Source: Escherichia phage OSYSP. From it: DNA of 64,000 nucleotides. Positions within the stretch are counted from its first letter, which is position 1. Each line of letters begins with the position of its first letter. The stretch lies in the sequence record MF402939; one strand, written 5' to 3'. A program made the translations under genes and the position numbers. This document shows positions 1 to 64,000 of this stretch, one piece after another. Under the pieces are notes generated by a model that was given only the letters and a program-made list of their open reading frames with translations, did no database searches and was not told the origin of the DNA.

Positions 1-6
1 TCTGCT

Positions 7-207
7 ATGGGTTTAATTGTTGCCCTAAATTTCTCTTTGTTCCATCCACGTGGTTTGGCTATATGTCGTATGCCTGATGATGGTTGTTCACCCCATCTTT
101 TACAGGTGGAAGATGATATTTGGGAGTACACTCCAGATATTCTCAAAGAAGCTAAAGAACAGTTAAACCATGTTGGGATCTATGTTCCAGGCTTGAATGA
201 TGAATGA
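7..207 (+). CDS. Small hypothetical protein, possibly the 3' end of a gene that starts upstream of the window (frame is open from position 1)
   Basis: ORF track; frame open to window edge; followed by a hairpin terminator. Confidence 0.3.
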   Translation: MGLIVALNFSLFHPRGLAICRMPDDGCSPHLLQVEDDIWEYTPDILKEAKEQLNHVGIYVPGLNDE

Positions 208-230
208 TTTTTATTAGCTGAACTCTGATT

Positions 231-256
231 ACCGAGTCATTTTGGCTCGGTTTTAT
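231..256 (+). terminator. Rho-independent terminator (ACCGAG ... CTCGGT stem followed by TTTT)
   Basis: Inverted repeat plus T-run read directly from the sequence. Confidence 0.5.
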
Positions 257-289
257 CCGTACTCAAGACCAATGATAGCACCATCCGGA

Positions 290-345
290 AAATTTTACTT
301 GCAGGATGCCCAAAATCTTGATATAATATTTATATTGAATTGAGA
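290..345 (+). promoter_or_regulatory. Early sigma70-type promoter (TATAAT at about 322-327) with the conserved downstream ATTGAGAGA leader module
   Basis: Match to the promoter module that recurs across the early region. Confidence 0.5.
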
Positions 346-826
346 GACATTAGTAAAAATTGATTTTGCTAATTTTTCTTGTTTACAATCCGCGATACGG
401 AACAGTTAGGCTGCCCCATTAAGGGTTGTTTTAACTGTTACGTGTTAGTTTTTAAACAAATAATTAATAGAATACTTAGCGATCTGCGTCCCGTAGGAAC
501 CCTGGTAAGGCCTCGAAGCAACCTAGATAGAGGTGGTTGTGAAGTGAGACGGGAGGAGTGAAAAACTCCGAGACGTGATTCTGTAAGTTATATTGCATCT
601 AGTATGAGCTAGTATATGAAGCATTAGGTGAGCAAATCTGGCTTAGCGGCCATCCTCAAGGATTTGTGCGGTATAGCAAAGCAGCAGCGCAGCGTGAAAG
701 TGGAAGTTGCCACCCCACTTCAGTATTTGCGATTAATTTGTTGAGAAATTGACAGTAACAGTTGTTCTATTCTTTCTGAATAGTCCTAAAGAAAACTTAT
801 TTCATTTCCAATACAGGAGTATTGTT

Positions 827-3616
827 GTGTTTTCAATCCTACAAGGTCATGCAGGATTTCATCGCGATTTAGCCACAGGCAATTGGCGAGAAGTTAAGGC
901 AGAAGATTATCTTTTTGCTAAAAGATTTTCCTCAAAGCATCCTGAAGGTAAACCAGCTTCAATGCCCTTCAAGTTTGATGTAATTGACGAAGTTGATCCT
1001 CAAACCCTAGTAGAAATGCTTCCTCTTATGAGACGTTTAACGTCTGATCCTCATATCGTTGCGGTACGAGGTAGATGTCTTGCACCTAAAAATAATGTGC
1101 GACGTAAGAAGGGCAACTTTAATGTATCTAATCCAAGTCATATAATCGCAATGGATGTGGATGGTATTGTAGATACAGGAGGTTGTAACAAGTTTGATCT
1201 TGTTGGCATGGCGCGTCATATTATTAGGATGTTGAATAGTATTAGTGAGGATATGTTTCCTCTTGATGCAGGGTTTATTGCTCATGCATCGTCTTCGGCT
1301 GGACTAAAACCAGGTATCCGAATGCATTTAATACTAGAATCTAATGTTAAAGTTACACAGGGTCAGATCAAGTTCTTATTTACATCTATCAACGAAAGTA
1401 GTAGACAAAAGTATGGTTTTGATATTGCCGACTTAGCTTATTACTCTTCAGTACAGCTCCACTATTTTGCAGATCCTTTATTTATTGATGGTATAGTTGA
1501 TCCGTTTAAAGCGGAGGATGCTTCACGTCTGGTATTTGTTAAGGGTTCTAAAGTAAATTTACCTAATAATCTAGTTGACTATGAAACAACTAGAGGGGAG
1601 TTTAAAGAGGAATTCTACTCTTTACTCGATCAAATTAAAGGTAAAAAAGCTGCCTCTGATAAAGTAGAAGAAACCATCAGCGAGTTAGAGGAAGCTGAGG
1701 ATGGTGTATATCTACGTATTATTCCTAAACTCTATCACCGAGCACTAGAGGATGGTGTAGATTTTGGTTGGCTAGAGAAGGAGATCCGCCCAGCTTTATC
1801 TGAGTATATTGCAACTAAAGATAATAGTCGTAATATTCAGGATTATTTTAATAACGGTCGAAAACAGGCTCTGAAAGCATTTGTTAATAATTCTAAACGT
1901 GATATACCTGATGTTTTAAAAGGTATTCCACTTAAAAAGCTAGAAACTAACTCTCTAGAAACAGATAATTTCTTGAAATTAAACACTGTGCCACCAGAAG
2001 GTTATATGACTTTTGTAAAAGCAAGTCTAGGTACAGGTAAAACCACGGCGGTTGTGCGTTGGTTAGATTCAGGAGTTATTAAAGGTAATTTCTTAGCAAT
2101 TACCAATACTAGGGCACTGGTGTCTTCAAATGCCAAGAAATTTAGTGCAGGACAATATGATAAGTCTGTAGATATGCTTAATTTTAAGCGTGGTGCTATT
2201 GACCGTATGTCCACAACTATCCACTCTTTACATAAGTTTAAGAGTTTTATTGGTCAAATTGATGCAATCTTTATCGATGAATGTGATGCAGTAATGAATG
2301 ACCTATTATTCGCCCCGGTTGTTAAGCAACGTCGTGAGTGTATTCAGGTTCTTCGTGATATTCTTGCAACTGCAAAAATCATTATACTATCCGATGGTGA
2401 TATTAGTGCGGAAACAATTGAAGCATATGGTTCTTTGATTGAGTTCGATAAACCAGTTGCATTCTATAATCATCACCGTAAGATGCTGTCAAAAGCCCAC
2501 GCTTATGAGTTTCCAGATGAATCCAGTATTTGGGTTGCACTTCAGACTTCTCTAGAGATGGGGGAGAAATCTATTCTAGTATCTGATTGTGGCCCTGATG
2601 AGCTGAATGAGAAGGGTATGGCACTGCGTCGTAACACGGGTGCGTTAGTTAAGGAAATCCATTCAAACTCTACCTCAGATGTGGATATTCGACGTATTCT
2701 GGATTATACAACTAATGAGCTAATTGATCAACAAATTGATTGCTTATTATGTAGTCCATCCGTAACGAGCGGTGTTGACTTCAACTATTTTGATAACGTA
2801 TTCGTTATTACTAGAACCAGTAATCAAGCGCCAAACATGCGTTTTCAAGCAATCAGGCGCGACCGTGGTGCTCAGAATATCTATTATTTTATTGATAAAT
2901 CCACTAGTGGGTTCTCTGCAGGTTCTGAACAATATAATATTGATGAAGGTTGGCTGGAGTTAGCACAGCAATTATACGCACGTCGTAGAGAGCTGGAATC
3001 TAGAAACTATACTAGTACCTTACGGTATTACTTGCTTGATCAGGGTGCAACTATTGATATTTTCAGCGAAAGCTGGGGAACTATTGAAGGTGCTGGTAAA
3101 GAATATACAGAAGAGCGAATCAAAGCTATTCTGCATTCAACTCCAGATTATTGTGCCCCACGTCATGCAGATGCATATGAAGCTAAACTACTTCTTGTTC
3201 GCTATTATCATCTTGAGTCTATTAAAGATGTAACAGTTGAGCATGTTGAACAATATATCAAAGATAAACCGAATGATCGAGCTGCATTCTTCCATAAGAT
3301 GCACGAGATGTTCTGGGAAGATATTAAAAAGTGTTCAAATGTGACCATTAAACCATTCATAGAGGCTCTGAAAGGTAAGAAGAAAGACTTCTTCCTTAAA
3401 ACAGGTCAGAGTGCTAACCCAAAATATGCTAGAATGTATCTTGGTATGATGGGTATTGGTAAGGATATGAACACTGAAAATATCGTAGACTGGTATAGAA
3501 CCTATTGTAAAATCGAGTGTATGCCAATTCCATATAAGTTCATGACTGACGAGGAAAAACATATGCACGATGAAGCAATGTCAGAGCTAGGTGCTAGAAA
3601 TGACAGTGAAGAATAA
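827..3616 (+). CDS. Large P-loop NTPase, putative replication-associated helicase or initiator; probable GTG start at 827 after an AGGAG Shine-Dalgarno
   Basis: Walker A (GTGKTT) and Walker B-like (IFIDECD) motifs in the ORF translation; position at the head of the replication module; ORF-track start at 749 looks like translated leader. Confidence 0.6.
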   Translation: MFSILQGHAGFHRDLATGNWREVKAEDYLFAKRFSSKHPEGKPASMPFKFDVIDEVDPQTLVEMLPLMRRLTSDPHIVAVRGRCLAPKNNVRRKKGNFNVSNPSHIIAMDVDGIVDTGGCNKFDLVGMARHIIRMLNSISEDMFPLDAGFIAHASSSAGLKPGIRMHLILESNVKVTQGQIKFLFTSINESSRQKYGFDIADLAYYSSVQLHYFADPLFIDGIVDPFKAEDASRLVFVKGSKVNLPNNLVDYETTRGEFKEEFYSLLDQIKGKKAASDKVEETISELEEAEDGVYLRIIPKLYHRALEDGVDFGWLEKEIRPALSEYIATKDNSRNIQDYFNNGRKQALKAFVNNSKRDIPDVLKGIPLKKLETNSLETDNFLKLNTVPPEGYMTFVKASLGTGKTTAVVRWLDSGVIKGNFLAITNTRALVSSNAKKFSAGQYDKSVDMLNFKRGAIDRMSTTIHSLHKFKSFIGQIDAIFIDECDAVMNDLLFAPVVKQRRECIQVLRDILATAKIIILSDGDISAETIEAYGSLIEFDKPVAFYNHHRKMLSKAHAYEFPDESSIWVALQTSLEMGEKSILVSDCGPDELNEKGMALRRNTGALVKEIHSNSTSDVDIRRILDYTTNELIDQQIDCLLCSPSVTSGVDFNYFDNVFVITRTSNQAPNMRFQAIRRDRGAQNIYYFIDKSTSGFSAGSEQYNIDEGWLELAQQLYARRRELESRNYTSTLRYYLLDQGATIDIFSESWGTIEGAGKEYTEERIKAILHSTPDYCAPRHADAYEAKLLLVRYYHLESIKDVTVEHVEQYIKDKPNDRAAFFHKMHEMFWEDIKKCSNVTIKPFIEALKGKKKDFFLKTGQSANPKYARMYLGMMGIGKDMNTENIVDWYRTYCKIECMPIPYKFMTDEEKHMHDEAMSELGARNDSEE

Positions 3617-3833
3617 AAAATGGGAAACAAGGAAGTTTCCAGTAAAAGAACGTAAAGTTCCTGTTTATGATACTTCGGAAAAGCTATGTAGGGTGGTACC
3701 GCACAGATTAGCTGGCATCCCTAACATATCCGAATGGTTACTTAAACAACGGAGGACTAACGTATCTCTTCGCATAGGGTTTGAGTTAGATAAAGTATAT
3801 GCTGAACTTTCTTCTTTGCTCAAAGAATCATAA
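3600..3833 (+). CDS. Small basic hypothetical protein overlapping the 3' end of the ATPase gene
   Basis: ORF track (3591..3833); ATG at 3600. Confidence 0.3.
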   Translation: MTVKNKKWETRKFPVKERKVPVYDTSEKLCRVVPHRLAGIPNISEWLLKQRRTNVSLRIGFELDKVYAELSSLLKES

Positions 3834-3900
3834 AAAATTTATTTGCTTTCAGGAAAATTTTTCTGTATAATAGATTCATAAATTTGAGAGAGGAGTTTAA
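3830..3900 (+). promoter_or_regulatory. T5 P-N25-like strong early promoter (TTGCTT -35, TATAAT -10, ATAAATTTGAGAGAGGAG leader)
   Basis: Sequence TTTATTTGCTTTCAGGAAAATTTTTCTGTATAATAGATTCATAAATTTGAGAGAGGAGTT matches the classical T5 N25 promoter as I recall it. Confidence 0.8.
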
Positions 3901-3902
3901 AT

Positions 3903-4607
3903 ATGGCTGGTTCTCACAGAAAGAAACATATCCATGAAATCCCGGATGAAGTCTTTAAAAAAGTTATAGAGCATCTGGAGAACGGTGGTACTAAGAAAGC
4001 AGCATGTGAAATGCTAGGCGTATCATCCAATCCAACTATGGAAAGGATGATTGAAGAGTGGCAAGACCGCCAGATTCAAGTTGCCGAAATGAAGAAAAAG
4101 AAACGTGGTACACTCATTGAAGGTATTGAGTTGGCCAACGTTATTGAACAGTATCTATCTGGCGATTCTTTTGAAGAGATTGCCGATCGTAATTACCGCT
4201 CTGTAGCAATGGTTAAATCTGTTCTGGAACGCTATGGTGCTCTGCTTCGTTTGAATGATATTGTAGATCCATTGAGTCCTCCAATTATTCCTGACGATGC
4301 TGTGGCAGAAGAATTTGAGGTAGGTGAGCTTGTTTGGGTTCCTGGATACCAGTGTATCGGTGAAATCAAAAAAGCAATGGATAACCCTGTTGGTTGTTAC
4401 CGTGTATGGCTCTTATCAGAAGGCAAACAACAGAACGTTCATTATATGAATTATGAGCTGGCTTCTGTTAAACACCTGGAAAAGCTAGGGGTTGATGTAA
4501 AGTCTCTGGGGTACAAATGGTCCCGGGAAGAAGTTATCACACTGATTAACGAAGCTGTTAAGGCTGCCTTGAAACTTGATAAAGATAAAGGAAAACGCCG
4601 TGAGTAG
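3903..4607 (+). CDS. Hypothetical early protein (234 aa)
   Basis: ORF directly downstream of the P-N25-like promoter and leader. Confidence 0.6.
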   Translation: MAGSHRKKHIHEIPDEVFKKVIEHLENGGTKKAACEMLGVSSNPTMERMIEEWQDRQIQVAEMKKKKRGTLIEGIELANVIEQYLSGDSFEEIADRNYRSVAMVKSVLERYGALLRLNDIVDPLSPPIIPDDAVAEEFEVGELVWVPGYQCIGEIKKAMDNPVGCYRVWLLSEGKQQNVHYMNYELASVKHLEKLGVDVKSLGYKWSREEVITLINEAVKAALKLDKDKGKRRE

Positions 4608-4851
4608 ACTAACTGATTTACTTAAAGATGGGGAAGTAAAAACGCTATATCGTAGAAGCTGGGATAACGATAATTACGGCTTAGTGTTACTAACTTTAGA
4701 TGCTGACTCGGATGTAGCTACTCAACATACCTGGGTAGCCGGTAACTATCCATATAGCGAGGCTGTTTCATTAACAGTATGCGAAGCTATTGCAGATGAT
4801 TGGGAGGTTGCCAGCATCGATGATATGCGTGCTGTTGGCCTGCTGGAGTAA
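4576..4851 (+). CDS. Hypothetical protein (91 aa)
   Basis: ORF track; start overlaps the upstream gene. Confidence 0.45.
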   Translation: MIKIKENAVSRLTDLLKDGEVKTLYRRSWDNDNYGLVLLTLDADSDVATQHTWVAGNYPYSEAVSLTVCEAIADDWEVASIDDMRAVGLLE

Positions 4852-4865
4852 CTACTTAAAAATTT

Positions 4866-4900
4866 CAGTTGCTTAATCCTACAATTCTTGATATAATATT
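4866..4900 (+). promoter_or_regulatory. Early promoter (TTGCTT ... TATAAT)
   Basis: Consensus -35/-10 hexamers read from the sequence. Confidence 0.55.
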
Positions 4901-4954
4901 CTCATAGTTTGAAAGAACTATTCTGTTTAATTCTTAATTAAGGAAATATAAAAT

Positions 4955-5365
4955 ATGACTACTCCAACTCAGTGGACTGATGAACTGTTCGAAAAAATGT
5001 CTTCCGAATACGTTGCTCGTATGGAGCAATTCCCAGAGGATGAACGTCCGGGTGTTAGCATGGAAATTGTTAGCGAAATTGCCCAGGAAAATGGTGTAAC
5101 TCCGAACGGTTTTCGTATGAAGCTGACTAAAGCAGGTTTGTATATCAAGAAAGCTGCTGGTTCTACTTCTAAATCTAGCGCATCTACTGGAGAAAAAGCT
5201 TCCGGTGGTTCTCGTACCTCCAAAGCCCAAGCTCATGCTGATCTTCGTTCAGCATTCTCTGATGCTGGCTTAGCGCCAGATTTTCTGGATGATGCAATTA
5301 TCGACAAACTGACCGGTAAAGCGGCTGCTCATCTGGCAGAAGCAATCCGAGCTATCACTAAGTAA
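4955..5365 (+). CDS. Hypothetical early protein with Ser/Ala-rich low-complexity C-terminal half
   Basis: ORF track; promoter upstream. Confidence 0.55.
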   Translation: MTTPTQWTDELFEKMSSEYVARMEQFPEDERPGVSMEIVSEIAQENGVTPNGFRMKLTKAGLYIKKAAGSTSKSSASTGEKASGGSRTSKAQAHADLRSAFSDAGLAPDFLDDAIIDKLTGKAAAHLAEAIRAITK

Positions 5366-5401
5366 TTTTAGATAAATCCACCAACAAAAGGAACTATAGC
5401 T

Positions 5402-5698
5402 ATGACTAAAGCTGAAATTATTGCACAGTGCGAAAAATTTGGTGAGTTTTATCTTCATTACGAGAAACTTCGTCAGAAAGGAACCACGTATCTTCAGGGT
5501 ACAATGGAATTTGATCCGGCCCAAGATAAATATCTGGCTGAGCGTATTAAACGCGAACGTATTCGTAAAGCGAAAGATGATGAAATCCTTGTCTTCTCTC
5601 GTACTAATGATAGCTTCCGTTTTATTCCTGTCGAGAAAGTTCGTCGTGTGACTAGCCTCCAATCAGAGTTAGATCGTGCTTCTCCAGTAGGCCGATAA
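5402..5698 (+). CDS. Hypothetical basic protein (98 aa)
   Basis: ORF track; terminator immediately downstream. Confidence 0.55.
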   Translation: MTKAEIIAQCEKFGEFYLHYEKLRQKGTTYLQGTMEFDPAQDKYLAERIKRERIRKAKDDEILVFSRTNDSFRFIPVEKVRRVTSLQSELDRASPVGR

Positions 5699-5708
5699 GA
5701 AAACAATT

Positions 5709-5731
5709 AGCCCCTATATGGGGCTTTTTGT
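5709..5731 (+). terminator. Rho-independent terminator (AGCCCC-TATAT-GGGGCT-TTTTT)
   Basis: Hairpin plus T-run. Confidence 0.7.
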
Positions 5732-5748
5732 GTATTTGGGATATGTAA

Positions 5749-6057
5749 ATGAGCGAACAGGTAAATCAAAACTATGAAGGACACGTTGATGACCAGTCCA
5801 TCATACTTTGGGAGAAGGAGGGGGAACAAGTAAGATTAACAGTATCTGAATTTCGTGGGAATCTATACATGGGTATTCGTTACTGGCTTCTTGATATTAA
5901 TGATGAGTGGTTTCCAACGAAATCTGGCTTCTCTTTTCCTTACACCCTAGAAACAACATCACAGCTTTTCTATGCGTTTACACAGATTCTTAGCGAATCT
6001 GAGGTTTTACATGAAGTACAGAAACGAGCTGAAGAACTCAAAGCCAAGAATGCCTAG
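5749..6057 (+). CDS. Hypothetical protein (102 aa)
   Basis: ORF track. Confidence 0.5.
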   Translation: MSEQVNQNYEGHVDDQSIILWEKEGEQVRLTVSEFRGNLYMGIRYWLLDINDEWFPTKSGFSFPYTLETTSQLFYAFTQILSESEVLHEVQKRAEELKAKNA

Positions 6058-6071
6058 TTCTTGGCTTTTTC
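6043..6071 (+). terminator. Rho-independent terminator (GCCAAGAA ... TTCTTGGC + TTTTTC)
   Basis: Hairpin plus T-run overlapping the stop codon. Confidence 0.65.
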
Positions 6072-6082
6072 TTTATAAATGT

Positions 6083-6125
6083 ATTTGCTTTCAACTCAGT
6101 TTTGTTATATAATATTTATATAAAT
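6083..6125 (+). promoter_or_regulatory. Early promoter with ATAAATT leader
   Basis: TTGCTT ... TATAAT consensus. Confidence 0.6.
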
Positions 6126-6144
6126 TAATGAGAGATATAAATAA

Positions 6145-7116
6145 ATGACTAATGTAAAAGAATTTATTAAACGCTGTCAAGAAGCATATTATCAAGGCAT
6201 GTCTTTAATCTCTGATGAGGAGTATGATCGCCTGGTAAAACGCTTCCCGTTAGAGGAAGAGATCGGGCCTAAGGGTGATATTCCACATCTATATCGTATG
6301 TATTCTTTACAGAAAGTTTACTATAACCGTGGAGATAAACCACCATTCAATCCTTTAGGTCAGGTGGAAACCGATAAGTTAGATGGTTGTGCAATTTCTC
6401 TGCTATATATTAATGGCGAATTTGTTCAAGCACTAACTCGTGGTAATGGTATTCTGGGGAATGATGTCACAAGCAACGTAAGATTGCTGAACATTCCTAA
6501 AAAGATTTCCCAAAAAGTACCTACTCAAATCACTGGTGAAGTTCTAATTACAAAAGAAGTAGAAAATAAACGTAACTTTGCCTCTGGTGCTATTAACCTC
6601 AAAGATAGCGATGCTTTCGTACAACGCATTGGAGAAGGCGGTTTAATCTTTGTTGCTTATGGTATCCAGTGTTCTGCTGAATCTGTAGGTATTACAGAAG
6701 CATATTTAAAAGATATGCTTTGGCTAGAGAATGAGAACTTCTTAACAGTCGTTAATGTGCGTTCCTTTTTTAAATGGATTCCGACGGACGGTAAAGTTGT
6801 TCGTATTAATGACAACAACAAATTCTTCCGCGAAGGCTGGACTAATAAATTCCCTCGTGGAGCATTCGCTATTAAAGAGGATGAAGAAGGCGAGATTACA
6901 ACTCTTACTAAAGTTGAATGGCAGGTAGGGGCTTCTGGTAAAGTAACTCCAGTTGGTTATTTCGAACCGGTAATTATTGATGATGCTACGATTGTTAAAG
7001 CGACTCTTAATAACGTTGATTATATTAACTCTCTCGATCTAGAGATCGGTTGCCAGATTCGAGTGATTCGTGCTGGTGGTGTAATCCCGTGCATAGTAGA
7101 GCGAGTATATGATTAA
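6145..7116 (+). CDS. NAD-dependent DNA ligase, N-terminal subunit (adenylation plus OB domains)
   Basis: KxDG adenylation motif (ETDKLDGCAISLLY) and LigA-like architecture in the translation. Confidence 0.8.
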   Translation: MTNVKEFIKRCQEAYYQGMSLISDEEYDRLVKRFPLEEEIGPKGDIPHLYRMYSLQKVYYNRGDKPPFNPLGQVETDKLDGCAISLLYINGEFVQALTRGNGILGNDVTSNVRLLNIPKKISQKVPTQITGEVLITKEVENKRNFASGAINLKDSDAFVQRIGEGGLIFVAYGIQCSAESVGITEAYLKDMLWLENENFLTVVNVRSFFKWIPTDGKVVRINDNNKFFREGWTNKFPRGAFAIKEDEEGEITTLTKVEWQVGASGKVTPVGYFEPVIIDDATIVKATLNNVDYINSLDLEIGCQIRVIRAGGVIPCIVERVYD

Positions 7117-7256
7117 TACATAACCCTTTGCTACCCATCTACCATATCGGAATTATAAAGTGGTTATTGACATTTTCGCCGCTTAGGTATATACTATTAT
7201 CATTCAGTTGAGGGATAGAAAGTTATGGCGAGGGTAAGCAAAGTTAGTTAAAATTG

Positions 7257-7300
7257 TAGTTGCTAAATGCTTAAATACTTGCTATAATATTTATATAAAT
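7257..7300 (+). promoter_or_regulatory. Early promoter sitting between the two ligase ORFs
   Basis: TTGCTA ... TATAAT plus ATAAATTGATAAGGAAG leader. Confidence 0.55.
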
Positions 7301-7318
7301 TGATAAGGAAGAAATTTG

Positions 7319-8095
7319 ATGAAAATCGAAATTCCAACACAATGTCCCTCTTGTGGTTCTAAGCTAGATCTTGTCAACGGACAATTATTCTGTCGTAATA
7401 AGTCCAACTGTCCAGCGCAATCAAGTAAGTTAATTGAGAACTTCTGTACAAAAATGAAGTTAAAGGGCTTTGGCCCGAAAACTATTGAAAAGCTGGAGCT
7501 GACTAAGATTTCAGAACTATTTTACCTAACCGAAGAAGATTTGGTTAGAGCCGTGGGTAGCAAGGTTGCCGCTAAGTTAATTAGCGAATTAAATACTAAA
7601 GTTCGTGGAGACATTGACTTTGGTTCAGTTCTCGGTTCTTTAGGAATCCCTCTAATTGGAGAGGTTGCAGCAAAGAAATTGTCCCAAAATTGCACCAGTT
7701 TTCAAGATGTGAGAGCTGATGGCAAAGCTGGAGAAAACTATAAAGCCTGGCTAAATTCCCCACAAGGCAAGGATGTTATCGAATTACCGTGGAAATTCTC
7801 AAATGGTATTAAGGGTGCTAAAGCTGACATCATTACTGATGGTCTAGTAGCCCAACCAAACGGAATAACGGTGTGTATTACCGGATCTTTGCAAGATTTT
7901 GCAAATCGAACGGATGCAACAAACTATTTAGAAGGTCTAGGATACACGGTTAAGAAATCCGTTACCAAAGACGTCAAATACCTAATCTGTGAGGATGAAT
8001 CGAAGCGTTCTTCCTCATCTTATAAGAAAGCCGAAACGAATGGGATAGAAATCCTGTCGATTAAAGAACTATTGGAGAAAAATAATAATGTCTAA
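7319..8095 (+). CDS. NAD-dependent DNA ligase, C-terminal subunit (Zn finger, HhH, BRCT-like)
   Basis: Cys4 motif CPSCGS...CRNKSNCPAQ; C-terminal BRCT-like region (ITGSL...KYLICEDE). Confidence 0.75.
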   Translation: MKIEIPTQCPSCGSKLDLVNGQLFCRNKSNCPAQSSKLIENFCTKMKLKGFGPKTIEKLELTKISELFYLTEEDLVRAVGSKVAAKLISELNTKVRGDIDFGSVLGSLGIPLIGEVAAKKLSQNCTSFQDVRADGKAGENYKAWLNSPQGKDVIELPWKFSNGIKGAKADIITDGLVAQPNGITVCITGSLQDFANRTDATNYLEGLGYTVKKSVTKDVKYLICEDESKRSSSSYKKAETNGIEILSIKELLEKNNNV

Positions 8096-8855
8096 ACTGA
8101 ACTGGAACGTAGAAGGTGTAACCGAGTCTCTGAAAGCAAAAGCCACTGCTCTGGGTGTTGCTGTAATCTCTCAAGAACAAGTAGCTGCTATCGCTGCTGA
8201 ACTGGCTGCTGAAACTGGCAAAGACGTTACCGCTCGCTCTGTTGGCTCTAAGCTGCGTAAAGAAGGTTTCGAAGTACAGAAAGCTAACGAAGTACAGAAA
8301 TCTCCGTGGACTCCTGAGCAGGAAGCTGAACTGGTTGATTTCCTGAACGCTCATGCTGGTCAGTATACCTATGCTGAAATCGCTGCTGCTGTAGCTGGTG
8401 GTCAATTTGGTGCTAGGCAGGTACAGGGTAAGATCCTGAGTCTGGAAATGACCGCTTCTGTTAAACCAACTGAAAAAGCAGCTGCTGTTCGTTCCTTCAC
8501 TCCTGATGAAGAAACTGATTTTGTTAATCAGGTTGTTGCTGGTGCTACTATTGAAGCTATCGCTGCTCACTTCGGTCGTAATATCAAGCAGATCCGTGGT
8601 AAAGCTCTGAGCCTGCTTCGTGAAGGTCGTATCGCTGCTATGCCGGTACAGGAAACTTCAAGTGCTAAAACTCGTGAAGATCTGCTAGAAGGTCTGGATC
8701 TGGTTAACATGACCGTTGCTGAGATCGCTGAGAAAACTGGTAAGTCTGAGCGTGGTGTTAAATCTATGTTGTCTCGTCGTGGTCTGGTTGCTAAGGACTA
8801 TGATGGTGCCGCTAAGCGTGCTAAACTGGATGCAAAAGCTGCGGCTGCTGAATAA
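8088..8855 (+). CDS. Ala-rich protein with internally duplicated helical modules; possible DNA-binding regulator
   Basis: ORF track; repeated AIAA...G(K/R) modules in the translation. Confidence 0.5.
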   Translation: MSKLNWNVEGVTESLKAKATALGVAVISQEQVAAIAAELAAETGKDVTARSVGSKLRKEGFEVQKANEVQKSPWTPEQEAELVDFLNAHAGQYTYAEIAAAVAGGQFGARQVQGKILSLEMTASVKPTEKAAAVRSFTPDEETDFVNQVVAGATIEAIAAHFGRNIKQIRGKALSLLREGRIAAMPVQETSSAKTREDLLEGLDLVNMTVAEIAEKTGKSERGVKSMLSRRGLVAKDYDGAAKRAKLDAKAAAAE

Positions 8856-8871
8856 TCTGGTAAATTAAACC

Positions 8872-8905
8872 TAAGGGGAGGGGGCTATGCTCCTTCCCCT
8901 TTTTG
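8872..8905 (+). terminator. Rho-independent terminator (AAGGGGA ... TCCCCTT + TTTT)
   Basis: Hairpin plus T-run. Confidence 0.7.
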
Positions 8906-8937
8906 CATTTAGAAGGCACGAAAGCGTGCAAAGGAGA

Positions 8938-10410
8938 ATGACCTTGTTTAACGTGCAAGCTGTAGTGTTGAAGATGCTTCTAGCTTCCGAACAGAAGCAA
9001 ATAGCATTGGAAACATTCTCAAAACTGCATAAAGATCATTTTAATGACGCTTTCTCCTCAATTTACCAAGCCGTCCAGAATTATTATAAAAAATATAACA
9101 CAATGCCGTCCATTGACGCACTGATGCTTGAGGCTAATAGGAACGCCCGCCTTTCTCAAGCTCTAGTCGTTTTAGCTAACACTCAAATTCCAGAAGTTAG
9201 CATGGAACAGGCACTTGAAGTCCTAGAGGCCGAGTATACACAGGATTTATTCCTGAAGCTTCTAGAAACAGACGTGCTTCAAGATTTAACAATGCTGGAT
9301 CAGGGAGAAATTCTTAACCGAGTTGCCTCCCTTCACTTAAAATTAGAAGAGAAAGTAACGAATACTGGAAAAGTATTCAACGCAGATAATATGCGTATTT
9401 TCCAGAGAGAAGAAGATACCAAACTGAACTTAATCGCTCTTGGTATTTGTAATGAGTTCGACGCTCAAATTGGTTTAGCTCGCACAGAAACGTTACTGCT
9501 TGGTGGTTGGCGTGGTACTGGTAAATCCATTATCTGTTCAAACATACAGGTTCAGCAATATTTGAATGGGGATATTGCTCCATACTTCTCAATTGAGATG
9601 AAAGAACATGAAGTATTTAGACGTAATCTAGCCATGTTAGCTGGTGTATCAGCACTAGCAATGCGTAATAATACTCTAGAAGGTGCAGCTCTGTTGAGAT
9701 TAGCCAGAACTAGAGCTAGGATGTTTAACGGTGGTGAAGAGCTCTTCGATAACTTCGTTAAACAGTATACAATGGCTAAGATGAGTGATTTCTACGACAT
9801 GGAGAGTAAGCTAATAGAAGGGTATGAGCTACATACTCCTATGATTATTGTTTATGACCCTGAGCTGTCTATTACAACAGTTGACGTAGAATTAAATAAA
9901 TTAGTTGCTAGATATGGGGATAAAGTTACAGTAGCTTTACTGGACTATATTAACCAAACCCGACTTCCAGACTCTAAAACCATTGATATGTATGACTGGA
10001 AAGAACAGATGGTTGTTAGCTCGTCTTTCAAATCTATCTGCCAGAAACATAACGTGGCTGGTGTAGCTCCTTACCAGATTGATCAAGATGGTAGAACACG
10101 TATGTCAAAAGGGATTCTTGATTCCGCAGACATGGCTGCTAATCTTAATGCTGCAAAAGCTGATAATGGTCAAGGTGCTATTATGTTTGACTTCGTTAAG
10201 ACTCGTTCTTCTGATAGCGTGAAGTTTATGCCTAAAATGAACTGGGAAACCCTGCGGATGGATAACACTACCAACCTAGCAATGGAAGATATATCTCAAA
10301 TGGAAGCTGAGTTCGTTATCCCTATTGAGAAGGATAAGCCGGCTCAATCTAAACGTGCTAAGAAAGACAAAGCTGAAAATTCAACAGGTGAACAGGCCAG
10401 CGATATATGA
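8938..10410 (+). CDS. Putative DnaB-like/RecA-fold replicative helicase
   Basis: Walker A GWRGTGKS; AAGGAG Shine-Dalgarno before ATG at 8938; lies directly upstream of primase. Confidence 0.55.
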   Translation: MTLFNVQAVVLKMLLASEQKQIALETFSKLHKDHFNDAFSSIYQAVQNYYKKYNTMPSIDALMLEANRNARLSQALVVLANTQIPEVSMEQALEVLEAEYTQDLFLKLLETDVLQDLTMLDQGEILNRVASLHLKLEEKVTNTGKVFNADNMRIFQREEDTKLNLIALGICNEFDAQIGLARTETLLLGGWRGTGKSIICSNIQVQQYLNGDIAPYFSIEMKEHEVFRRNLAMLAGVSALAMRNNTLEGAALLRLARTRARMFNGGEELFDNFVKQYTMAKMSDFYDMESKLIEGYELHTPMIIVYDPELSITTVDVELNKLVARYGDKVTVALLDYINQTRLPDSKTIDMYDWKEQMVVSSSFKSICQKHNVAGVAPYQIDQDGRTRMSKGILDSADMAANLNAAKADNGQGAIMFDFVKTRSSDSVKFMPKMNWETLRMDNTTNLAMEDISQMEAEFVIPIEKDKPAQSKRAKKDKAENSTGEQASDI

Positions 10411-11297
10411 GTAGAATAACAGAACTACTTGATCTGAAAGGCATTGAATATAAAGACACAGGTGGGGACATCCTCATCTGTTGTCTCAATCCAGATCATG
10501 ACGATAAACACCCAAGTTTGCGTATTGACCCTGAAACAGGTATTATGCACTGCTTGAGTTGTGGCTTCGGTAAAGGTATACCGAGCATTTACCATTATTT
10601 TAATGAGACTCAGTACCGACAGTCCCCAAGGCTATCGCAAGTACGTAAAAAGATTTCAGAGATTAGGAATGGATCAACGAATCTTGCAATTCCTGAATCT
10701 GCTTACCTTTTCGAAGGTGATTTCCGAGGTATAAGTTCTAAGACCTTGAAGAAATATTTTGCTTTCCAACACCAAGCAGACTGGGAAGGCAGAATTGTAT
10801 TCCCAATCACAGATGCTGTTGGACGCAATATCCTATTTTTGGGTCGTTCTATAAACAGTTCTGCCCCTCCTAAATACTTAGTAAAACCAAAACAAGTTTC
10901 ACCGCCAATTTTTCCTGTACGATATAATACTCCAGTCCTTATTCTAGTTGAAGGCATCTTTGATATGCTGAACCTAGAGGATAATGGTATAGACTATGCT
11001 TCTTGCTGCTTTGGTACACATCAGTTTACTTCGGATAACATTGCAGATAAGTTCAGTCCTTATATTATCGCCGGTGTAAAAGTTGTTGTTATCTTACTAG
11101 ATAATGATGCTTCTGGTAATAAAGCTGCCCAGGCTCTAGCAAAATTAATTCGTACAAAAACACGTTTAACACCTGTAGTTGCTAACTTCTTACTTCCAGA
11201 GGGTAAGGATCCTGGTGATTTAAATAAAGAAGAAGTCGATACGTTAGCAAAACGTATTGAAATTTTAGTTGCTGAATCACTTAAAGATTTGGTATAA
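10407..11297 (+). CDS. DNA primase (zinc-ribbon plus TOPRIM)
   Basis: CxxxxH...CxxC zinc motif and TOPRIM-like EGIFD / LLDNDASG motifs. Confidence 0.75.
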   Translation: MSRITELLDLKGIEYKDTGGDILICCLNPDHDDKHPSLRIDPETGIMHCLSCGFGKGIPSIYHYFNETQYRQSPRLSQVRKKISEIRNGSTNLAIPESAYLFEGDFRGISSKTLKKYFAFQHQADWEGRIVFPITDAVGRNILFLGRSINSSAPPKYLVKPKQVSPPIFPVRYNTPVLILVEGIFDMLNLEDNGIDYASCCFGTHQFTSDNIADKFSPYIIAGVKVVVILLDNDASGNKAAQALAKLIRTKTRLTPVVANFLLPEGKDPGDLNKEEVDTLAKRIEILVAESLKDLV

Positions 11298-11300
11298 TAT
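11285..11300 (+). promoter_or_regulatory. Extended -10 promoter (TGGTATAAT)
   Basis: TGnTATAAT motif. Confidence 0.4.
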
Positions 11301-11359
11301 ATTGGTAAGTTAGAGAAGAAACACTGAAGTTATACTTACTTACCAAGAGGAGATTAAAT

Positions 11360-13927
11360 TTGAAAATCGCAGTAGTTGATAAAGCTCTAAATAACACTCG
11401 TTACGATAAACATTTCCAGCTATACGGCGAGGAAGTTGATGTATTCCATATGTGTAACGAGAAGTTGTCCGGTCGTTTGCTCAAAAAGCATATTACTATC
11501 GGGACTCCGGAAAACCCATTTGACCCGAATGATTATGATTTTGTTATACTGGTAGGTGCCGAACCTTTTCTGTACTTTGCAGGTAAGAAAGGTATTGGTG
11601 ATTATACCGGTAAACGTGTAGAGTATAATGGATATGCTAACTGGATTGCTAGTATCAGCCCAGCCCAGTTACACTTTAAACCTGAAATGAAACCAGTTTT
11701 TGATGCAACAGTAGAGAATATCCACGATATTATCAATGGTCGTGAGAAGATTGCAAAAGCTGGTGATTACCGTCCTATTACTGACCCTGACGAGGCAGAA
11801 GAATATATCAAGATGGTGTATAATATGGTTATCGGACCTGTCGCATTCGACTCCGAAACCTCAGCACTATACTGTCGAGATGGTTATCTGCTTGGTGTTT
11901 CTATATCTCACCAAGAGTATCAGGGTGTATATATTGATTCTGATTGTCTCACAGAGGTTGCAGTATATTATCTCCAGAAAATTCTAGATAGTGAAAACCA
12001 CACTATTGTTTTTCACAACTTGAAGTTTGATATGCACTTTTATAAGTACCATCTGGGACTTACTTTTGATAAAGCACATAAAGAACGCAGGCTCCATGAT
12101 ACCATGTTGCAGCACTATGTTCTAGATGAACGTCGTGGTACTCATGGCTTGAAATCTCTAGCAATGAAGTATACCGATATGGGTGACTATGACTTCGAAC
12201 TAGATAAGTTCAAAGATGATTACTGCAAAGCACATAAAATCAAGAAAGAAGATTTCACCTATGATTTAATTCCATTTGATATTATGTGGCCGTATGCTGC
12301 GAAAGATACAGATGCTACTATACGTTTGCACAACTTCTTTTTACCAAAAATTGAGAAGAATGAAAAACTTTGCAGTCTGTACTATGATGTTTTGATGCCT
12401 GGTTGCGTATTCTTGCAACGTGTTGAGGATCGTGGAGTACCTATCTCTATTGATCGTTTGAAAGAAGCTCAGTATCAATTGACCCATAATTTGAATAAAG
12501 CCCGTGAGAAACTGTACACTTATCCAGAAGTTAAACAGCTAGAACAAGGTCAGAATGAAGCATTTAACCCGAACTCTGTTAAGCAACTTCGTGTTCTTCT
12601 GTTCGATTATGTTGGTTTGACTCCAACTGGTAAGTTAACAGATACGGGTGCAGATTCTACAAACGCAGAAGCTCTGAATGAGTTGGCAACCCAGCATCCT
12701 ATTGCTAAAACTCTTCTAGAGATTCGTAAGCTGACTAAGCTGATCTCTACTTATGTTGAGAAGATTCTACTGAGTATTGATGCAGATGGTTGCATTCGTA
12801 CTGGTTTCCATGAACATATGACTACTTCTGGTCGTCTGAGTTCTTCTGGTAAACTGAACCTGCAACAGCTACCTCGTGATGAATCTATTATTAAGGGTTG
12901 TGTAGTTGCACCACCTGGATACCGTGTAATCGCGTGGGACTTAACAACTGCGGAAGTTTACTATGCTGCTGTTCTATCTGGTGATAGAAATATGCAACAA
13001 GTATTTATCAACATGAGAAATGAACCCGATAAATACCCTGACTTCCACTCTAACATCGCCCACATGGTATTTAAATTGCAATGTGAACCTCGTGATGTTA
13101 AGAAGCTGTTCCCAGCTCTACGTCAGGCAGCTAAGGCAATTACCTTTGGTATTTTGTATGGTTCTGGCCCGGCTAAAGTAGCACATTCTGTTAACGAAGC
13201 ATTGCTAGAGCAAGCAGCCAAAACTGGTGAACCGTTTGTTGAATGTACTGTTGCAGATGCTAAAGAGTACATTGAGACTTACTTTAGTCAATTCCCACAG
13301 CTTAAGCGTTGGATTGATAAGTGCCACGATCAGATCAAGAATCATGGGTTTATCTATAGTCACTTTGGTCGTAAACGTCGTCTGCATAATATCCATTCCG
13401 AAGACCGTGGCGTTCAGGGTGAAGAAATTCGTTCTGGATTTAACGCAATCATTCAGTCTGCTTCTTCTGATAGTCTCCTTTTAGGTGCTGTAGATGCAGA
13501 TAATGAGATCATTTCTCTTGGCTTAGAACAAGAGATGAAGATTGTTATGCTGGTTCATGACTCCGTAGTTGCTATTGTTCGCGAGGATTTGATCGACCAG
13601 TACAATGAAATCCTGATTCGTAATATTCAGAAAGACCGTGGTATCAGTATTCCTGGCTGTCCTATTGGTATTGATTCAGATTCTGAAGCTGGAGGTTCTC
13701 GTGACTATTCTTGTGGTAAGATGAAGAAACAGCATCCATCAATTGCTTGTATTGATGATGACGAATATACTCGTTACGTTAAAGAAATGCTACTTGATGC
13801 AGATTTCGAGTATAAGAAATTAGCTGCAATGGATAAAGAACATCCAGACCACAGCAAGTACAAGGATGATAAGTTTATTGCTGTATGTAAAGATCTGGAT
13901 AACGTGAAAAGGATTCTCGGTGCTTAA
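11360..13927 (+). CDS. Family A DNA polymerase with 3'-5' exonuclease domain (855 aa, TTG start)
   Basis: Exo motif FDSETS, pol motif A (DLTTAE), motif B (KAITFGILYGSG), motif C (VHDS); length matches the T5 polymerase. Confidence 0.95.
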   Translation: MKIAVVDKALNNTRYDKHFQLYGEEVDVFHMCNEKLSGRLLKKHITIGTPENPFDPNDYDFVILVGAEPFLYFAGKKGIGDYTGKRVEYNGYANWIASISPAQLHFKPEMKPVFDATVENIHDIINGREKIAKAGDYRPITDPDEAEEYIKMVYNMVIGPVAFDSETSALYCRDGYLLGVSISHQEYQGVYIDSDCLTEVAVYYLQKILDSENHTIVFHNLKFDMHFYKYHLGLTFDKAHKERRLHDTMLQHYVLDERRGTHGLKSLAMKYTDMGDYDFELDKFKDDYCKAHKIKKEDFTYDLIPFDIMWPYAAKDTDATIRLHNFFLPKIEKNEKLCSLYYDVLMPGCVFLQRVEDRGVPISIDRLKEAQYQLTHNLNKAREKLYTYPEVKQLEQGQNEAFNPNSVKQLRVLLFDYVGLTPTGKLTDTGADSTNAEALNELATQHPIAKTLLEIRKLTKLISTYVEKILLSIDADGCIRTGFHEHMTTSGRLSSSGKLNLQQLPRDESIIKGCVVAPPGYRVIAWDLTTAEVYYAAVLSGDRNMQQVFINMRNEPDKYPDFHSNIAHMVFKLQCEPRDVKKLFPALRQAAKAITFGILYGSGPAKVAHSVNEALLEQAAKTGEPFVECTVADAKEYIETYFSQFPQLKRWIDKCHDQIKNHGFIYSHFGRKRRLHNIHSEDRGVQGEEIRSGFNAIIQSASSDSLLLGAVDADNEIISLGLEQEMKIVMLVHDSVVAIVREDLIDQYNEILIRNIQKDRGISIPGCPIGIDSDSEAGGSRDYSCGKMKKQHPSIACIDDDEYTRYVKEMLLDADFEYKKLAAMDKEHPDHSKYKDDKFIAVCKDLDNVKRILGA

Positions 13928-14417
13928 TTTCAAATTGCCCGTCTATGCGTTACGGGCGTTTGTATCAATTGAGCAAGAAGGTGATTATTCCGTAATTACA
14001 ACAAGGTATAATAAATATGTGCTAGATAACAGGAAGTTGCCTGGCACGTTTTCTCAACGTAGGCTTATTCTATTTGAGAAACGGAAAGAATTACCATACA
14101 AGCTCTACCCTATTAGAGGTAGAATATCAATGTTGTCTCAATTAGTTGGGTCAAAGCGTAGCCAATTTATAGATTCTGATGGAAATCTTATTAACTGGAA
14201 GAAAACTACGTTCTATGATGTTGTCACCTCTAAAGTTTTGCATTCAGCTAGAATTTATAATGGAAAATACCAATGCTATGTGGCTAAAGTCCCTTATCCA
14301 TTTGTATTATCCTATGTTCCAGCTTATATAAGCTATATTCTGGTAAATAATAGCCATGTTATTTATCAAGTCCATCAAGAGGAGCCTGAAATTCCTAGAC
14401 TTAGAATAAAATTATGA
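13920..14417 (+). CDS. Hypothetical protein (165 aa)
   Basis: ORF track; translationally coupled to neighbours. Confidence 0.5.
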   Translation: MLNFKLPVYALRAFVSIEQEGDYSVITTRYNKYVLDNRKLPGTFSQRRLILFEKRKELPYKLYPIRGRISMLSQLVGSKRSQFIDSDGNLINWKKTTFYDVVTSKVLHSARIYNGKYQCYVAKVPYPFVLSYVPAYISYILVNNSHVIYQVHQEEPEIPRLRIKL

Positions 14418-15766
14418 AGGTTGTTATATCTAATAAAGCCTATTTCAAGCCCGATGATGAACTTTGGGATTATTGTAGTAAGCAAACCACTTATCACATA
14501 GAGACAATGACTAGTAAATACCCTATTATGTATAAGAATAGTGGTGTTGTTGCCAAAGAGATTAAGTGGATTCCTATTACGCGTCTGGACTTACTAGATG
14601 CTAAAGGAGTAAAATACGAATTAGTCGATAAACGTACATTAGCTCCGGTAGACATACCAAAACCTAAGTTCAAATTGCGCGAAGAAGATCAACTTCCAAT
14701 ATACGAAGAGTGCGATGATACCTGTATTATTAATGGTAAGCCTGGATTTGGTAAAACTATCCTAGCCCTTGCACTTGCGTATAAATTTGGTCAGAAAACT
14801 TTGGTAATCTGTACGAATACATCCATTCGTGAAATGTGGGCGGCAGAAGTTCGTAAATGGTTTGGGTTTGAACCAGGCATCATAGGTTCTGGGAAATACA
14901 ATATTGATCCACCAATTGTAGTCAGTAATATTCAAACAGTGAATAAACACGCGAATAATCTTTCTAAAGTATTCGGTACTGTTATAGTTGATGAAGTTCA
15001 CCATTGTGTGGCTACAACTTTCACTAACTTCCTAGAAATATCATGTGCTCGCTATAAAATTGGACTATCCGGTACACTAAAACGAAAAGATGGTTTACAA
15101 GTTATGTTCAAAGATTTCTTTGGATATAAGATATTTAGCCCGCCGGTTAATAATACTGTTGCACCTACAATCCATAGGTACTCCGTGCCTGTTGAGCTAT
15201 CAGGAAACCAAAACGTGCCGTGGGCATTACGTGCTAACGATGTGTATAATCATCCTGAATATCGAGAGACTATTATAAACCTAGCACATTTATATGTGAA
15301 TATGGGACATAAAGTACTCATTGTAAGTGATAGAACAGAGTTAATCCAAACAGTACTAGAAGCACTATCTCAGAGAGGAGTCACAACCTATGAGATTATT
15401 GGCGCAACTCACTTAGATGACCGATTAAAAATTCAGGAAGATATAGCAAAAGGTGGGCCTTGTGTGCTTGCAGCAGCTCAAAGTATCTTCTCTGAGGGTA
15501 TTTCCCTTAATGAGCTATCTTGTTTAATAATGGGAAGCCTTATTAATAATGAATCTCTCATTGAACAGCTTGCAGGCCGTGTTCAACGTATTGTCGATGG
15601 TAAACTCGACCCTATTGTTGTAGATCTAATTATGAAAGGTGGCACTGGACTAAGACAGGCTTCTGGACGTATGGCAGTATATCGTAACAACGGGTGGAAA
15701 ACTATTACTATGACTCCGGAGAAAGCAGTTCAATTAGCTAAAATTGCATTTGGCAACAGCTCATAA
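14414..15766 (+). CDS. SF2 DNA helicase (D10-like)
   Basis: Walker A GKPGFGKT and DEVHH box. Confidence 0.85.
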   Translation: MKVVISNKAYFKPDDELWDYCSKQTTYHIETMTSKYPIMYKNSGVVAKEIKWIPITRLDLLDAKGVKYELVDKRTLAPVDIPKPKFKLREEDQLPIYEECDDTCIINGKPGFGKTILALALAYKFGQKTLVICTNTSIREMWAAEVRKWFGFEPGIIGSGKYNIDPPIVVSNIQTVNKHANNLSKVFGTVIVDEVHHCVATTFTNFLEISCARYKIGLSGTLKRKDGLQVMFKDFFGYKIFSPPVNNTVAPTIHRYSVPVELSGNQNVPWALRANDVYNHPEYRETIINLAHLYVNMGHKVLIVSDRTELIQTVLEALSQRGVTTYEIIGATHLDDRLKIQEDIAKGGPCVLAAAQSIFSEGISLNELSCLIMGSLINNESLIEQLAGRVQRIVDGKLDPIVVDLIMKGGTGLRQASGRMAVYRNNGWKTITMTPEKAVQLAKIAFGNSS

Positions 15767-15769
15767 ATG

Positions 15770-15800
15770 ATGTATAATATATACATAAATTTGAGAGAGA
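15770..15800 (+). promoter_or_regulatory. Early promoter (TATAAT + CATAAATTTGAGAGAGAG leader)
   Basis: Match to the recurring promoter module. Confidence 0.5.
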
Positions 15801-15849
15801 GAAAGTTTCGGATTGATAAGAAAGTCCGAAGCAGAAAAATAAAAATTTT

Positions 15850-15895
15850 AGTTGCTAAATTCTCTCGAAATCTAGTATAATATATACATAAATTC
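15850..15895 (+). promoter_or_regulatory. Early promoter (TTGCTA ... TATAAT + CATAAATTCGAGGAG leader)
   Basis: Consensus hexamers. Confidence 0.6.
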
Positions 15896-15988
15896 GAGGA
15901 GAAAACAAAAATTAAATTCTTCGATTATGAAAAGCTATACTTACTAGCTAGAGGAAATTCCGACCTAATTATTAAGCTATTCAAAAGA

Positions 15989-16273
15989 ATGCTTACGGAG
16001 CCTGATGCTCACCAATTATTGGTCGGTTCCTCATTCATTTTGAATGAATCAACAATAGTTGATAATCCAAATAAATTGTCTAATAGACAACTGGCAGAAT
16101 ATCTAGGAATTTTAAGTCTACGAAATTATGCCGAATACAAGTTTACAAACGATCCTAGTTTGGACATACAATATGTTCCAGTATGGATACCACGTTTAGT
16201 AATCGACACTAACCCACTAATCGCAATTAACAAATCGAAATTAATCTTTAAAGAGGAAATAAAATATGGCTAA
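15989..16273 (+). CDS. Hypothetical protein (94 aa)
   Basis: ORF track. Confidence 0.4.
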   Translation: MLTEPDAHQLLVGSSFILNESTIVDNPNKLSNRQLAEYLGILSLRNYAEYKFTNDPSLDIQYVPVWIPRLVIDTNPLIAINKSKLIFKEEIKYG

Positions 16274-17039
16274 GTCTTGGGGCGAAACTACTGGCGGTTC
16301 TAACGATAAAATCGAATTCCTGAAGTTCAACAACGGTATCACTCGTGTTCGTATCGTTTCTGGTGTTCTTCCACGTTATGTCTATTGGCTGACTAATAAA
16401 GAGGGTAGCGTAGCTCCTTTCGAATGTCTCCGTTTTAACCGTGACAAAGAGAGTTTTGTTCGTGGTAAAGCTGATCCGGTTCATGAGATGGGCTTCTTTG
16501 AGAAAGAGCTGGATAAAGATGGTAATCGCGTTCCGCTGAAACCGAAGAAAAACTATATCGCTTTTGTTATCGACCGTTCTGATAACAAACTGAAAGTAAT
16601 GGAAGTCAAAGCTACTATTCTGAAAGGCATCCAGTCTATCATGAAGCAGTTGAATCTGGCAACTCCGTTTGATATTGATATTTCTATCGAGAAAAAAGGT
16701 AAAGGTTTCGATACTGAGTATGATGTACAGCAGATTGCTGCTATGCAGTTCCAGATTAAGCTGCAAGATCCTAACAGTGCAGAATCTAAGCAATATGCTG
16801 CGGATGTAGATCTGATTGGTGAAGCTATGTGTGACGAAGATGGCGACATCATTAAGTTCGAAAAAGTTCCTTCTCTGGAACAAACTTATCCGGTTCCTAC
16901 CTATGAAGAGCAGAAAGAAGCAATTCAAGCCTTCATGGAAGGTCGTGAGAATAAAGATGATGATGCCAAGTCTGGTAACAGCACTGCTGGTTCCCAGAAA
17001 GGTATTGATCACGAAGCTGCAAGCGATCTGGATGACTAA
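16266..17039 (+). CDS. Putative ssDNA-binding or other DNA-binding protein with acidic C-terminal tail
   Basis: Acidic C-terminus (…DHEAASDLDD); location inside the replication/recombination module. Confidence 0.35.
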   Translation: MAKSWGETTGGSNDKIEFLKFNNGITRVRIVSGVLPRYVYWLTNKEGSVAPFECLRFNRDKESFVRGKADPVHEMGFFEKELDKDGNRVPLKPKKNYIAFVIDRSDNKLKVMEVKATILKGIQSIMKQLNLATPFDIDISIEKKGKGFDTEYDVQQIAAMQFQIKLQDPNSAESKQYAADVDLIGEAMCDEDGDIIKFEKVPSLEQTYPVPTYEEQKEAIQAFMEGRENKDDDAKSGNSTAGSQKGIDHEAASDLDD

Positions 17040-17044
17040 TAAAT

Positions 17045-17070
17045 AGAGGGGCTTCGGCCCCTTTCTTTTT
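17045..17070 (+). terminator. Rho-independent terminator (GGGGC-TTCG-GCCCC + TTTCTTTTT)
   Basis: Hairpin plus T-run. Confidence 0.75.
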
Positions 17071-17075
17071 AACCA

Positions 17076-18053
17076 ATGAGAATATTATTTAGTGCTGATC
17101 ATCATATCAAACTAGGACAGGATAAAGTTCCAAAGGAATGGCAGAAGCGTCGCTTCCTGATGCTAGGAGAACGGTTAAATGATATATTCCATAATCATAA
17201 CTGTGATCTTCATATTGCTGGTGGTGATATACTTGATGTTGCCGACCCGTCGTCAGAAGAAATAGAACTGCTTGAACAGTTCATGTCAAGACTTGACCAT
17301 CCAGGCAAAATCTTTACTGGAAATCATGAAATGTTAACTAAAACCATTTCGTGTCTATATCATTATGCGGGGGTTATTAATAAAGTAACTAGTGGGAAGT
17401 GGGAAGTAATTACCAAACCATATCGTTCCCCTGAATTTGATATTGTTCCGTATGATGAAATCCATAAGTCTAAGTGGAAACCATCTGAATCAAAACTATG
17501 TTTCACGCATGTTCGTGGTGAAATCCCTCCACATGTAAAACCAGAAATTGATCTAACTAAGTACAACTGTTATGATACTGTAATTGCTGGCGATTTACAT
17601 TCTTATACTAATAGCCAGACTATCGGATCTACTAGACTCCTCTACCCAGGGTCTCCATTAACTACATCGTTCCATAGAGAACGCACAAAAGGTACAAATG
17701 GTTGCTTTATCATTGATACCGACACATTAAAAGTAGAATGGATTGAACTAGGTGATTTACCACAACTGATCCGTAAAACAATCGGAGCAGGTGAAGAGAT
17801 GGAACCTAGTGATTATGATCGTGTAGTCTACGAAGTTACTGGTGACGTTGTTCAATTAAAGTCTATCAAAGACTCTGATTTATTAGATAAGAAGATTAAC
17901 CATCGAGTTACTAAAGATGCTAAGTTAAATCTTGTTGATCTTGATATGTTGGGCGAACTTGAACTTTACTTCCGTGAAGTCGAGAAGCTATCTCAAGGCG
18001 ACATTGATAGAATCTTGGCTAGAGCTGCGAAATATGTCAAAGATTACAATTAA
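17076..18053 (+). CDS. SbcD/Mre11-like metallophosphoesterase nuclease
   Basis: Calcineurin-like phosphoesterase motifs (SADHH, GGD, GNHE). Confidence 0.8.
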   Translation: MRILFSADHHIKLGQDKVPKEWQKRRFLMLGERLNDIFHNHNCDLHIAGGDILDVADPSSEEIELLEQFMSRLDHPGKIFTGNHEMLTKTISCLYHYAGVINKVTSGKWEVITKPYRSPEFDIVPYDEIHKSKWKPSESKLCFTHVRGEIPPHVKPEIDLTKYNCYDTVIAGDLHSYTNSQTIGSTRLLYPGSPLTTSFHRERTKGTNGCFIIDTDTLKVEWIELGDLPQLIRKTIGAGEEMEPSDYDRVVYEVTGDVVQLKSIKDSDLLDKKINHRVTKDAKLNLVDLDMLGELELYFREVEKLSQGDIDRILARAAKYVKDYN

Positions 18054-19872
18054 GACACTAAAATTTAGTAACGTTATGTCTTACGGTAAGGACATCGTAA
18101 TTCATTTCGATAAGAATCCAGTTACTCAACTAATCGGTGGCAATGGGCTAGGGAAATCTACTATCGCCACGGTTATAGAAGAGCTGTTCTATAATAAGAA
18201 CTCACGTGGTATTAAGAAAGATGCTCTGTTCTCTTGGTCTTCTCCGAAAAAAGAGTATGATATGCACGCTTACTTCTCAAAAGATGAAGATGAGTATGAA
18301 TTGCATAAAGTAGTTAAATCAACTGCTAAGGTTACACTCATTAAGAATGGAGAAGATATTAGTGGGCATACGGCAACCCAAACATATAAGATGATTGAAG
18401 AAATTATGGGGGGTGACTTTCAAACATTCACCAAACTGATTTATCAATCAGTGGGTTCTAATCTAGACTTCCTAAAAGCAACAGATGCAACACGTAAGGC
18501 TTTTCTTGTTAACTTGTTCAATCAAGAGCAATACAAAGAAATGTCAGAAACTATTAAGGCTGACCGTAAAGAAATAGCAAATACCTTAAATAATTTGCAG
18601 GGCCAGATGGCTGTAATTACGAAAATCCTTAATGGAAAAAATAATCTAGGAACTTTGCAGGAACCTGTAGAGGTGCCGGAGTTTGATGAAGAGCCATTAG
18701 CACAAGAACTTACTGAATCGAAAATTAAGGCGGCATTAGCCAAGTCTCAAGAGGCTAATATTACTAAGTTGCGTAATTTGGACAAAGCTGTACAAGTTGC
18801 CGAACAATCTTTCGAACCTTTCAAAAATTTGCCCGCGCCCACCGACCAAAGTGAAGAGATCTCGAGTGTTACGCGTGACCTAACGATTGTGACCTCACGT
18901 GCGAGCGAAGTTAAGAAACGTTATCAGAAGTTCAAGCAAGAGGCTTCAAATACTGAATGCCCTACTTGCGGTACTCATCTGGATACAACTGCTGCCCAAA
19001 AAGCAATGGATATGGCTAGAACAGAATATGATCCTCTGTTCAAAGAGAAGCAATCTCTTGAAGCTAAGCTAGAACAGTTGAAGAAAGAACAACTTGAGTA
19101 CGTTGCGTATACTAGAGCAAAGGATGCTTTGGATAAAGCGGTGGTAGCTAGAGACGAGTTCAAAAATTCAATGAGTGATGCTTCTTTTGAAGAACTCAAT
19201 GTGCAAATCCTACAGGTGCAAATCCGACAATTAGAACAGGAAATCGCTGATGGCCGCTCTAAGGTTGCAATTGCCAAAGAGCATAATGCAAATGTCGAAT
19301 TAGCCAACGCAAAATATAAAGCGAAACTAGAACAGATTGAGAAAGCTGAAGCAGAAATGTCTGAGATTACTTCCAAACTTGATGGAGTAGCCGAAGCTGT
19401 AGCTGATCTTGATATTCTAATTGCTGCTTTGAAAAATCTGGTGGGATATAAACTAGAGCATAGTGTGAAAGTATTCGAAGAATTAATTAATAAATACCTT
19501 TCTATTATGACTGGAGGTAAATTCGCACTTGGATTTGAACTTGATGAAACGAAGTTACAAGTAGTAATCTTCAATGATGGAAATCGTACCAGTATGGAGA
19601 ACTGCTCTACTGGTCAGCAAAGTAGAATTAATCTAGCAACCCTGTTAGCTATTCGTATGCTGTTAACATCTATTAGTAAAGTTAATATTAATCTTCTATT
19701 CCTTGATGAAGTAATTAGCTTTATTGATACGAAAGGACTTGATACTCTCGTTGAACTATTAAATGAGGAAGAAAGTCTAAATTCTATCATTGTTTCTCAT
19801 GGGCATACGCATCCATTAGCTCATAAGATTACTGTCAAAAAAGATGCAGAAGGATTTTCCTACTTAGAATAA
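18034..19872 (+). CDS. SbcC/Rad50-like ATPase
   Basis: Walker A GGNGLGKST, coiled-coil middle with CPTCG zinc hook, C-terminal ABC signature/D-loop (LLFLDEV). Confidence 0.85.
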   Translation: MSKITIKTLKFSNVMSYGKDIVIHFDKNPVTQLIGGNGLGKSTIATVIEELFYNKNSRGIKKDALFSWSSPKKEYDMHAYFSKDEDEYELHKVVKSTAKVTLIKNGEDISGHTATQTYKMIEEIMGGDFQTFTKLIYQSVGSNLDFLKATDATRKAFLVNLFNQEQYKEMSETIKADRKEIANTLNNLQGQMAVITKILNGKNNLGTLQEPVEVPEFDEEPLAQELTESKIKAALAKSQEANITKLRNLDKAVQVAEQSFEPFKNLPAPTDQSEEISSVTRDLTIVTSRASEVKKRYQKFKQEASNTECPTCGTHLDTTAAQKAMDMARTEYDPLFKEKQSLEAKLEQLKKEQLEYVAYTRAKDALDKAVVARDEFKNSMSDASFEELNVQILQVQIRQLEQEIADGRSKVAIAKEHNANVELANAKYKAKLEQIEKAEAEMSEITSKLDGVAEAVADLDILIAALKNLVGYKLEHSVKVFEELINKYLSIMTGGKFALGFELDETKLQVVIFNDGNRTSMENCSTGQQSRINLATLLAIRMLLTSISKVNINLLFLDEVISFIDTKGLDTLVELLNEEESLNSIIVSHGHTHPLAHKITVKKDAEGFSYLE

Positions 19873-19875
19873 AAC

Positions 19876-20358
19876 ATGGCTGTAGATAGTAGAGAGAAAG
19901 GTAAACGTGGTGAATATCAGGTAAGGGATATTCTACGTGAGCGTACAGGTCTTGAGTGGGAACGTGTTCCTGGCTCTGGTGCTTTTGGCCAGAGCCACGG
20001 ACTGAAGGGTGACATCTACCTTCCACCACAAAGCGGACACATTAGTAAATACTGCTTCGAAGTTAAGTGGTATAAAGATGATAATATATCAAGTAATTTA
20101 TTTAATGTTGGTGAATCCACTCTAGAGAAGTGGTGGCAGCAGTGCTCACGTGAAGGTGAGCAGATGAACTCCAAACCTGCATTAATATTCAAAAAAGACA
20201 GAGGACAGTGGTTAATAGCTTTGGATAGCTCAGACCCGATGGTTGACAACTTAATGAGTCGTACCCATATGGTGTTAAATAAGAAAGGCATGGAAATCGT
20301 AATCGGTTTATTTGAGCCGTGGCTACATAATGCATCTGTTGAGGACTTAATTAAATAA
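19876..20358 (+). CDS. Holliday junction resolvase-like PD-(D/E)xK nuclease
   Basis: Hjc-like pattern EKGKRGE ... GDIY ... FEVK. Confidence 0.6.
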   Translation: MAVDSREKGKRGEYQVRDILRERTGLEWERVPGSGAFGQSHGLKGDIYLPPQSGHISKYCFEVKWYKDDNISSNLFNVGESTLEKWWQQCSREGEQMNSKPALIFKKDRGQWLIALDSSDPMVDNLMSRTHMVLNKKGMEIVIGLFEPWLHNASVEDLIK

Positions 20359-21233
20359 TGAGTAAATCCTGGGGAAAATTTATTGAAGAAGAGGAAGCTG
20401 AAATGGCTTCCCGTCGTAACCTAATGATTGTCGATGGAACTAACTTAGGCTTTCGCTTCAAACATAACAACAGTAAAAAACCATTTGCCTCAAGTTATGT
20501 TTCCACTATTCAATCTTTAGCAAAATCCTACTCCGCAAGAACTACGATTGTTCTAGGTGATAAGGGGAAATCTGTATTTCGTCTAGAACATCTACCAGAG
20601 TATAAAGGTAATCGTGATGAAAAGTATGCACAACGTACAGAAGAAGAGAAAGCACTGGATGAACAGTTCTTTGAGTATTTGAAAGATGCTTTCGAGTTGT
20701 GTGAAACTACATTCCCAACTTTTACCATTCGTGGTGTAGAAGCAGATGATATGGCAGCTTATATTGTTAAACTCATCGGGCATCTTTATGATCACGTTTG
20801 GTTGATTTCTACCGATGGTGACTGGGATACGTTATTAACGGATAAAGTTTCTCGATTTTCTTTTACTACACGTCGTGAGTATCATCTTCGTGATATGTAT
20901 GAACATCATAATGTTGATGATGTTGAGCAGTTTATCTCCCTGAAAGCAATTATGGGTGATCTAGGGGATAATATTCGCGGCGTTGAAGGTATTGGGGCAA
21001 AACGCGGATATAATATTATTCGTGAGTTTGGTAACGTACTAGATATTATTGATCAGCTTCCACTGCCTGGAAAACAGAAATATATACAGAATCTGAATGC
21101 ATCGGAAGAACTGCTTTTCCGAAACTTGATTCTGGTTGATTTACCGACGTATTGTGTAGATGCTATTGCTGCCGCAGGGCAAGATGTATTAGATAAATTT
21201 ACAAAAGATATTTTGGAGATTGCAGGACAATGA
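20358..21233 (+). CDS. Flap endonuclease / 5'-3' exonuclease (D15-like, 291 aa)
   Basis: N-terminal LMIVDGTNLGFR motif typical of 5' nucleases; size and position. Confidence 0.85.
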   Translation: MSKSWGKFIEEEEAEMASRRNLMIVDGTNLGFRFKHNNSKKPFASSYVSTIQSLAKSYSARTTIVLGDKGKSVFRLEHLPEYKGNRDEKYAQRTEEEKALDEQFFEYLKDAFELCETTFPTFTIRGVEADDMAAYIVKLIGHLYDHVWLISTDGDWDTLLTDKVSRFSFTTRREYHLRDMYEHHNVDDVEQFISLKAIMGDLGDNIRGVEGIGAKRGYNIIREFGNVLDIIDQLPLPGKQKYIQNLNASEELLFRNLILVDLPTYCVDAIAAAGQDVLDKFTKDILEIAGQ

Positions 21234-21676
21234 TTAAAATTAAATTAACTCACCCAGATTGTATGCCTAAGATTGGTTCCGAAGATGCCGCAGGTATGGA
21301 TCTGCGAGCATTCTTTGGTACTAACCCTGCCGCAGATTTACGTGCTATTGCACCAGGCAAATCCTTAATGATTGACACCGGTGTCGCGGTGTCAATTCCG
21401 CGAGGCTGGTTCGGTTTGGTGGTTCCTCGTAGCTCTTTAGGTAAGCGCCATTTGATGATTGCAAACACCGCAGGGGTGATCGACTCAGACTATCGTGGTA
21501 CTATTAAGATGAACCTCTATAATTACGGTTCTGAAATGCAAACTCTGGAGAATTTCGAGAGACTTTGTCAGCTAGTAGTGCTACCACACTATTCAACTCG
21601 TAATTTTGAAATAGTTGACGAACTAGAGGAGACTATTCGTGGAGAAGGTGGATTTGGAAGCTCAGGAAGCAAATAA
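21230..21676 (+). CDS. dut: dUTP diphosphatase
   Basis: dUTPase motifs AAGMDLRA, RSSLG, GVIDSDYRG, GGFGSSG. Confidence 0.9.
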   Translation: MIKIKLTHPDCMPKIGSEDAAGMDLRAFFGTNPAADLRAIAPGKSLMIDTGVAVSIPRGWFGLVVPRSSLGKRHLMIANTAGVIDSDYRGTIKMNLYNYGSEMQTLENFERLCQLVVLPHYSTRNFEIVDELEETIRGEGGFGSSGSK

Positions 21677-21692
21677 TTTTACTGATCCTAAT

Positions 21693-21896
21693 ATGGTAGG
21701 TATTGATACTAATATGTCGGCTTATCAGATTAAAACTGAACCAGAAAAGTATGTACTGAAAACAGACAAAGAAGGTAATGTTACTTTCTGGGATCCTGAA
21801 GGTTTTGTGGAGCTTTGTACTAATAGTGACAACGAGCATTTAAAAATACTATTAACCATTTATAATCTTGGTATTATAGAAGGTTGTAGAAGCTAG
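21693..21896 (+). CDS. Small hypothetical protein (start uncertain)
   Basis: ORF track (21639..21896), trimmed to the first ATG after the dut stop. Confidence 0.3.
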   Translation: MVGIDTNMSAYQIKTEPEKYVLKTDKEGNVTFWDPEGFVELCTNSDNEHLKILLTIYNLGIIEGCRS

Positions 21897-21901
21897 TTAT
21901 A

Positions 21902-21940
21902 GAAAAACCCCAGCGGATTTTGTCCGCTGGGGTTTCTTTT
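21902..21940. terminator. Bidirectional rho-independent terminator between convergent early and late transcription units
   Basis: CCCCAGCGGA-TTTTG-TCCGCTGGGG flanked by an A-run and a T-run. Confidence 0.8.
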
Positions 21941-21953
21941 TACTATGTATACA

Positions 21954-24863
21954 TTATGAGTTATCTGGCTTAATGAGCTCACTCACAAGTTTTTTCAGTT
22001 CGGTTAATTCTTGCTCAAGTTTGTTAACTTTATCAGCTTGATAACGAAATGCACAAGCTAAATCCGCCATAATTACGTTATTATCAAGAGCTAATGTATC
22101 GTCCGCTTTATCAACAACAATTTGACGGTCTACATATTCTTCACCTTCTTCATTAACACCTATAACATCTGCAAAAATATCCCCGCCAGGAATTAATTTT
22201 ACATATTCCGGGTCTATTTTTAGTAGGTCTTGGGCTATTAAACCAAATCGCTGGATGTTGCTTCCATTGTATTTAAACATTGTAGGCAGCCACTGCATAA
22301 CGCGATCATAGCTTTCTTTTCCATCTGTATAAATTATATCATGCTTTAAATCTCTGTCAGAGTTGGCGGCCTTTTGAAAAATGAAATTTCCACTTGATGA
22401 CCATGTAGTTATATCGTTTGATGCTGGCTGAAACTGGAAGTTACAGAAAAAATTGCCATCACCACGAAGCCTTAACGAGCAAAAAGGCCAAGCATTATTT
22501 CCCTGTGGGATAAGACCCCAAGTTGCACGAATTGGATAACCACCAGTTGATTGTGTACCCCATGAAAGTCCAGGCGCCCATCCACCATCATTGTTAGGAA
22601 TAATCTCGCCCCAAACAAGAGCATTACCCCAATAGTTAGGATCATCCCAGCCCATTTGTTGGGTTTTGCCAGTGTATTGGGCGGAATGAGTTCTGCCGTC
22701 AGGGTAAAACTTGTGCATATAGGCCTGTATCCCTGCTTGATACAATTCTATTCCAAAAGATTCAATGTGTGTGTCGCCTCTTCTGATTAAACCAGCGATA
22801 GCGTAATCGTCATACCAATTGTAACGACTTACACCAGTCCATGTGTTTATGGGTGGATTCATGGTTGAAAATAGTTGTGACGCATTGCGTTCATTCCCGT
22901 CTGCATAAATACCAGCCCCCGGAGCTAATGAGATTGATTTTGCTCCTGAAAAAGTACCATTTTCATTAAATTGATAATAGTGAAACAAGTTATTATGAAA
23001 CACACCTATTGTATGTTTTCCTACGCCTACTTGAGTTTCGAAATAAGACTGAGAAGAACCAATATCCTCGCCTTGTGTGTTCTTTAATTTTGAATGGTAT
23101 ATACCTGCGTTTGCAGTATTTGCATTTTCCGTTTCATTTTCAACATTAAGGCTTAGAAATTTTGGTGCATGTTTTTCGCCAAGTCCTATATTGTTTCTAA
23201 TACCATTCGCATCCTTAGCACCCGTACCACCAAATTGAATACCTAGTGGTAGCCATTGATTGGTTGTAGCATCATAAACGCCCCAATGATCCCCACCATC
23301 TGGAATGGTTAGATACTTGTTTTTATTTGGGGAATATAAAACTGTTTCACCAGAAGTCTGAAACAGCCTATCAACTCCTAAATTATATCTAGCACCTTCA
23401 AGTGTATCCGCTCCAGTACCACCAGCAATAATTGATAATGGAAGAGATTCCCATGAGATACCATCACCATTTATGTTTTTCTGGAGTACAATAAGCCCAT
23501 CATCTCGCATAACAAATCTATATAATCTATTATGCGAGTATAAAAAAGTATGAACCCCATCCTGCACAAGTGAGTCTATAAGGAGCGTCTGACGAGAAGC
23601 ATTAATATCCGACAGATCTGAAAGATTATTTTCTTTTAGTAACGATTTACCAATAATACCTTCAGCTTTTCCAGCAGCCACTTCTGCACGTCCAGCGTCG
23701 GTAGATGCGCTTTGTGCGCTACTAGCAGCATTACTAGCTTGTTGCCCGGCCTCAACAGCACTGTTACCCGCTTGTGTAGCGGAAATAGCAGCGGCGTCTT
23801 TTAGCACGGTAGTTTCGGACACAGCGGCATCCTTAATTGCTTGCGTCTCGCTTACTGCACTATCCTTAATAGTCTGTGTGTCAGACTTTAATTTTTCAAC
23901 ATCTGCTTTTAAAGCTGTTGTTTCACCTACAGCGGCATCCTTAATTGCTTGCGTCTCGCTTACTGCACTATCCTTAATAGTCTGTGTGTCAGACTTTAAT
24001 TTTTCAACATCTGCTTTTAAAGCTGTTGTTTCACCTACAGCGCTATCTTTAATTAGTTGAGTATCTGATTTTAGTTGCTCAACATCTGATTTTAAGCCTT
24101 GAATAGTGGTTACTGACTGACTAGCTGAGGTTGCAGAACTAGCTGCGTTAGTCTCACTATCTTTGGCTTTAGTCTCACTAGTTTTAGCATTTGTTTCACT
24201 AGTTTTAGCATTTGTTTCAGAGGTTTTTGCAGCAGACGCTGATGTAGCAGCTTGTGTAGAGAATGTTTCCGCCTCATTCCTAAAACCACTGGAATCCGCA
24301 GCGGAAGCGGCAGCATTAGTCTCACTGATTTTTGCTTTATCTTCACTAATTTTTGCAACAGCAGCAGATGCAGCAGCATTAGTCTCACTGATTTTTGCTT
24401 TATCTTCACTAGCCTTTGCATTAATTTCGCTAGTTTTAGCTTTATCTTCACTAGCCTTTGCATTAATTTCGCTAGTTTTAGCTTTATCTTCACTAGTCTT
24501 TGCATTAGTTTCGGATATTTTAGCTGCTGCAGCGGATTCTGCAGACTTATTGGCTGACGTTGCGGACTGAGTAGCAGAAGTAGCTGATTGGGTAGCCGAT
24601 GCTTCAGAAGCTTCCGCGGAAATCGCAGCTTCCTGTTCAGAATTCTTAGCATTAAGCTCTGAAGTCTTAGCAGCTATTTCAGAATCTTTTGCAGCCGCAG
24701 CAGATTTAGCAGTGGCCTCTATAGAAGATACTAACTCATTAGCAGTAATAGAGCTAATAGAATTTCCAAGAGTTACTGTGTATCTAGGAAATTTACTAGC
24801 AGTAGCTTTAGTATCATCAATATTTAATATTTGTTGTACAATAATCTTAGTAGTTATTGCCAT
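21954..24863 (-). CDS. L-shaped tail fibre (pb1-like) with Ala/Ser/Thr/Lys-rich repetitive shaft and C-terminal intramolecular chaperone (peptidase S74-like)
   Basis: Tandem repeats in the translation; C-terminal SDRDLKHD ... GLIAQDL motif; position after dut as in T5-like phages. Confidence 0.8.
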   Translation of the reverse strand: MAITTKIIVQQILNIDDTKATASKFPRYTVTLGNSISSITANELVSSIEATAKSAAAAKDSEIAAKTSELNAKNSEQEAAISAEASEASATQSATSATQSATSANKSAESAAAAKISETNAKTSEDKAKTSEINAKASEDKAKTSEINAKASEDKAKISETNAAASAAVAKISEDKAKISETNAAASAADSSGFRNEAETFSTQAATSASAAKTSETNAKTSETNAKTSETKAKDSETNAASSATSASQSVTTIQGLKSDVEQLKSDTQLIKDSAVGETTALKADVEKLKSDTQTIKDSAVSETQAIKDAAVGETTALKADVEKLKSDTQTIKDSAVSETQAIKDAAVSETTVLKDAAAISATQAGNSAVEAGQQASNAASSAQSASTDAGRAEVAAGKAEGIIGKSLLKENNLSDLSDINASRQTLLIDSLVQDGVHTFLYSHNRLYRFVMRDDGLIVLQKNINGDGISWESLPLSIIAGGTGADTLEGARYNLGVDRLFQTSGETVLYSPNKNKYLTIPDGGDHWGVYDATTNQWLPLGIQFGGTGAKDANGIRNNIGLGEKHAPKFLSLNVENETENANTANAGIYHSKLKNTQGEDIGSSQSYFETQVGVGKHTIGVFHNNLFHYYQFNENGTFSGAKSISLAPGAGIYADGNERNASQLFSTMNPPINTWTGVSRYNWYDDYAIAGLIRRGDTHIESFGIELYQAGIQAYMHKFYPDGRTHSAQYTGKTQQMGWDDPNYWGNALVWGEIIPNNDGGWAPGLSWGTQSTGGYPIRATWGLIPQGNNAWPFCSLRLRGDGNFFCNFQFQPASNDITTWSSSGNFIFQKAANSDRDLKHDIIYTDGKESYDRVMQWLPTMFKYNGSNIQRFGLIAQDLLKIDPEYVKLIPGGDIFADVIGVNEEGEEYVDRQIVVDKADDTLALDNNVIMADLACAFRYQADKVNKLEQELTELKKLVSELIKPDNS
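23850..24560. repeat. Tandem direct DNA repeats inside the tail-fibre gene (roughly 40-60 bp units, several copies)
   Basis: Repeated blocks such as GCATTAGTCTCACTGATTTTTGCTTTATCTTCACTA and CTTTGCATTAATTTCGCTAGTTTTAGCTTTATCTTCACTAGC. Confidence 0.8.
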
Positions 24864-25285
24864 TATCTAGTTACCCCATCACTGATAAATACTTTACCCT
24901 CCATTATACGAAAAGAACTAATAGCTGATCCTATGACGTCTCGTGTCATAATTATATCATAGTATCCTGCAAAACGTTGGCGAGGGTTATACTTATCTCT
25001 CTCTTTGGTAGCTTTTTCGCCAATATTATCTACTGCCTCTACAGGTAAACTTATAGCTATAGCACCTTGAGCAGCATCAGTAATTTTAGTAGTAAAAGAT
25101 GCCAAAGTTTCCGCATTCTCATCAAGCCCGGCCTTTATAGTACCCCTTAGGGAATACCCTGTTAAGTTAACAGGGGTATTTGTAGGTGGATAAGTACTAT
25201 CATCAACATCTAAGAATTGCATCATTAGACCATAAGGTACTTTCTCATCTATCACTAAGTCTATAACTCTATTTTCAGTACTCAT
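24863..25285 (-). CDS. Tail collar protein (p132-like, 140 aa)
   Basis: Size and synteny with the T5-like tail tip module. Confidence 0.55.
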
Positions 25286-25291
25286 TATTTA

Positions 25292-27364
25292 TTACCTTAT
25301 ATGGATATACCCACTATTTAGGTCTATCTTCATCTTGTAGTATGCCTCAGGATTTCCTGATAACGCAGCGTTCCTATCATAAATGATGTTAACACCGATC
25401 TGAGATAAGAAAGCATTTCCTGCTACAATTTTATCTGCCGTCACCGTCCCGTTAACAATCATGTTTCCGTGGAGAACCATTGCAGGGTTAACCCAACCAG
25501 ACCCGTTCCATTGCCTTGTAAATGCTGATTGTGGGGCATTACTGTTAAATTCAGTTAATACATCATATTTAACTGGAGGAGAACCGAAGTTACTTTGAAA
25601 GAAGGAATTAGCTTGTCCATCATCCCAACCACCTAAACCTGCTATACCTACAGAGTACATCCCAGGACCACGTTGTCCATCATGCCCTATAGTACCTTCA
25701 GTACCACTCCACTGAACCACATCTGACCAGCTAGTACCCTCTAATAACCTATTAGTAACTGGATCAAGTGTACCCGTAGTCGCATAGATATTTTGTGTCA
25801 TATCTGTACGGTTAGGTGGAGTTTTTGACCAACCAGGAGGTGGATAATCTTGTTCTAGTGGTTTAGCAGGTAGAGATGTTGCTAACTTATAAACAAATAC
25901 TGTCTGTTTACCTTGTAAACCAGTTTCAATATCTACGTCACCATTTGGTGTCCCAATTACTACACCACTAGAGATACGCAAGGTAGTACCATCATAACGT
26001 ATCCATTGTGTAGCGTTACCAATGTCTAATTTAGCTTTGGCAGAGGTATTATCCATACCCATCCAAATACCGGAGTTATTATCCCCCCAAGATTTACCTT
26101 GAGTGTAAATTGCTGGGTTATCCTTACCAGATAAGTTAGTCATAATAAAGTTCGCAGCATTAATATCTCTAGTAATTACTTTACCATCAACGTTAACAAC
26201 ACGGTTTATAGGGTCGAAAGAAATAGGTGCTTTTCCTTCTTCATCCAGTAGACCAATGTTAATAGCACCAGTAGCTGCGTCGATTAAGAATGTCTGTCTC
26301 CAGATTTCTCCATCTTTCATGCTACCCTTAATAAAGGCATAATTAACGTCAATACCTGTCTCATTGACAAAGCTATTGTCTAGAGGAGTATCTTCATTCA
26401 ATATAAATGTTACAGGAGCTGATTCTGTTATATCTTGCTTATTTGGTCCCCAGGCAATTGATGATACCTTAAAAGTATGCTCAACTTTCCATGGGAATGA
26501 TATAATCGTTGCAGCTCTAGCAGCCCCAACGTTTATCTTTTGAGCTTTATCCCAGCCAGTCTTAGCGTATTCTTCAGAGTTTATATAAGTAACCAGAAAT
26601 TCACGGACATTAGCACCCGCACCACGTTCCCAGTCCCACTCTATTCTGACATCATATCGTTCCTTACCATCTGCAATTCGTGCAGCTTTAAAGGCAATGT
26701 TAGTAGGTGCAGTAGGTGGTACAAAATTATAAGCTACAGTGAAAACGCTAGGATATTCATAATAACCAGATGAGTCAACTGTAACACCATCTGGCATCGT
26801 AACTTGACCAGATATTCTGATCTTATAGTCGCCAACGGGAACACCACCAAATTTGATAGTAGGTCCCAGCGCGCCTATATAGTATTTAACCCATTCACTA
26901 TCTTCTGATGCAGTACTTTTTAATTCAATAGTGCAGTAACTAGCTTCACCAGTAGTCTCTACAACAACTATTGGAGCACCAACACCAACGTCAACGGGTT
27001 CTGATTCAGATCTTGCTGCAGTAATTATTGGCTTTTCCTTTGTTCTAAAGTTAGTTTCATTAGAGAGGTTTATACCAATTTTTGCATTTAAAAGTTCTGA
27101 GTCGATAATTGAATCATAGAAAGCCCCCTGAACCTGGTAGGTGGTTGAGGGGGTTAAATTATTAATCATTACGAAGAAAGTATCTATACCGGTATAATCA
27201 CGTCTATCTATACTTTCTCCTATTTTTAACCAAAAAGATCTACCAATAACATCATAATCAGTATAAATGGAGTGCTGGACATAAGCCAAAGTATATCCAG
27301 TCATTATACTATTTAAGACCATTTTGGCTGGTGCATTATTTGAAATCATTAAATGGATGCCCAC
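25292..27364 (-). CDS. Tail tip / central fibre protein (pb4-like)
   Basis: Size (690 aa) and synteny. Confidence 0.6.
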   Translation of the reverse strand: MGIHLMISNNAPAKMVLNSIMTGYTLAYVQHSIYTDYDVIGRSFWLKIGESIDRRDYTGIDTFFVMINNLTPSTTYQVQGAFYDSIIDSELLNAKIGINLSNETNFRTKEKPIITAARSESEPVDVGVGAPIVVVETTGEASYCTIELKSTASEDSEWVKYYIGALGPTIKFGGVPVGDYKIRISGQVTMPDGVTVDSSGYYEYPSVFTVAYNFVPPTAPTNIAFKAARIADGKERYDVRIEWDWERGAGANVREFLVTYINSEEYAKTGWDKAQKINVGAARAATIISFPWKVEHTFKVSSIAWGPNKQDITESAPVTFILNEDTPLDNSFVNETGIDVNYAFIKGSMKDGEIWRQTFLIDAATGAINIGLLDEEGKAPISFDPINRVVNVDGKVITRDINAANFIMTNLSGKDNPAIYTQGKSWGDNNSGIWMGMDNTSAKAKLDIGNATQWIRYDGTTLRISSGVVIGTPNGDVDIETGLQGKQTVFVYKLATSLPAKPLEQDYPPPGWSKTPPNRTDMTQNIYATTGTLDPVTNRLLEGTSWSDVVQWSGTEGTIGHDGQRGPGMYSVGIAGLGGWDDGQANSFFQSNFGSPPVKYDVLTEFNSNAPQSAFTRQWNGSGWVNPAMVLHGNMIVNGTVTADKIVAGNAFLSQIGVNIIYDRNAALSGNPEAYYKMKIDLNSGYIHIR

Positions 27365-30198
27365 TCCACAGACTGTTCTCCATCATCCCCTTCTGCCCTA
27401 ATACGAAAATACAATTTTCTATTTATACCTAGAGCACCGCTGTTCTGGAGAGCAAAGTCTGCCTTATTATATGTTAATAAATAGTCATAAGTATACTGAT
27501 TTTCAATACGTACACTTCTTAACATCCTATTTTGTGAATCGTGTATTTCAAGGGTATAAAATATACTCTCTATTATATCTTCTTCAGGTATTCTATCCCA
27601 GGCTAGTTTCACATCTGGGCCAACAAACTCAGTTACATCTCCAGAAGCAGTATTAGTTACCCTAAAATTAGATACTACACTAAGGTTTTTAGCAGAGTTA
27701 AGTTCTATAGACAGAGTCACCGGGGAACTTCTTCTACCATTAATATCTACTGCCCTTATCTCAAATATAGCCAGACCTGCTGGTTCCCCAATTATTTCTT
27801 GGACCATACGTTCGTTAGGATTGGTCTCTAACTGTTGTATTATGTAAGGTTCGGCATGGCCTGAGTGCACAATAGAGTAGTAAACTACATTATTGGTTAG
27901 ACTCGGAAGCCAGGATAACTCACCATTTTTACCTATAGAGCCTACTAAACCGCCAGGAGTAGGAGTATATTTAAAGTCTCTAGGAGGAAGGACATTGTTA
28001 CTAATATCAGGAATATCATTACCGCTATTATCAACCTGCTCAGAGTTGATGAATACATCCTCTCCATACTCCTGTAAGGTAACATTTATCTTACCCTCTC
28101 TAGAGTTTTCAACCTCATCAACTAGGAAATACTTTTTGTTCCACCCGTAACGGTCATACGTGAATGCAATAGCATCATTGGGTTCAATCCCTATGAACTG
28201 GTATGGTAATGAGAAAGAAAGTGTTCTTGAGTATCTGGATTTCTTAAGTTCTCTATCCGCAAAACTTCTTGCAGTATAGTAGTTAGTAATATTAGCAAAA
28301 GATAGTTGTAATTTTTTATCTAGGTTCTTGTCCTGTTCCTTATACTTGGAATTATAGAATGTAATAGAATTAGTTTTCCAGCTAAGGGCGGGATCTACGA
28401 TAGATGCTTGAACTGAGTTGAATTTATTTCTACCAGTAGTATCTGATAGCTCCAAATCACCGTAAGTATCTAGAAAATTAATCTCTAAGGGAGTATTAGA
28501 GTATTTTTCTACAGTAACCCTATACTGACCAGATAAATTGTTAATAGCCCCACCATAGGACTCTAACAAACCTTGCACATTTTTAAATACTGATTCAGAT
28601 GTATCCAAAATAGTATTCATTTGTACTATTTGTCTATTTTCTGCTAGTGGATCAGTCCACCCAACGTATCTCCAATATGGCTGCCAAGATACCTGATAGG
28701 ATTCATCTATAATATCTAAAATAGCTGCCTCCTGTATTAATTGCTGAAGAGGGAACTGATCAATGGTAATATTAGCGCCATATCTATCAGAGGTTAAGTA
28801 ATCAAGTGTTTGCCAAATACCATTTAAACTAGTACTATTAGCAGTTACTCTACCATCAGAATGATAGACTTTTACTTTTTTACCTTGAATTTCAGCACTA
28901 ACTTCTGGAATCTCAGTCCTATTTTCATTAATAGTGAAGCGCACCACTGCGTATGCAGTATCTAGTAGCTTATATCTAGCATCCCAGTACTCCGGCCCAT
29001 TGCCATTCATATTCTGAAGGTAGAATCCACGTTCTTTAGCTATATCTACTAGTACTTCAGAGGCTGTTTGATCAGATTTTCCGTGATAAGTCCAAATCCT
29101 TATGTCACCATTTCCATCATTATACTTATACTCTTGACCATGGACGGATGGACTACTAGAAGAGGTTCCAGATGCTATCCTCTGCATTGTATCTCCTGCT
29201 ATTTTTTTAGTACCAAAGCAGGTTCTAGCGGAGCTATCATTAGCATCTACGCAGATCATAGGATTATCACCGAAGGAGAAATCAAGAAAACCATCAATCT
29301 CCCCCTCAGCAAAGGCGTATACGACATAAACTATGTTGGGATTGTGTAGTTCTGTATCAGCAAAAATAGGTATTCCAGGAATTTTTTGAACCCCATAAAC
29401 CACCGGTATGTATTTAGCAGCAAGGTTAAAATCTATATCCACTTCCTTAGTGACAGTTTCATAGTATTTTTTAAGGCTGTAGCTTCTAGATAAACCAAAT
29501 AATTTTTTCTTTGATTTTAGCTTGTATCTTTCTTCTTGAACCTGATATTTTGCTAGGATAGAGATACTTTTATTAGAGTGGAAGAAGCCGTAGTCTTCTT
29601 GATACTCTGGTCTTTTAGCACCATTAGATGGTACTAACTGTCCAGCTACAACTTCAAGCCCCCTATGGGAAGCGTCATCAGTATATCTACCATTAACTCT
29701 ATCAAAGTCATAGAATTGGTTAGAACAATTCCAGGTAATTGTAGAGGTTCCTACTCCAGAGGTACTAATGTTATCTTTAATACCCCCTCCAGTAATCCTC
29801 CCCCTAAAATATAGTAAAGGACCATTTGTATCTGGGTCTACTGGCAGAATAGAACCATCTTCAGTAATAATTGCTTGATGAATTGATACGGTTCTATCTA
29901 AGAAGGATACACCATTTTGTACTAGTTTTAGTACTTCATCCTGAGCTGTACCAGTAATAGTAAAAGATAGACTACCAATAGATAAATCTCTATTTTGTTT
30001 ATGTGAGCTAATAGACTTAACTTTACCCGCCTGGTATAAGATGCCATTATATAGTACATCCCTAAAATAATCAGTTAAATAAATAAAAGCAGTACTAGTA
30101 CCAGTAGAGCCAGGTAACTCTAGAGAAATTAGACTAGCAGTTTTTATTCTGCTATTATTTTTTAAGTAGTTTCTAGCACTATCTAGTATTTTTTTCAT
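27349..30198 (-). CDS. Baseplate hub / tail tip protein (pb3-like, 949 aa)
   Basis: Length and position match the T5-like baseplate hub. Confidence 0.65.
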   Translation of the reverse strand: MKKILDSARNYLKNNSRIKTASLISLELPGSTGTSTAFIYLTDYFRDVLYNGILYQAGKVKSISSHKQNRDLSIGSLSFTITGTAQDEVLKLVQNGVSFLDRTVSIHQAIITEDGSILPVDPDTNGPLLYFRGRITGGGIKDNISTSGVGTSTITWNCSNQFYDFDRVNGRYTDDASHRGLEVVAGQLVPSNGAKRPEYQEDYGFFHSNKSISILAKYQVQEERYKLKSKKKLFGLSRSYSLKKYYETVTKEVDIDFNLAAKYIPVVYGVQKIPGIPIFADTELHNPNIVYVVYAFAEGEIDGFLDFSFGDNPMICVDANDSSARTCFGTKKIAGDTMQRIASGTSSSSPSVHGQEYKYNDGNGDIRIWTYHGKSDQTASEVLVDIAKERGFYLQNMNGNGPEYWDARYKLLDTAYAVVRFTINENRTEIPEVSAEIQGKKVKVYHSDGRVTANSTSLNGIWQTLDYLTSDRYGANITIDQFPLQQLIQEAAILDIIDESYQVSWQPYWRYVGWTDPLAENRQIVQMNTILDTSESVFKNVQGLLESYGGAINNLSGQYRVTVEKYSNTPLEINFLDTYGDLELSDTTGRNKFNSVQASIVDPALSWKTNSITFYNSKYKEQDKNLDKKLQLSFANITNYYTARSFADRELKKSRYSRTLSFSLPYQFIGIEPNDAIAFTYDRYGWNKKYFLVDEVENSREGKINVTLQEYGEDVFINSEQVDNSGNDIPDISNNVLPPRDFKYTPTPGGLVGSIGKNGELSWLPSLTNNVVYYSIVHSGHAEPYIIQQLETNPNERMVQEIIGEPAGLAIFEIRAVDINGRRSSPVTLSIELNSAKNLSVVSNFRVTNTASGDVTEFVGPDVKLAWDRIPEEDIIESIFYTLEIHDSQNRMLRSVRIENQYTYDYLLTYNKADFALQNSGALGINRKLYFRIRAEGDDGEQSVEWASI

Positions 30199-30809
30199 AA
30201 ACTTTCCCGTAAATTTAATGAGATGCCGGAATATGTTCCGTTATTATTTAATGTAGATCCGAAAGCATCACCATTCATGAGTTTTGTTCTAAACAGTATC
30301 CCATTAAATACTGGTTTTTCAGCTCCAGTAGTCGTTACAAATAAATCAGGGTATACGTTAATAGACCATGAATTACCAGATCTATTAAATGATGTTATTT
30401 TATAAACTTTTGGGTGATTGGATAATTTAAATAAATCACCTGGTTTAGGGATGCCGGTAAGAACACCTTTTGTATCCATAGTAATATTGGAACCTTTTTG
30501 TCCTGCTGGTATATTTACTAAGTTAGTATTGCCCCTAACCCTAAAAGCCTCATACTGAGGTAATATAACATCAATGTAGCCTCCTGTCCTCTTATACTCT
30601 AGAATAAAGGAATCTAGAACACTATATTCATCAGGAAACAATTCTGGGTAAGAAATATTTATACCCCAGTACTGAGCAGATACCTTAACTTCGTTAACTT
30701 TACCATTAGGTAACTCATCACGAATTACTGGGTCATTATCAATCAGGTTAACACTTTCGAATCCTAATCCTGAAAGTTCTGGATTCGTGTATGGGTCTGG
30801 TAATCTCAT
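30195..30809 (-). CDS. Distal tail protein (Dit, pb9-like, 204 aa)
   Basis: Size and position immediately downstream of the tape measure gene. Confidence 0.65.
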   Translation of the reverse strand: MRLPDPYTNPELSGLGFESVNLIDNDPVIRDELPNGKVNEVKVSAQYWGINISYPELFPDEYSVLDSFILEYKRTGGYIDVILPQYEAFRVRGNTNLVNIPAGQKGSNITMDTKGVLTGIPKPGDLFKLSNHPKVYKITSFNRSGNSWSINVYPDLFVTTTGAEKPVFNGILFRTKLMNGDAFGSTLNNNGTYSGISLNLRESL

Positions 30810-30887
30810 AGTTAATTTCTCCTCTTAGATACAATTATTATAATAGTATTAGAAAATTTTATCAAGAAATTTTTATTTTTCCATATA

Positions 30888-30913
30888 GAAAAGGAGGACT
30901 CAAAGTCCTCCTC
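30888..30913 (-). terminator. Hairpin terminator after the tape measure gene (GGAGGAC ... GTCCTCC + T-run), followed by a TATGGAAAAATAAAAA element
   Basis: Read from the minus strand. Confidence 0.5.
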
Positions 30914-30918
30914 CAGTT

Positions 30919-33900
30919 TTAAGAATTTCCTAGTGTTTTTAGGCTAGCACCATTCTCATTCAGAGCTAGTTCTACTGCATCCCTCAGAGCACCGCTATTA
31001 CTAGAGGCGAACTCTCTAAAACTAGCAGCATCCATAGCACTAATATTCAGGATGATAGGTCTTCCTGAGATTGAATTAGAGGAATTTTTTAACTCATCAT
31101 TAGGTGTAGCTTTCATAGGAATCATAGGTGTAATTACTTCTGTACCATGTTCTCCCATCTGGTAGCTAACCCCTGGGTACATATTACCACCTTCGGCACG
31201 AGGCACAAATGAATTAGCATTACCAATACCTTGATCACCACGTATATAGGATAGTTCCCCAGCGTTAGCAGACATAGATACATCAATGTTCTTCTGACGC
31301 TCTCCAAGAGTTAAATAACTAGTAGTATCCGCTCCAGAATCTGCAATACTTGACATACTAGAGGCAGAGGATGCCTGCGCTAATGCCAGAGCACCTGCTA
31401 ATCCTGCCGCTACCATCAGAGGGATAGAGAACGGGTATGGTACAGCTGTTGCTGCCTGCATAACTGCTACTGCAGTTTGGATGATAATCTGCTTCTTAGC
31501 TGCATCTTGTTGAATCTTCAGCTTTTCAGCTTCTAGCTTCTTCAATTTAGCTTTAGATGCTTCTGATTTACCATCACGTTTCTGCTCCGCTGCGATAGCT
31601 GCATCAATAGCACTAACCTGCTGACTAGTACTGTATTGAATCATAGAAGCCACAGTTTGCATACCAGAAGCAATCAAGGAAGTAGTATCTAGAGATCCCT
31701 GAGAGAACTGAATCATAGCATTAGTTAAGTTACCCATACTTTGTGCTACTGCAGTTGCTTCAGAATTTAGCTCAGATAGCTTAGAGATTGCTTGGTCATA
31801 AGAAGCCATTCTATTTTGCATATCAGCAAAATCTTTATCTTCTCCAGATAATCCCGTTGTAGGAGTGTACACAGCACCTACAGAGGATCCTACCTGTTGT
31901 TGCATTTGAGCATTACGTTGCGCCGTTAAAGCAGACATTTGAGCCCTTGTCTTAGCTATTTCAGCATTCCAGCGCATTTGCTCGTTAGCATTACCTTTGG
32001 TAAGTTCTTTCATCTGAGTATAAAAATCTAACTGCATTTCCATTTTTTGCATTTCCCCTGCCAGAGGGAACATGGAAGTTAGAGTATTTTCAAAGGCTTC
32101 TTGCCTTTTACTGGTCATTTCAGCTTGCTGATCCTGACGGAATTTCCATATTTCACGTTCAATTTGAGCTTGAGAACGTCTAGACTGTTCAGCCTCTTTC
32201 TGTTTATCAGCCTGTTTTGTATACCATTCGTACTTCTCTTTTTCAATGGTCAATTCAAGATTTAACTGTGCTAGACGATACTGAGTATCTGTCATAGTAC
32301 GGTTATTTAAGAGAGCTATCTCACGATCTACACCAAGAATTTTATCTGTGTAATCCTTGACCTTCTTCTGAGCTTCCATACCCTGATTAGTAAGTTTAAG
32401 TTTCTCCAGCTGAATTTTTTCAATTTCTTTCTCAACAGCTTTATTTCCCTGGTTTGTTTGAAGAACACGGCGTAAAGCAGCTTCTTGCTCTTCTAACTGT
32501 TGGAGTTCTAAACGTCTACCAGCTTCCTGAGCCTTTTCCTTATCCTTAGTTTGATTATACACATCAGCTATTTTCTGTTGAACTGCTAACTGATTTTTAG
32601 TTTCATTACCAGTTAGTTTAACATACTCAGATAGAGCCTGAGATGCAGTTTTCATTTCAGACAGGGTGTTATAACCCAGGTTAAGGTTTTTAACATATTC
32701 ATCGGCACTCTTACCGGTACCTAAGGATAGAGATTCTATATTTTTTATAGCATCTGCCAAAGTAGCACTAGTTTTAGCAGCAGTATCTGTATTATGAGCA
32801 ACGTTCTGTATATCATTAGCTAAGTCACTAGCCGTTTTCTTAGTCTGATTGTACGCTTTCTGCTGCTCAGTTAGTCCTTTTAATACAGTAGAGTTAAAAT
32901 CGTATACAGCATCAGGATCAGTAGTATCTCTCTGTAGATTAATTTGCTTCTGAAACTCTGGACTAGCCTTTGCAGCAGCGGCACCAGCAGCTTGATACGC
33001 TGATTTCCAAGCATTGAGATTCTCTGTAGAATCCTCTACTTCCTTACCAAGTCTAGTTACTTGTAGACCCATAGCTGCAGTTTCTGCTACAAATTGCTTA
33101 TTGGCCTCCGAAGCACCTGCTGCTGCAAGACCAACAGGAATACCTTCACCAACTTGACGTATAGCTAATTTTGTATAGAAATCTGCTTGTTCCATTCGTT
33201 TATCAAACTCAGATTTTAGCTTATTACGCTTATCAAGAGATTCCTTATACATATCTAGAGCTTTATTATAGCCTTCTTCAGAAGCAGCTAAACTTAAAGC
33301 AACAGCACCAACGTTGGTAGGGTCTATCTGTCTATTAGTTTTTTCTTGGGCCCTAGCTGCTTCAGCAGATATAGAAGCCTGAGATGTATAAAATACTGTG
33401 TTGATAGCATCAATTACTGGCCCTAAATACTTAGCAGCAGCTTGTTGTATTTTTCTTAGTGCAGCATCTGCATTAGCAGCAAATTGCTCCCACGGAGTTG
33501 CACGTAGTACTTCATCTAGGTAGCCAAAACGCTTAGTAGATTCAGCAATTACCGCGTTAGCGTATGCTTGTTGCTTCTGGAAAGTGGTAAGACTATTAAC
33601 ATTATATGTTATACCTGTGTTTGCAGCATTTAACTGTTTAACATAATCAGCGTATGCATCATTAAGACGGATGGTGACACCCAGCTCATCCAGAAGTTCG
33701 ATTTCTTGTTTAGATACGCCCTTAATTACACGGTTAAGTGCATCAGTCATATCAACGCCAAGAACAGCAGCCGCACGACGAGCTACTAAACCAAATTTAT
33801 TAAGTTGTTCGGCATCAAATCCATAAGCAGATGCTGAAGATGCCTGTCTCATTGCTTCCTCAAAAGAAATAGCATATCCAGCAGCTTCTTGTAGTGATCT

Positions 33901-34602
33901 AGCAAGGGTCTGAACAGGAGTACCTGTCTGAGTACCTACTATAACACCAAATTTTTCTAGACGATTTAGCTGATCACCTAGTTTAAGTTGTTCAAATGCT
34001 GATTGCAAAACGAAGATGTTGGAAGCAAGAGCTGCGTACATAATAGGTAGACTACCACCGATCTTAGCCATTGCCGCAAAATCACGAGTTGCACCACGTG
34101 CTGAACCAGAAGTATTACCAATAGCTCTAGAAGCTCTACCAGCGGCACCAGCAGTATCATTAAAACCCCTAGCTGTGCCACCTAATGCTCTATTAGTATC
34201 ATATAATCTATCCTGGACTTTTTCTGTTGCAGCTGCAACATCATTACCCATTGTTTTAACAGATCTAGAAACTCCATCGAATCCAATTTCTAGTTTATCT
34301 GTTACTTCAATAAGCTGGATAGCTAGGTAATCTAGTTTATCACCAATATCATTAATAGATTTGGTGATACCAGCCATACCCCTACTAGCTTGCATTTTAG
34401 TAAGACTTTTTGCTGCTCTGTCTGCTGCCCTCTCAATGGAATAAAGAGTTTTGGGCATTTTACCTAACTGCTCATTTGTTAGTTCGGAAGCAGCAGCAGC
34501 ATTTTCCAACGCATCAGATACGTTTTCAATAGACTTTGCAGTACGAGTTGCCCCCTTCTGTTTAACGTCTATTAGTAATTCTCGTATTAGCTTATCAGTC
34601 AT
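30919..34602 (-). CDS. Tail tape measure protein (pb2-like, 1227 aa)
   Basis: Length; long coiled-coil regions; position between chaperone genes and Dit. Confidence 0.85.
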   Translation of the reverse strand: MTDKLIRELLIDVKQKGATRTAKSIENVSDALENAAAASELTNEQLGKMPKTLYSIERAADRAAKSLTKMQASRGMAGITKSINDIGDKLDYLAIQLIEVTDKLEIGFDGVSRSVKTMGNDVAAATEKVQDRLYDTNRALGGTARGFNDTAGAAGRASRAIGNTSGSARGATRDFAAMAKIGGSLPIMYAALASNIFVLQSAFEQLKLGDQLNRLEKFGVIVGTQTGTPVQTLARSLQEAAGYAISFEEAMRQASSASAYGFDAEQLNKFGLVARRAAAVLGVDMTDALNRVIKGVSKQEIELLDELGVTIRLNDAYADYVKQLNAANTGITYNVNSLTTFQKQQAYANAVIAESTKRFGYLDEVLRATPWEQFAANADAALRKIQQAAAKYLGPVIDAINTVFYTSQASISAEAARAQEKTNRQIDPTNVGAVALSLAASEEGYNKALDMYKESLDKRNKLKSEFDKRMEQADFYTKLAIRQVGEGIPVGLAAAGASEANKQFVAETAAMGLQVTRLGKEVEDSTENLNAWKSAYQAAGAAAAKASPEFQKQINLQRDTTDPDAVYDFNSTVLKGLTEQQKAYNQTKKTASDLANDIQNVAHNTDTAAKTSATLADAIKNIESLSLGTGKSADEYVKNLNLGYNTLSEMKTASQALSEYVKLTGNETKNQLAVQQKIADVYNQTKDKEKAQEAGRRLELQQLEEQEAALRRVLQTNQGNKAVEKEIEKIQLEKLKLTNQGMEAQKKVKDYTDKILGVDREIALLNNRTMTDTQYRLAQLNLELTIEKEKYEWYTKQADKQKEAEQSRRSQAQIEREIWKFRQDQQAEMTSKRQEAFENTLTSMFPLAGEMQKMEMQLDFYTQMKELTKGNANEQMRWNAEIAKTRAQMSALTAQRNAQMQQQVGSSVGAVYTPTTGLSGEDKDFADMQNRMASYDQAISKLSELNSEATAVAQSMGNLTNAMIQFSQGSLDTTSLIASGMQTVASMIQYSTSQQVSAIDAAIAAEQKRDGKSEASKAKLKKLEAEKLKIQQDAAKKQIIIQTAVAVMQAATAVPYPFSIPLMVAAGLAGALALAQASSASSMSSIADSGADTTSYLTLGERQKNIDVSMSANAGELSYIRGDQGIGNANSFVPRAEGGNMYPGVSYQMGEHGTEVITPMIPMKATPNDELKNSSNSISGRPIILNISAMDAASFREFASSNSGALRDAVELALNENGASLKTLGNS

Positions 34603-34614
34603 GTTTTATTTTTC

Positions 34615-34652
34615 CCAATAAAAAAGGCTCTGGGCAAATCACCCAGAGCCAA
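34615..34652 (-). terminator. Hairpin plus T-run (GGCTCTGGG ... CCCAGAGCC, TTTTTT) followed by ATTGGGAAAAATAAAAC and the tape measure start codon
   Basis: Read from the minus strand. Confidence 0.5.
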
Positions 34653-34685
34653 GCCTCATCGTGGAACGCCCATTGGAGGAAACTT

Positions 34686-35054
34686 TTACCGTGCACGAGA
34701 TCTAGCATGTGGCTTAACGTTAGGAATCCTTCCGTTTTGCGGTTTATGCTTCTCAGCACGCTTACGTGCAGCATCTACAGCTTTAGCATCAAATATATTG
34801 ATAATGTGTAGAACAAATTCTTTTTCTATAGGATCAGTAATCCCATAAATATCAAATAAAACACCTAATGCAGCCTTATCCTTACCTATAAAAATAGGAA
34901 AGTCACCCGGTATGAAACAGTCAATCAGACTGTTATAAATATTCATACTAATAGATACAATAGGTGGAAAATCTTCGAGTTCAACAGGCATAGCCTTTGG
35001 ATCAGGTTCTATACCCATTGACTCGCAAAGTATTAAATATTGTTGTTTAGTCAT
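34686..35054 (-). CDS. Tail assembly chaperone, downstream ORF (possible frameshift partner)
   Basis: Position between tail tube genes and tape measure; its frame is open upstream across the preceding stop. Confidence 0.45.
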   Translation of the reverse strand: MTKQQYLILCESMGIEPDPKAMPVELEDFPPIVSISMNIYNSLIDCFIPGDFPIFIGKDKAALGVLFDIYGITDPIEKEFVLHIINIFDAKAVDAARKRAEKHKPQNGRIPNVKPHARSRAR

Positions 35055-35115
35055 TTTAGATGCTGAGCTTTTAATACATTTGTCTGCAAAATCAGCAACA
35101 GCATCTAGGAGTTCT

Positions 35116-35520
35116 TTACGCTTTTGGGCTACGAAAAGTGTCTAAGTGGAACACTGTCTGGTTGATCCAAGAATCAAACGCAGCAGAGTTCTGCATGAGC
35201 ATTACAGCGTTATCGCGGCTAAAAGGAACTTCAGTAGCAGGATCAGCATCTGTTTCAATCAGCATCAGTTTTTCAACGTCACCAACAGTTAAGCCAGTCC
35301 AGCCTTTAATAGCTGCGTCAACAAAGGCTTCAATGAACTTATCGTCATCCTGTACCTGAATCAAAGTACCGTTAACCCATTCATCGCGTTTAGCAGAGGA
35401 AATAACACGTTTAGAAGTAGCACGAGACATGTAGTTAAGTTCTAATTTAAAGTTCGGCATACCTGGGTAGGAAAGAGTAATAGTACGAGTATCAAGAGTA
35501 ATATCTTTTAAATTAATCAT
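35116..35520 (-). CDS. Tail assembly chaperone (134 aa)
   Basis: Position; acidic small protein upstream of tape measure. Confidence 0.45.
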   Translation of the reverse strand: MINLKDITLDTRTITLSYPGMPNFKLELNYMSRATSKRVISSAKRDEWVNGTLIQVQDDDKFIEAFVDAAIKGWTGLTVGDVEKLMLIETDADPATEVPFSRDNAVMLMQNSAAFDSWINQTVFHLDTFRSPKA

Positions 35521-36416
35521 TTTTTAATTTCTCCAAAGAAATCTATTCTCACTGGGTCTGAAGAAGCAGTAGGTATAATATCCCACTCAACTCTATACAC
35601 ATCTGAGAACTCTAGGCGTTTTGTAATACGTGCTGAAGGAAAATCTATAGAAATATTATTATTTCTTATCGTTAAAGGTACATCTATCTCCGGTTCTATA
35701 TTATAAACCATATCTCCTGCAAAACGTTTTAAGTAGTACAGAGAAATGGTTGCCGAAGCATTCATTTCAGTTACATAGGCTCTTTTATTATTATAAATTT
35801 TATTTATATCAAAAACACTCTTATCCTCTCTCCAGGAGCACTGCTGCTGGAAAGATAAAGAGGCAGAAATAAGACCGGGTAAGATGCTGCCATTAGTAGA
35901 AGCTATTACTGGGCTGTAAGACATTACTTCACCCTGTATAATAGAAGCTGCTTCTCTATACGTAGATACTTCTGAGAATTTCCCAGACTCAATACCAACA
36001 TTAAGAATTGGTATGTTCTTATCTAAAGAAAAATCTACCGTAGATACATAACAGTTTTCAAAATATACACAGTTATTATCTTTGTTTACTATATAGATAT
36101 TGAACATAATAGGTTCAATATTACTACTATATAGTGGGAGTAAGAAAGTATTACCTTTTCTATCAAAACCTAACCATTCAAAGAAGTTAGCTTCAGTAAG
36201 AGTATTACTAAAATTTACTGCTAGAGAGATAGAAGAGGGGGTTTGAGCATTTATAATAGAGTCTGCATAGTTAGTTCTACGATGAACAGTCCTACGAAGA
36301 GTCTTGAATTCCTCGTAGGAAGTCTGTATATCATAGTTTGATAGGGCATCAAAATGAAATGCCCTACCATCATACTCAACTATAACTTTTGACTCTCTCA
36401 TTAGAGAGTAGTACAT
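35517..36416 (-). CDS. Tail protein (p140-like, 299 aa)
   Basis: Size and synteny. Confidence 0.5.
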   Translation of the reverse strand: MYYSLMRESKVIVEYDGRAFHFDALSNYDIQTSYEEFKTLRRTVHRRTNYADSIINAQTPSSISLAVNFSNTLTEANFFEWLGFDRKGNTFLLPLYSSNIEPIMFNIYIVNKDNNCVYFENCYVSTVDFSLDKNIPILNVGIESGKFSEVSTYREAASIIQGEVMSYSPVIASTNGSILPGLISASLSFQQQCSWREDKSVFDINKIYNNKRAYVTEMNASATISLYYLKRFAGDMVYNIEPEIDVPLTIRNNNISIDFPSARITKRLEFSDVYRVEWDIIPTASSDPVRIDFFGEIKK

Positions 36417-36420
36417 TTAA

Positions 36421-37818
36421 TTAGCCACCTGCTGTTACAGTAATCTGTTTAGTACCTTTAACTCCAGAACCATCTTTAGCAGTAGCTTCTACAGTTACTT
36501 CACCAGTTTTAGTGGTGTCCGCAGTTAATAGGCCAGATTCTGGATCAATTGTAGCTGCATCACCGGCAGTGATAGCCCAAGTAACTTCCTTATTCTTTGC
36601 GGAAGAAGGAGTAACTTCAACACTCATTTGAAGAGTAGCCGAGTTATTTACTGTAGTAGCATCACCAGCAGATTTAACAGTAATTGCGGTTACAGCATTA
36701 GTAGCACCATCACCATTAACAATCAAGTTATTAATAGTTGTTTTGGTATATTTACTAGAGAAGCCTAAGTAACCTTCGTCACCAGCATCCAGATCAGATG
36801 GAATAGCTTTAAACTCTACTGAAGTACCAAGTACATCATCAGTTTCAATAGTAGGAATATTAACGTGTGCTTGTTTAGCTACCAGAATAGCCGCAGGACG
36901 TTCTTCATCGTATTCACCACCAAGTACTAGAGCAATTTCGAAGCGGTTAACTACCTTCAGAGTTTTGATAAGATCTTTATACAGCTCCATAGAACCAAGA
37001 GACTTATCATTCAGATAAGCAGTTAATGAACCAGTTAATTCAAAAGCACCAGTAAATGAACCAATTGGAATATTAACACGAGACATAATATTCGGGGTTA
37101 GGTACGTGATGTTGTTATTAATAGTGAAAGTACCACCAGTAATAGGAATATCATAAGACTTATTGGTATCCATGTCTTTGATCTTCAAGATCGTTAGTTT
37201 GTTCTTAATATAAGAACCCTGGATAGTCATATAAGTTTCATCATCAATACCTAACTCATCTGGGTCAAATGGTTGCGCATCCAGAGGAATGAGCTGATTA
37301 CCATTACCAGACCAAGTTACACGGCCAATATCTTCGATATCAACGTTAACTTCTGCCTGATTAATCTGACAGGAATCGATATAACTCCATGCTTTATCAG
37401 TCAGAATATAAATATGTAACATTGCTAACTCATGGTAGGAGTTATCTTTGAAGTTAACCATGAAGTTAGCTTCGTTATTGTGTGCCCCTGTATTACCTTC
37501 TAAGTTAATAGCTTTACCACTAGAAAGTGCATGCCATAACATATAGTCAGGAACGATTTGCTTCTGATCATCTTTATTGATATAGGGCAGGATGTAAGTA
37601 GAGAAACTCCACTCAGCCGCGTTTAAAGAGTCATTAAAACGTTTAGAACCACGAGTTGGACGCGGACCAGCTTCATTAACAGTAATATCTGTTGAGTTAC
37701 TGTCCTGACCCCAAGAAATATCATCCTGAACTAGAATCTCTTGCGTGTTGGTCTTATTATGACCAGTCTTAACCGTAGACACGAAGATTCGAGTATTACG
37801 TAATAGTTGTAAAGACAT
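36421..37818 (-). CDS. Major tail tube protein (pb6-like, 465 aa) with C-terminal Ig-like domain
   Basis: Length; C-terminal Ig-like (Big_2-type) segment; position. Confidence 0.75.
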   Translation of the reverse strand: MSLQLLRNTRIFVSTVKTGHNKTNTQEILVQDDISWGQDSNSTDITVNEAGPRPTRGSKRFNDSLNAAEWSFSTYILPYINKDDQKQIVPDYMLWHALSSGKAINLEGNTGAHNNEANFMVNFKDNSYHELAMLHIYILTDKAWSYIDSCQINQAEVNVDIEDIGRVTWSGNGNQLIPLDAQPFDPDELGIDDETYMTIQGSYIKNKLTILKIKDMDTNKSYDIPITGGTFTINNNITYLTPNIMSRVNIPIGSFTGAFELTGSLTAYLNDKSLGSMELYKDLIKTLKVVNRFEIALVLGGEYDEERPAAILVAKQAHVNIPTIETDDVLGTSVEFKAIPSDLDAGDEGYLGFSSKYTKTTINNLIVNGDGATNAVTAITVKSAGDATTVNNSATLQMSVEVTPSSAKNKEVTWAITAGDAATIDPESGLLTADTTKTGEVTVEATAKDGSGVKGTKQITVTAGG

Positions 37819-37844
37819 TTAATTATTTTCTCCTAATCTGTAAC

Positions 37845-38330
37845 TTATCTGCGAAGTGACCTACGTGGAGGCTGATACCTCACTGTTACATTTATTTCTG
37901 CTAAACCATATGGGGCCAGTAGACCCTCATCTGTACTAACTGATGTAATGCTCATATCAGTCGCCTCACATGGGAAGGTCGATCCATTAGGTTTACTAAC
38001 AGTATATTCTAAATTTCCACCTGTGTCAATAACGGTTTTTATATCCGCTACGAGTTTTTCAAGTTGCTCTTGAATGTCTGTTTTCTCTTTATCATACACC
38101 AGGATAGGAAGTTCTAAAAACATCCATTGTTGACCTGAGGGAAGATACTGCCCAGTTTCAGTTCCGATATGAACTGCAACATAAGGAAACTCTCGTATCT
38201 CCTCAAACTTATAAGTTTGACGTGAGACGTTTCCATACAAGTTATTAAAATATTCATCTGGTTGAGAGCCATCCATTTGTTTGGCTATTCGGTCAACCAG
38301 AGCTTGTGCTATACTTGTTCTGTGATCCAT
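37845..38330 (-). CDS. Tail terminator / completion protein (161 aa)
   Basis: Synteny between connector genes and tail tube. Confidence 0.45.
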   Translation of the reverse strand: MDHRTSIAQALVDRIAKQMDGSQPDEYFNNLYGNVSRQTYKFEEIREFPYVAVHIGTETGQYLPSGQQWMFLELPILVYDKEKTDIQEQLEKLVADIKTVIDTGGNLEYTVSKPNGSTFPCEATDMSITSVSTDEGLLAPYGLAEINVTVRYQPPRRSLRR

Positions 38331-38333
38331 TTA

Positions 38334-39101
38334 TTAGGTTCCTTGATTAACCTTAATTTTGTACCTGGAGTGAATTAAGTCTCTTGCAGCTTTAGCTATC
38401 GCCTCTCCAATTAGTCTTTGGGGGTTTCTAGCACCTGGGTAGGGTCGTAATGACAATCTTCGATATGTAGATACTGCAGGATTAAATACTGAATATGGAC
38501 GTACCATATAATTATATGTAACATTTAATTCAGGAGAACCTTTGCTAGTTCCAGCATCTCTAAGCATAACATCTTTAACTTTTAGAGAATTTGCAAAACG
38601 ACCTGTTCTAAATTTAAGTGGAGCTCCTGCTTTTTTCATATCCTTTATTAAGTATTCTTTAGCAACCAACTCCAGAATAACCTTCATATTACTATTTGAT
38701 ACAAAACGACCAGAGGCACCTGTTACTGCACCAGAATATCCATCTTCTACGTCTCTAGGATCCCCAAAGTTTACTTGAACTCTACCAGTAGAACGTTTTT
38801 TACCTACAGAGGATTTTTTACCAGCGGTTGCTTGAATAAGACTTTCTAAAGCACCTAAGTCTCCTGTTAGATCTAAGCTAGAAGAAACTGCTTTTAGAAT
38901 AGAAGCGGTCCTAACATTAAGGAGATCTTGGGATACAGGTTTTGAGAACTTAAAAGATACCTGAGCAACAGTACCATCCCTAGTAGGATCTTTTAGTCCT
39001 GTTTCAACAGAGTATACAACAGTATTCTTATTGTTCTCGGAACGCCCAACATTATCTAGCTGCTCCTTAATAATTTGTGTAGCTAAATCAGAAAGAGACA
39101 T
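38334..39101 (-). CDS. Head-tail connector / tail completion protein (255 aa)
   Basis: Synteny. Confidence 0.4.
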   Translation of the reverse strand: MSLSDLATQIIKEQLDNVGRSENNKNTVVYSVETGLKDPTRDGTVAQVSFKFSKPVSQDLLNVRTASILKAVSSSLDLTGDLGALESLIQATAGKKSSVGKKRSTGRVQVNFGDPRDVEDGYSGAVTGASGRFVSNSNMKVILELVAKEYLIKDMKKAGAPLKFRTGRFANSLKVKDVMLRDAGTSKGSPELNVTYNYMVRPYSVFNPAVSTYRRLSLRPYPGARNPQRLIGEAIAKAARDLIHSRYKIKVNQGT

Positions 39102-39613
39102 TATACTCTCCTGTAAACTTCAATAATAGTACGAATATGCTCTGGAATACCAGATTTAGTATTATTAAATGTAACCGTTTCCCCACCAATTGTTTTAGCT
39201 TGACGGTAATCCTGTTTATGCCAATGATCTACTAGCATACATGCTGCAAGTTTGAGATCCTCAGGAATTGGGTTAAATCCACCTTGTGTGTACTCTACAT
39301 CCATATAACCTTCTGGAGGACTAAATTTAAGAAGTATAACCCCATCAGAGTACAGCCTATATTGCTCAGGGTCTATCTCCTTATCATTAATAGTCATTTT
39401 GGTCACTGAAGTAGCCGAGGGAGAGCTTAAAAAGTATTTTTTACGAGTAGGTTTTGTATTGATTAACTGGTCTACCGCATCAGCATCATCCATACCTAAA
39501 AGGCTAGTAATCAGCGCATTGGCAGCAGTAATCATCATTTCTACTCCAGACTCTAGTTCAGGTCGTTTTAACCCGCCGTATAATCTATAGTCTTCAGCTG
39601 TGATTATTTGCAT
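39101..39613 (-). CDS. Head completion / head-tail adaptor protein (170 aa)
   Basis: Synteny directly downstream of the capsid gene. Confidence 0.4.
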   Translation of the reverse strand: MQIITAEDYRLYGGLKRPELESGVEMMITAANALITSLLGMDDADAVDQLINTKPTRKKYFLSSPSATSVTKMTINDKEIDPEQYRLYSDGVILLKFSPPEGYMDVEYTQGGFNPIPEDLKLAACMLVDHWHKQDYRQAKTIGGETVTFNNTKSGIPEHIRTIIEVYRRV

Positions 39614-39625
39614 TTATTTTTCCCA

Positions 39626-39650
39626 ATAAAAAAGAGAGCCGAAGCTCTCC
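39626..39650 (-). terminator. Terminator after the capsid gene (GAGAGC-TTCG-GCTCTC + TTTTTT) followed by ATTGGGAAAAATAA and a start codon
   Basis: Read from the minus strand. Confidence 0.6.
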
Positions 39651-39671
39651 TTATCGGCTGAAAAGCCTGTA

Positions 39672-41048
39672 TTAAGATGCAGCGTAAGCACCAGATACAA
39701 CGCCATTTGCAAAGTAACGTTGCAGGTTAACACGCTGAGTAACGTAGTATGCGTCACGCTGTTTACCAGCTTGGCGCTCACGTTCAACAGTAACAGCACG
39801 CTGGCGTGGCATTACGAAGTTATCTTTATAAACAATAACTGCGAACTCTGCGGAAGTAGCTTTAGCTGGGAAGTATTCTGAAACTACAACCGGCAGACCA
39901 TAAATACGACCAACCTGACCCTGCAGTTTAACAGCATCATTACCAACTTGGGCAACATCCTGCCATTCTTCATCTTCCAGCAGATCGTAGTAAGCATCCA
40001 TAGATACAATCAGTACCAGTTTGGACAGTTTCAGACCATGGCGGCCCAGTTTACGACGCAGTTTAGAGATAGTTTTAGCAGTTACCAGTACGGAACCATC
40101 AGCTTTAGCTTCAGTAATAACTTTAGCACTATCTTCACTAGCAAGAGTCAGCAGACCTTTCGGCTTACCGGAACCATCACCAGTCATGAAGGCTTCTTCA
40201 ATAGAAACAGCGTGTGCTTCAATCAGACGCTTACGAAGCAGTGGCAGCAGGGAGAAGATTGCATCTTCTTCAGTTTCATCAGTAATGAAGGATTTAGCAG
40301 CCAGTTTGTAAGTACTGAAGTGGATCTCTTTAAGAGCTCCTTTAACTTCCTCACCAGTAGTTGTATCGGTACCATAAGTAGAAGCAGCAACCCAAGTAGC
40401 TTTACCAGCATCCGGTTCAACCAGCATAGTAAGAATCTTACTGGACATCGGCAGTTCTTCGAACAGTGCGCCAACTACCAGCTCTTTCTGCAGGTCACGG
40501 ATAATACGCTGAGAGAAAATAGTTTCATAGCTTTCACTAGAAACTTCTACAGAAGAAGACTGATTCACTGCTTTCAGGTGTCTCTGACCATGCTCGGTCT
40601 CGAATACGCCTTTTTCCATTACATAAGATAACAGAACCAGTTTTTCAACTTCATCTTCAAAGTTTTCCTGAGTACCGTACAGTGCTTTAGCAACACTATC
40701 ACCAACGAAGGAACGACCTTCACGAGCTGTTAGCAGAGATTTGATTTCGTCTTGAAGACCGACAATAGTTTCCTGTTGTTTTTCTACAGTTTGTGCAAAC
40801 AGTTCTGCGCTCTTCTTAGATTTCTCATCCAGAGACTTAACCAGATCCAGAGCCTCTTCCAGACGCTTACGGTCTTCACCAACAGCTTTAGAAACCAGGT
40901 CATTCATACGAGCCAGTTCTTTTTCTTCCTGCTCTTTACGCATACGTTCAGCTTCCTGAGCTTTCTGAGCAGCGGTCAGACCTTCCAGAGATTTAGCCAG
41001 ATCACCCAGACCAAGTTCTTCTTTCAGCTTATTAATATCAATAGTCAT
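39672..41048 (-). CDS. Major capsid protein (pb8-like, 458 aa) with N-terminal coiled-coil scaffold (delta) domain
   Basis: Length; charged coiled-coil N-terminal ~150 aa; downstream of prohead protease. Confidence 0.85.
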   Translation of the reverse strand: MTIDINKLKEELGLGDLAKSLEGLTAAQKAQEAERMRKEQEEKELARMNDLVSKAVGEDRKRLEEALDLVKSLDEKSKKSAELFAQTVEKQQETIVGLQDEIKSLLTAREGRSFVGDSVAKALYGTQENFEDEVEKLVLLSYVMEKGVFETEHGQRHLKAVNQSSSVEVSSESYETIFSQRIIRDLQKELVVGALFEELPMSSKILTMLVEPDAGKATWVAASTYGTDTTTGEEVKGALKEIHFSTYKLAAKSFITDETEEDAIFSLLPLLRKRLIEAHAVSIEEAFMTGDGSGKPKGLLTLASEDSAKVITEAKADGSVLVTAKTISKLRRKLGRHGLKLSKLVLIVSMDAYYDLLEDEEWQDVAQVGNDAVKLQGQVGRIYGLPVVVSEYFPAKATSAEFAVIVYKDNFVMPRQRAVTVERERQAGKQRDAYYVTQRVNLQRYFANGVVSGAYAAS

Positions 41049-41065
41049 TTTTAAATAATTCTCCG

Positions 41066-41698
41066 TTATTCTTTAACGTAGCCTAAAGCTATCGCAAGTT
41101 TTTCTAGTTCAGAAAGATTACGTTCTTGAGCTGGGACAGCTTTAGAACTTATTGCAGTAAAAGATTTACGCCATTCAGTATAATCATGACCATTCATGCT
41201 CTTAGCGAGATTGAATGTTGAGTCCTGATTACAAGGTACAGAAACTACCGAAACTTCGTATAGTTCTAAATCTTTAATAATAAATATATCAGTAGCTTCA
41301 TCCCACTCTGCATCTAGGCAGCGGAATCCGATACTAAAAGTTTTCAGTACACCGTTTTTAATTAGTGAAAAGATAGCCGGGTCAGAACTTTCATAGATCT
41401 CGCATTCGATTTCGAGACCCATTTCAGTAGGGTTAAGATCAATACACTTACCGATTGGACGACGATGATCGTGTCCGAAAAGAATAATCGGGTTTTTCAT
41501 ATAGTTAGTAAGTGCATTAGATGTTTTCCACGCAGAAGCAGGAATTACATCACCAGCGCGATCTTTACTAATTGTATTAGCGAATCCACGGATTTTTACA
41601 ACGCCCTCTTTGGATTCGCTATCAATAGATTTAATATAAGCATCTAAATGAACGGGTGCTGATTTTAACTTGTTATAGTCAATAGCAGCTTGTGTCAT
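41066..41698 (-). CDS. Prohead maturation protease (210 aa)
   Basis: Size and position between decoration and capsid genes. Confidence 0.65.
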   Translation of the reverse strand: MTQAAIDYNKLKSAPVHLDAYIKSIDSESKEGVVKIRGFANTISKDRAGDVIPASAWKTSNALTNYMKNPIILFGHDHRRPIGKCIDLNPTEMGLEIECEIYESSDPAIFSLIKNGVLKTFSIGFRCLDAEWDEATDIFIIKDLELYEVSVVSVPCNQDSTFNLAKSMNGHDYTEWRKSFTAISSKAVPAQERNLSELEKLAIALGYVKE

Positions 41699-41701
41699 TT
41701 A

Positions 41702-42196
41702 TTAGCCTCCAGGAACAGTAGGATTAACTGTCACAGCACATGCAGTAGAATCCTTACTTACTTGCTTACTATCTGTTACAGTTACTTTATAAGAACCGGC
41801 ATCCCCAGCTGCTGCTGTAGGCTTAGTATAGGTAGCTCCTGAAGCATCCGGAATAGGAGAACCATCTTTAGTCCATGCATAAGTATATGGACCAGTACCA
41901 CCAGTTGCAGTAACAGAAAGTGTTAATGCTGCTCCCTCTTCAACTGACATGCTAGCAGTTAAATCTTTAGAAAGAGTTAACGGTGGGGCCGGTGGAGTAG
42001 GAGGAACTGCTTTACCATAAGCCTCTACAAATTTCTTCCATACTTTACGGTTAGTATGCGCAGATGAAAGCCCTAGTTCTCTACGCAGAAAAGCATAGCT
42101 AGGAACATATTTATGCGCAGCAACCGTAGCAAAGAAGATATGAGATTCTGGCAGTTTTTCACCAAAAATGGTCTTTAGACCATTATAATCAATCAT
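41702..42196 (-). CDS. Capsid decoration protein with C-terminal Ig-like domain (pb10-like, 164 aa)
   Basis: Ig-like motif (GPYTYAW ... GSYKVTVTD); size. Confidence 0.65.
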   Translation of the reverse strand: MIDYNGLKTIFGEKLPESHIFFATVAAHKYVPSYAFLRRELGLSSAHTNRKVWKKFVEAYGKAVPPTPPAPPLTLSKDLTASMSVEEGAALTLSVTATGGTGPYTYAWTKDGSPIPDASGATYTKPTAAAGDAGSYKVTVTDSKQVSKDSTACAVTVNPTVPGG

Positions 42197-43410
42197 TCTT
42201 TATCTCCCTCGGTGGAACCTTGAGGTCTACCACCTTCTTGACCAGATACACCTGTTGCAGAACCAGCAACGTTAGCAGGAATACGAATCCTATCCATCTG
42301 CTCATCATCTAAAGGTTCCAGGTTCAGCTCTAAACGAGCTTCGTTACCAGTCATAATACCATTATTAACCAATGAGGTTAAATGTTTAGCCTCAGCTTCT
42401 TTATCTGGTGTTAATGCAGCTACCTCCTTAGTATTAGGGGTAATCTTATAACCAAAAAAGAAAGTAAGAGAACTAGTCAGTTTGTTCAGCATAGGAATGA
42501 TAGTCATATAATAGAACAATTCGATGTTTGGTCGAATATTCGCATTATTACCACCATCAAGCAGTACTTGCGGAACTCCAAAGGCTAGACAAATAGATTT
42601 ATTAAATCCTTCGATGTCTTCCTTAAAGTCTAGATCTTTAAAAGAGGATATTTGGGAGTACGGTTTAGCTTTCATACCACCATCTAGAATCAGGACAGAA
42701 GACTGACCAGTACTAGGATTATAATCGAGTTGTAATTCTTCTTGTTTACGCTCACGCAATTTCTTGTTCAGGATTTCATCCGTCTCAAGAATAAGACCAA
42801 TCACGGTTCCATTATCTAGGAATTTCTCTTTAAAGTTAAGCATCTTGGAACGCTTCTCAAGAGAATCAATAACAGTAGCAACACGAGATTGTCCAGAAAT
42901 TTGAGAATTTGTGCCGCACACGTAACTGTTATCCTTTATAAAGATAATCTCATCTACGCGATAGTCTATCTGATTATTAAATATAAATTTTTTGATAAAC
43001 TTATTGGCATCTGCCTCGACCTGCATAAGAGCAGCCGGGACATGGTAAAGCGATGTGCCATCCCAATAGATGTATGCACAACCTTCAAAAAGTAGGTCAG
43101 TGACTACAAGTCTACGGAATGTGCTTATATCCATGAATGGATTAGGTCGTACATTTAAGAGAGTGTCTAGAGTCTTTGTTTTGACGCCATTAGCGTACGT
43201 AACAATATTATATTTATCTCCGACAGTATAAGAACACTCCGCCGCACTATCTATAACCATATTGGCAGTTCGATTGAGAATCTCAATCTTGCTATAGGCT
43301 TGTCCAGTGGTAAAAGGCTTACGGTTAGTGCGATGACTAACTGGTTCCATGTCTCTTATAATACGTTGACCCGGATTTAACTTTTCAGTAATCCAGCTTT
43401 TTAAACCCAT
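42193..43410 (-). CDS. Portal protein (405 aa)
   Basis: Size and position between terminase and protease. Confidence 0.75.
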   Translation of the reverse strand: MGLKSWITEKLNPGQRIIRDMEPVSHRTNRKPFTTGQAYSKIEILNRTANMVIDSAAECSYTVGDKYNIVTYANGVKTKTLDTLLNVRPNPFMDISTFRRLVVTDLLFEGCAYIYWDGTSLYHVPAALMQVEADANKFIKKFIFNNQIDYRVDEIIFIKDNSYVCGTNSQISGQSRVATVIDSLEKRSKMLNFKEKFLDNGTVIGLILETDEILNKKLRERKQEELQLDYNPSTGQSSVLILDGGMKAKPYSQISSFKDLDFKEDIEGFNKSICLAFGVPQVLLDGGNNANIRPNIELFYYMTIIPMLNKLTSSLTFFFGYKITPNTKEVAALTPDKEAEAKHLTSLVNNGIMTGNEARLELNLEPLDDEQMDRIRIPANVAGSATGVSGQEGGRPQGSTEGDKE

Positions 43411-43847
43411 TATAAGAACCTTGCGAATCCTGATTTTATTTCAGTCTTGACTTGTGTCTTTTCTTGAGGATTCTGTAATTTGTCTTTCTGCTTTTGAACC
43501 CATGCTTTCTGTTTATTAGCAGAAAATAATGGAGGTTCTTTCGTGTAAACCTTATGTAATAGTTGGTGATGGTGTACACAAAGGGTAACAGTGTCTTCTA
43601 CTAGCTCATGCCTATATCGATCATAGAATGCCGTCCTATTTGAAAGGACTGTTTCTTCGTCAGTGAAATCCAATTGGAGTTCTTTAGCAAATTTTTTAAC
43701 TAGTAGAGACACCGTATGGTAATGATGAAGCTCTAATTCTTCAGCACAACCGCAGATAGCACATTGAGAGTCTTTTTTATATTGACTTTTTATTCCGTCT
43801 CTCATAAGGGATATAGCATCGCGTTTATATTTTATATTGCTTGCCAT
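43410..43847 (-). CDS. HNH-type endonuclease / zinc-binding protein; start taken at the ATG preceded by GAGGAG
   Basis: CAICGC ... HHYH ... CVHHHQLLH motif pattern. Confidence 0.55.
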   Translation of the reverse strand: MASNIKYKRDAISLMRDGIKSQYKKDSQCAICGCAEELELHHYHTVSLLVKKFAKELQLDFTDEETVLSNRTAFYDRYRHELVEDTVTLCVHHHQLLHKVYTKEPPLFSANKQKAWVQKQKDKLQNPQEKTQVKTEIKSGFARFL

Positions 43848-43961
43848 AGTGTTCTCCTCAACTGTATGAATATAGTATACATAATCGTATCGAATTTGTA
43901 AAGGGGATTTTAAAATACAGGAATGGGATACCAACTGAGTAGTATCCCATCCTATACTTAT

Positions 43962-45278
43962 TTATTTACCACGGGAAATAGAGTAAATTCCATAGCGGAG
44001 CGCATCACAAAGGTGAGAGTTAGCATCATGACGTGGTTTTTCACGTGATAATTTCTCTTCACCTTCTTGGAAGTCCCACTTATAGTTCTGCAATGCATGA
44101 ATTAGGGAGGAACATGAGGCATCTACAATAATCTTGCCCTGCTGAAATAACGCTTGCAAACATGCTAGGCCATCTAGAACAGATTTTTTAGCTGGAGCTG
44201 ATGCAATTTCATGCTCATAAGCTAAGTCCTGGCGGAACTGAGCAGCGGCAGAGTCAACAAAAATACGATCAACTTTATAACGATCTATACAGTGCTGAAT
44301 ATAAGCAGCATGCTGAGCTGTAGTTTTCTCCACCTGCTGGTACTCTTCTAATACATAGTAAGTATCCGTATCGTAATGATATTTAATAGTAAGAACTGCT
44401 GTAGGATCACGATAACCAACGTCAATACCAAGCAACGTTTCGAATGCTTCATCATCTTTAAAGAAGTGGCGCATACCTTTGAGGTCTTTAACATGATCGA
44501 TAGCATTAAAAGTATCAAAGATCTGGCCTTCAAATACAGAGAAGTCAGCCTCGTATTCCTGGCGGAAGTAGTTTTTACTAACTGTACGACGTGCTTCCTC
44601 AATGTCATTCAAATCAGCACGTGGGTTATCACGATATGTACCATGAATAGATACCCAGTTAGGCAACGTATCATCAAATCCGTAGGCGTAAAACTCTTTA
44701 AACCAGTTACCCCCACGAGGGGTGGAAATAAATAGAGCCTTAGAATTAGGTTTATCTAGAGTAGGACGCAGCTGAACCCTGAAGGCATCACCACCCACAT
44801 CGGAAATTGCCGCCTCGTCAAAGATGATAAAATCATATGAACGTCCAACTGCGGAGTCAGCCTGAGCCGCGGAAGCTAGTTTAAATAGGGAACCATTTGC
44901 CAGTTCAATCTCTTTATCTTTAGCGTTTTCACGTTCGGTTTGTAGGCCGTACTTCTTAATAAGACCACGAATCTGAGACCACCCGATATTGGCCAGTGAG
45001 TAGTTAGGGGCAACTACTAGTACCTTCACATTAGGTTCCAGCAATTTTAGGAACCCAAGAGTATATGCGATGAAGGATTTACCTACACGGCGTGATACAC
45101 ACGCCGTTACAAAACGATGTCTAGGGTCCTCTAGAGCATTAATAATCGCTATTTGAGGGCCATTAGGTGTAATACCCTCTTGTGCTAGTATTCCCGAAAC
45201 AGGTAGACGGAAGAAACGTTTGTCTATTCCGAAATCAATAACATCTACTGTGTTAACGTAGGGTCTTGATACTTCCAT
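43962..45278 (-). CDS. Terminase large subunit (438 aa)
   Basis: Walker A-like RRVGKS near the N-terminus; size; position. Confidence 0.85.
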   Translation of the reverse strand: MEVSRPYVNTVDVIDFGIDKRFFRLPVSGILAQEGITPNGPQIAIINALEDPRHRFVTACVSRRVGKSFIAYTLGFLKLLEPNVKVLVVAPNYSLANIGWSQIRGLIKKYGLQTERENAKDKEIELANGSLFKLASAAQADSAVGRSYDFIIFDEAAISDVGGDAFRVQLRPTLDKPNSKALFISTPRGGNWFKEFYAYGFDDTLPNWVSIHGTYRDNPRADLNDIEEARRTVSKNYFRQEYEADFSVFEGQIFDTFNAIDHVKDLKGMRHFFKDDEAFETLLGIDVGYRDPTAVLTIKYHYDTDTYYVLEEYQQVEKTTAQHAAYIQHCIDRYKVDRIFVDSAAAQFRQDLAYEHEIASAPAKKSVLDGLACLQALFQQGKIIVDASCSSLIHALQNYKWDFQEGEEKLSREKPRHDANSHLCDALRYGIYSISRGK

Positions 45279-45760
45279 TACTTCTTACCTCCAGTAGCTA
45301 GGGAAGTAATTAAGTCCATGTAGTTTTGATCCCCAGCTCCAGCAATAATATTATTCTGGATGTTGGTCTGATTGGCTGGAGTACGGGCTGCTGCCTTCAC
45401 TTTCTCCAGTTCTACCATCATTTTCATTTCTTCCATCTTCATCTTGTGTGCCTTCCAGAGAATGTTCATAATATCCTGGTCAGAACCCATGCCGGTTTCT
45501 TCTAGTTCCTCCAGCTTACGCTTGATAACTTCATCCAGAACACCAAATAAACGATCCCTATTACGGAAACCACTCTCCATAAAAATATCATTTAAGTAGT
45601 TCTTAACTTCACTACGATTCATAATATCTCGGAAAGCAATTTCTGACATTCCAAGACTACGTGCGGCAGAAGGCACATCGCTGCCACACTGTAAATAAGC
45701 TTCAATCACATCCATCCCCTCAGGGGACATAAGATCTGGTACTAATACATCATTTGCCAT
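45278..45760 (-). CDS. Terminase small subunit (160 aa)
   Basis: Position immediately upstream of and coupled to the large subunit gene. Confidence 0.6.
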
Positions 45761-45770
45761 ATTTCCTCCT

Positions 45771-47558
45771 TTAGGTAAGGCGTTGAACTGTTACTCTTAA
45801 TCTCGGTAGGAAAATAGCTGCAGCCTCATCAGCGTGAATAATTACGCCCAATTCAGCATTACCATTTCCTAGATTTTTAATAGTATAAATATATCCGTTT
45901 CTTCTAAATGTTAACTCATCAGGTCTACTTGCCCAAGTTTGAGTATAGCTGTATGCAGTAGTGGAGTGATAAGGGACTAAGTATCCAGGAGGTAAGGTTA
46001 ATATTTGATGGAATATTCCATCACCTTCCGTGTAACTATGCTGTCTTCTTCCTTGTACTTGCCAAGCAACACCACCATATGTGCGTATAGCTCCTCCTGC
46101 GGTATTAATATTCCCCATGATAACTTCAGTAGTTAATATTACTGTTGCGTTAGCGTTAGGCAATCCTAATCCTATGGTGGCCAAAGCTCTATAGTAGTTA
46201 CCTGCTCCAGGATATGTTGGAGTTATATCATCGCCAACGTAAGTGCTAGCAACATTATTAGGAAATAGTCTTAAGGGTACAGTACTAGGACTCCACACAG
46301 CTCCATGCTCATTACCTATAGTGTTATTACTTGAGTTTACGTACCATTGCTTACCCGCTCCGAATTTGTAAATACTAATTTGAGACTTAGCCCCTCCATA
46401 ATCTACGGGAGACCATAAAGATCCATTACTAGATCCTACAATTTCACAGCGCGCAGTAGTATCCCCGAAGGCTCCAGTGTACGCTGCGTTATTTCCAATG
46501 TACTCCATATCTGGCCTATAGCCTAAGTTACCAAAAGCATTTTGGTTGATAAACTTATATCCAGTATTTGGTAAACTAACCCCTTTTATAGTAAAATTAG
46601 ATGGAGTTATAAGTATATCTGACCCAGTAAATGGATTACCGGATACGCCCATATTACCATTAGAGTACCTTAGATTAAGTACATACCAAATAACTTTGGT
46701 AGGTGTAATATTATAACCATCCTGCACATATACTTTCTTAGCGGCCTGTGCTGCTAGATTAGATGTTGAACCTTTACATATATAAACCTTATCAGGGTAA
46801 GTAGGAGATTGGTACAATAAGTTAACATTATCGGGTACTGTGCCTTTTTTACCTACGTAACTTCGTATATTAGAGTTACAAACGTAAAAACAATTATGCC
46901 CTCTATGGGCGGCCCCTATAGGAGCTTGCCAGTTAGGATGCCAGTAGTCAGCATTACCACCGTCTATAGGTACTGTAGACGCTCCCGCTGGAAATCCTGC
47001 TAAAGTCCATGCCCTACCTATAGCCTCACCAGCATATGCTCCTCCCGGCCTATATAAATTAAACCCGGAGGCTTGAGATATAGTACCTCCTGTACCTTGC
47101 CTAGCAATTGATTCTTCATGGCCTAAACCAGAGTTATAAATATAGGTGCCATGTGCTAAACTATTACCTGATGCAAAAGCTGACGTAAGACCTACTTCTG
47201 CACCTGCCCTACCAATAGGCGGATCTTCAAAAAATGTAGTAAATTGACCAACTTGAGATTGAGTACCATTAAGAAAAGCCCTATGAGTACCATTAATCTC
47301 AATAGCAGTTAGTATAACTCTACCTGGGTCATTGGATTTAATATTTATTATGTCAGAAGGCATCTGACATACAAAAAACCCATTTCCGGCATTACCTAGC
47401 CCAGCCTCGTAAGTACCATCAACTAGGACAAATGGCATATCACTATGAAAAATACTATTGGCATTTGGACTATAGTGACGATTAATGTCACCCCCAGATT
47501 CAGTATTTAAAGATAGTACGGTCTTACCATCGCTATACTTTCCAGCGAAAAAACCCAT
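45771..47558 (-). CDS. Receptor-binding protein (pb5/Oad-like, 595 aa)
   Basis: Position after terminase and divergent to the lipoprotein gene, as in T5-like phages; Gly/Asn/Tyr-rich. Confidence 0.65.
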
Positions 47559-47583
47559 ATAATCTCCTATTATAAAAATGTAT

Positions 47584-47625
47584 TTGCTTTTATCCCTCTA
47601 TTTTGCTATAATAGACTCATAAATT
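47584..47625 (+). promoter_or_regulatory. Strong early-type promoter for the lipoprotein gene
   Basis: TTGCTT - 17 bp - TATAAT followed by CATAAATTAGAAATGGAGAG leader. Confidence 0.65.
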
Positions 47626-47643
47626 AGAAATGGAGAGATAAAT

Positions 47644-47910
47644 ATGAAAAAGTTTGTGATTGCACTAGTTGCCGCAGTTATGTTGTCTGGTTGTGCACCT
47701 GCCCCCAAACCATTTTGTACGGGATTTGTAAAATCTTTTGGCGGTGCGGGAGAGGAGCATTACGGCCTCAAGGTTCAAAAAGTTCGTATTAAGGGAGATC
47801 GCTTTCCAGTAGTACAGCTCCGTACTAAGTTTGGGTGGTGGGATCTCAGTCAGTTTGACCTTAAATACGGTGATTGTAAATTTAAACTAGAGCAATCTAA
47901 CTACCTGTAA
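47644..47910 (+). CDS. llp: Lytic-conversion lipoprotein (Llp-like receptor-blocking lipoprotein, 88 aa)
   Basis: Signal peptide with lipobox LSGC; divergent from the receptor-binding protein gene. Confidence 0.75.
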   Translation: MKKFVIALVAAVMLSGCAPAPKPFCTGFVKSFGGAGEEHYGLKVQKVRIKGDRFPVVQLRTKFGWWDLSQFDLKYGDCKFKLEQSNYL

Positions 47911-48023
47911 TTAGTATAAAGCAAAAAGACATCCAAGTAAACTAAATTTTTTATTTCTTGGACGGTATACTGGCAGAAACCACTATATAAGAAAAGTAGA
48001 AGTCCTTCTAGGAAGTCGCAAGC

Positions 48024-48215
48024 ATGGTTGGTTATGCACAAACTATAAAATATTTTAAATACCACACTTATAGGAGCATGAAAGATATGTCAAACAAAAG
48101 AAAGAGTAGGCGCGGAGAAGTGTACGATAGTTGGATTAATAGTTTTGGATTCGGAACTATCCTATTCTTTATTTTCGTAGGTTTTTGGTTAGCAGCTATG
48201 GCGGGGTGGATTTAA
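48024..48215 (+). CDS. Small membrane protein with C-terminal transmembrane helix
   Basis: ORF track; hydrophobic C-terminus (ILFFIFVGFWLAAMAGW). Confidence 0.45.
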   Translation: MVGYAQTIKYFKYHTYRSMKDMSNKRKSRRGEVYDSWINSFGFGTILFFIFVGFWLAAMAGWI

Positions 48216-48322
48216 TGGAATGGGTAATTATTGCGTTGCTAGGGATTGTGATTATTGGGCAATGTATTTTAGATAATCACTTAGCTAGAATTGAAACTTT
48301 ACTAACGGAGAAACGTAAATGA
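48215..48322 (+). CDS. Unannotated micro-ORF (about 35 aa, MEWVIIALLGIVIIGQCIL...), single transmembrane helix
   Basis: Hand translation; start overlaps the previous stop (TAATG) and its stop overlaps the next start (ATGA). Confidence 0.35.
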   Translation: MEWVIIALLGIVIIGQCILDNHLARIETLLTEKRK

Positions 48323-48513
48323 TGGAAGTAGTAGCTACACTAATAGTAATACTAGTCTGGGCAACTTTCATTGTTTCTTATAACGCGTATGTTCGCCTAA
48401 AAACTCTAGAGGCCCAGGTAAAGCAGCAACAATTTGCACTAGAAAAATTAGTAGAGCTTCAACGCTGTGATAGTACCCGTATTCTGCAAATTGAGAGGGA
48501 ATTAGATGTTTAG
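48319..48513 (+). CDS. Small membrane protein (transmembrane helix plus coiled coil)
   Basis: ORF track; hydrophobic N-terminus. Confidence 0.45.
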   Translation: MMEVVATLIVILVWATFIVSYNAYVRLKTLEAQVKQQQFALEKLVELQRCDSTRILQIERELDV

Positions 48514-48751
48514 TATTATAATTGCTTTTATTATCGGGATACTCACGGGAGTTTTCGGAATGACTGCGGCAATCAACAAGCATCGTAAATATATTGCGGA
48601 AGTATCGCGGGAGATTGCGGAAAGGGAGCGGAAGTTTGATGAGAAACGTGCGGAGTTCGAACGAGAGTGGTCGGACGGTTCTCGGGCGTCGCGGAAGAGA
48701 TTCCGTGAGTTCAGACCAGAATACAGGTTTGATGACCCTTCTATGCGCTAA
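48506..48751 (+). CDS. Small membrane protein (N-terminal transmembrane helix, charged Arg/Glu-rich tail)
   Basis: ORF track. Confidence 0.45.
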   Translation: MFSIIIAFIIGILTGVFGMTAAINKHRKYIAEVSREIAERERKFDEKRAEFEREWSDGSRASRKRFREFRPEYRFDDPSMR

Positions 48752-48854
48752 TTTGACTTTTGCCAATTTCTTTGGATTACGTACGCGTGGGTGTGTCCAG
48801 TGGCCCCCCAGATGAGAATGAGTCTCATTACCGCCTGGTACTTAGCAGGCTAAT

Positions 48855-48887
48855 AGTCCCGGCATGTTATCATTACACACCGGGACT
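48855..48887. other. Stem-loop (AGTCCCGG ... CCGGGACT) next to the ATGAGAATGAGTCTCAT and TTAGCAGGCTAA motifs
   Basis: Inverted repeat read from the sequence. Confidence 0.4.
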
Positions 48888-48903
48888 ATTTCAACTTTAA
48901 TTA

Positions 48904-49680
48904 CTACGCAACTTTTAATTTCTCAATATATTGTTGCGGGCTGCAACTATATTCTGCGCGTTCTTCTTCGGTCATACCTTCCCAACATAATTGCAGGCGG
49001 TCGGCTAGGAACTGATAATCATTATCATCCTCAAGAGATTCATCGATAAAGGTTTCACCTATCAATGTAACCCCAATCGATAGAATATCGTTAACGGCTT
49101 GTGCGTCCAGCGTTTTAAATCCGTATGATGCCGCCGCTGATAGCACGCCTTTATGATCATCAATCATCGTGAAATCAGCGTTCGGATATAATTGTTTAAA
49201 TAACTCAAAGTAATGGCTTTTATAAATAGCGTCTTTGCTGTGGTATATTTCGCTAACTTTATCAGCCTCAAAATATTTGTGTAGTGTATCGCGGGAAAAT
49301 ACACGGATATTACTATCCCCACGCCCTCGCAATCCTTGTTTACGCAAATAATAATAATCCGACTTGCTCATCAGTCGAGCGGTGCAAATAATGTTTAATG
49401 TATTTGCGTCATTCATGCACTGGCGCATATATGTAACAAGGGGCAATAAAGTATCTTGCATTATTAAATCATGTTTGCAGGCTTCATTTTTATACTTATT
49501 TAAATCTAAATTGCCCTCGCTATCAAAGCAAGGCGCTACACGATGGAAAGAATTAATGATAGTGCCGTCCAGATCCCAAATCATGACGCGGGAAATATGC
49601 GGGAAATTACGGGTAATATTCATTTTAACTTGATTCATTTTGTTACGTTCTCCATTAAAGGGATTTAGTTTATCCAGCAT
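48904..49680 (-). CDS. dmp: HAD-family 5'-deoxyribonucleotidase (Dmp-like); true start possibly at 49638
   Basis: HAD motif I (IWDLDGTI); position next to the A1-like gene. Confidence 0.6.
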   Translation of the reverse strand: MLDKLNPFNGERNKMNQVKMNITRNFPHISRVMIWDLDGTIINSFHRVAPCFDSEGNLDLNKYKNEACKHDLIMQDTLLPLVTYMRQCMNDANTLNIICTARLMSKSDYYYLRKQGLRGRGDSNIRVFSRDTLHKYFEADKVSEIYHSKDAIYKSHYFELFKQLYPNADFTMIDDHKGVLSAAASYGFKTLDAQAVNDILSIGVTLIGETFIDESLEDDNDYQFLADRLQLCWEGMTEEERAEYSCSPQQYIEKLKVA

Positions 49681-49718
49681 TGCCCGCTATTTATCAGCGG
49701 GCAATAATAAATCAACTA

Positions 49719-50111
49719 TTAAAGACCATAAGCCAACGCATCAGCGATAAAACTAATATCTTCACCTGATACGCTGGAACGAATCCCCGCACAAGTATAT
49801 ACTTTTGCGCTGATCAATTGATCATCGAGGCAAGCGGGGCAAGGCGCGACAACTGCAAAGGCTAGGCCGGATTTTACGGCGTCGATGATAATCGTTTCTT
49901 GTTTCACAGTATCAACATAAACACCTTTTGCTTTAATATGGCTGGTTAGTTTACCTTGCATATATGCAAAGGTAGTAACCTGCAAAGCGTCATTAAAATC
50001 TAATAGGTCATCAATAACGTGCCCCGCCTCGACGTGGTAACGTTCACCATTAGAATAAACCAGAACAATTGAGGACTGAGCGCGATCGAATGGAATATTT
50101 TGCTTTTTCAT
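49719..50111 (-). CDS. Hypothetical pre-early protein (130 aa)
   Basis: ORF track. Confidence 0.5.
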   Translation of the reverse strand: MKKQNIPFDRAQSSIVLVYSNGERYHVEAGHVIDDLLDFNDALQVTTFAYMQGKLTSHIKAKGVYVDTVKQETIIIDAVKSGLAFAVVAPCPACLDDQLISAKVYTCAGIRSSVSGEDISFIADALAYGL

Positions 50112-50149
50112 ATTTATAAAACTCCAATTAGTTTAATAATGGATTTAAT

Positions 50150-50407
50150 TTATTTGATAATAATCTGCATCTGGTACGGCGTTAATTCACCGTTTACGGG
50201 TAAATTATTATCGCTCAGCCACTCATAAAAAGCGTCATCGTCATCAAAAGGAACAATATCGTTATCACGGGAATCGACGGAAATAATACCATCCGTATTA
50301 GTTTTGGCGGCTAGGATAGGCCCGAAGCTGTAAACTTTATCAGATTCCATTTCATCCGGTGAAATGAATACTTTTTCGTCTAATGTTTTGGGAAGAGTAA
50401 CTTTCAT
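50150..50407 (-). CDS. Small strongly acidic protein (85 aa); DNA-mimic / anti-defence candidate
   Basis: Large excess of Asp/Glu over Lys/Arg, including a DDDD run. Confidence 0.45.
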   Translation of the reverse strand: MKVTLPKTLDEKVFISPDEMESDKVYSFGPILAAKTNTDGIISVDSRDNDIVPFDDDDAFYEWLSDNNLPVNGELTPYQMQIIIK

Positions 50408-50462
50408 TTAATTTAGCTCCTATAATAGCGGCTATATTTCAAGCCGCTAGGGTATTAATTAT

Positions 50463-52127
50463 TTACGCGAAAAATTTACCGTTTTTAAAGTCGATCAAAG
50501 TGCGCTGACCGTTTGCATAGGTAATAACATGCGTTTGCGTCCAGCTTGACGCGCCAACGTTGTAACCCATGTCCAGACTACCAGCTACGCCAGCGGTATA
50601 TACCCCGCCGTAAATGCTTGCCGTATGAGTATGCCCCGTGTTTAATTTGCCCAATTTCTTAAACTGTTTAGGATTGCCACGGCTGCCGTTAATGCCATTG
50701 TGACCGTGTACGCCGCACTCGATGCCTGCAATTTTAAATGATTGGTCAGTTGTTAGGAAAATGGCGTTAAATTCACAACCTGCAACCTTACGCAGCGCAT
50801 AATCAAGCACGTTGAAAGTATCGTCATGATCACCGATTGCCGCGTAAATTGCAGCATTTAGGCGGTGATATAGTTCCGCGTTTGCGGGATCGTCTTTAAT
50901 GTTAGCATTACGATCATCAAGCCAACGGGATAGCGCTAAATCGTGGTTTGATTCCACGATGATTGTTTGAGAAAAATCGCGCTCCATTGACTCCAGCACG
51001 CGCCCCGTATCGATGAGATCATCCAGAACCTTATCACGTCCGGCGGCGTATTGTTTTGCTAGGAATACACCCGAAGCGCGGTTGTGATGGTTGCGGGATG
51101 TAAAATCATGCACGTCATGAATAAACTGATATTTAGGCTTGAGAATATCAAGCAAGCTATTTTCGCCAGCCCATGACGCAACGGCGCAATCGTCATCTAA
51201 TTTTTCGGCGTGAATATCGCCATATTGCAAGCCTAAAACATGCCCCGATGTTTCATAACATCCGGCGGGAGTGGCGCAAATATTCAAATCGTAAAACACG
51301 CCGCTTTCGTCCATCGTTTCAAGCTGGCGAACAAAAAATTCTCCGTCTTCGTCAAACTCAACAACAAGCGCACCGAAATTATGCAGCGCCTCGGCCTTTT
51401 GTCCTGCTTTCTGCTGGATGTAATTTTTTAGGGTTGCCGTTCCAGTTGAATACATACGACGCACTACTTCACCTTTTAAAGCTGGCACGCTTTCGGCGGT
51501 AATTTTAGCGTGACCAATTGCCAGACCTTCCAGATTAAGCGCCGTTGCAGTTTCAGCGAATCCAGAAAGCGGATAATCTGCGGTTGGCAAAACGTTAATT
51601 TCAGCCATGAAAGCAAAACGGCGGTTATTTAAAAACACGTTTTTATTGCAGATATATTTGTCAAATGCGGAATCATATTTTATTCCTTCTGCACCCTCGC
51701 CATTTTGAAAACCGTTTTTGTTATAAATAAACTTGCTAACCAGCAAATCAGCGCCGATATATTTAGCAAATTGCTCCAGTGAGGCTAAAAAGTTTTTATG
51801 CGGGAAAGTATTATTCTGAATCGACGTAATAATAAAGCGTTTACCCTGCTTTACTTCCCATTGCTCAACCGTGCTAGAAACAATCCCCGCCGCTTCTGGA
51901 CGCTCATCGTTTTTAATGGCTTTTGCTACTTTCGCCGCTTTCGGTTTAGCTGGTTTATTTGCTTCCAACCAGTCGCAGATAGCGGTCGAGTGTTTTGTTG
52001 TATCGTAGACCGCTTTTGATATATCGTCGCAGACCTCCAGTTTAGTAGCGCGCAGACGTTTACCATAGAAATTAAAGTCAGCGGCCATTTTCAGGATAAC
52101 GGTTTGTTTTTCTGCGGAAATAATCAT
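50463..52127 (-). CDS. A1: A1-like pre-early protein with metallophosphoesterase domain (554 aa)
   Basis: Phosphoesterase motifs (GDIH, SNHD, GHNG, GHTH) in the C-terminal half; size close to T5 A1; adjacent to the A2-like and dmp-like genes. Confidence 0.65.
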   Translation of the reverse strand: MIISAEKQTVILKMAADFNFYGKRLRATKLEVCDDISKAVYDTTKHSTAICDWLEANKPAKPKAAKVAKAIKNDERPEAAGIVSSTVEQWEVKQGKRFIITSIQNNTFPHKNFLASLEQFAKYIGADLLVSKFIYNKNGFQNGEGAEGIKYDSAFDKYICNKNVFLNNRRFAFMAEINVLPTADYPLSGFAETATALNLEGLAIGHAKITAESVPALKGEVVRRMYSTGTATLKNYIQQKAGQKAEALHNFGALVVEFDEDGEFFVRQLETMDESGVFYDLNICATPAGCYETSGHVLGLQYGDIHAEKLDDDCAVASWAGENSLLDILKPKYQFIHDVHDFTSRNHHNRASGVFLAKQYAAGRDKVLDDLIDTGRVLESMERDFSQTIIVESNHDLALSRWLDDRNANIKDDPANAELYHRLNAAIYAAIGDHDDTFNVLDYALRKVAGCEFNAIFLTTDQSFKIAGIECGVHGHNGINGSRGNPKQFKKLGKLNTGHTHTASIYGGVYTAGVAGSLDMGYNVGASSWTQTHVITYANGQRTLIDFKNGKFFA

Positions 52128-52223
52128 ATTAATAAAACTCCATTAAAGGGATTAAAAACGTTTGTTATTGGCAAATATTGCCAAATATAACGCCTTGAAT
52201 AATAGGCGTTATAATTTGCAACA

Positions 52224-52421
52224 TTAATTTAAAGGCATAAGGCTAGAACTAACACCACAAGCAACGGCGGCAATAAAACAAATCAGACCTAAACGCTTTG
52301 CCAATTTAGACTTACGTTTAAAATAATATGAGTCTAAATCATTTTGAAAATAAGCGAATAATAACGAGGCCGCCATAATAAATAAGCCTAGAATGAGGGA
52401 TTCAGTAGGGTAAAAGATCAT
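52224..52421 (-). CDS. Small two-helix membrane protein (65 aa)
   Basis: ORF track; two hydrophobic segments. Confidence 0.4.
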   Translation of the reverse strand: MIFYPTESLILGLFIMAASLLFAYFQNDLDSYYFKRKSKLAKRLGLICFIAAVACGVSSSLMPLN

Positions 52422-52477
52422 TTTAAAACTCCAGTCAAAGGGAAATTATAGTGGGGAATATTCCCCACTAATTAAAT

Positions 52478-52885
52478 TTATTCGCCTGCGGCTTGTTTTA
52501 CTTCATCGGCAACGCCTAACAGTTGCGCCACGGCGTCCAGTGTTTCAAGTTTTGCACTTTCCAGACTTGCCAGATCATCGGCGTCTTTGATAATGCCGGA
52601 ATCAATAGCATGTTTAGCGATAACGCGTACATAGTGAGCTTTGCGGATTGAGCTACCGCCGCCAACTTTGCGCGGCTTATCGCTTTTCTGATACGCTTTC
52701 GCGCTGGTCAATTTTGACCGAACGGATACGGGAGAAGCCGCGCCCACTGCTTTTGCAATCTCTTTTAAACCGTAGCTATTTGCGAAATCTAAACCGTTTT
52801 CATTGATTAACTGCTGATACATGGAAACGGCTTTTTGGGTGTTTTCTTCATTCCAAGCAAATTTTGCGGTTTTAACGTTAGTCAT
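52478..52885 (-). CDS. A2: A2-like pre-early DNA-binding protein (135 aa)
   Basis: Size and position next to the A1-like gene; basic segment. Confidence 0.5.
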   Translation of the reverse strand: MTNVKTAKFAWNEENTQKAVSMYQQLINENGLDFANSYGLKEIAKAVGAASPVSVRSKLTSAKAYQKSDKPRKVGGGSSIRKAHYVRVIAKHAIDSGIIKDADDLASLESAKLETLDAVAQLLGVADEVKQAAGE

Positions 52886-52983
52886 GGTAAAAACTCCTAT
52901 TAGTTTAATTTAAGGGATAAGATTAACATAGTGTTAATCATTATATTCCCCATATTTCAGAGGAATATAAAGTTAACACTAAA

Positions 52984-53235
52984 TTATAACACAGCTTCCC
53001 ATTTTTCGTTACGCTGTACAACCTTTACAACGTCGCCGGATTTAACGCGAACGCTAAAAACGGTTTTGCCGTTGTTACTACGTTCATTTTCAGCGTATAC
53101 CGCGTCGATTGTATCAAACGGCATAAGCGCCGCACCTTTAATACGTTCGGCTTTTCCGGTTAGTTCATCCGTTTTAGTAACGAAAGGAATAAAAACGGAT
53201 TGACCAATTTTAGGCGCGGTAATAACGTTTTTCAT
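52984..53235 (-). CDS. Hypothetical pre-early protein (83 aa)
   Basis: ORF track. Confidence 0.45.
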   Translation of the reverse strand: MKNVITAPKIGQSVFIPFVTKTDELTGKAERIKGAALMPFDTIDAVYAENERSNNGKTVFSVRVKSGDVVKVVQRNEKWEAVL

Positions 53236-53462
53236 AATATAAACTCCTAGTTATTTGGGGATTGTTCCGCATTACCTGCTAGAAAGTAGCAGGTAATAAG
53301 CAACAATCCGCTCACCGCTATAATCAATTTAAAGAACTCCATGCAGGCCGCTATATCCCAGTTAGGGGGCGGGACACATTATGGTAAGTGCCGACCGTCA
53401 GATTTTATCAAGTTATCGCTCTTATCGAACTGAGTACATCTTAAAGCCTATCGGCTAGGTTG

Positions 53463-53666
53463 TCAAACAATTTTTTGCAGTTTTTTATAATTCTCTTTCA
53501 AGTCAATCATAATATTTCGCCAGATCATTTCTAAACCTTGCTGGCGGCCTTTCTTGTACTGCGTGAATCGGTATTTTACCGATCTTTGCGCTACTGTCAA
53601 CAAATTTTTTGTTTTGCTGTCCAGTGCCTTGCTAGGTTTACCAGTGATCAATAAAGTTTGTTTCAT
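53463..53666 (-). CDS. Small basic protein (67 aa), possibly DNA-binding
   Basis: ORF track; Lys/Arg-rich. Confidence 0.4.
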   Translation of the reverse strand: MKQTLLITGKPSKALDSKTKNLLTVAQRSVKYRFTQYKKGRQQGLEMIWRNIMIDLKENYKKLQKIV

Positions 53667-54091
53667 ATCTGCGATTCCTTATAATGTATAAGTTTACCGC
53701 CGATAGACTTTAAGATGTACCCAATTTTTAAAGAGCGCGGCGGTAAACTTCCCGCCGTGTAGTTCGTCATTGCCGCCCTACGAGATAAATAATAAGGGAT
53801 TCACAAAAATGGCGCAACCTTATTTTTGTAAAGAAACGTAAAGACAAATGCCACCGGACACCGTGCGGCGACCTGGGCGCGACGCACTAAAATTAAAAGA
53901 AACGGGCGCGCGAATACCACAAAACATAGCAGATAGGCAAGTAATTTTTTCATTTATATTTGCTTTGCCCTACTTGACAAAATCTAAAAAACTCGTGGTA
54001 GCGATAAACGAGGGTAGGCAATGCAATGGCATGGCTAAAAACTTCATCGCGTTCTAGGGCGTTTTAGGCGCATTCTAGCCTTGTTGATAAC

Positions 54092-54534
54092 TTATCCCCA
54101 GAAGCAAAAATGAAATTTTCCTAGTTATCCACTTGACTTTTATTTTCCAGTGGATAACTACTTATTTTATAAAATAAATTAATTGACTTTTATTTGTTAG
54201 TATGCGTCGGAAAGATAGCAGACTAATAATTGCTAGGATGATAATCATGCTGGTGGATTGTAACGGCTTAAATTATTAGCAGACTATTAATCACGGAAAA
54301 TCTCATTAGCCAACTAACTATTTCATGATATATAATATACTTATAAATTAAGGAGAAATAATAATTATAAGAAATAATAGCTACAGTAAATATTAACTAT
54401 AAGAAACTATCGGCCTAAGTGAGAACCACTATCATTTAAGTTATCCACAACGTTATCCACAGCACAAAATGATTTGACATAATAGGCGGTGATATAAGGA
54501 CTTTTACACAGACTTATCCACAGCTTATCCTACT
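54092..54534. promoter_or_regulatory. DnaA-box cluster in the divergent intergenic region (perfect TTATCCACA at 54441, 54453, 54514; variants at 54092, 54125, 54150 inverted, 54526)
   Basis: Direct match to the 9-mer DnaA box consensus. Confidence 0.7.
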
Positions 54535-54549
54535 GTATAAATATACAAG
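54508..54549 (+). repeat. Left arm of a 42-bp inverted repeat (ACAGACTTATCCACAG..TATCCTACTGTATAAATATACA), with DnaA box and -10-like TATAAAT
   Basis: Reverse complement of 58209-58250, identical except 2 central bases (hand-aligned). Confidence 0.8.
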
Positions 54550-54815
54550 GTAAAAAGGTAGTGTTAACAACTGCAATCAATTTTAAGCGGCCTAAAACGC
54601 TTTCTAACGAGCTAAATGCGGTGGGGTAATATTAAAGTAAAGTCTTCACCCGTCGCCCTGGTGGCTTCACTGTGTTTTGCTCTTTATTGCACCGCTGCGC
54701 GGTTAGCATAAAACTAGGCGCTAGGCAAGGAAAATAAAAAGGTAAAATAATATTTGCCCCTAGAAAGAAAATACCTTTATCATTCACTCACCGATTAACG
54801 AGGGAGGCCGAACAA

Positions 54816-55808
54816 ATGAGGCTTTATAAACCAGATAACGCAACCGTCTTAAAAGGTGCATTGCGCAACCTGCTGGATGGTAGCAGAACAACCAGCATTA
54901 AACATTTTGTTTTCAATATTGAAACACTTCATCGTAATTTTCTTGATGATTACGATGCTTATAATATGAATAGTTTTCTACCGTTATATAATCAAGGGGC
55001 AACGCTTGTTTTATATAATCAGGAATCTCACTTGCTTACTAGTCGAGGGCCAGATACTGATTTTATTATAGTGAAAGGCAGTACAGTAAAAGCCTATGAT
55101 GCGGGGGCGGGCTTAGAAGTTTTCACGATAGAAAATTATGAGCCTTATGATAAGGATCTTTATGACGTAGAAAATTTTCTCGATTCATTTTGGCGTTATT
55201 TATCAATTGGGTGGAATCGATCAGATTATCACGGGTATCGTTTTGCGGCTATAATGGCTTTTGATGATAACGGTAATTTTTTGCTACCGTCGGAATTATA
55301 CCCGTATGTATATAATGATTTAATAGAGGAGGCTGGTTTTACTTTCTGGAAAGATGAAGATCAGCCTATTGACAACACGGAAAAACATGCTGTAAATTCT
55401 AACACTCAAAGCGTTAACACTCAAACTACTGAAAATAAAGGGAAAAATACTATGACCAAGATCGCTAACATCGTTGCCGCTAATAAATCCGCTGTTGTAA
55501 ACGCTGCAAAACTGGAAGCGGGTAAAATTGCACTGACTCAAATCACGAAAGTAGCGGCTAAAAAACCGCCGTTTATTATCAAGGGTTATATTGATACGCC
55601 GATTGGTCGGGTAGTGATTGCCAACCTGCTGAGTGTAGCGGTTGACCAGTACGCCCCGAGTAACCAGAAAGCGAAAGCGGTAGCAGGAGCGGCTATGGAA
55701 GCGGCAATGCTAGAAATGGTGCAAAGTTTTAACATCGCTGAAATGATCGATGAAATGGTAAAAGGTATCGATATTTCTACTTTCACCGTTAACAACGAAA
55801 GCGAGTAA
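54816..55808 (+). CDS. Hypothetical pre-early protein (330 aa)
   Basis: ORF track; GGAGG Shine-Dalgarno upstream. Confidence 0.6.
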   Translation: MRLYKPDNATVLKGALRNLLDGSRTTSIKHFVFNIETLHRNFLDDYDAYNMNSFLPLYNQGATLVLYNQESHLLTSRGPDTDFIIVKGSTVKAYDAGAGLEVFTIENYEPYDKDLYDVENFLDSFWRYLSIGWNRSDYHGYRFAAIMAFDDNGNFLLPSELYPYVYNDLIEEAGFTFWKDEDQPIDNTEKHAVNSNTQSVNTQTTENKGKNTMTKIANIVAANKSAVVNAAKLEAGKIALTQITKVAAKKPPFIIKGYIDTPIGRVVIANLLSVAVDQYAPSNQKAKAVAGAAMEAAMLEMVQSFNIAEMIDEMVKGIDISTFTVNNESE

Positions 55809-55872
55809 TAATATTAAGCGGGGATTGTTACCCCGCTTTAATGTTCCCTTGTTAATTAATAGGAGGCTAATT

Positions 55873-56367
55873 ATGTCAGAAGAAAAATATGGCTTCTCAC
55901 TGGGAGAAGTGAGCACGGCTAAACACGATATGATCATTTTGGTCGATTGTCATACTGGCTATTGCGGAGAAGGCTGGACGGAGGAACATTTTGTTCCAGC
56001 TGGCTGTAATCTGGACGCTTTCGCTCAGGAAATGGCTGTTGATAATGCTTCTCGTTTCGGTAGCGATGGCTATGAAGACGAGGAAACTGGCGAATGGTAT
56101 GAAAATGAAAACGTATACGCTAGTCTTTATCATTATCAATTAAGTAAATCCGGCGCATATGTAAACGGCGGCGATCCTATTAATTCCATCATGAGATTAA
56201 TTATTAAACATGGTGGCGTCGAGATAATTGATAACAAAGCGGTAATATACGCAAACCGATTAAAACAGCTTGTTTATATTCCTGATAATACCCGATGGGA
56301 TGAATATGCTGTTTTGCATGACGAATTGAAACGATGTTTCAATATTGAATCCTTACAAGTAGTCTAA
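55873..56367 (+). CDS. Hypothetical acidic protein (about 164 aa, start at MSEEKYG)
   Basis: AGGAGG Shine-Dalgarno 6 nt before ATG at 55873. Confidence 0.55.
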   Translation: MSEEKYGFSLGEVSTAKHDMIILVDCHTGYCGEGWTEEHFVPAGCNLDAFAQEMAVDNASRFGSDGYEDEETGEWYENENVYASLYHYQLSKSGAYVNGGDPINSIMRLIIKHGGVEIIDNKAVIYANRLKQLVYIPDNTRWDEYAVLHDELKRCFNIESLQVV

Positions 56368-56472
56368 TGTAAAGTTTTGTAAAGGTCGCCTTTTATGGTG
56401 GCCTTTTTTGTTATAATGCTTTTACACCAAAACGGTGGATTGAAAATTTTCCCAAAAATTTGGAGGCTTAAA

Positions 56473-56703
56473 ATGGTTGCATACTCTTCTGCTAGTCATC
56501 TGTTTACCGCGCAAGGCTGGGTATCTAATCGCGTCATCATTCATGAAATGGTGCAGGAGTTCGGCATTGCTAAAACTTACACTACCATTCAGGAACTATA
56601 CAACGCCGATAAAATCGATCAGCAAACGGCTGGCTTTTTGCTGGATACCCTGAAGGCGGAACATTGCACCAAAAAACAAGCCGCTAAAATTGTTTTAATG
56701 TAA
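56473..56703 (+). CDS. Hypothetical protein (about 76 aa, start at MVAYSS)
   Basis: GGAGG Shine-Dalgarno before ATG at 56473. Confidence 0.5.
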   Translation: MVAYSSASHLFTAQGWVSNRVIIHEMVQEFGIAKTYTTIQELYNADKIDQQTAGFLLDTLKAEHCTKKQAAKIVLM

Positions 56704-56749
56704 TTAATAACGGGGCGTTATTTTCGCCCCGCTAACTAGGAGAATGAAA

Positions 56750-56899
56750 ATGGTTATTTTTCGAGCTATTCTGGCAGGTATCTTGGGCGCTATTTTATCG
56801 TTGTTTGCAATAGCTTTCGGTGTTCACGCCGTTATTGTCGGCGCGGGTATCGCCGTTTTTTCTTATCTGCTGGGCTGCATGATTAGTAAAGGAGAATAA
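56750..56899 (+). CDS. Unannotated hydrophobic micro-protein (49 aa, MVIFRAILAGILGAILSLFAIAFGVHAVIVGAGIAVFSYLLGCMISKGE)
   Basis: Hand translation; AGGAG Shine-Dalgarno; stop lies 2 nt before the next ATG. Confidence 0.5.
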   Translation: MVIFRAILAGILGAILSLFAIAFGVHAVIVGAGIAVFSYLLGCMISKGE

Positions 56900-56901
56900 A
56901 A

Positions 56902-57114
56902 ATGATCCGCAACGTTTCTCTTGCTCGTTCGAAAGGCTTTAAGCTGGTGGACGTTAACACGTTCGAGCGTGAAGATTGTAAAATCGAATATGTAGCGCGG
57001 AATAAAAACGCCTTTCGTGTTACCGAGAAAAAATTCGATAAGCGCGGCAACGTGGTCGCTGAAACGGTTAAACATTTTGCCACCTTTTACGCTGCGTTTC
57101 GTGGGGTACTATGA
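56902..57114 (+). CDS. Hypothetical basic protein (70 aa)
   Basis: ORF track. Confidence 0.5.
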   Translation: MIRNVSLARSKGFKLVDVNTFEREDCKIEYVARNKNAFRVTEKKFDKRGNVVAETVKHFATFYAAFRGVL

Positions 57115-57236
57115 AAAGCGTTATCATTATTAGCCTTGCAATGGTTGGCGGTTTTACCGCCACCTTATTTAAAAATGATCCCCTTTTACTGGGGATTTTT
57201 ATGCTTTTATCTGGCTATCTGATTGGGAGGTTATAA
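57111..57236 (+). CDS. Unannotated hydrophobic micro-protein (41 aa, MKSVIIISLAMVGGFTATLFKNDPLLLGIFMLLSGYLIGRL)
   Basis: Hand translation; ATGA start/stop overlap with the upstream gene. Confidence 0.5.
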   Translation: MKSVIIISLAMVGGFTATLFKNDPLLLGIFMLLSGYLIGRL

Positions 57237-57237
57237 A

Positions 57238-57582
57238 ATGGTAATTTATGAAGGCAATCGTTTTGTTGCTAATTGCCGTCCTGCATTGCTAGCAAATTAC
57301 TTAAATCAGCTTTCACCAGCTTATAAGGGCGTTATTAATATTTATGAGGGCAAAGTGCATTATAAGGTTAATGCGGTCGTTGCCCGTGAACTAGCGTTTC
57401 AATTTTTGACCTTTGCATCTTGTGACGTTCAGGTTATGGGTGAGGCGTTAATTGCAGAAAATGAAGATGATTTTATTAACATTTTTCGCAAGATATGCAC
57501 CGAGCGCCTGATCATGAAAGGCGCTTATATTCAATCCACTGCGGATAGTATTGAAACAGCGTTTCGAAAGGTGGCGCAATGA
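57238..57582 (+). CDS. Hypothetical protein (about 114 aa, start at MVIYEG)
   Basis: GGGAGG Shine-Dalgarno before ATG at 57238. Confidence 0.5.
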   Translation: MVIYEGNRFVANCRPALLANYLNQLSPAYKGVINIYEGKVHYKVNAVVARELAFQFLTFASCDVQVMGEALIAENEDDFINIFRKICTERLIMKGAYIQSTADSIETAFRKVAQ

Positions 57583-57737
57583 AAAAGTTTTTAATAGCTG
57601 GCATGTTTCCGTTGTTGCCTTATGTAATTTGCTGGGCTTTATATGCTCATGGTGCTAGTGTTCCCGGTGTGGCTTCATTTGGTGTATCGGCGGGCTTTCT
57701 AGCTGGACTATTGGCAAGCGTATATTTACGCAAATAA
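57579..57737 (+). CDS. Unannotated hydrophobic micro-protein (52 aa, MKKFLIAGMFPLLPYVICWALYAHGASVPGVASFGVSAGFLAGLLASVYLRK)
   Basis: Hand translation; ATGA overlap with the upstream gene. Confidence 0.5.
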   Translation: MKKFLIAGMFPLLPYVICWALYAHGASVPGVASFGVSAGFLAGLLASVYLRK

Positions 57738-57756
57738 TTAATAACGGAGCGTTATT

Positions 57757-57951
57757 ATGAGCAATAAAATTGTTGTAACCAAAATCAGTACAATGGTTGA
57801 TGTTTTTTACGTGCCCGATACGCCGGAGAATCGGCGAGCGGTCGAGCGTGGCGAGTATGATAAAGTGATTTATGATCACGATGGTTACTATCAACATTTG
57901 GTGGATTCCTACGGGGAGGAGGAAAAAATCACGCATCGACTACCAGACTAA
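57757..57951 (+). CDS. Small acidic protein (64 aa)
   Basis: ORF track. Confidence 0.5.
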   Translation: MSNKIVVTKISTMVDVFYVPDTPENRRAVERGEYDKVIYDHDGYYQHLVDSYGEEEKITHRLPD

Positions 57952-57992
57952 TAATCACGGGGCGCAACTACCAGGGAGTGCCCCCAATTCTC

Positions 57993-58087
57993 AAATGAGA
58001 ATCATTCTCATTTGACTGCGCCCGCGATGGTTAGCCTGCTAATGATTAGGGTGTTACGTGTCGCCTTGTGTGATCGTTAGCAGGCTA
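57993..58087. repeat. Palindromic elements: AAATGAGAATCATTCTCATTT and a 12-bp inverted pair TTAGCCTGCTAA / TTAGCAGGCTAA
   Basis: Read from the sequence; related motifs occur at 48812-48853. Confidence 0.7.
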
Positions 58088-58208
58088 ACTAATTTTTAAG
58101 CCTCCTCCAATTTTGCCCTTGTTTTAGTACCCCCACCAAAATTAAACGCGTTAGAATGCGATCTAGGACGTTTTAGCGGTATACTAGAATTATTCACTAC
58201 ATAGGAAT

Positions 58209-58250
58209 ACTGTATATTTATACAGTAGGATATCCTGTGGATAAGTCTGT
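58209..58250 (-). repeat. Right arm of the 42-bp inverted repeat (reverse orientation), includes DnaA box TGTGGATAA at 58236; a second box at 58309
   Basis: Hand-computed reverse complement matches 54508-54549. Confidence 0.8.
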
Positions 58251-58334
58251 TAATAACGCCTCAAAATGGCTAGGATTCTGTCAAATCAAATCGTGCTGTT
58301 AATAAGTCTGTGGATAACTTAAATAACAGTGTTT

Positions 58335-58510
58335 CTCACTTCCATTCTTAAATGAGAATCATTATCATTCGCAGTCCACTGTCTAACCGATAATCATTTC
58401 CTTTCTTAAATGAGAATCATTTCACTTTTTGAATAGTTCTCATTTCCTTTCTTAAATGAGAATAATTATCATTCGCATTCCACTTCTTAAATGATAATGA
58501 TTCTCATTCA
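58335..58510. repeat. Cluster of at least 4 copies of TTCTTAAATGAGAAT(C/A)ATT in direct and inverted orientation
   Basis: Read from the sequence. Confidence 0.75.
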
Positions 58511-58515
58511 AAGTC

Positions 58516-58533
58516 GCAGGGCAATTGCCCTGC
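58516..58533. repeat. Perfect 18-bp palindrome GCAGGGCAATTGCCCTGC
   Basis: Self-complementary by inspection. Confidence 0.85.
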
Positions 58534-58538
58534 GCTTT

Positions 58539-59141
58539 TGTGCAAATCCGACATTGCTCCACGGGTGTTACGTGCGGGCATGTATGTGCGAATCCGACAA
58601 TTTTTGGTAGTGTGCGAATCCGACCCTAAAAACTTTTGTGATGTGCGAATCCAACAATGAATTTTCCCAAAAACTCCAGCAATCACGAACTGCGTTCGAA
58701 TCCTGTGGGATATGTGCAAATCCGACACGGTTTTTCTAGGATTAAGATGTGCAAATCCGACAAGATTTTTGTGACTTCGATGAGAGGGTGTGTGATTGTA
58801 TAGGTTTGAGGAGAAGATGAGAGAGCGAGAAAAGTTTGGGAGGCTAGAAGGATGCGGGCGCAGGATTGGTGCGGAGCACCTGATTTGCGGGGATTTTGGG
58901 GAAGAGTTGAGATAATTTGGGAAGATTTGAGATAGGTGCAGAAAAAGTAAAATTTTATTAGCAAAATGGGGCAAAATAGCTTGACAAGTGAAAATTTCTG
59001 TGGCTCTAAAAACTCAGGCAATCATGGGCCTTCGGCCCGAAATAATGCTGCCATTTTCAAGAGATTATATGTTCCTAAAAACTTAGGCGTTTGTGCAAAT
59101 CCGACCATAAATTTCTAGGAACACAATGTACAAATCCGACA
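58539..59141 (+). repeat. Iteron-like array: 8 same-orientation copies of 15-bp TGTGC(G/A)AATCCGAC(A/C) at 58539, 58585, 58611, 58642, 58713, 58748, 59092, 59127
   Basis: Direct repeats located by hand; copy 4 carries CCAACA and copy 8 TGTACA variants. Confidence 0.8.
58790..58945. repeat. Purine-rich (G/A) strand-asymmetric tract with short GAGATA / TTGGG repeats
   Basis: Read from the sequence. Confidence 0.6.
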
Positions 59142-59169
59142 GTAATTTCTGGAAATGTGTTTTCAAAAA

Positions 59170-59240
59170 ATGTCTCCTAGAAATAACCGCCCTCCCTATA
59201 ACCGCCCTGTATTAACCGCCCTGTATTAACCGCCTATTGC
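59170..59240. repeat. Short tandem repeats (A/T)TAACCGCC(CT), 4 copies, flanked by TTCTAGGAA / TTCCTAGAA inverted motifs
   Basis: Read from the sequence. Confidence 0.65.
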
Positions 59241-59662
59241 TAGAGTTTCTAGGAATATGAAAACCGCCTGAGTTGACTAGAGAAACAGATTTAAAGTTTA
59301 ATGTAAACTCTAGAGTTAGTGCTCAACTATTCCTAGAAACTTAGGAGTCTAGAAGAAAGTGTTGTGCCATCCTAGCAGATGAGCGGCAACAGGTGTATCA
59401 TCTTGAACACAAATATTGCCTTTAAATATTTTTAGTTATTTAAAAGTAAATATACCCCCATTTCATGAGAGCTTACTCGTGGGGCGCGTGAGTATTACGG
59501 AAGACTTAGTAATTAGATCTATACTCGTGCTGTCGCAACGTATAGACGTAATACTAAGTGTAATAATCATCGCCCCTAGAGTTCAAAACAAGAGTTGTTT
59601 TTAATCTATGAGATTATTATAACATGTGCCGCAATGAGTTGTCAAGAAGATTTTGTTAATGT

Positions 59663-60019
59663 TTATACATCTCCTTCGAAATTGGTATTGGGATCGTAAA
59701 TCTTTTTGGCTCCTGTATTTAATAGGAATCGTTCTGCAAGTTGTGGGTGAATATCAAAGAACTCTGTACATCCTTCGAATCCCTTTAAATTACAGCGGTA
59801 TTTCTTAAAGTAGATATGAGCAGCGGCTTCTAGATCTCTAGGGTTATGGGTTTCATAGATTCCATACACATATAAATCGTCAAAACCTCGATAGACTATC
59901 TTATCTAAGTTTAGAGTTTGAATCCTATTATGTGGATTCATGCTAATACCGATCTTTGTTCTCTTAGGGATCTTTGTCAGATCCCTGTTCGCAAGAATAT
60001 ATACTTTATATAGTGACAT
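59663..60019 (-). CDS. T5orf172 / GIY-YIG-like domain protein (118 aa)
   Basis: Pattern VYILAN ... KIGIS.NP..R resembles the T5orf172 (GIY-YIG superfamily) signature. Confidence 0.45.
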   Translation of the reverse strand: MSLYKVYILANRDLTKIPKRTKIGISMNPHNRIQTLNLDKIVYRGFDDLYVYGIYETHNPRDLEAAAHIYFKKYRCNLKGFEGCTEFFDIHPQLAERFLLNTGAKKIYDPNTNFEGDV

Positions 60020-60737
60020 TCTTTCTAGCCTTTAGATAGATTCCTTTAGATGCTAAATAAATATATGTAGCAAGGAATGAAGATGTAGATCCTGTTTCTT
60101 CAAGAGTAATAGATCCCTTTGCATAACGCTTGGTTCTAGGAGCCTGGTTAAGCACAAGCGCAGTGAGACTACCTAATCCTAGAGCATCCATTAGACGTTT
60201 GAAGGAGTCCTTTTCATCATGGATAGCGTATAGGATATAATCTTCCGCTGTAGTAAGTTCTATGTCACGATGATGTGCCACTGCAATCCGTGCTACTACA
60301 GCTCCAATCGTTCTATAAATATCTTCAAACGTGATACTAGTTTCAAATGCTAACGCTGGAAGATGATCGAACTTACATTTCTTAGGCGGAATGTATAATT
60401 GTTCTGGATATGCTTCTAATGCTTCTCTAGCGGATGTTTCTCTATAAGCCGGGAGAGGTTCATCAATGATAACATGGATATAGTTTCCCATGTGACCTTT
60501 AGCAGTGGGGTCTAAAGACTTGAGGAGTTTATTCATATCAACGTAAGAATAAGCAAGGTCGGCTTTTGCTGCTTTGTTATCATACTTAATCTTACCACCC
60601 TCCCATCTAGCTGGGAACATTTCGCAAACAAACATTACTGCATGTTTCTCTTCAGTGGTTAAATCAGAGAAACAGCGATGATCAGCCCCCTTAGCGAGGG
60701 CTAGAATATTCTTAAACTTTACAGCCAAATCTTTCAT
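60006..60737 (-). CDS. Hypothetical early protein (243 aa)
   Basis: ORF track; coupled to neighbours. Confidence 0.55.
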   Translation of the reverse strand: MKDLAVKFKNILALAKGADHRCFSDLTTEEKHAVMFVCEMFPARWEGGKIKYDNKAAKADLAYSYVDMNKLLKSLDPTAKGHMGNYIHVIIDEPLPAYRETSAREALEAYPEQLYIPPKKCKFDHLPALAFETSITFEDIYRTIGAVVARIAVAHHRDIELTTAEDYILYAIHDEKDSFKRLMDALGLGSLTALVLNQAPRTKRYAKGSITLEETGSTSSFLATYIYLASKGIYLKARKNVTI

Positions 60738-61357
60738 TAATTACCTCTCTTATCTTCATTAATGACAGCTCCCAACGCTTCCATAATTGCATCTTCTAAA
60801 CTTCCATGTTTACTAGGATTATTAAAATGAATAGTACAAACAGAACCCCTAGAAACTCCAGCATCCGCAGGTGCTACGCTTCGCATATCAGATTCAAAAG
60901 CTTCTTGGGTATGTTGCAACTGTACAGAAGGGCCGTAATCTTCACCAAACTTATATGACTTCGTACTACTTACCACACCCCCACAAGGAACATTGTGCAT
61001 ATCCGACATTAATCTTTTATCGGAGTTATTCAGCATTGAGATTGTCCCTGACTGCCATGGATCTCTAATAGTCACTGGAGTACTAGGGCGGTTCACCTCA
61101 GTCTTCACAAGTTTGTACCCTGCATCGATTAGTGCATTAATCAGGTTATCCGCCGGGATGCGAGCCGTACCAAAAATCTTACGAGCGTTGTTGAGCCTAC
61201 CTTCAAAATCTTTACATGCTTTAATATTAGTGTGTGCAAAGGTTAGCTTCATAGATTTGAACTGTACAGTGGCAGTTAAATCTTTAAAGCTATAATCCCA
61301 CGTATTCAGTTCATGATCTGGTACTACTTGAATAGATTGTTGTGCATATAAAGTCAT
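60737..61357 (-). CDS. Hypothetical early protein (206 aa)
   Basis: ORF track. Confidence 0.55.
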   Translation of the reverse strand: MTLYAQQSIQVVPDHELNTWDYSFKDLTATVQFKSMKLTFAHTNIKACKDFEGRLNNARKIFGTARIPADNLINALIDAGYKLVKTEVNRPSTPVTIRDPWQSGTISMLNNSDKRLMSDMHNVPCGGVVSSTKSYKFGEDYGPSVQLQHTQEAFESDMRSVAPADAGVSRGSVCTIHFNNPSKHGSLEDAIMEALGAVINEDKRGN

Positions 61358-61542
61358 TATTTATTCCCCAGTTTGTCTAACAGCTTATGAGCTGCTAGAT
61401 TATATTGTTTAAGTTCACGATTAAGAATTTGGTTCTCACACTTTAACTCTAAATTCTTATTATTAAGAATATTGCAGATTAGTAGAAGTGCTAGTATAAC
61501 TAGCAGAGAACCTACGAGCATTAAAAGAAAAAGAGTTTCCAT
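61357..61542 (-). CDS. Small membrane protein (transmembrane helix plus coiled coil, 61 aa)
   Basis: ORF track; hydrophobic N-terminus. Confidence 0.45.
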   Translation of the reverse strand: METLFLLMLVGSLLVILALLLICNILNNKNLELKCENQILNRELKQYNLAAHKLLDKLGNK

Positions 61543-61775
61543 TATTTAACTCCCATGTAACGTTTGAGATATATGATGAAGTCTTCTGCTGTATGCTCTA
61601 CGCTACCTTGAGCTACAAATAGCTTGAGGGCTTCACGTTGTAGTTTAAGAGCAGCCAACTCACCACGTAATTTTATTAGATCTTCTGCTAGTTCTCTAGC
61701 TCTACGCATAATAGCAAAAGATACAAGTACTACGATGAATAACATAACTACTAAAATAATTGCTATGATTTCCAT
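61542..61775 (-). CDS. Small membrane protein (transmembrane helix plus coiled coil, 77 aa)
   Basis: ORF track. Confidence 0.45.
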   Translation of the reverse strand: MEIIAIILVVMLFIVVLVSFAIMRRARELAEDLIKLRGELAALKLQREALKLFVAQGSVEHTAEDFIIYLKRYMGVK

Positions 61776-62053
61776 ATTAACATCCAGCTTTTATCACACA
61801 TTTGGGCATGATCTATCAGTTCATTCATTGATGTATTGTTATCATAAATGCACTCTAGTATATACCTTCTGTCAAATTCGTCAACCAAATATTCTACATT
61901 ATTTATTACTACTTTATACAGATCTGGGACTAGAGAGCATGTATTTGGTATGGGGCGACTGCTTAAGTCTATTTCATTATAGCCCCATGTTGTTTTAAAT
62001 AGTTTGTTACTAAGTGCTGCTAATGGATTTGACCATATAATATAGCTACTCAC
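61763..62053 (-). CDS. Hypothetical protein (96 aa)
   Basis: ORF track. Confidence 0.4.
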   Translation of the reverse strand: MSSYIIWSNPLAALSNKLFKTTWGYNEIDLSSRPIPNTCSLVPDLYKVVINNVEYLVDEFDRRYILECIYDNNTSMNELIDHAQMCDKSWMLIWKS

Positions 62054-62492
62054 TATTTATCTCCATTCTTAACTTTGAAAACTTATTATACCAAACTATA
62101 TGATTATCGTCAATTACAAATTTATGATAACATGCTGGTACGGTATAAGTTCCATAATCCGTGACACGCTGCACAACCTTGTGTACACACAGTCGACAAC
62201 CATGCCCTTCTAAATGAGATCTAGCAGTCTGCCAGTAATAACCATCATGATCTGGACAATAAATCTCGACTTGTTGCTGCATTGTTTTATAATTTACACG
62301 CTCATACCCAAAGAAAGCTCCATGAGCTGCAACGGCTTTCTTGATAAATATAAGGTTTAGTGCTTCTTGTTGAAAGTCGGGGTGTAGCTGCTTAATCTTA
62401 GTTCTATTAATAGACCCATCCGATTTTACGAATCTATTTATAGGGAAGTTGTTAGCTTCCTCGATTAATAATTCATTTACTTTTTCTCTCAT
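62046..62492 (-). CDS. Hypothetical Cys/His-containing protein (start taken at MREKVNELL)
   Basis: ORF track (62046..62594), trimmed to an internal ATG that removes the overlap with the upstream gene. Confidence 0.4.
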   Translation of the reverse strand: MREKVNELLIEEANNFPINRFVKSDGSINRTKIKQLHPDFQQEALNLIFIKKAVAAHGAFFGYERVNYKTMQQQVEIYCPDHDGYYWQTARSHLEGHGCRLCVHKVVQRVTDYGTYTVPACYHKFVIDDNHIVWYNKFSKLRMEINSE

Positions 62493-62493
62493 A

Positions 62494-62697
62494 CTAAATA
62501 GTCTCACAGCTAAGGTGGAAACATTCGTAAGCATCTCCAGTAAACTCTTTATCTTGTAGTATACACTTAGCCTGGTCTTCCGGTACTCCAACATCTAATA
62601 ATTGTTGTTTACTTGGCTTTTCAGCGAATACTTTTACAAAATACTCACCATCCTGATTATACTCATTTATATCTCTAGTAAGGACATACACTTGCAT
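62494..62697 (-). CDS. Hypothetical protein (67 aa)
   Basis: ORF track. Confidence 0.4.
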   Translation of the reverse strand: MQVYVLTRDINEYNQDGEYFVKVFAEKPSKQQLLDVGVPEDQAKCILQDKEFTGDAYECFHLSCETI

Positions 62698-62753
62698 TTG
62701 AAGTTCCTTGAAAACACAAAAGGCCAGAACAATTAAGTCCTGGCCTCCTAAAA

Positions 62754-63125
62754 TTAATGAAGTTGTTTACCACTTCTTAACATAGTGGCCGTTTCCATAA
62801 GACCTAGCGTAGCATCACGCTTATTGATCTGTTTACCAAGTTCATCAGTACGTTTACTGATGTAAGCATTAATAGCCATATTCATAGCTGTAGCGAGATC
62901 TTCTTTGGTTATCTCTTCATCGTCTAAAGCTAATTTAGCCAAAGAATCAAATGTGCTAGAGAGTCCTATAAGATCTGAGGTTTCTCCCGCCAAAATAGGA
63001 TTAATATTATCTACTGTTACTTCTAGCATGGAGTTGACAATATCTTCACCGTCTATTAGACCAGTTTCAATATTACTCTCCCACTCCTTCATCTGCTCCA
63101 ATAATGGATTTTTCTTTTCTGTCAT
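62754..63125 (-). CDS. Hypothetical acidic protein (start taken at MTEKKNPLL)
   Basis: ORF track (62754..63191), trimmed. Confidence 0.4.
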   Translation of the reverse strand: MTEKKNPLLEQMKEWESNIETGLIDGEDIVNSMLEVTVDNINPILAGETSDLIGLSSTFDSLAKLALDDEEITKEDLATAMNMAINAYISKRTDELGKQINKRDATLGLMETATMLRSGKQLH

Positions 63126-63534
63126 GGTAGAGGTTTCCTGTGTCAGTCGGTAAGAAGGATGATTGCGTTTTAGGTGGATGTTGCTTAGCAATCCAGTTAA
63201 GAATCAGCACGCGACTAGGAACAATATCGGTGTTATACCAAAAATCGTGAACCCATTGACGAGCATCTTCAAACTTACCAAATTTATATGCTTTCTTAAA
63301 CAATTCAAATCCAAAACAATCTGGTGTAAAGTCTACTTCGCGATATTGAATTACTTTAGAACCAGTTAGGTCTTGGATCGCTGCATTAATTTCTGTATGC
63401 GAGAATTTTGTTTCATGAAACTTATTAAAGAATCGGTAGTTGAAGCGTCCGTTCGTTTCGACAAACAACTGGATGAAGAGATCGTTAAATTGGTTATCAA
63501 ACCAGTAATTCTGTAGTTGTTGTAGTGCTGTCAT
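63073..63534 (-). CDS. Hypothetical protein (153 aa)
   Basis: ORF track. Confidence 0.45.
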   Translation of the reverse strand: MTALQQLQNYWFDNQFNDLFIQLFVETNGRFNYRFFNKFHETKFSHTEINAAIQDLTGSKVIQYREVDFTPDCFGFELFKKAYKFGKFEDARQWVHDFWYNTDIVPSRVLILNWIAKQHPPKTQSSFLPTDTGNLYHDRKEKSIIGADEGVGE

Positions 63535-63731
63535 TTACGAACTCCGTTAATTTCCACGATGATGCCTTCGTACATAAAAGGAAGTAGTTCAGAAGTGTAG
63601 AAGATATTTTCCGTTATTCCTAGATGTCGAAAAAGTATATTAAATAATGCTGTTAGAAATACAATCTGAGGCAGTAATACAAAATACTCAGTTATAATCT
63701 TTGGTGCCTGATAAACAAGACGTTTTACCAT
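63531..63731 (-). CDS. Small membrane protein (66 aa)
   Basis: ORF track; hydrophobic core. Confidence 0.4.
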   Translation of the reverse strand: MVKRLVYQAPKIITEYFVLLPQIVFLTALFNILFRHLGITENIFYTSELLPFMYEGIIVEINGVRK

Positions 63732-64000
63732 TGTTTTTAAGTCTCCTTATTACTTTGGCCTGCTCCACAATAATGAAAACTGCGAGCACTAATAGTGCTA
63801 TTAGTCCCGCAGTAATTGGTACTAAATCAATCATGGTAGACGCCATACGTAATTAGCTGTCTGTAGGATCTTAGGTGTGTCATTATGATACATTACTACA
63901 GACTTTGGTGAGTAGCTATCAGCTAGTTCTTTACGAATCATTTCACACTCTTCACCAGTATCAATATTTTTAACTATCACTTTCATATTAAGTGGTGTTA

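Follow-up and report, generated by a model that had tools for sequence, protein, structure and literature searches.

The DNA that a T5-like phage would inject first differs from the rest of its genome mainly in dinucleotide and tetranucleotide signature, a bigger difference than the one in G+C that a sequence-only reading had noticed, and one that this reading had missed. In the window, i.e. the whole stretch of 64,000 nucleotides from Escherichia phage OSYSP (sequence record MF402939), the CpG odds ratio of the block is 1.38 against 0.72 in the rest and its GpC odds ratio 1.53 against 1.14, while the tetranucleotide signatures of the two parts are uncorrelated (r = -0.02). One virus genome holds two mutually uncorrelated oligonucleotide signatures, each conserved in the family, with the border at the terminal repeat.

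The pre-early block and its borders

Judged from its sequence, the window comes from a T5-like phage (Tequintavirus) whose assembly includes the terminal repeat of about 10 kb once. When T5 proteins were used in tblastn searches, homologues of dmp, A1, A2, T5.002, T5.005, T5.007-T5.009, T5.011-T5.015 and T5.017 were found in the T5 order (Table 1). The block is 90-93% identical at the DNA level to many sequenced T5-like phages, and 177 phage records cover at least 80% of the region. The sequence-only reading was correct in taking this for the pre-early DNA of a T5-like phage, the part injected first, the gene order fitting that of annotated left terminal repeats. By homology with T5, injection would proceed in two steps, with this block entering first.

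Only one copy of the repeat is present (permuted or collapsed assembly) and its ends were taken from alignment to chee24 and T5, whose annotated repeats span 1-9,968 and 1-10,219, respectively. Base 1 of chee24 aligns with position 48,888 and position 9,968, where its annotated left repeat stops, with 58,798, whereas the T5 repeat end (10,219) aligns with 59,006; the alternative ends by homology are 48,781 or 48,888 on the left and 58,798 or 59,006 on the right. The CpG change-points, located by maximum likelihood, fall at 48,530 and 58,890; at each of them the CpG density goes from 25-29/kb outside to about 52-64/kb within the island. In the window and in T5 alike, they lie no more than about 250 bp from the ends of the repeat, and the island takes in about 0.9 kb of non-coding DNA past the last gene. 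Limits of 48,900-57,950 had been proposed earlier; the right one is about 0.9 kb short, and the change-points track the terminal repeat instead. The left overhang of the island (0.25-0.35 kb) corresponds to the 3' half (48,506-48,751) of the last of the T5.159-T5.162 homologues; 22 CpG were counted in 48,501-48,750, a sequence rich in CGN Arg codons.

Table 1. Features in and around the terminal repeat (positions in the window).
Feature	Position	Strand	Basis or remark
T5.159-T5.162 homologues, just outside the repeat	48024-48751	+	84-98% identity
Compositional island, CpG-/GpC-rich, raised GC3, own tetranucleotide signature	48530-58890	.	CpG change-points and tetranucleotide correlation
Terminal repeat, single collapsed copy (putative first-step-transfer DNA)	48888-58798	.	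ends inferred by homology
dmp, deoxynucleoside-5'-monophosphatase (T5.001 homologue)	48904-49638	-	tblastn, 98% identity over 244 aa; GC3s 0.352
T5.002 homologue	49719-50111	-	93% identity
Small pre-early ORF	50150-50407	-	position and length as chee24 gp003; no T5.003 match
A1, DNA transfer protein / predicted metallophosphatase driving host DNA degradation	50463-52127	-	95% identity to T5 A1 over 556 aa
T5.005 homologue (membrane protein)	52224-52421	-	100% identity over 65 aa
A2, DNA-binding protein needed for second-step transfer	52478-52885	-	98.5% identity to T5 A2
T5.007, T5.008, T5.009 homologues	52984-53235, 53463-53666, 53663-53770	-	87-94% identity
Non-coding divergent-promoter spacer, paired DnaA boxes and one arm of long inverted repeats	53771-54815	.	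motif and repeat search
T5.011 homologue (DUF7566)	54816-55808	+	77% identity; Pfam PF24450, E = 7e-111
Rightward pre-early operon	55873-57951	+	67-99% identity to T5 proteins; chee24 annotation for gp010
chee24 gp010-like ORF	55873-56367	+	chee24 annotation
T5.012, T5.013, T5.014 homologues	56473-56703, 56744-56899, 56902-57114	+	T5 protein homology
T5.015, T5.017 homologues	57238-57582, 57757-57951	+	T5 protein homology
Non-coding injection-stop-like region: DnaA boxes, second inverted-repeat arm, direct repeats	57952-58800	.	

Like the pre-early region of T5 and other Tequintavirus members, the block shows the same gene order, divergent operons, DnaA-box inverted repeats and injection-stop-like repeats; unlike it, the window is without hegG, gives no match to T5.003, T5.016 or T5.018 and has a chee24-type gp010 ORF. 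The DnaA box TTATCCACA occurs at 54,441, 54,453 and 54,514 in the divergent-promoter spacer and DnaA boxes are also found at 58,236 and 58,309 in the injection-stop-like region, the inverted repeats pairing 54,417-54,547 with 58,211-58,341. The spacer with its inverted-repeat arm matches the IRC-spacer-IRD element described in bioRxiv 10.1101/866236. Seven repeat families (D1-D7) were found, with D2, D3 and D5 inside the injection-stop-like region and eight copies of D1, TGTGCRAATCCGAC, in 58,538-59,143, spanning the repeat boundary. In T5 the annotated injection stop signal (9,140-10,149) occupies the corresponding place, close to the right repeat end. A Pfam scan of ten block proteins gave DUF7566, in the T5.011 homologue, as the sole match, and no tRNA gene was found in the 64-kb window.

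Total G+C

The earlier impression, formed by eye, that the block is noticeably richer in total G+C is unsupported. The G+C of 48,900-57,950 (0.4037) exceeds that of the remaining sequence (0.3881) by 1.6 points, and 9.6% of the windows of the same length are as GC-rich or richer, the maximum (0.4095) being reached by those starting at 43.7-44.4 kb. With 500-bp bins, 15 of the 110 contiguous runs reach the mean G+C of the repeat. The local peak at 50.5-51.5 kb is chiefly contributed by the A1 gene (GC 0.447, GC3s 0.417). Total G+C barely moves because codon positions 1 and 2 are not raised (0.432 in the pre-early genes against 0.435, 0.453 and 0.413 in the other classes) and because the non-coding share, about 19% of the region by greedy ORF calls, is GC-poor (0.35). 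Among 13 diverged relatives, total G+C lies above that of the remainder in eight only (p = 0.27); at the level of the genus, a higher G+C is a by-product. Ordinary between-gene scatter in an AT-rich phage would be nearly a true description of total G+C taken alone. As an account of GC3, CpG, GpC and the tetranucleotide signature it is refuted, these being extreme, ranking first and being repeated in T5 and in distant relatives, and we regard the idea that there is no real feature here as hardly credible.

Dinucleotide and tetranucleotide signature

Among windows of the size of the repeat, the highest CpG odds ratio (1.39) belongs to the one starting at 48,501; in the 78 windows lying clear of the repeat the ratio is 0.49-0.84. 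CpG occurs at 56/kb in the repeat, 27/kb outside and 79/kb in E. coli, and GCGC at 4.9/kb, 0.72/kb (a 6.8-fold difference) and 7.1/kb, respectively. The tetranucleotide correlation with the whole window is 0.34 in the island and 0.70-0.89 elsewhere. The correlation with E. coli is 0.58 for the repeat and 0.32 for the rest, with the same direction in all six phages compared, E. coli serving as a proxy for the true hosts of the Vibrio and Proteus phages.

The difference exceeds synonymous codon choice, as the excess of CpG and GpC is present at codon junctions and that of CpG in the non-coding DNA of the repeat. Within codons (positions 2-3), dinucleotides correlate with those of E. coli at r = 0.77 in the pre-early genes and 0.15-0.58 in the other classes, and the GpC odds ratio is 2.04 in the repeat against about 1.1-1.25 elsewhere. 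At codon junctions the similarity to E. coli is only r = 0.28, with odds ratios in the repeat of 1.33 against 0.76-0.87 for CpG and 1.61 against 1.10-1.25 for GpC. The shift is largely strand-symmetric (CG, GC, AA and TT up; CT, AG, GA and TC down). In non-coding DNA, the CpG odds ratio is 1.09 in the repeat against 0.60-0.66, part of which is due to repeated motifs, and that of GpC (1.36) lies within the range of other non-coding DNA (1.23-1.39), so that the GpC excess is specific to coding DNA.

Several simpler descriptions were rejected. The T5 nick consensus GCGC is not a specific signal: 98 sites are observed where a first-order model expects 106, and all three codon phases contain such sites. 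A dispersed GC-rich repeat element is not involved: the enriched 7-8-mers are single and scattered in coding DNA, and true repeat families are limited to the known non-coding regions. As a source of the CG/GC excess, a mixture of GC-rich genes and AT-rich spacers could yield only about 6% by hand calculation, and it predicts a rise of CC/GG that is absent. The depletion of AGACC is accounted for by lower-order composition, and for GGTAAG (one observed, about three expected) the deficit is too small to tell.

Synonymous codon choice in the pre-early genes

Gene calls were curated against T5 and divided into 16 pre-early genes, replication genes (1-21.9 kb), late genes and left early genes (58.5-64 kb). 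The pooled synonymous GC3 of the pre-early class is 0.377, against 0.293, 0.248 and 0.309 for the replication, late and left early classes, respectively (Mann-Whitney p = 4e-5, 1e-6 and 2e-3), and none of the other 58 contiguous gene blocks compared at equal codon number, the pre-early block counted among them, reaches its value (median 0.291). The preference for G/C-ending codons that had been read from the sequence therefore holds. In the annotated CDS of T5, GC3s is 0.375 in the pre-early genes against 0.27-0.29. The gain depends on the codon box: the mean log2 change is -0.20 relative to early and -0.05 relative to late genes in the A/T-rich boxes (TTY, TAY, AAY, ATY, AAR), and +1.27 and +1.49, respectively, in the G/C-rich boxes.

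The pre-early genes are also poor in codons that are rare in the host. AGA accounts for 3 of 84 Arg codons (3.6%), against 18% in the replication genes and 31% in the late and left early genes, and ATA for 9% of Ile codons against 13-28% elsewhere; CTA and GGA are lower too. This depletion is repeated in T5, where that of AGA is significant against early (Fisher p = 7e-4) and late genes (4e-8), and in three of four distant relatives at p < 0.01. The AGA depletion is entangled with the depletion of AG/GA and the gain of CpG, and because of this tie it is not independent evidence. In T5, the region 28-41 kb, which is second-step DNA, carries tRNA genes that include those for Ile(CAU), reading ATA, Leu(UAG), Gly(UCC) and one Arg (annotated without anticodon).

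Relative synonymous codon usage (RSCU) correlates with that of average E. coli genes at r = 0.64 in the pre-early class and at 0.27, 0.03 and -0.14 in the others. The codon adaptation index (CAI), based on the E. coli ribosomal-protein and elongation-factor genes, is 0.413 against 0.388 (p = 0.12), 0.353 (p = 0.06) and 0.296 (p < 0.01), the A2 gene (GC3s 0.417) reaching 0.518, and no correlation was found between the pre-early shift and the optimal-codon weights (Spearman 0.03-0.07). The different expression constraints suggested by the sequence-only reading are partly supported, being in agreement with the AGA and ATA depletion and with RSCU. However, CAI is not significantly higher than in the replication and late genes, and plain tRNA adaptation does not predict the strand-symmetric shift at codon junctions or the non-coding CpG.

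Conservation in relatives

The same shifts were observed in T5 and also in Proteus phage 1, Klebsiella phage Roth37 and the Vibrio phages 234P1 and Achelous. In the Proteus, Klebsiella and Vibrio relatives A1 is only 29-74% identical, and the signature is kept even at 29-44%. In 13 diverged viral contigs, GC3 is raised in all and the CpG and GpC odds ratios in 12. When A1, A2 and dmp were removed, the mean tetranucleotide correlation was 0.62 between blocks, 0.63 between remainders and 0.00 between block and remainder. Every Demerecviridae genome or T5-like contig examined, including those with an A1 identity as low as about 30%, carries both the module and the signature.

These data bear on the separate evolutionary origin that had also been suggested for the block, according to which the module was taken up from a host-like source of higher G+C too recently to have reached equilibrium with the rest of the genome. 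As in an acquired genomic island, the block is sharp-edged, with an atypical signature nearer to that of E. coli than the remaining genome. Unlike such an island, it is a core module of the whole family with a deeply conserved, non-patchy signature, and mobility hallmarks (integrase, tRNA flank) are absent here and from the block in annotated relatives. The pre-early blocks of different phages are alike even without their homologous genes, and near-identical DNA from a recent common donor was not seen. A Novosibvirus relative shows the signature as well; the G+C of its host is 39%. Since silent sites should have equilibrated at 29-44% A1 identity, a separate origin is unsupported and largely refuted, and we consider it very improbable. 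The recurrence of the pattern over this range of A1 identities argues against a foreign leftover, and we read the composition as a maintained property of the compartment.

What could maintain the composition

We propose, tentatively and as a reading that falls a little short of an even chance, that the composition is kept by selection for DNA and genes able to function in a naive host cell. The terminal repeat would enter first and be read while the host is still intact. Its messages would be translated by host tRNAs only, because the phage tRNA genes sit on second-step DNA; AGA, ATA, CTA and GGA would therefore be avoided, and NNC/NNG codons and CpG- or GpC-containing codons of the average host type used. 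The first-step DNA would also meet the host defences unprotected. The remaining genome, expressed after takeover with phage tRNAs, may stand at the family's own CpG-poor, A/T-ending equilibrium. PMC11025619, citing Yang 2021, describes early phage messages as dependent on the tRNAs of the host and late messages as dependent on those of the phage. Also in favor of selection are the codon-level data, the coding-specific GpC excess, the conservation, the likeness to E. coli, the weak shift in T7 class I genes and, as signs of exposure to defences, the restriction-site and CCWGG data given below. Counted against selection are CAI, the strand symmetry, the non-coding CpG and the position of the boundaries at repeat ends rather than gene ends.

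The same observations favor the main rival, a regional bias of mutation, repair or recombination tied to the repeat. The repeat is duplicated at packaging, takes part in annealing or recombination in each cycle and, being first-step DNA, lies open to host repair enzymes, so that its neutral equilibrium would not be the one of unique DNA. The change-points follow the repeat ends with non-coding DNA included, the change is seen symmetrically at codon junctions, the non-coding CpG odds ratio falls from 1.03 within the T5 repeat to 0.71 beyond its end, and CAI shows no clear rise. The selfish homing gene hegG of the T5 repeat has a low GC3 (0.234) together with the highest CpG (0.93) and GpC (1.55) odds among the 11 homing genes of T5, although this argument depends on 12 CpGs. 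However, no known T5 mechanism predicts a bias favoring CpG and GpC, the GpC excess is confined to coding DNA and the total G+C of the relatives is not consistently raised. The change is not simple GC-biased conversion because the A/T-rich codon boxes show no G/C gain, and GC-biased gene conversion is rejected, the gain being context-dependent and the relatives lacking the rise in total G+C. The depletion of CCWGG is the opposite of the outcome of host very-short-patch repair, and the T7 class I region, which is not a long repeat, has a weak version of the shift. We judge this rival rather unlikely. The composition, its borders and its conservation in the family are observations; that selection and not regional bias maintains them, and through which host interaction, is inferred.

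A third possibility is that composition separates self from non-self, an A1-dependent nuclease or a protective factor (e.g., A2) distinguishing host-like from phage DNA. The second-step DNA would be kept poor in CpG/GpC motifs, and the host-like first-step DNA would be expendable or specifically protected. The CpG and GCGC densities given above, falling from E. coli to the repeat to the rest, are in agreement with such a reading, and the escape of unmodified T5 DNA from its own A1-driven degradation is a stated open question (bioRxiv 10.64898/2026.04.02.716235). According to the T5 annotation, A1 is also required for the shut-off of pre-early genes, but this shut-off has been attributed to an interaction with RNA polymerase (bioRxiv 10.64898/2026.04.02.716235). 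Furthermore, no motif is missing altogether from second-step DNA, the GCGC excess of the repeat is fully due to dinucleotide frequencies, and the right-hand copy of the repeat, identical in sequence, must survive. Such a discrimination by composition is improbable, and the corresponding functional split, in which composition marks the DNA to destroy and the DNA to spare, is equally doubtful; if true, it would bear on how unmodified T5 DNA escapes its own nuclease and offer a new angle on how T5 spares its DNA while destroying that of the host.

Restriction sites

T5-like phages are restricted only via sites in first-step DNA (PMC10644984). No EcoRI, HindIII, BamHI, PstI, EcoKI or EcoBI site was found in the repeat, and CCWGG is 3-4 fold under Markov expectation in the repeat only. 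A general avoidance of palindromes was rejected, six-mer palindromes being under-represented to a similar degree within the repeat (0.77) and elsewhere (0.80); only specific sites and CCWGG stand out.

Comparison with known systems

The pre-early terminal repeat of T5 is textbook knowledge, and compositional differences between the temporal classes of phages are known in general. In the literature searched, descriptions of T5 included, we found no earlier report of the compositional distinctness of the block, and the size and nature of the split appear to be undescribed. As in the temporal-class codon usage treated in PMC5683454 and, citing Yang 2021, in PMC11025619, the earliest class is the poorest in host-rare codons served by phage tRNAs. 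Here, in contrast, dinucleotides shift at codon junctions, CpG is affected in non-coding DNA, the tetranucleotides are uncorrelated and the borders lie at the terminal repeat, whereas CAI is not clearly higher. One consequence is that k-mer host prediction, binning and island detection will read the 10-kb repeat as foreign or host DNA. The composition also gives a sequence-level handle on what first-injected DNA needs in a naive cell, with host tRNAs only and facing restriction and other defences.

The class I region of T7 is likewise the first DNA to enter and is read by unmodified host machinery (host RNA polymerase). Unlike the block, it lies in a genome without a long terminal repeat there and with no tRNA genes listed in its record. 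Its composition is slightly displaced in the same direction, with higher GpC (1.10 against 0.90), higher CpG and a signature closer to E. coli (r of 0.28 against 0.06-0.12). The effect is small: in tetranucleotides the region still correlates at 0.75 with the remaining T7 genome, the corresponding value in the T5-like phages being about 0.

Composition of the pre-early block

The sequence-only reading had described the stretch 48,900–57,950 as noticeably richer in G+C, and in G/C-ending codons, than the rest of the window. For total G+C this is wrong, the difference being marginal at most (0.4037 against 0.3881 elsewhere): 9.6% of equal-length windows are at least as GC-rich, the richest of them (0.4095) begins at 43.7–44.4 kb and covers the terminase genes, and the mean G+C of the repeat is reached by 15 of 110 contiguous runs of 500-bp bins. 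The excess of G/C-ending codons is borne out. With gene calls curated against T5, the pooled synonymous GC3 of the pre-early genes is 0.377, the highest of all gene classes (replication 0.293, late 0.248 and left-early 0.309; p = 4e-5, 1e-6 and 2e-3, respectively, relative to pre-early), and the block ranks 1 of 58 among contiguous gene blocks of equal size (median 0.291). Total G+C is nearly unchanged because codon positions 1 and 2 are not GC-richer than elsewhere and non-coding DNA, with a G+C of 35%, makes up about 19% of the region. In T5 (annotated CDS), GC3s is 0.375 against 0.27–0.29 and total G+C 0.400 against 0.391, the third-position gain being chiefly in C (0.217 against about 0.15).

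The difference in oligonucleotide signature, which that reading missed, exceeds the difference in codons and G+C. The odds ratio of CpG is 1.38–1.41 in the repeat against 0.63–0.81 outside and that of GpC is 1.53–1.57 against 1.10–1.17; AA/TT is also raised in the repeat and AG/CT, GA/TC and AC/GT are lowered. Per kb, CpG reaches 56 in the repeat against 27 in the rest, and GCGC 4.9 against 0.72. The tetranucleotide usage of the repeat, normalised for base composition, does not correlate with that of the remaining window sequence (r = -0.02). When 9-kb segments are slid along the window, their correlation with the whole of it drops to 0.34 at the repeat, compared with 0.70–0.89 in segments free of the repeat. 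GCGC was also considered as a T5 nick-consensus signal, a link that was dropped since the dinucleotides fully account for its excess (98 observed and 106 expected under a first-order model).

In T5, CpG in the three codon contexts is 1.52, 1.36 and 1.33 in the repeat against 0.97–1.28, 0.59–0.63 and 0.76–0.87, and GpC reaches 2.04 at codon positions 2–3 and 1.61 at the codon junction, compared with about 1.1–1.25 elsewhere. The codon-junction changes are mostly strand-symmetric, and the similarity of the junctions to those of E. coli is weak (r = 0.28 for pre-early genes; other classes, -0.11 to 0.10). In T5 non-coding DNA, CpG is 1.09 in the repeat against 0.60–0.66 outside, and GpC in the repeat does not differ from that of other non-coding DNA.

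The island and the terminal repeat

Among the 482 phage records matching the region, 177 span at least 80% of it, the best matches being Tequintavirus (T5-like) phages with 90–93% identity. By alignment, base 1 of phage chee24 corresponds to window position 48,888, the end of its left terminal repeat (annotated 1–9,968) to 58,798 and the end of the T5 repeat (10,219) to 59,006, which points to a permuted assembly with a single copy of the terminal repeat. The terminal repeat with its pre-early block is an already known element. When T5 proteins were mapped onto the block, hegG, T5.003, T5.016 and T5.018 gave no match. Between the divergent pre-early operons lies a spacer that falls about 1.1 kb short of its length in chee24 and, unlike that of T5, does not contain the homing endonuclease hegG. 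No tRNA genes were found in the window.

Features of the window and of the terminal repeat
Feature	Position	Strand	Remark
Replication genes	1–21.9 kb	+	
Structural and late genes	21.9–47.6 kb	-	
Receptor-binding tail protein region	45,771–47,910		595 aa
ORF beside the receptor-binding gene	47,644–47,910	+	
Small right-end ORFs	between late genes and terminal repeat		few
T5.162 homologue	48,506–48,751		outside the repeat
Junction of unique DNA and repeat	48,781–48,888		right-end unique DNA (T5.159–.162 homologues) directly adjoining base 1 of the repeat
Terminal repeat	48,888–58,798 (by homology)		
dmp, T5.002, A1, T5.005, A2, T5.007–.009 homologues	in block	-	mapped T5 proteins, T5 order
T5.011–.015, T5.017 homologues	in block	+	mapped T5 proteins, T5 order
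Spacer between divergent pre-early operons	53,771–54,815		
Chi sites in repeat	54,249; 56,943	+	
Long inverted repeats	54,417–54,547 / 58,211–58,341		arms of 67 and 51 nt
TGTGCRAATCCGAC copies	58,538–59,143		eight, irregularly spaced
First left-hand early genes	58.5–64 kb		right of the terminal repeat

In the window, the change-points for CpG are 48,530 and 58,890; in T5 they are 111,270 (right repeat start, 111,532) and 10,000 (left repeat end, 10,219). Since they fall near the repeat ends in both genomes, the island corresponds to the terminal repeat with a margin of about 250 bp. The right boundary first proposed is about 0.9 kb short; the DNA left out is non-coding, injection-stop-like and part of the island. 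The small overhang on the left comes from the 3' end of the T5.162 homologue, which is rich in Arg(CGN) codons. The C-terminal tail of this protein is rich in Arg and Glu, and because it is encoded almost wholly with CGN codons it contains the CpG-densest 250 bp of the window (22 CpG).

Conservation in relatives

The signature recurs in the blocks around A1 of four relatives, each compared with the remainder of its genome: Proteus phage 1, a Novosibvirus whose A1 is about 42–45% identical (CpG 1.03 against 0.66, GpC 1.42 against 1.09), Vibrio phage 234P1 (1.02 against 0.91 and 1.35 against 1.05, with G+C and GC3 not raised), Vibrio phage Achelous (1.04 against 0.69 and 1.34 against 1.10) and Klebsiella phage Roth37 (1.32 against 0.94 and 1.39 against 1.06, with GC3 not raised). 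The depletion of AGA and ATA and the junction shifts recur in all four, significantly in three. Across phages, with A1, A2 and dmp excluded, the mean tetranucleotide correlation is 0.62 between blocks, 0.63 between remainders and 0.00 between block and remainder, and the block is nearer than the remainder to the E. coli signature in each of the six phages compared.

In a more diverged sample of 13 IMG/VR contigs (A1 29–74% identical), where the block was compared with its flank, GC3 is raised in 13/13 (p = 2e-4), CpG odds in 12/13 (p = 0.002), GpC odds in 12/13 (p = 5e-4) and total G+C in just 8/13 (p = 0.27). The sole exception, L073 (IMGVR_UViG_3300038701_001055), a contig of 48 kb with an A1 homologue of 29% identity, has no compositional island (CpG odds ratios 0.3–0.6 throughout, block–flank tetranucleotide r 0.77) and is probably not a T5-like genome. 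A separate origin of the block, one of the two causes proposed initially, is not supported, because conservation at such a depth rules out foreign DNA that has not yet equilibrated.

Early/late codon differences are known in phages generally (PMC5683454). In the T5-specific literature searched, whose coverage was partial so that an earlier mention is possible, no statement of a compositionally distinct first-step DNA was found; the partition of the T5-like genome into two signatures seems to be a new form of a phenomenon whose kind is already known.

Possible causes: selection and repeat-linked bias

The pre-early genes gain strongly in the G/C-rich boxes (GCG, GCC, GGC, CGC, CGG, CCG, CCC, ACC, ACG, AGC and TCG; mean log2 change +1.27 relative to early and +1.49 relative to late genes), the A/T-rich boxes (TTY, TAY, AAY, ATY and AAR) show no gain (-0.20 and -0.05), and the largest change concerns CpG-containing G/C-ending codons (+1.4 and +1.65). 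This dependence on context and the absence of an overall rise in G+C rule out simple GC-biased conversion.

The other cause proposed initially, an expression constraint on the DNA that enters first, is plausible. The codon adaptation index of the pre-early genes (0.413) exceeds that of the replication (0.388) and late genes (0.353) slightly and without significance, and the codon shift does not follow the weights of optimal codons derived from E. coli genes for ribosomal proteins and elongation factors (Spearman 0.03–0.07). It does follow average E. coli usage: the RSCU of pre-early genes correlates with it at 0.64 (other classes 0.27, 0.03 and -0.14), a relation also examined in T5. AGA makes up 3.6% of pre-early Arg codons (replication 18%, late 31%, left-early 31%) and ATA 9.3% of Ile codons (13–28% elsewhere), CTA and GGA being likewise depleted. 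The T5 tRNAs for ATA, CTA and GGA and one Arg tRNA, of anticodon unstated in the annotation, all lie in second-step DNA (28–41 kb); in a published model, host tRNAs serve early genes and phage tRNAs serve late genes (PMC11025619).

No EcoRI, HindIII, BamHI, PstI, SalI, EcoKI or EcoBI site occurs in the repeat. CCWGG (EcoRII/Dcm) is found there 6 times against 15–24 expected, 3–4 fold under the Markov expectation, a depletion limited to the repeat (rest of the window, 122 against 94–162). Both results fit the reported restriction of T5-like phages only via sites in first-step DNA (PMC10644984).

We tentatively favour selection on a compartment that must work in an untouched host: pre-early DNA and genes would have to function there, and selection may shape their composition. 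We lean towards it because of the codon avoidance and host-average usage, the missing restriction sites and CCWGG depletion in restriction-sensitive DNA, the confinement of the GpC excess to coding DNA, and the analogue in T7. In T7, the class I region (1–7,588) is weakly shifted the way the T5 repeat is (GpC 1.10 against 0.90, GCGC about 4–6 against about 1–3 per kb, tetranucleotide r to E. coli 0.28 against 0.06–0.12).

The main rival, a mutation, repair or recombination bias linked to the repeat, seems less likely to us. It is supported by the fit of the island limits to the repeat ends, the strand symmetry of the shift and the raised CpG in non-coding repeat DNA. Further support comes from the selfish T5 gene hegG (NC_005859 5,411–5,929, within the repeat), whose dinucleotides partly resemble those of the repeat: its GC3 is low (0.234) and its odds ratios are the highest of the 11 T5 homing genes (CpG 0.93, others 0.27–0.76; GpC 1.55, others 0.43–1.14). 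Selection and repeat-linked bias can coexist and cannot be told apart by sequence analysis alone. A third, speculative reading concerns the gradient of CpG-type content (79 per kb in the host, 56 in first-step and 27 in second-step DNA), which could be relevant to how unmodified T5 DNA escapes A1-driven degradation, recently restated as an open question (bioRxiv 10.64898/2026.04.02.716235); none of the motifs, however, is strictly absent from second-step DNA.

Other features

Five of the six Chi sites (GCTGGTGG) of the window are on the + strand, composition predicting roughly 0.06 per 10 kb of each strand, and in this orientation they would be active against RecBCD coming from the right genome end. 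The long inverted repeats are 82–86% complementary and bear paired DnaA boxes (TTATCCACA), the arrangement described by Davison for the injection-stop region. The TGTGCRAATCCGAC copies straddle the inferred right repeat end, so that some lie outside the repeat. In Vibrio phage 234P1, the depositors annotated a GOLLD non-coding RNA in the tRNA cluster (7,634–8,054).

The receptor-binding tail protein is 30% identical to T5 pb5 (terminase, >99%), and the neighbouring ORF has no match to T5 llp, so the module for receptor binding and receptor blocking seems to have been swapped and the receptor is probably not FhuA.

What the first reader, a model, noticed from the sequence alone, without database searches (positions are those of the whole stretch)
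50150..50407. Strongly acidic small pre-early protein: DNA-mimic / anti-restriction candidate
The 85-aa product is dominated by Asp/Glu (including DDDD) with few basic residues, and sits in the first-injected region between dmp-like and A1-like genes. T5-like phages are known to resist restriction through uncharacterised pre-early functions; small acidic proteins (Ocr/Ugi-like) are the usual mechanism. The acidic ORFs 55873..56367 and 57757..57951 are further candidates.
Basis: inference. Interest (0 to 1): 0.6.

Follow-up and report, generated by a model that had tools for sequence, protein, structure and literature searches.

The report
Acidic accessory pre-early phage gene cassette
This is a real, very acidic 85-residue gene of a T5-like phage, sitting as a swappable cassette next to the essential A1 gene; its function is unknown, and it cannot be what makes T5-like phages insensitive to restriction, because resistant relatives lack it and a sensitive relative carries it.

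Summary
Window 50150-50407 (-) encodes an 85-aa protein with pI 4.05, 17 acidic and 7 basic residues, and a DDDD run. It is the most acidic of 76 crudely called ORFs in the window. It lies in the first-injected leftward pre-early operon of a Tequintavirus, between A1 and the T5.002 homologue.

It is a real gene: dN/dS is 0.03-0.08, it has an AGGAG ribosome-binding site, and it matches phrog_8297 (unknown function). It is a distant homologue of T5.003 (hhalign 95.9%). The family is confined to T5-like phages, with only about 15 small relatives among 1.84 billion cluster representatives. The confident AlphaFold model (pLDDT 87.5) is a small beta-meander plus helix with no significant match to any solved structure.

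The gene is an accessory cassette. In related phages the same slot is empty, or holds T5.003, a 96-aa gene, tandem pairs or a homing endonuclease, all within identical flanks.

The anti-restriction reading is weakened. The restriction-insensitive phages BF23 and DT57C have an empty slot. The restriction-sensitive Bas29 carries a family member. T5.003 is dispensable and non-toxic.

My best guess is inference only: a strain-specific protein inhibitor of a variable host or defence factor. Interest is modest.

The parts
50150..50407 (-). 85-aa acidic accessory pre-early gene (phrog_8297 family; distant paralogue of T5.003)
   Evidence: ORF and translation. pI 4.05, net charge -10. phrog_8297 E 2.4e-50. 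dN/dS 0.03-0.08. AF2 pLDDT 87.5. hhalign to the T5.003 family 95.9%.
50417..50421 (-). Shine-Dalgarno AGGAG, 9 nt upstream of the ATG; part of the conserved 5' cassette junction
   Evidence: Read from the sequence. The junction is identical in T5 upstream of the non-alignable T5.003.
50427..50448 (-). Hairpin AGCGGCT-TGAAATAT-AGCCGCT just after the A1 stop codon; marks the upstream edge of the slot
   Evidence: Sequence. A compositionally similar hairpin is kept in phages whose slot is empty (BF23, DT57C, IMG/VR loci). It is not followed by a T-run, and the scan does not call it a terminator.
50141..50152 (-). 3' cassette junction: stop codon TAA followed by ATTAAATCC; repeats the TAAATTAA motif found just before the start codon
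   Evidence: DNA alignment of occupied and empty slots. The window and T5 share this flank around unrelated ORF bodies.
50463..52127 (-). A1 (554 aa), the essential pre-early DNA-transfer and host-DNA-degradation protein; upstream neighbour in the operon
   Evidence: Annotation of 92-94% identical phage records. The role of A1 is taken from bioRxiv 10.64898/2026.04.02.716235.
49719..50111 (-). T5.002 homologue (130 aa, function unknown); downstream neighbour
   Evidence: 93% amino-acid identity to T5.002. phrog_4576.
48904..49680 (-). dmp, deoxynucleoside-5'-monophosphatase; last gene of the leftward pre-early operon
   Evidence: Annotated as dmp in related records. Relatives annotate a 244-aa form that starts at an internal ATG.
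53438..53600 (-). Two strong sigma-70-like promoter matches (TTGACA-16-TAAAAT and TTGACA-17-TAAGAT); they lie in the part of the window equivalent to where T5's mapped leftward pre-early promoters P-H22 and P-D/E20 sit
   Evidence: Consensus scan and T5 annotation. No comparable promoter or terminator match lies between A1 and the 85-aa gene.

Best explanation
The gene encodes a small, compact, strongly acidic protein. It is made within the first minutes of infection from the leftward pre-early operon of a Tequintavirus.

It is not part of the conserved T5 takeover machinery. It is an optional cassette in a recombination-prone slot between A1 and T5.002. Related phages fill that slot with a different member of the same superfamily (T5.003), with other small acidic ORFs, with tandem pairs or with a homing endonuclease, or they leave it empty.

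The most likely mode of action is stoichiometric binding and neutralisation of a host protein that varies between strains. That target is most plausibly a nucleic-acid-handling or anti-phage defence component met during the pause between first- and second-step DNA transfer.

What is shown: the gene is real, acidity is conserved across the family, the gene sits in the pre-early operon, the cassette structure is as described, the gene is accessory and fast-diverging, and it resembles no characterised protein. What is inferred: that the protein binds something, what the target is, and that the role is counter-defence.
For: Real gene under purifying selection: dN/dS 0.03-0.08.

Acidity is conserved in every member of the 85-aa and T5.003 families, net -4 to -11, while the DDDD run is not conserved.

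The AF2 model is confident and compact: four-strand meander, helix, final strand; pLDDT 87.5, pTM 0.75. No catalytic family matches it in Pfam, NCBIfam, PADLOC or PDB sequences.

The slot is variable. Among 27 IMG/VR genomes, 11 carry the 85-aa gene, 4 carry T5.003, 4 carry an HNH endonuclease and 8 are empty. Tandem pairs occur in C13, Eos, ECOP18, SelmaRatti, L046 and L047. The flanks are identical around non-alignable ORF bodies.

The gene diverges much faster than its neighbours: 47-56% amino-acid identity between the two genera, against 92-93% for A1 and 90% for dmp. In L047 a member only 27% identical sits next to an A1 that is 98% identical.

The paralogue T5.003 is non-toxic when expressed and dispensable in the laboratory (PMC8201957; bioRxiv 10.64898/2026.04.02.716235). 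The authors of that preprint themselves suggest such genes may matter only in hosts with particular defences.

No promoter or terminator match separates the gene from A1. The 96-aa gene in the same slot of Bas33 is transcribed.
Against: There is no direct evidence of any binding partner or phenotype.

Neither fold nor sequence links it to any characterised anti-defence protein.

Acidity is common among small early phage proteins and does not indicate a specific function.

Variable presence would also be expected of a neutral or selfish passenger at a recombination hotspot that is also used by a homing endonuclease.

The published host-range and defence phenotyping of BASEL T5-like phages shows no pattern that tracks carriers against non-carriers, although too few phages were tested to tell.
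Confidence: 0.45

Rival explanations
1. One reading: an Ocr-, ArdA- or Ugi-like DNA mimic that blocks restriction enzymes, BREX or Ung, and so accounts for the restriction insensitivity of T5-like phages.
For: It is the most acidic ORF in the window. It is small and among the first genes expressed. Acidity is conserved across the family. DNA mimics share no common fold, so the lack of fold matches does not exclude mimicry. A narrow activity, for example against one type I family or BREX, has not been tested.
Against: BF23 and DT57C are restriction-insensitive but have an empty slot (PMC10644984). T5 lacks this gene.

The restriction-sensitive Bas29 carries a family member (PMC8594841, PMC13250531). 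Bas27 carries the T5.003 type and is restricted by EcoR124I (PMC10644984).

No similarity to Ocr, ArdA or Ugi was found. Net charge per residue (-0.12) is, from memory, lower than that of Ocr.

T5's Ung-directed function is T5.015, whose homologue is present in the window (PMC8201957).
Confidence: 0.12
2. A modulator of the phage's own pre-early machinery. Examples: a partner or timer of A1 that protects phage DNA from the A1 nuclease or tunes shut-off, or the unidentified 11-kDa pre-early polypeptide that co-purifies with RNA polymerase together with A1.
For: In Markadamsvirinae it always lies directly downstream of A1 and is co-transcribed with it.

An 11-kDa pre-early protein of unknown gene co-purifies with RNAP and A1 (introduction of PMC7472727). 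T5.003 is 10.7 kDa by calculation.

How T5 DNA escapes A1 remains an open question (bioRxiv 10.64898/2026.04.02.716235).
Against: A1 is universal in Demerecviridae, yet the slot is empty in about 30% of sampled genomes, including BF23 and DT57C. No core A1 function can therefore depend on the gene.

The T5 mutant that lacks 003 still degrades host DNA and is viable (same preprint).

In more distant relatives the family member sits between the 002-like gene and dmp, not next to A1 (L087/L088).

Klimuk et al. did not find an 11-kDa band in their RNAP preparations (PMC7472727).
Confidence: 0.15
3. A passenger with little or no benefit to the phage: small ORFs that persist and shuffle because the A1/002 junction is a recombination and homing-endonuclease hotspot.
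For: The same slot holds an HNH homing endonuclease in about 19 phage records. The flanks are identical around unrelated ORF bodies, and short direct repeats sit at both junctions. Absence is frequent. T5.003 has no laboratory phenotype (PMC8201957; bioRxiv 10.64898/2026.04.02.716235).
Against: Purifying selection is strong (dN/dS 0.03-0.08). Length, predicted fold and acidity are conserved down to 25-35% identity. The gene is retained in 181 phage records across two genera. Together these argue for a selected protein function.
Confidence: 0.13

Closest known systems
T5.003 (YP_006831.1), the pre-early gene of phage T5 in the same slot
   Same: Same position between A1 and T5.002, with identical flanking junctions. 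Similar size (92 aa) and acidity (net -7). Profile-profile homology: 95.9% probability, E 6e-9 over 75 columns. Also of unknown function.
   Different: BLASTP finds no similarity. It is a separate subfamily that can sit in tandem with the 85-aa gene, as in phage C13. It is rarer: 33 phage records against 181. T5.003 has been tested as non-toxic and dispensable; the 85-aa gene itself has not been tested.
Ocr (T7 gp0.3) and ArdA DNA-mimic anti-restriction proteins
   Same: Small, acidic, and expressed from the first DNA to enter the cell. A plausible analogy for how it might work.
   Different: No sequence or fold similarity. The predicted fold is a beta-meander plus one helix, whereas Ocr is (from memory) an all-helical elongated dimer. 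The charge density is lower. Presence does not track restriction insensitivity.
Ugi (PBS2), p56 and SAUGI uracil-DNA-glycosylase inhibitors
   Same: Almost the same length and pI as Ugi (from memory, 84 aa and pI about 4.2), with a beta-sheet-plus-helix composition.
Accessory anti-defence loci of other phages, where variable small genes sit between conserved genes, often beside homing endonucleases
   Same: A hypervariable slot with conserved flanks, occupied by an endonuclease in some genomes. Fast divergence, dispensability and early expression.
   Different: No anti-defence activity has been shown for any occupant of this slot.

Membership tests
phrog_8297 / T5.003 superfamily (Markadamsvirinae slot proteins) | Full-length sequence match to the family profile | tested here: met
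   phrog_8297 E 2.4e-50, residues 1-85 of 85. 24 homologues at 33-95% identity. hhalign to the T5.003 family 95.9%.
phrog_8297 / T5.003 superfamily (Markadamsvirinae slot proteins) | Location directly downstream of A1 and upstream of the T5.002 homologue | tested here: met
   This holds for the window, S116, PRF-SP13, Eos, C13, SuperGirl, 11 IMG/VR genomes, and the two distant members P0033 and P0036.
T5 pre-early (first-step-transfer) genes | Lies between the genome's left end (dmp) and the injection-stop-signal repeats, inside the leftward operon driven by the pre-early promoters | tested here: met
   Synteny with T5 coordinates 124-9157. Promoter-like sites at 53438-53600. Repeat-rich non-coding region at 57.98-59.35 kb. 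Transcription of this particular gene was not measured.
Ocr/ArdA DNA-mimic anti-restriction proteins | Sequence or fold homology to Ocr or ArdA | tested here: not met
   [not shown]
Ocr/ArdA DNA-mimic anti-restriction proteins | Strong net negative charge | tested here: met
   Net -10 over 85 aa, pI 4.05, conserved across the family.
Ocr/ArdA DNA-mimic anti-restriction proteins | Surface carboxylates arranged like the phosphates of B-form DNA | not testable with these tools
   Model coordinates are not returned, so only secondary structure and pLDDT are available.
Ocr/ArdA DNA-mimic anti-restriction proteins | Presence of the gene goes with escape from restriction | tested here: not met
   BF23 and DT57C have an empty slot yet are insensitive (PMC10644984). 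Bas29 carries a member yet is sensitive (PMC8594841, PMC13250531).
Ocr/ArdA DNA-mimic anti-restriction proteins | Binds and inhibits type I R-M or BREX enzymes | not testable with these tools
   Requires biochemistry or in vivo restriction-alleviation assays.
Ugi-type Ung inhibitors | Ugi, p56 or SAUGI fold or sequence | tested here: not met
   [not shown]

The most novel reading that the evidence does not exclude
The A1/002 junction of T5-like phages is a dedicated, hypervariable counter-defence cassette site. The 85-aa/T5.003 superfamily is a previously unrecognised fold of small acidic inhibitor, and each subfamily neutralises a different strain-specific host defence or nucleic-acid enzyme during the first-step-transfer pause. 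A still more speculative variant is that the protein is the long-unidentified 11-kDa pre-early polypeptide that joins A1 on host RNA polymerase.
Probability: 0.3. Interest if true: 0.55.

Novelty: new member of a known kind. Interest (0 to 1): 0.3.

Why it matters
Two questions about T5-like phages remain open: how they protect their second-step DNA from restriction, and what most of their pre-early genes do. This analysis removes one attractive candidate, because the gene's distribution does not match restriction insensitivity. The search should therefore focus on genes shared by all Tequintaviruses but differing in Epseptimaviruses.

The analysis also defines a precise cassette slot with natural empty, single and double states. 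That makes a convenient system for gene-swap experiments, and for engineering T5-like therapeutic phages, to find what these small acidic proteins target.

Tried and rejected
- Pfam, NCBIfam and PADLOC scans of the target and the two other acidic ORFs gave nothing meaningful.
- The PDB sequence-profile search had no hit below E 0.1.
- Foldseek against viral models returned only uncharacterised proteins of T5-like phages. The afdb50 library was not available.
- The exhaustive HMM search of 1.84 billion representatives returned three long hits: a Calx-beta-like repeat protein, a PQQ-propeller kinase and a repeat protein. I rejected these as local beta-hairpin or repeat matches.
- I considered that the 96-aa, 82-aa (Eos60) and 80-aa slot ORFs belong to the same superfamily. 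hhalign shows only an N-terminal MKxxLP...GxVY motif (probabilities 8%, 31% and 2.5%), so homology is not established.
- T5.016, also 85 aa, is unrelated.
- I considered the hairpin after A1 as a terminator that would isolate the gene. It has no T-tract and the scan does not call it one.
- Literature searches found no paper that characterises this family. Davison 2015 and McCorquodale 1981 were not held.

Full report
**Source of the window.** The window comes from a T5-like phage. Bases 48800-53300 are 93.8% identical to Salmonella phage PMBT29 and to Escherichia phage vB_Eco_mar004NP2, a Tequintavirus. 462 phage records match the region. Against phage T5 (NC_005859), the minus strand from about 53.6 kb down to 48.9 kb reproduces the leftward pre-early operon of the first-step-transfer DNA. 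The gene order is T5.008, T5.007, A2, T5.005, A1, the slot, T5.002, dmp. A repeat-rich non-coding stretch at 57.98-59.35 kb corresponds to the region of the injection stop signal.

**The observation.** The ORF at 50150-50407 (-) is real and as described.
- It is 85 aa, with 12 Asp, 5 Glu, 6 Lys and 1 Arg, net charge -10, pI 4.05, and DDDD at residues 55-58.
- It is the most acidic of 76 crudely called ORFs in the window.
- An AGGAG lies 9 nt upstream of the ATG.
- Pairwise dN/dS against close relatives is 0.03-0.08, the same range as A1 and dmp. It is therefore a protein-coding gene under purifying selection.
- No promoter-like or terminator-like match separates it from A1. The strongest minus-strand promoter matches lie at 53438-53600, in the part of the window equivalent to where the mapped T5 pre-early promoters sit.
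- 'Dominated by Asp/Glu' is too strong, since acidic residues are 20% of the protein. The DDDD run is not conserved.
- The net negative charge is conserved in every relative: -4 to -11, pI 4.05-4.85.

**Family.** Pfam, NCBIfam and PADLOC give nothing. PHROGs places the protein in phrog_8297, function unknown (E 2.4e-50).

tblastn finds it in 181 phage records, all T5-like, at 35-99% identity. An exhaustive profile search of 1.84 billion cluster representatives gave only 18 hits. Fifteen are proteins of 67-94 aa. The other three are long repeat proteins, which I dismiss as local hairpin matches.

T5 itself has a different gene, T5.003, at this position. BLASTP sees no similarity between the two. 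Profile-profile comparison of the two families gives 95.9% probability, E 6e-9 over 75 columns. They are therefore distant paralogues in one superfamily restricted to Markadamsvirinae and near relatives.

**Structure.** AlphaFold2 with a 25-sequence alignment gives a confident model: pLDDT 87.5, pTM 0.75.
- The N-terminal tail has low confidence.
- Strands are at 25-28, 31-35, 41-45 and 50-54, a helix at 57-66 and a strand at 73-75.
- The DDDD run sits at the N-terminal cap of the helix.
- Invariant positions are mostly core hydrophobics (V25, Y26, F54, L64, plus the near-invariant W63). The rest are G73 and T76, plus the acidic residues D48 (invariant) and D45, E62 and D66 (nearly invariant).

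**The slot.** The most informative result is comparative. In 27 distinct IMG/VR genomes the space between the A1 stop codon and the T5.002 start codon has four states:

| Slot content | Genomes |
|---|---|
| 85-aa gene | 11 |
| T5.003 type | 4 |
| 169-aa HNH homing endonuclease | 4 |
| Empty | 8 |

Tandem pairs also occur:
- 85+92 in phage C13.
- 85+82 in Eos.
- 85+96 in ECOP18 and SelmaRatti.
- 91+96 and 80+85 in two metagenomic contigs whose A1 is 98% and 83% identical to the window's.

A DNA alignment shows that the window and T5 share identical junctions around ORF bodies that cannot be aligned.
- The 5' junction is hairpin, AGGAG, TAAATTAA, ATG.
- The 3' junction is TAA followed by ATTAAATCC.
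- The empty-slot phages BF23 and DT57C keep the hairpin and one copy of the TTAAATTAAT motif.

The gene also diverges far faster than its neighbours. Between the Tequintavirus and Epseptimavirus alleles it is 47-56% identical, against 92-93% for A1, 90% for dmp and 77-78% for T5.002. This is an accessory, exchangeable cassette, not a core takeover gene.

The other small slot ORFs (96, 82 and 80 aa) share only an N-terminal MKxxLP...GxVY motif with the family. Their homology is not established.

[quoted passage not shown] Epseptimaviruses (Bas26-29) are sensitive (PMC10644984 section 10; PMC8594841; PMC13250531).

| Phage | Slot content | R-M phenotype |
|---|---|---|
| BF23 | empty | insensitive |
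| DT57C | empty | insensitive |
| T5 | T5.003 only | insensitive |
| Bas29 (SuperGirl) | family member bas29_0199 | sensitive |
| Bas28 (TrudiRoth) | family member | sensitive (grouped with Bas26-29; Bas number assumed) |
| Bas27 (TrudiGerster) | T5.003 type | sensitive |

T5.003 was non-toxic in two independent expression screens and is dispensable for T5 growth (PMC8201957; bioRxiv 10.64898/2026.04.02.716235). The T5 activity directed at Ung belongs to T5.015, whose homologue lies at 57235-57582. A narrow activity against one particular system is not excluded.

**Interpretation.** I commit, at about 45%, to this reading: the protein is a stoichiometric binder and inhibitor of a host factor that differs between strains, most plausibly a defence or nucleic-acid-handling protein met during the pause after first-step transfer. 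The support is circumstantial:
- conserved acidity on a conserved compact fold with no catalytic signature;
- the earliest possible expression;
- accessory and rapidly diverging status;
- cassette exchange beside a homing-endonuclease site;
- absence of any laboratory phenotype for the paralogue.

The rivals are as follows.
- A modulator of A1 or of RNA polymerase, about 15%. An unassigned 11-kDa pre-early polypeptide co-purifies with RNAP and A1 (PMC7472727). However, the slot is empty in many phages that have A1.
- A nearly neutral passenger at a recombination hotspot, about 13%. Strong purifying selection argues against this.

**Novelty and interest.** The gene is already present in databases as a hypothetical protein, and its general kind, a small acidic accessory early phage protein, is familiar. 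Three things are new here:
- the link between the 85-aa family and T5.003;
- the definition of the cassette slot and its states;
- the comparative argument against a role in general restriction insensitivity.

Interest is modest at 0.3. It would rise to about 0.55 if the slot proved to be a dedicated counter-defence cassette site encoding a new inhibitor fold.

**Other acidic ORFs named in the finding.**
- 57757-57951 is simply the T5.017 homologue (89%).

Noticed in passing
[not shown]
   Followed up: partly
window 57757-57951 (+): The third 'acidic candidate' is the T5.017 homologue (89% identity). It is only mildly acidic (pI 5.0, net -5).
   Followed up: partly
window 50427-50448 (-): A 7-bp-stem hairpin (AGCGGCT/AGCCGCT) lies immediately after the A1 stop codon. 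A similar hairpin is kept in phages whose slot is empty, with compensating sequence changes (GGCGG..CCGCC). No T-tract follows it. Its role is unknown: RNA processing or stability, or a recombination landmark.
   Followed up: partly
loci L019, L022, L032, L036 (1970-2479); about 19 phage records, e.g. Salmonella phage LVR16A: In some T5-like phages a 169-aa HNH homing endonuclease occupies exactly the slot that holds the 85-aa gene here. This marks the A1/002 junction as a site of gene exchange.
   Followed up: partly
L047 973-1528; L046 346-893; HildyBeyeler MZ501074 106169-106456; SelmaRatti MZ501103 101941-102228: Further small acidic slot ORFs (96, 91 and 80 aa) occur singly or in tandem with the 85-aa gene. 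They share only the N-terminal MKxxLP...GxVY motif, perhaps because cassette exchange crosses over within the first 30 or so codons. The 96-aa gene of Bas33 (bas33_0183) is transcribed, according to the supplement of PMC13250531.
   Followed up: partly
window 57235-57582 (+): Homologue (91%) of T5.015, the Ung-dependent nickase. It is flanked by two small predicted membrane ORFs (57111-57236 and 57579-57737) that T5 lacks. T5.009, hegG and T5.016 are absent from this phage.
   Followed up: no
window 57980-59350: A dense field of direct and inverted repeats in non-coding DNA: six copies of TGTGCAAATCCGAC, six of TTAAATGAGAATCATT-type units, and DnaA-box-like CTGTGGATAAG. It corresponds to the region of the T5 injection stop signal.
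   Followed up: partly
window 45771-47910: A receptor-binding-protein-like ORF (595 aa, minus strand) and an 88-aa lipoprotein of the Llp/Cor type abut the dmp end of the pre-early region. The assembly therefore joins the right end of the unique region to a single collapsed copy of the terminal repeat.
   Followed up: no

What the first reader, a model, noticed from the sequence alone, without database searches (positions are those of the whole stretch)
54508..58250. A 42-bp inverted repeat pair with DnaA boxes flanks a 3.7-kb plus-strand operon
Positions 54508-54549 and the reverse complement of 58209-58250 are identical at 40 of 42 positions (ACAGACTTATCCACAG-NN-TATCCTACTGTATAAATATACA). Each arm carries a perfect DnaA box and a -10-like TATAAAT. 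Between the arms lies only the plus-strand operon 54816-57951, nine tightly coupled small ORFs with no recognisable function. The left arm is placed to act as a DnaA-modulated sense promoter; the right arm, in opposite orientation, would fire antisense into the operon. Alternatively the arms could bound an invertible or mobile cassette, or form part of a replication/injection control locus. No recombinase lies inside, so inversion would need a factor encoded elsewhere.
Basis: seen in the sequence. Interest (0 to 1): 0.8.

Follow-up and report, generated by a model that had tools for sequence, protein, structure and literature searches.

The report
Known T5 injection-stop inverted repeats
The repeat pair is real, but it is the already published pair of 131-bp DnaA-box inverted repeats (IRC-spacer-IRD and IRD'-spacer-IRC') in the first-injected end of T5-like phage genomes; what I add is that each copy also ends in a near-perfect host LexA (SOS) operator and that the gene block between the copies has flipped once in evolution.

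Summary
The window is a T5-like phage (Tequintavirus). Positions about 48.8-59.0 kb are its terminal repeat, the first-step-transfer DNA.

**The observation.** The reported 42-bp inverted repeat exists: 38/40 identical, or 38/42 at the stated coordinates. It is only the inner part of a 131-bp inverted repeat, 54417-54547 versus 58211-58341, 78% identical. This is the published IRC-spacer-IRD / IRD'-spacer-IRC' pair. It carries eight DnaA-type boxes in pairs 3 bp apart. The right copy opens the non-coding injection-stop (iss) region.

- The sense/antisense promoter reading is not supported. No conserved inward promoter lies in either arm in 24 genomes, and the T5-annotated gene-011 promoter maps about 200 bp downstream of the left arm.
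- A programmed inversion switch is not supported: 0 of 542 phage records carry the inverted junction, and there is no recombinase.

**New here.**
- The "TATAAAT" is the centre of a CTGT-N8-ACAG palindrome, 19/20 identical to the E. coli tisB LexA operator. It is conserved as far as Serratia, Klebsiella, Vibrio and Pectobacterium relatives.
- The cassette is inverted between the same arms in Klebsiella and Pectobacterium phages.
- A published viable T5 deletion removes the left arm.

**Most likely function.** The arms are landing pads for host proteins on incoming DNA. This is inferred and remains experimentally untested.

The parts
54417..54547 (+). Left 131-bp arm, equal to T5 'IRC-spacer-IRD' (Repeat Region 2). 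It lies between the leftward pre-early genes (A2 side) and the rightward 011 block.
   Evidence: the repeat finder I1+I2. It is 102/131 identical to the reverse complement of the right arm. It aligns to T5 AY543070 6098-6228. Described in Davison 2020.
58211..58341 (-). Right 131-bp arm, equal to T5 "IRD'-spacer-IRC'" (Repeat Region 3). It is the first element of the non-coding injection-stop (iss) region.
   Evidence: It aligns to T5 9412-9542, inside the feature annotated 'injection stop signal' 9140-10149. It is present in 534 phage records.
54441..54461 (+). Left arm, DnaA-box pair 1: TTATCCACA, 3 bp, TTATCCACA.
   Evidence: The first box is TTATCCACA in 20/24 genomes; the second box is more variable.
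54502..54522 (+). Left arm, DnaA-box pair 2: TTTTACACA, 3 bp, TTATCCACA.
58297..58317 (-). Right arm, DnaA-box pair 1: TTATCCACA (58309-58317) and the variant TTATTAACA (58297-58305).
58236..58256 (-). Right arm, DnaA-box pair 2: the variant TTATTAACA (58248-58256) and TTATCCACA (58236-58244).
54474..54479 (+). Nearly invariant TTGACA in the spacer of the left arm. Its mirror copy in the right arm is at 58279-58284 (minus strand). No conserved -10 lies at promoter distance.
   Evidence: TTGACA in 22/24 left arms and 24/24 right arms. Column conservation is 0.99 / 1.0. The promoter scan finds nothing conserved there.
54531..54550 (.). Left-arm SOS-box-like palindrome TACTGTATAAATATACAAGG. It is weakened in this phage (ACAG to ACAA); 19 of 24 relatives keep CTGT-N8-ACAG.
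   Evidence: Second-best LexA score in the 64-kb window (index 7.29). Variants are listed.
58208..58227 (.). Right-arm SOS-box-like palindrome TACTGTATATTTATACAGTA. It matches the consensus TACTG(TA)5CAGTA (own knowledge) at 19/20 and the tisB LexA operator at 19/20.
   Evidence: Best score in the window (index 0.85, better than all 25 training operators). CTGT-N8-ACAG match. Index at most 2.8 in 24/24 genomes and kept in distant genera. The tisB operator sequence comes from PMC3159453.
54816..57951 (+). Cassette of nine plus-strand pre-early ORFs, homologues of T5.011-T5.017 plus extras: 54816-55808, 55825-56367, 56395-56703, 56744-56899, 56902-57114, 57111-57236, 57223-57582, 57579-57737, 57757-57951.
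   Evidence: The T5 homologues 011, 013 and 015 are toxic in E. coli and dispensable for T5.
54754..54783 (+). Promoter-like site TTGCCC-18-TATCAT with an A-rich upstream stretch. It is the likely promoter of the cassette (T5 'P11').
   Evidence: It aligns with the AY543070 promoter feature 6411-6489. It is conserved in 17/24 genomes. A promoter upstream of 011 is reported.
58030..58095 (+). Long hairpin (17-nt arms) followed by a T-run. It is the terminator of the cassette and lies before the right arm.
   Evidence: the repeat finder I20. It corresponds to the T5 annotated terminator 9275-9296.
58333..59150 (.). iss-type direct repeats outside the right arm. The DRE-like repeats (58336-58511) contain Fur-box-like arrays. 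The DRD-like TGTGCAAATCCGAC repeats span 58534-59105.
   Evidence: the repeat finder families D1-D5. Davison 2020 gives the nomenclature. Fur-like scan.

Best explanation
**What it is (shown).** The two arms are the 131-bp inverted repeats IRC-spacer-IRD and IRD'-spacer-IRC' that all T5-like phages carry in their terminal repeat. This is the DNA that enters the cell first.

**What each arm contains.** Each arm is best read as a composite landing pad for host DNA-binding proteins that are already present in the uninfected cell. From outer to inner end it holds:
- a conserved AGTGAGAA motif;
- two tandem DnaA boxes;
- a nearly invariant TTGACA;
- two more tandem DnaA boxes;
- a near-consensus LexA operator at the inner end.

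**How it most likely works (inferred).** As the DNA enters, DnaA, and probably LexA, load on these sites and build a nucleoprotein complex at the border of the injection-stop region. The right arm is the important copy. It sits at the start of the non-coding iss region, just inside the point where transfer pauses. The left arm is an older duplicate that can assist, for example by bridging through DnaA oligomers and looping out the 3-4 kb cassette, but it is dispensable. The complex would take part in the pause of DNA transfer, as in Davison's membrane-DnaA anchoring model, and/or insulate the pre-early transcription units.

**What it is not.** The arms are not the promoter of the cassette and not a programmed inversion switch. 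They have, however, served at least once as endpoints of an evolutionary inversion of the cassette.

**Status of each step.** Shown: identity with the known repeats, site content, conservation, absence of inversion among close relatives, and the ancient inversion. Inferred: actual binding of DnaA and LexA, and any role in injection stop.
For: **Identity**
- The region is 88-94% identical to terminal repeats of T5-like phages.
- The arms align to T5 6098-6228 and 9412-9542. The latter lies inside the annotated iss.
- Length (131 bp), box pairs 3 bp apart and eight boxes match the published description.

**Site content**
- All five perfect DnaA boxes of the window lie in the arms; 0.6 are expected.
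- The two best LexA-like sites of the window are at the inner ends of the arms. The right one is 19/20 to the tisB operator.

**Selection on the sites**
- Left and right arms are about 77% identical both within a genome and between genomes. Orthologous arms are 87% (left-left) and 93% (right-right) identical. The copies therefore evolve independently, and what they share is kept by selection.
- Column conservation (left / right arm) is highest in the LexA box (0.97 / 0.96), TTGACA (0.99 / 1.0), AGTGAGAA (0.97 / 1.0) and DnaA boxes 1 and 4. Other arm columns score 0.86 / 0.94.
- The LexA-like box next to a DnaA box survives in Serratia, Klebsiella and Pectobacterium relatives at both arms, and in the Vibrio relative at one. 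The surrounding DNA there is otherwise unalignable.
- The composite DnaA-box-N10-CTGT-N8-ACAG occurs in 47 stretches of the 2.9 million IMG/VR contigs. Those I could identify by contig name are T5-like genomes of 100-125 kb. Three shorter metagenome contigs were not inspected.

**Right arm primary**
- The right arm is the more conserved copy.
- The published T5 hegG-017 deletion, by my mapping of its primers, removes about 5394-9160. That includes the whole left arm but keeps the right arm. The mutant is viable with small plaques.
- Davison reports lineages that lack the left copy.

**Not a switch**
- 0 of 542 records carry the synthetic inverted junction, against 155 with the native one.

**Ancient inversion**
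- Homologues of 011, p180, p119 and p64 are in reversed order and on the opposite strand between the same arms in Klebsiella and Pectobacterium phages.
Against: - No binding of DnaA or LexA to these sites has been shown. A 2023 paper states that experimental studies of their role are lacking.
- Proteins bound to DNA that is already inside the cell do not obviously stop the DNA behind it. Protein binding could just as well ratchet DNA inward.
- T5 is generally taken to grow on recA hosts (own knowledge). LexA cleavage therefore cannot be required for resumption.
- The left arm's LexA box is degraded in this very phage and in 4 of the other 23 genomes.
- The palindrome could instead be the site of a phage protein, for example A2, which binds DNA.
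- My LexA scoring matrix was built from operator sequences recalled from memory.
- I could not read Wang 2005, Heusterspreute 1987 or Davison 2015. I therefore cannot exclude that the SOS box has been noted before.
Confidence: 0.6

Rival explanations
1. First reader's main reading. The inner part of each arm is a sigma-70 promoter pointing into the cassette, with a DnaA box over the -35 and TATAAAT as the -10. The left arm drives the operon. The right arm fires antisense.
For: - TATAAA is a 5/6 match to the -10 consensus.
- TTATCC lies 16 bp upstream (sequence).
- An operator overlapping a -10 is the usual layout of SOS-regulated promoters (own knowledge).
Against: - No inward promoter-like site is conserved inside either arm in 24 genomes.
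- The hexamer lacks -7T, or -11A in the other register.
- The T5 record places the 011 promoter about 200 bp further down, at the conserved TTGCCC-18-TATCAT.
- In Klebsiella and Pectobacterium phages the operon is inverted and starts far from either arm.
- In 7 of 24 right arms the palindrome centre is flipped (AA to TT) with no other change. That fits a symmetric operator better than a directional -10.
Confidence: 0.1
2. Outward-facing, LexA-repressed promoters. The -10 is TATATT inside the SOS box, read from the cassette side, with the -35 in the inner flank. From the left arm this would feed the leftward A2/A1 operon. From the right arm it would read toward iss. The DnaA boxes would act as downstream roadblocks. 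Pre-early expression would then be tied to the host's SOS and replication state.
For: - TTAACA-16-TATATT (10/12) lies at 54567-54540 on the minus strand.
- A promoter-like site with its -10 at this position is present in 21/24 left arms; TTAACA-16-TATATT itself is present in 15.
- The SOS box covers the -10 to the start site, the classical operator position.
- DnaA and LexA jointly regulate at least one host promoter region, uvrB (abstract of PMC6015884).
Against: - The right-arm counterpart is weak (TATTCA-16-TATATT, 8/12, 15/24 genomes).
- The -35 is not conserved in T5 itself.
- The characterised leftward promoters PH22 and PD/E20 lie elsewhere.
- There are no transcript data.
- The left arm is dispensable.
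Confidence: 0.15
3. Programmed invertible cassette. The arms are recombination sites of a switch that flips the 3.7-kb block during the phage life cycle.
For: - Inverted repeats flank a gene block.
- Both orientations exist in nature across genera.
- In Klebsiella phages the inner flanks match the T5-type flanks crosswise somewhat better than straight.
Against: - 0 of 542 related records carry the inverted junction, against 155 with the native junction.
- All 24 distinct Tequinta/Epseptima-type loci have one orientation.
- There is no recombinase in or near the cassette.
- The arms are only 77% identical and show no concerted evolution, which frequent exchange would produce.
Confidence: 0.03
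4. DnaA-dependent replication origin or a DnaA-titration element in the terminal repeat.
For: Eight clustered DnaA-type boxes, arranged in the same orientation within each arm, are reminiscent of oriC or datA.
Against: - T5 origins were mapped near the genome centre, and replication genes are not yet in the cell during the first step (Davison 2020).
- I did not look for an AT-rich unwinding element.
- Eight boxes per infecting genome are few beside the host's own high-affinity boxes (own knowledge).
Confidence: 0.03
5. Terminal inverted repeats of a mobile element that carries the nine ORFs.
For: Inverted repeats bound a block of variable accessory genes whose length ranges from 2.8 to 4.1 kb.
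Against: - There is no transposase.
- The arms are always at the same genomic position, in 534 records.
- The arms are conserved while the content between them varies by gene-level insertions and deletions.
- The composite motif is found in viral contigs only in the 47 stretches. Those I identified by contig name are T5-like genomes; three shorter metagenome contigs were not inspected.
Confidence: 0.02

Closest known systems
T5 FST inverted repeats IRC-spacer-IRD (Repeat Region 2) and IRD'-spacer-IRC' (Repeat Region 3, iss). Davison 2020 (bioRxiv 10.1101/866236) attributes them to Heusterspreute et al. 1987, Wang et al. 2005 and Davison 2015; I read only the 2020 preprint.
   Same: It is the same element:
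- 131-bp units in inverted orientation;
- eight DnaA/DnaA* boxes in pairs 3 bp apart;
- the same positions relative to A2, gene 011 and the iss repeats;
- direct sequence homology to the T5 copies.
   Different: Nothing essential. This phage has 6 consensus and 2 variant boxes, where T5 is reported to have 7 boxes in all. Its arms are 3663 bp apart, against 3184 bp in T5.
E. coli LexA operators (SOS boxes), for example the tisB operator TACTGTATAAATAAACAGTA used for LexA binding studies (PMC3159453)
   Same: - It is a 20-bp palindrome, CTGT-N8-ACAG, with an AT-rich centre.
- The right-arm box is 19/20 to tisB and 19/20 to the textbook consensus.
- It scores better than all 25 host operators used for my matrix.
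   Different: - LexA binding has not been shown.
- It does not demonstrably overlap a promoter.
- It sits in a virulent phage, where an SOS-controlled function is unexpected.
- The left copy is partly degraded in this phage.
DnaA-box clusters of oriC, datA and DARS
   Same: High-affinity TTATCCACA boxes are clustered and arranged in the same orientation within a unit. Davison noted the resemblance.
   Different: - The boxes stand in 12-bp start-to-start pairs, 61 bp apart.
- There are two mirror-image units 3-4 kb apart.
- No unwinding element has been identified.
- The T5 origins lie elsewhere.
Invertible segments bounded by inverted repeats (Mu G, P1 C, Salmonella Hin)
   Same: Inverted repeats bound a gene block, and both orientations are found in related genomes.
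   Different: - There is no adjacent site-specific recombinase.
- The orientation is fixed within Tequintavirus and Epseptimavirus.
- The arms are 131 bp and 77% identical, not short crossover sites.
uvrB promoter region of E. coli, regulated by both DnaA and LexA (PMC6015884, abstract seen)
   Same: DnaA boxes and LexA boxes occur together in one control region.
   Different: That is a host promoter with mapped starts. Here no promoter has been shown, and the layout is a mirrored pair.

Membership tests
T5-type FST inverted repeats (IRC-spacer-IRD / IRD'-spacer-IRC') | Two units of about 131 bp in inverted orientation within the terminal repeat | tested here: met
   54417-54547 and 58211-58341, 102/131 identical without gaps. 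The region maps to T5 terminal-repeat coordinates.
T5-type FST inverted repeats (IRC-spacer-IRD / IRD'-spacer-IRC') | Eight DnaA or DnaA-variant boxes, in pairs separated by 3 bp, two pairs per unit | tested here: met
   Left arm: 54441/54453 and 54502/54514. Right arm: 58309/58297 and 58248/58236. Six are consensus boxes and two are TTATTAACA.
T5-type FST inverted repeats (IRC-spacer-IRD / IRD'-spacer-IRC') | Position: one unit between the leftward A2-side genes and gene 011, the other at the start of the non-coding iss repeats | tested here: met
   A2 homologue at 52478-52885 (-) and 011 homologue at 54816 (+). DRE/DRD-type repeats start at 58333.
T5-type FST inverted repeats (IRC-spacer-IRD / IRD'-spacer-IRC') | Sequence homology to the T5 copies | tested here: met
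   The window's left arm is 82% identical to the T5 left arm (6098-6227) and 74% to the reverse complement of the T5 right arm (9412-9542). The window's right arm is 91% identical to the T5 right arm (9396-9544) (H74).
T5-type FST inverted repeats (IRC-spacer-IRD / IRD'-spacer-IRC') | Constant 52-bp spacer between IRC and IRD | tested here: inconclusive
   I did not have the published IRC/IRD boundaries. The total length (131 bp) and the 61-bp distance between box pairs are constant, and 48 arm sequences align without gaps. This is consistent with the feature.
Injection stop signal (iss) of T5 | Cis-acting site at which DNA transfer pauses at about 8% of the genome | not testable with these tools
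   Only position can be checked. The right arm lies within the stretch homologous to the T5 feature annotated iss. No experiment has assigned the stop to the arm.
LexA operator (SOS box) | 20-bp palindrome CTGT-N8-ACAG close to TACTG(TA)5CAGTA | tested here: met
   58208-58227 matches at 19/20. 54531-54550 has one half-site change.
LexA operator (SOS box) | Bound by LexA, with the target gene derepressed on SOS induction | not testable with these tools
   There are no binding or expression data. No paper in the library links T5 and LexA boxes.
LexA operator (SOS box) | Overlaps or adjoins a promoter | tested here: inconclusive
   Only an outward promoter-like site overlaps the box, at the left arm (21/24 genomes; TTAACA-16-TATATT in 15). 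The right-arm counterpart is weak.
   None is conserved in the inward direction inside either arm in 24 genomes.
Site-specific invertible segment | A recombinase gene next to or inside the segment | tested here: not met
   The nine ORFs hit only DUF7566 and PHROGs of unknown function or the nickase. None is a recombinase.
Site-specific invertible segment | Both orientations among close relatives or within a stock | tested here: not met
   0 of 542 records hold the inverted junction. Both orientations exist only between distant genera. Within-stock heterogeneity is not testable here.
DnaA-dependent replication origin | DnaA-box cluster plus an AT-rich unwinding element at a mapped initiation site | not tested
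   The boxes are present. I did not search for an unwinding element. The literature places the T5 origins near the genome centre.

The most novel reading that the evidence does not exclude
Each arm is a composite landing pad for two host regulators, DnaA and LexA. Fur-box-like arrays lie in the repeats just outside the right arm. LexA has not been considered in T5 biology in any text I could read. On this reading it binds the first-injected DNA at both borders of the cassette. It then either forms part of the nucleoprotein complex at the injection-stop region or ties the pre-early programme to the host's SOS state. The T5 pause site would then be a cluster of high-affinity sites for several pre-existing host repressors, not a DnaA-only device.
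Probability: 0.3. Interest if true: 0.65.

Novelty: already known. Interest (0 to 1): 0.3.

Why it matters
What stops T5 DNA transfer at 8% of the genome, without any protein synthesis, has been an open question since the 1960s. These repeats are the main published candidate. As handed over, the finding adds nothing to that literature. The follow-up gives three usable points.

- **A near-consensus LexA operator.** It is conserved across the family at the inner end of each repeat. This makes a second host factor directly testable, by EMSA and by lexA(Def) or lexA(Ind-) hosts.
- **Independent evolution of the arms.** The two arms evolve independently, and the left one is removed in a viable T5 mutant. 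Models that need both arms, such as a "Gordian knot" or loop, cannot be essential.
- **Cassette orientation is free.** The cassette has been inverted between the arms in Klebsiella and Pectobacterium phages. The arms therefore work independently of the orientation of the genes between them and are not their promoter.

Tried and rejected
- **Rfam scan of 48.0-60.5 kb.** It was run at E up to 1. The only hits were two sub-threshold chance matches, so there is no known RNA family in the arms or in the conserved 270-nt leader.
- **tRNA scan.** None found in the window.
- **Concerted evolution of the arms.** Rejected. Left-right identity is 77.0% within a genome and 76.6% between genomes.
- **Programmed inversion.** Rejected with a synthetic inverted-junction query (0 of 542 records) against a native-junction control (155 records).
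- **Extension of the repeat.** Inward, there is a 43-nt stretch at the same offset in both flanks, with score 29 against shuffles of 17.7 +/- 2.4 and one shuffle equal. This is real but weak. Outward, nothing exceeds chance.
- **Inner-flank comparison to locate the inversion endpoints.** It is only weakly informative, because both inner flanks share a degenerate motif.
- **Exact position of the 'P11' start in Klimuk 2020.** It is not given in the text or in the held supplement.
- **Davison 2015 (PMC4743489).** Not held. I did not attempt to retrieve Wang 2005 or Heusterspreute 1987. What I say about those three papers comes from Davison 2020.
- **Which T5 protein is the Ung-dependent nickase.** RefSeq labels T5.014 (70 aa), while the papers call it 015. 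This is left unresolved.
- **A search of bacterial genomes for the composite motif.** Not run, because about 70 chance matches would be expected for 17 specified bases.

Full report
**Where we are**

The region of the finding is 88-94% identical to hundreds of T5-like phages; the best hit is Escherichia phage vB_EcoS_EASG3 at 93.7%. In complete linear records it falls at about 5.5-9.7 kb, inside the annotated left terminal repeat. A local BLAST against T5 (AY543070) maps T5 positions 105-10608 onto window positions 48885-59407.
- The 554-aa and 135-aa minus-strand ORFs are A1 and A2.
- The plus-strand block is T5.011-T5.017.
- The stretch from 58116 onward is the region T5 annotates as the injection stop signal.
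- The 5 kb before the repeat (44.0-48.9 kb) is the terminase and receptor-binding end of the late region.

The source is therefore an assembly with the terminal repeat collapsed or circularly permuted.

**Checking the observation**

The repeat is real.
- At the stated coordinates 38 of 42 positions match. Over the true repeat, 54508-54547 versus 58211-58250, 38 of 40 match.
- It is only the inner third of a longer inverted repeat. The repeat finder reports 54417-54483 / 58275-58341 (67 nt, 82%) and 54497-54547 / 58211-58261.
- Together these give two 131-bp arms that are 102/131 identical without gaps.
- Each arm holds four DnaA-type boxes in two tandem pairs, 12 bp start to start, with the pairs 61 bp apart and all in one orientation.
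- All five perfect TTATCCACA of the 64-kb window lie in the arms. Chance gives 0.60, and no shuffle of 100 reaches five.

The nine plus-strand ORFs are there. All belong to PHROG families. ORF1 is Pfam DUF7566. The 70-aa ORF is the homologue of the T5 protein that RefSeq labels as the Ung-dependent abasic-site nickase.

**It is a known element**

Davison (bioRxiv 10.1101/866236) describes the same structure in T5 and 24 relatives.
- A 131-bp IRC-spacer-IRD lies in Repeat Region 2, and its inverted copy IRD'-spacer-IRC' opens Repeat Region 3, the iss region.
- Almost all of these phages have eight DnaA or variant boxes, always in pairs 3 bp apart.
- The distance between the arms is variable.
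- Some lineages have a partly or wholly missing left copy.
- He proposes that membrane-bound DnaA binds these boxes and stops DNA transfer.

He traces the DnaA box to a 1987 paper and the IRC/IRD names to the 2005 genome paper. A 2023 paper on BF23 repeats the description and states that experiments on their role are lacking.

**Comparative analysis**

A protein-anchored search of IMG/VR gave 29 loci. With T5 and EASG3, these make 24 distinct genomes including the window.
- Every one has exactly one left arm in plus orientation upstream of the 011 homologue and one right arm in minus orientation, 2.8-4.1 kb apart. A2 is always on the minus strand to the left.
- The right arm alone is found in 534 phage records.
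- Arm identities are 86.6% for left versus left between genomes and 93.3% for right versus right.
- Left versus right is 77.0% within a genome and 76.6% between genomes.

The two copies are therefore old, they evolve independently without gene conversion, and the right copy is under the tighter constraint. The two arms differ from each other in the second half of the spacer.

**The inner end is an SOS box**

The "-10-like TATAAAT" is the centre of TACTGTATAAATATACAG(TA), which is CTGT-N8-ACAG.
- The right-arm copy (58208-58227) differs at one of 20 positions from the textbook LexA consensus TACTG(TA)5CAGTA (own knowledge).
- It also differs at one position from the tisB operator used for LexA binding studies (PMC3159453).
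- I built a heterology-type index from 25 host operators recalled from memory. The right-arm site scores 0.85, better than every training site (range 2.06-11.7). The left-arm site scores 7.29. These are the two best sites in the window.
- All 24 right arms score 2.8 or better.
- 19 of 24 left arms keep both half-sites. This window's left copy has ACAA instead of ACAG.
- In 7 right arms the asymmetric centre is flipped (AA to TT), which is neutral for a symmetric dimer site.
- In Serratia, Klebsiella and Pectobacterium relatives, where the surrounding DNA is barely alignable, both arms keep a strong box a fixed distance from a DnaA box. In the Vibrio relative only the iss-side arm clearly does; the other candidate scores 10.7 and has a different geometry.
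- The composite DnaA-box-N10-CTGT-N8-ACAG occurs in 47 stretches of IMG/VR. Those I identified by contig name are T5-like genomes; three shorter metagenome contigs were not inspected.
- Column conservation (left / right arm) is highest in the LexA box (0.97 / 0.96), TTGACA (0.99 / 1.0), an AGTGAGAA motif (0.97 / 1.0) and DnaA boxes 1 and 4.

Neither "LexA" nor "SOS" occurs in Davison 2020. No paper in the library connects T5 with LexA boxes. I could not read the older subscription papers.

**Promoter reading**

A scan of 24 genomes in register finds no conserved inward sigma-70-like site inside either arm.
- The conserved inward sites lie 204 and 236 bp beyond the left arm. In the window the second is TTGCCC-18-TATCAT at 54754-54783. 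It aligns with the promoter feature that the T5 record places directly before T5.011.
- T5 papers list a characterised pre-early promoter upstream of 011, called P11.
- A long hairpin plus T-run at 58030-58095 ends the block before the right arm.
- The only promoter-like site that uses the palindrome points outward: TTAACA-16-TATATT on the minus strand at 54567-54540. A promoter-like site at that position is found in 21 of 24 left arms (TTAACA-16-TATATT itself in 15). Its right-arm counterpart is weak. I keep this as a rival.

**Inversion**

A synthetic query joined the left flank and left arm to the reverse complement of the right inner flank. It found no record with at least 80% coverage among 542 hits. 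The native junction found 155. There is no recombinase. A programmed switch is therefore very unlikely.

In Klebsiella phage vB_Kpn24-P2, in two further Klebsiella-type contigs and in Pectobacterium phage DU_PP_V, the picture differs.
- The homologues of 011, p180, p119 and (in DU_PP_V) p64 lie between the same two arms.
- They are in reversed order and on the same strand as A2/A1.
- Serratia phage Kamaji keeps the T5 arrangement.
- The arms keep their geometry, with the SOS boxes innermost.
- In the Klebsiella phages the inner flanks match the T5-type flanks somewhat better crosswise than straight.

This is the signature of at least one evolutionary inversion with endpoints in or at the arms. 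It also shows that the arms function regardless of the orientation of the genes between them.

**Is the pair needed?**

A 2026 preprint built T5 mutants lacking hegG to 017; they are viable with small plaques. I mapped its deletion primers onto AY543070. The junction primers lie at 5361-5389 and 9161, and the outer right primer lies inside the right arm. The deletion therefore removes about 5394-9160. That includes the whole left arm (6098-6228) and P11, and it keeps the right arm (9412-9542). Together with Davison's lineages that lack the left copy, this means the left arm and any obligatory arm-to-arm interaction are dispensable in the laboratory.

**Mechanism, as far as it can be argued**

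The pause in transfer happens without protein synthesis. It must therefore rely on the DNA and on factors already present. The right arm is a dense, strongly conserved set of near-consensus sites for DnaA and LexA, placed at the start of the non-coding iss region. The repeats just outside it contain overlapping Fur-box-like arrays.
- The window has 27 hits with at most 5 mismatches, against 5.6 +/- 2.7 in shuffles.
- 22 of 24 genomes have a hit within 300 nt outside the right arm, against a background of 0.44 per 300 nt.

I therefore favour reading the arms as landing pads for host proteins. These would build a nucleoprotein complex on the entering DNA, with the right arm as the working copy. 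This extends Davison's DnaA model rather than replacing it. The weak points are stated under evidence against:
- no binding data exist;
- there is no obvious physical reason why proteins on DNA already inside should stop the DNA behind it;
- LexA cleavage cannot be required if T5 grows on recA hosts (own knowledge).

**Verdict**

Its "injection control locus" alternative is the published view, and its inversion idea holds only on an evolutionary scale. The SOS box, the ancient inversion and the dispensability of the left arm are the points worth carrying forward.

Noticed in passing
window 58348-58372, 58452-58476, 58487-58511, 57991-58009; also 48814-48832 and 49008-49032: Fur-box-like arrays match GATAATGATAATCATTATC with 3-5 mismatches, often as two sites overlapping at a 6-nt shift. 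They sit in the DRE-type repeats just outside the right arm and near the left end of the terminal repeat. The window has 27 hits against 5.6 +/- 2.7 in shuffles. 22 of 24 relatives have a hit within 300 nt outside the right arm, against a background of 0.44 per 300 nt. Fur is not mentioned in Davison 2020. T5's receptor FhuA is Fur-regulated (own knowledge)..
   Followed up: partly
L080 7001-10720 (Klebsiella phage vB_Kpn24-P2); L082 7930-12770 (Pectobacterium phage DU_PP_V); also L083-L086: The cassette between the two arms is inverted relative to T5. Homologues of 011, p180, p119 and p64 are in reversed order and on the A2/A1 strand. Serratia phage Kamaji (L079) keeps the T5 orientation..
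   Followed up: yes
window 54548-54815: The 270-nt non-coding leader between the left arm and ORF1 is very strongly conserved, largely invariant between this phage, T5 and EASG3. It contains one arm (54590-54616) of a further inverted repeat whose partner is at 54043-54069. A 43-nt stretch resembles the right inner flank at the same offset from the arm. There is no Rfam match..
   Followed up: partly
window 54122-54160: A small hairpin-type inverted repeat, TAGTTATCCAC...GTGGATAACTA, carries two 8/9 DnaA-box-like sequences facing each other, with TTGACT between them. It lies about 260 bp left of the left arm and is probably one of the Repeat Region 1 elements.
   Followed up: no
window 58534-59105: Six or more copies of TGTGC(A/G)AATCCGAC at irregular spacing fill the rest of the non-coding iss region, up to about the end of the terminal repeat (about 59020 by alignment to T5). 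They correspond to the DRD repeats. No function is known..
   Followed up: no
window 44000-48900 and 59400-64000: The terminase and receptor-binding end of the late region abuts the terminal repeat directly, and the repeat then runs into early genes. The source sequence is therefore a collapsed-repeat or circularly permuted assembly, not the packaged linear genome..
   Followed up: partly
window 56902-57114 and 57223-57582; L087 2087-2645: There is a naming conflict. RefSeq and PHROGs attach 'endonuclease nicking abasic sites generated by host Ung' to the 70-aa protein (T5.014, PHROG 4227). The papers call the nickase T5.015 / Gp015, which in AY543070 is the neighbouring 114-aa ORF (PHROG 4379, unknown function)..
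   Followed up: partly
window 55825-56367: This ORF (PHROG 6741, 164-aa core) has no counterpart in T5 at this position but is present in EASG3 and, distantly, in the Klebsiella, Pectobacterium and Serratia relatives. The cassette content varies by whole genes while the arms stay fixed..
   Followed up: partly
right arms of 24 genomes (alignment columns 124-143); window 58208-58227: The SOS-box palindrome occurs in two forms that are reverse complements of each other (centre AA or TT): 12 and 7 exact copies among the right arms. The perfectly symmetric TA centre was never seen..
   Followed up: no
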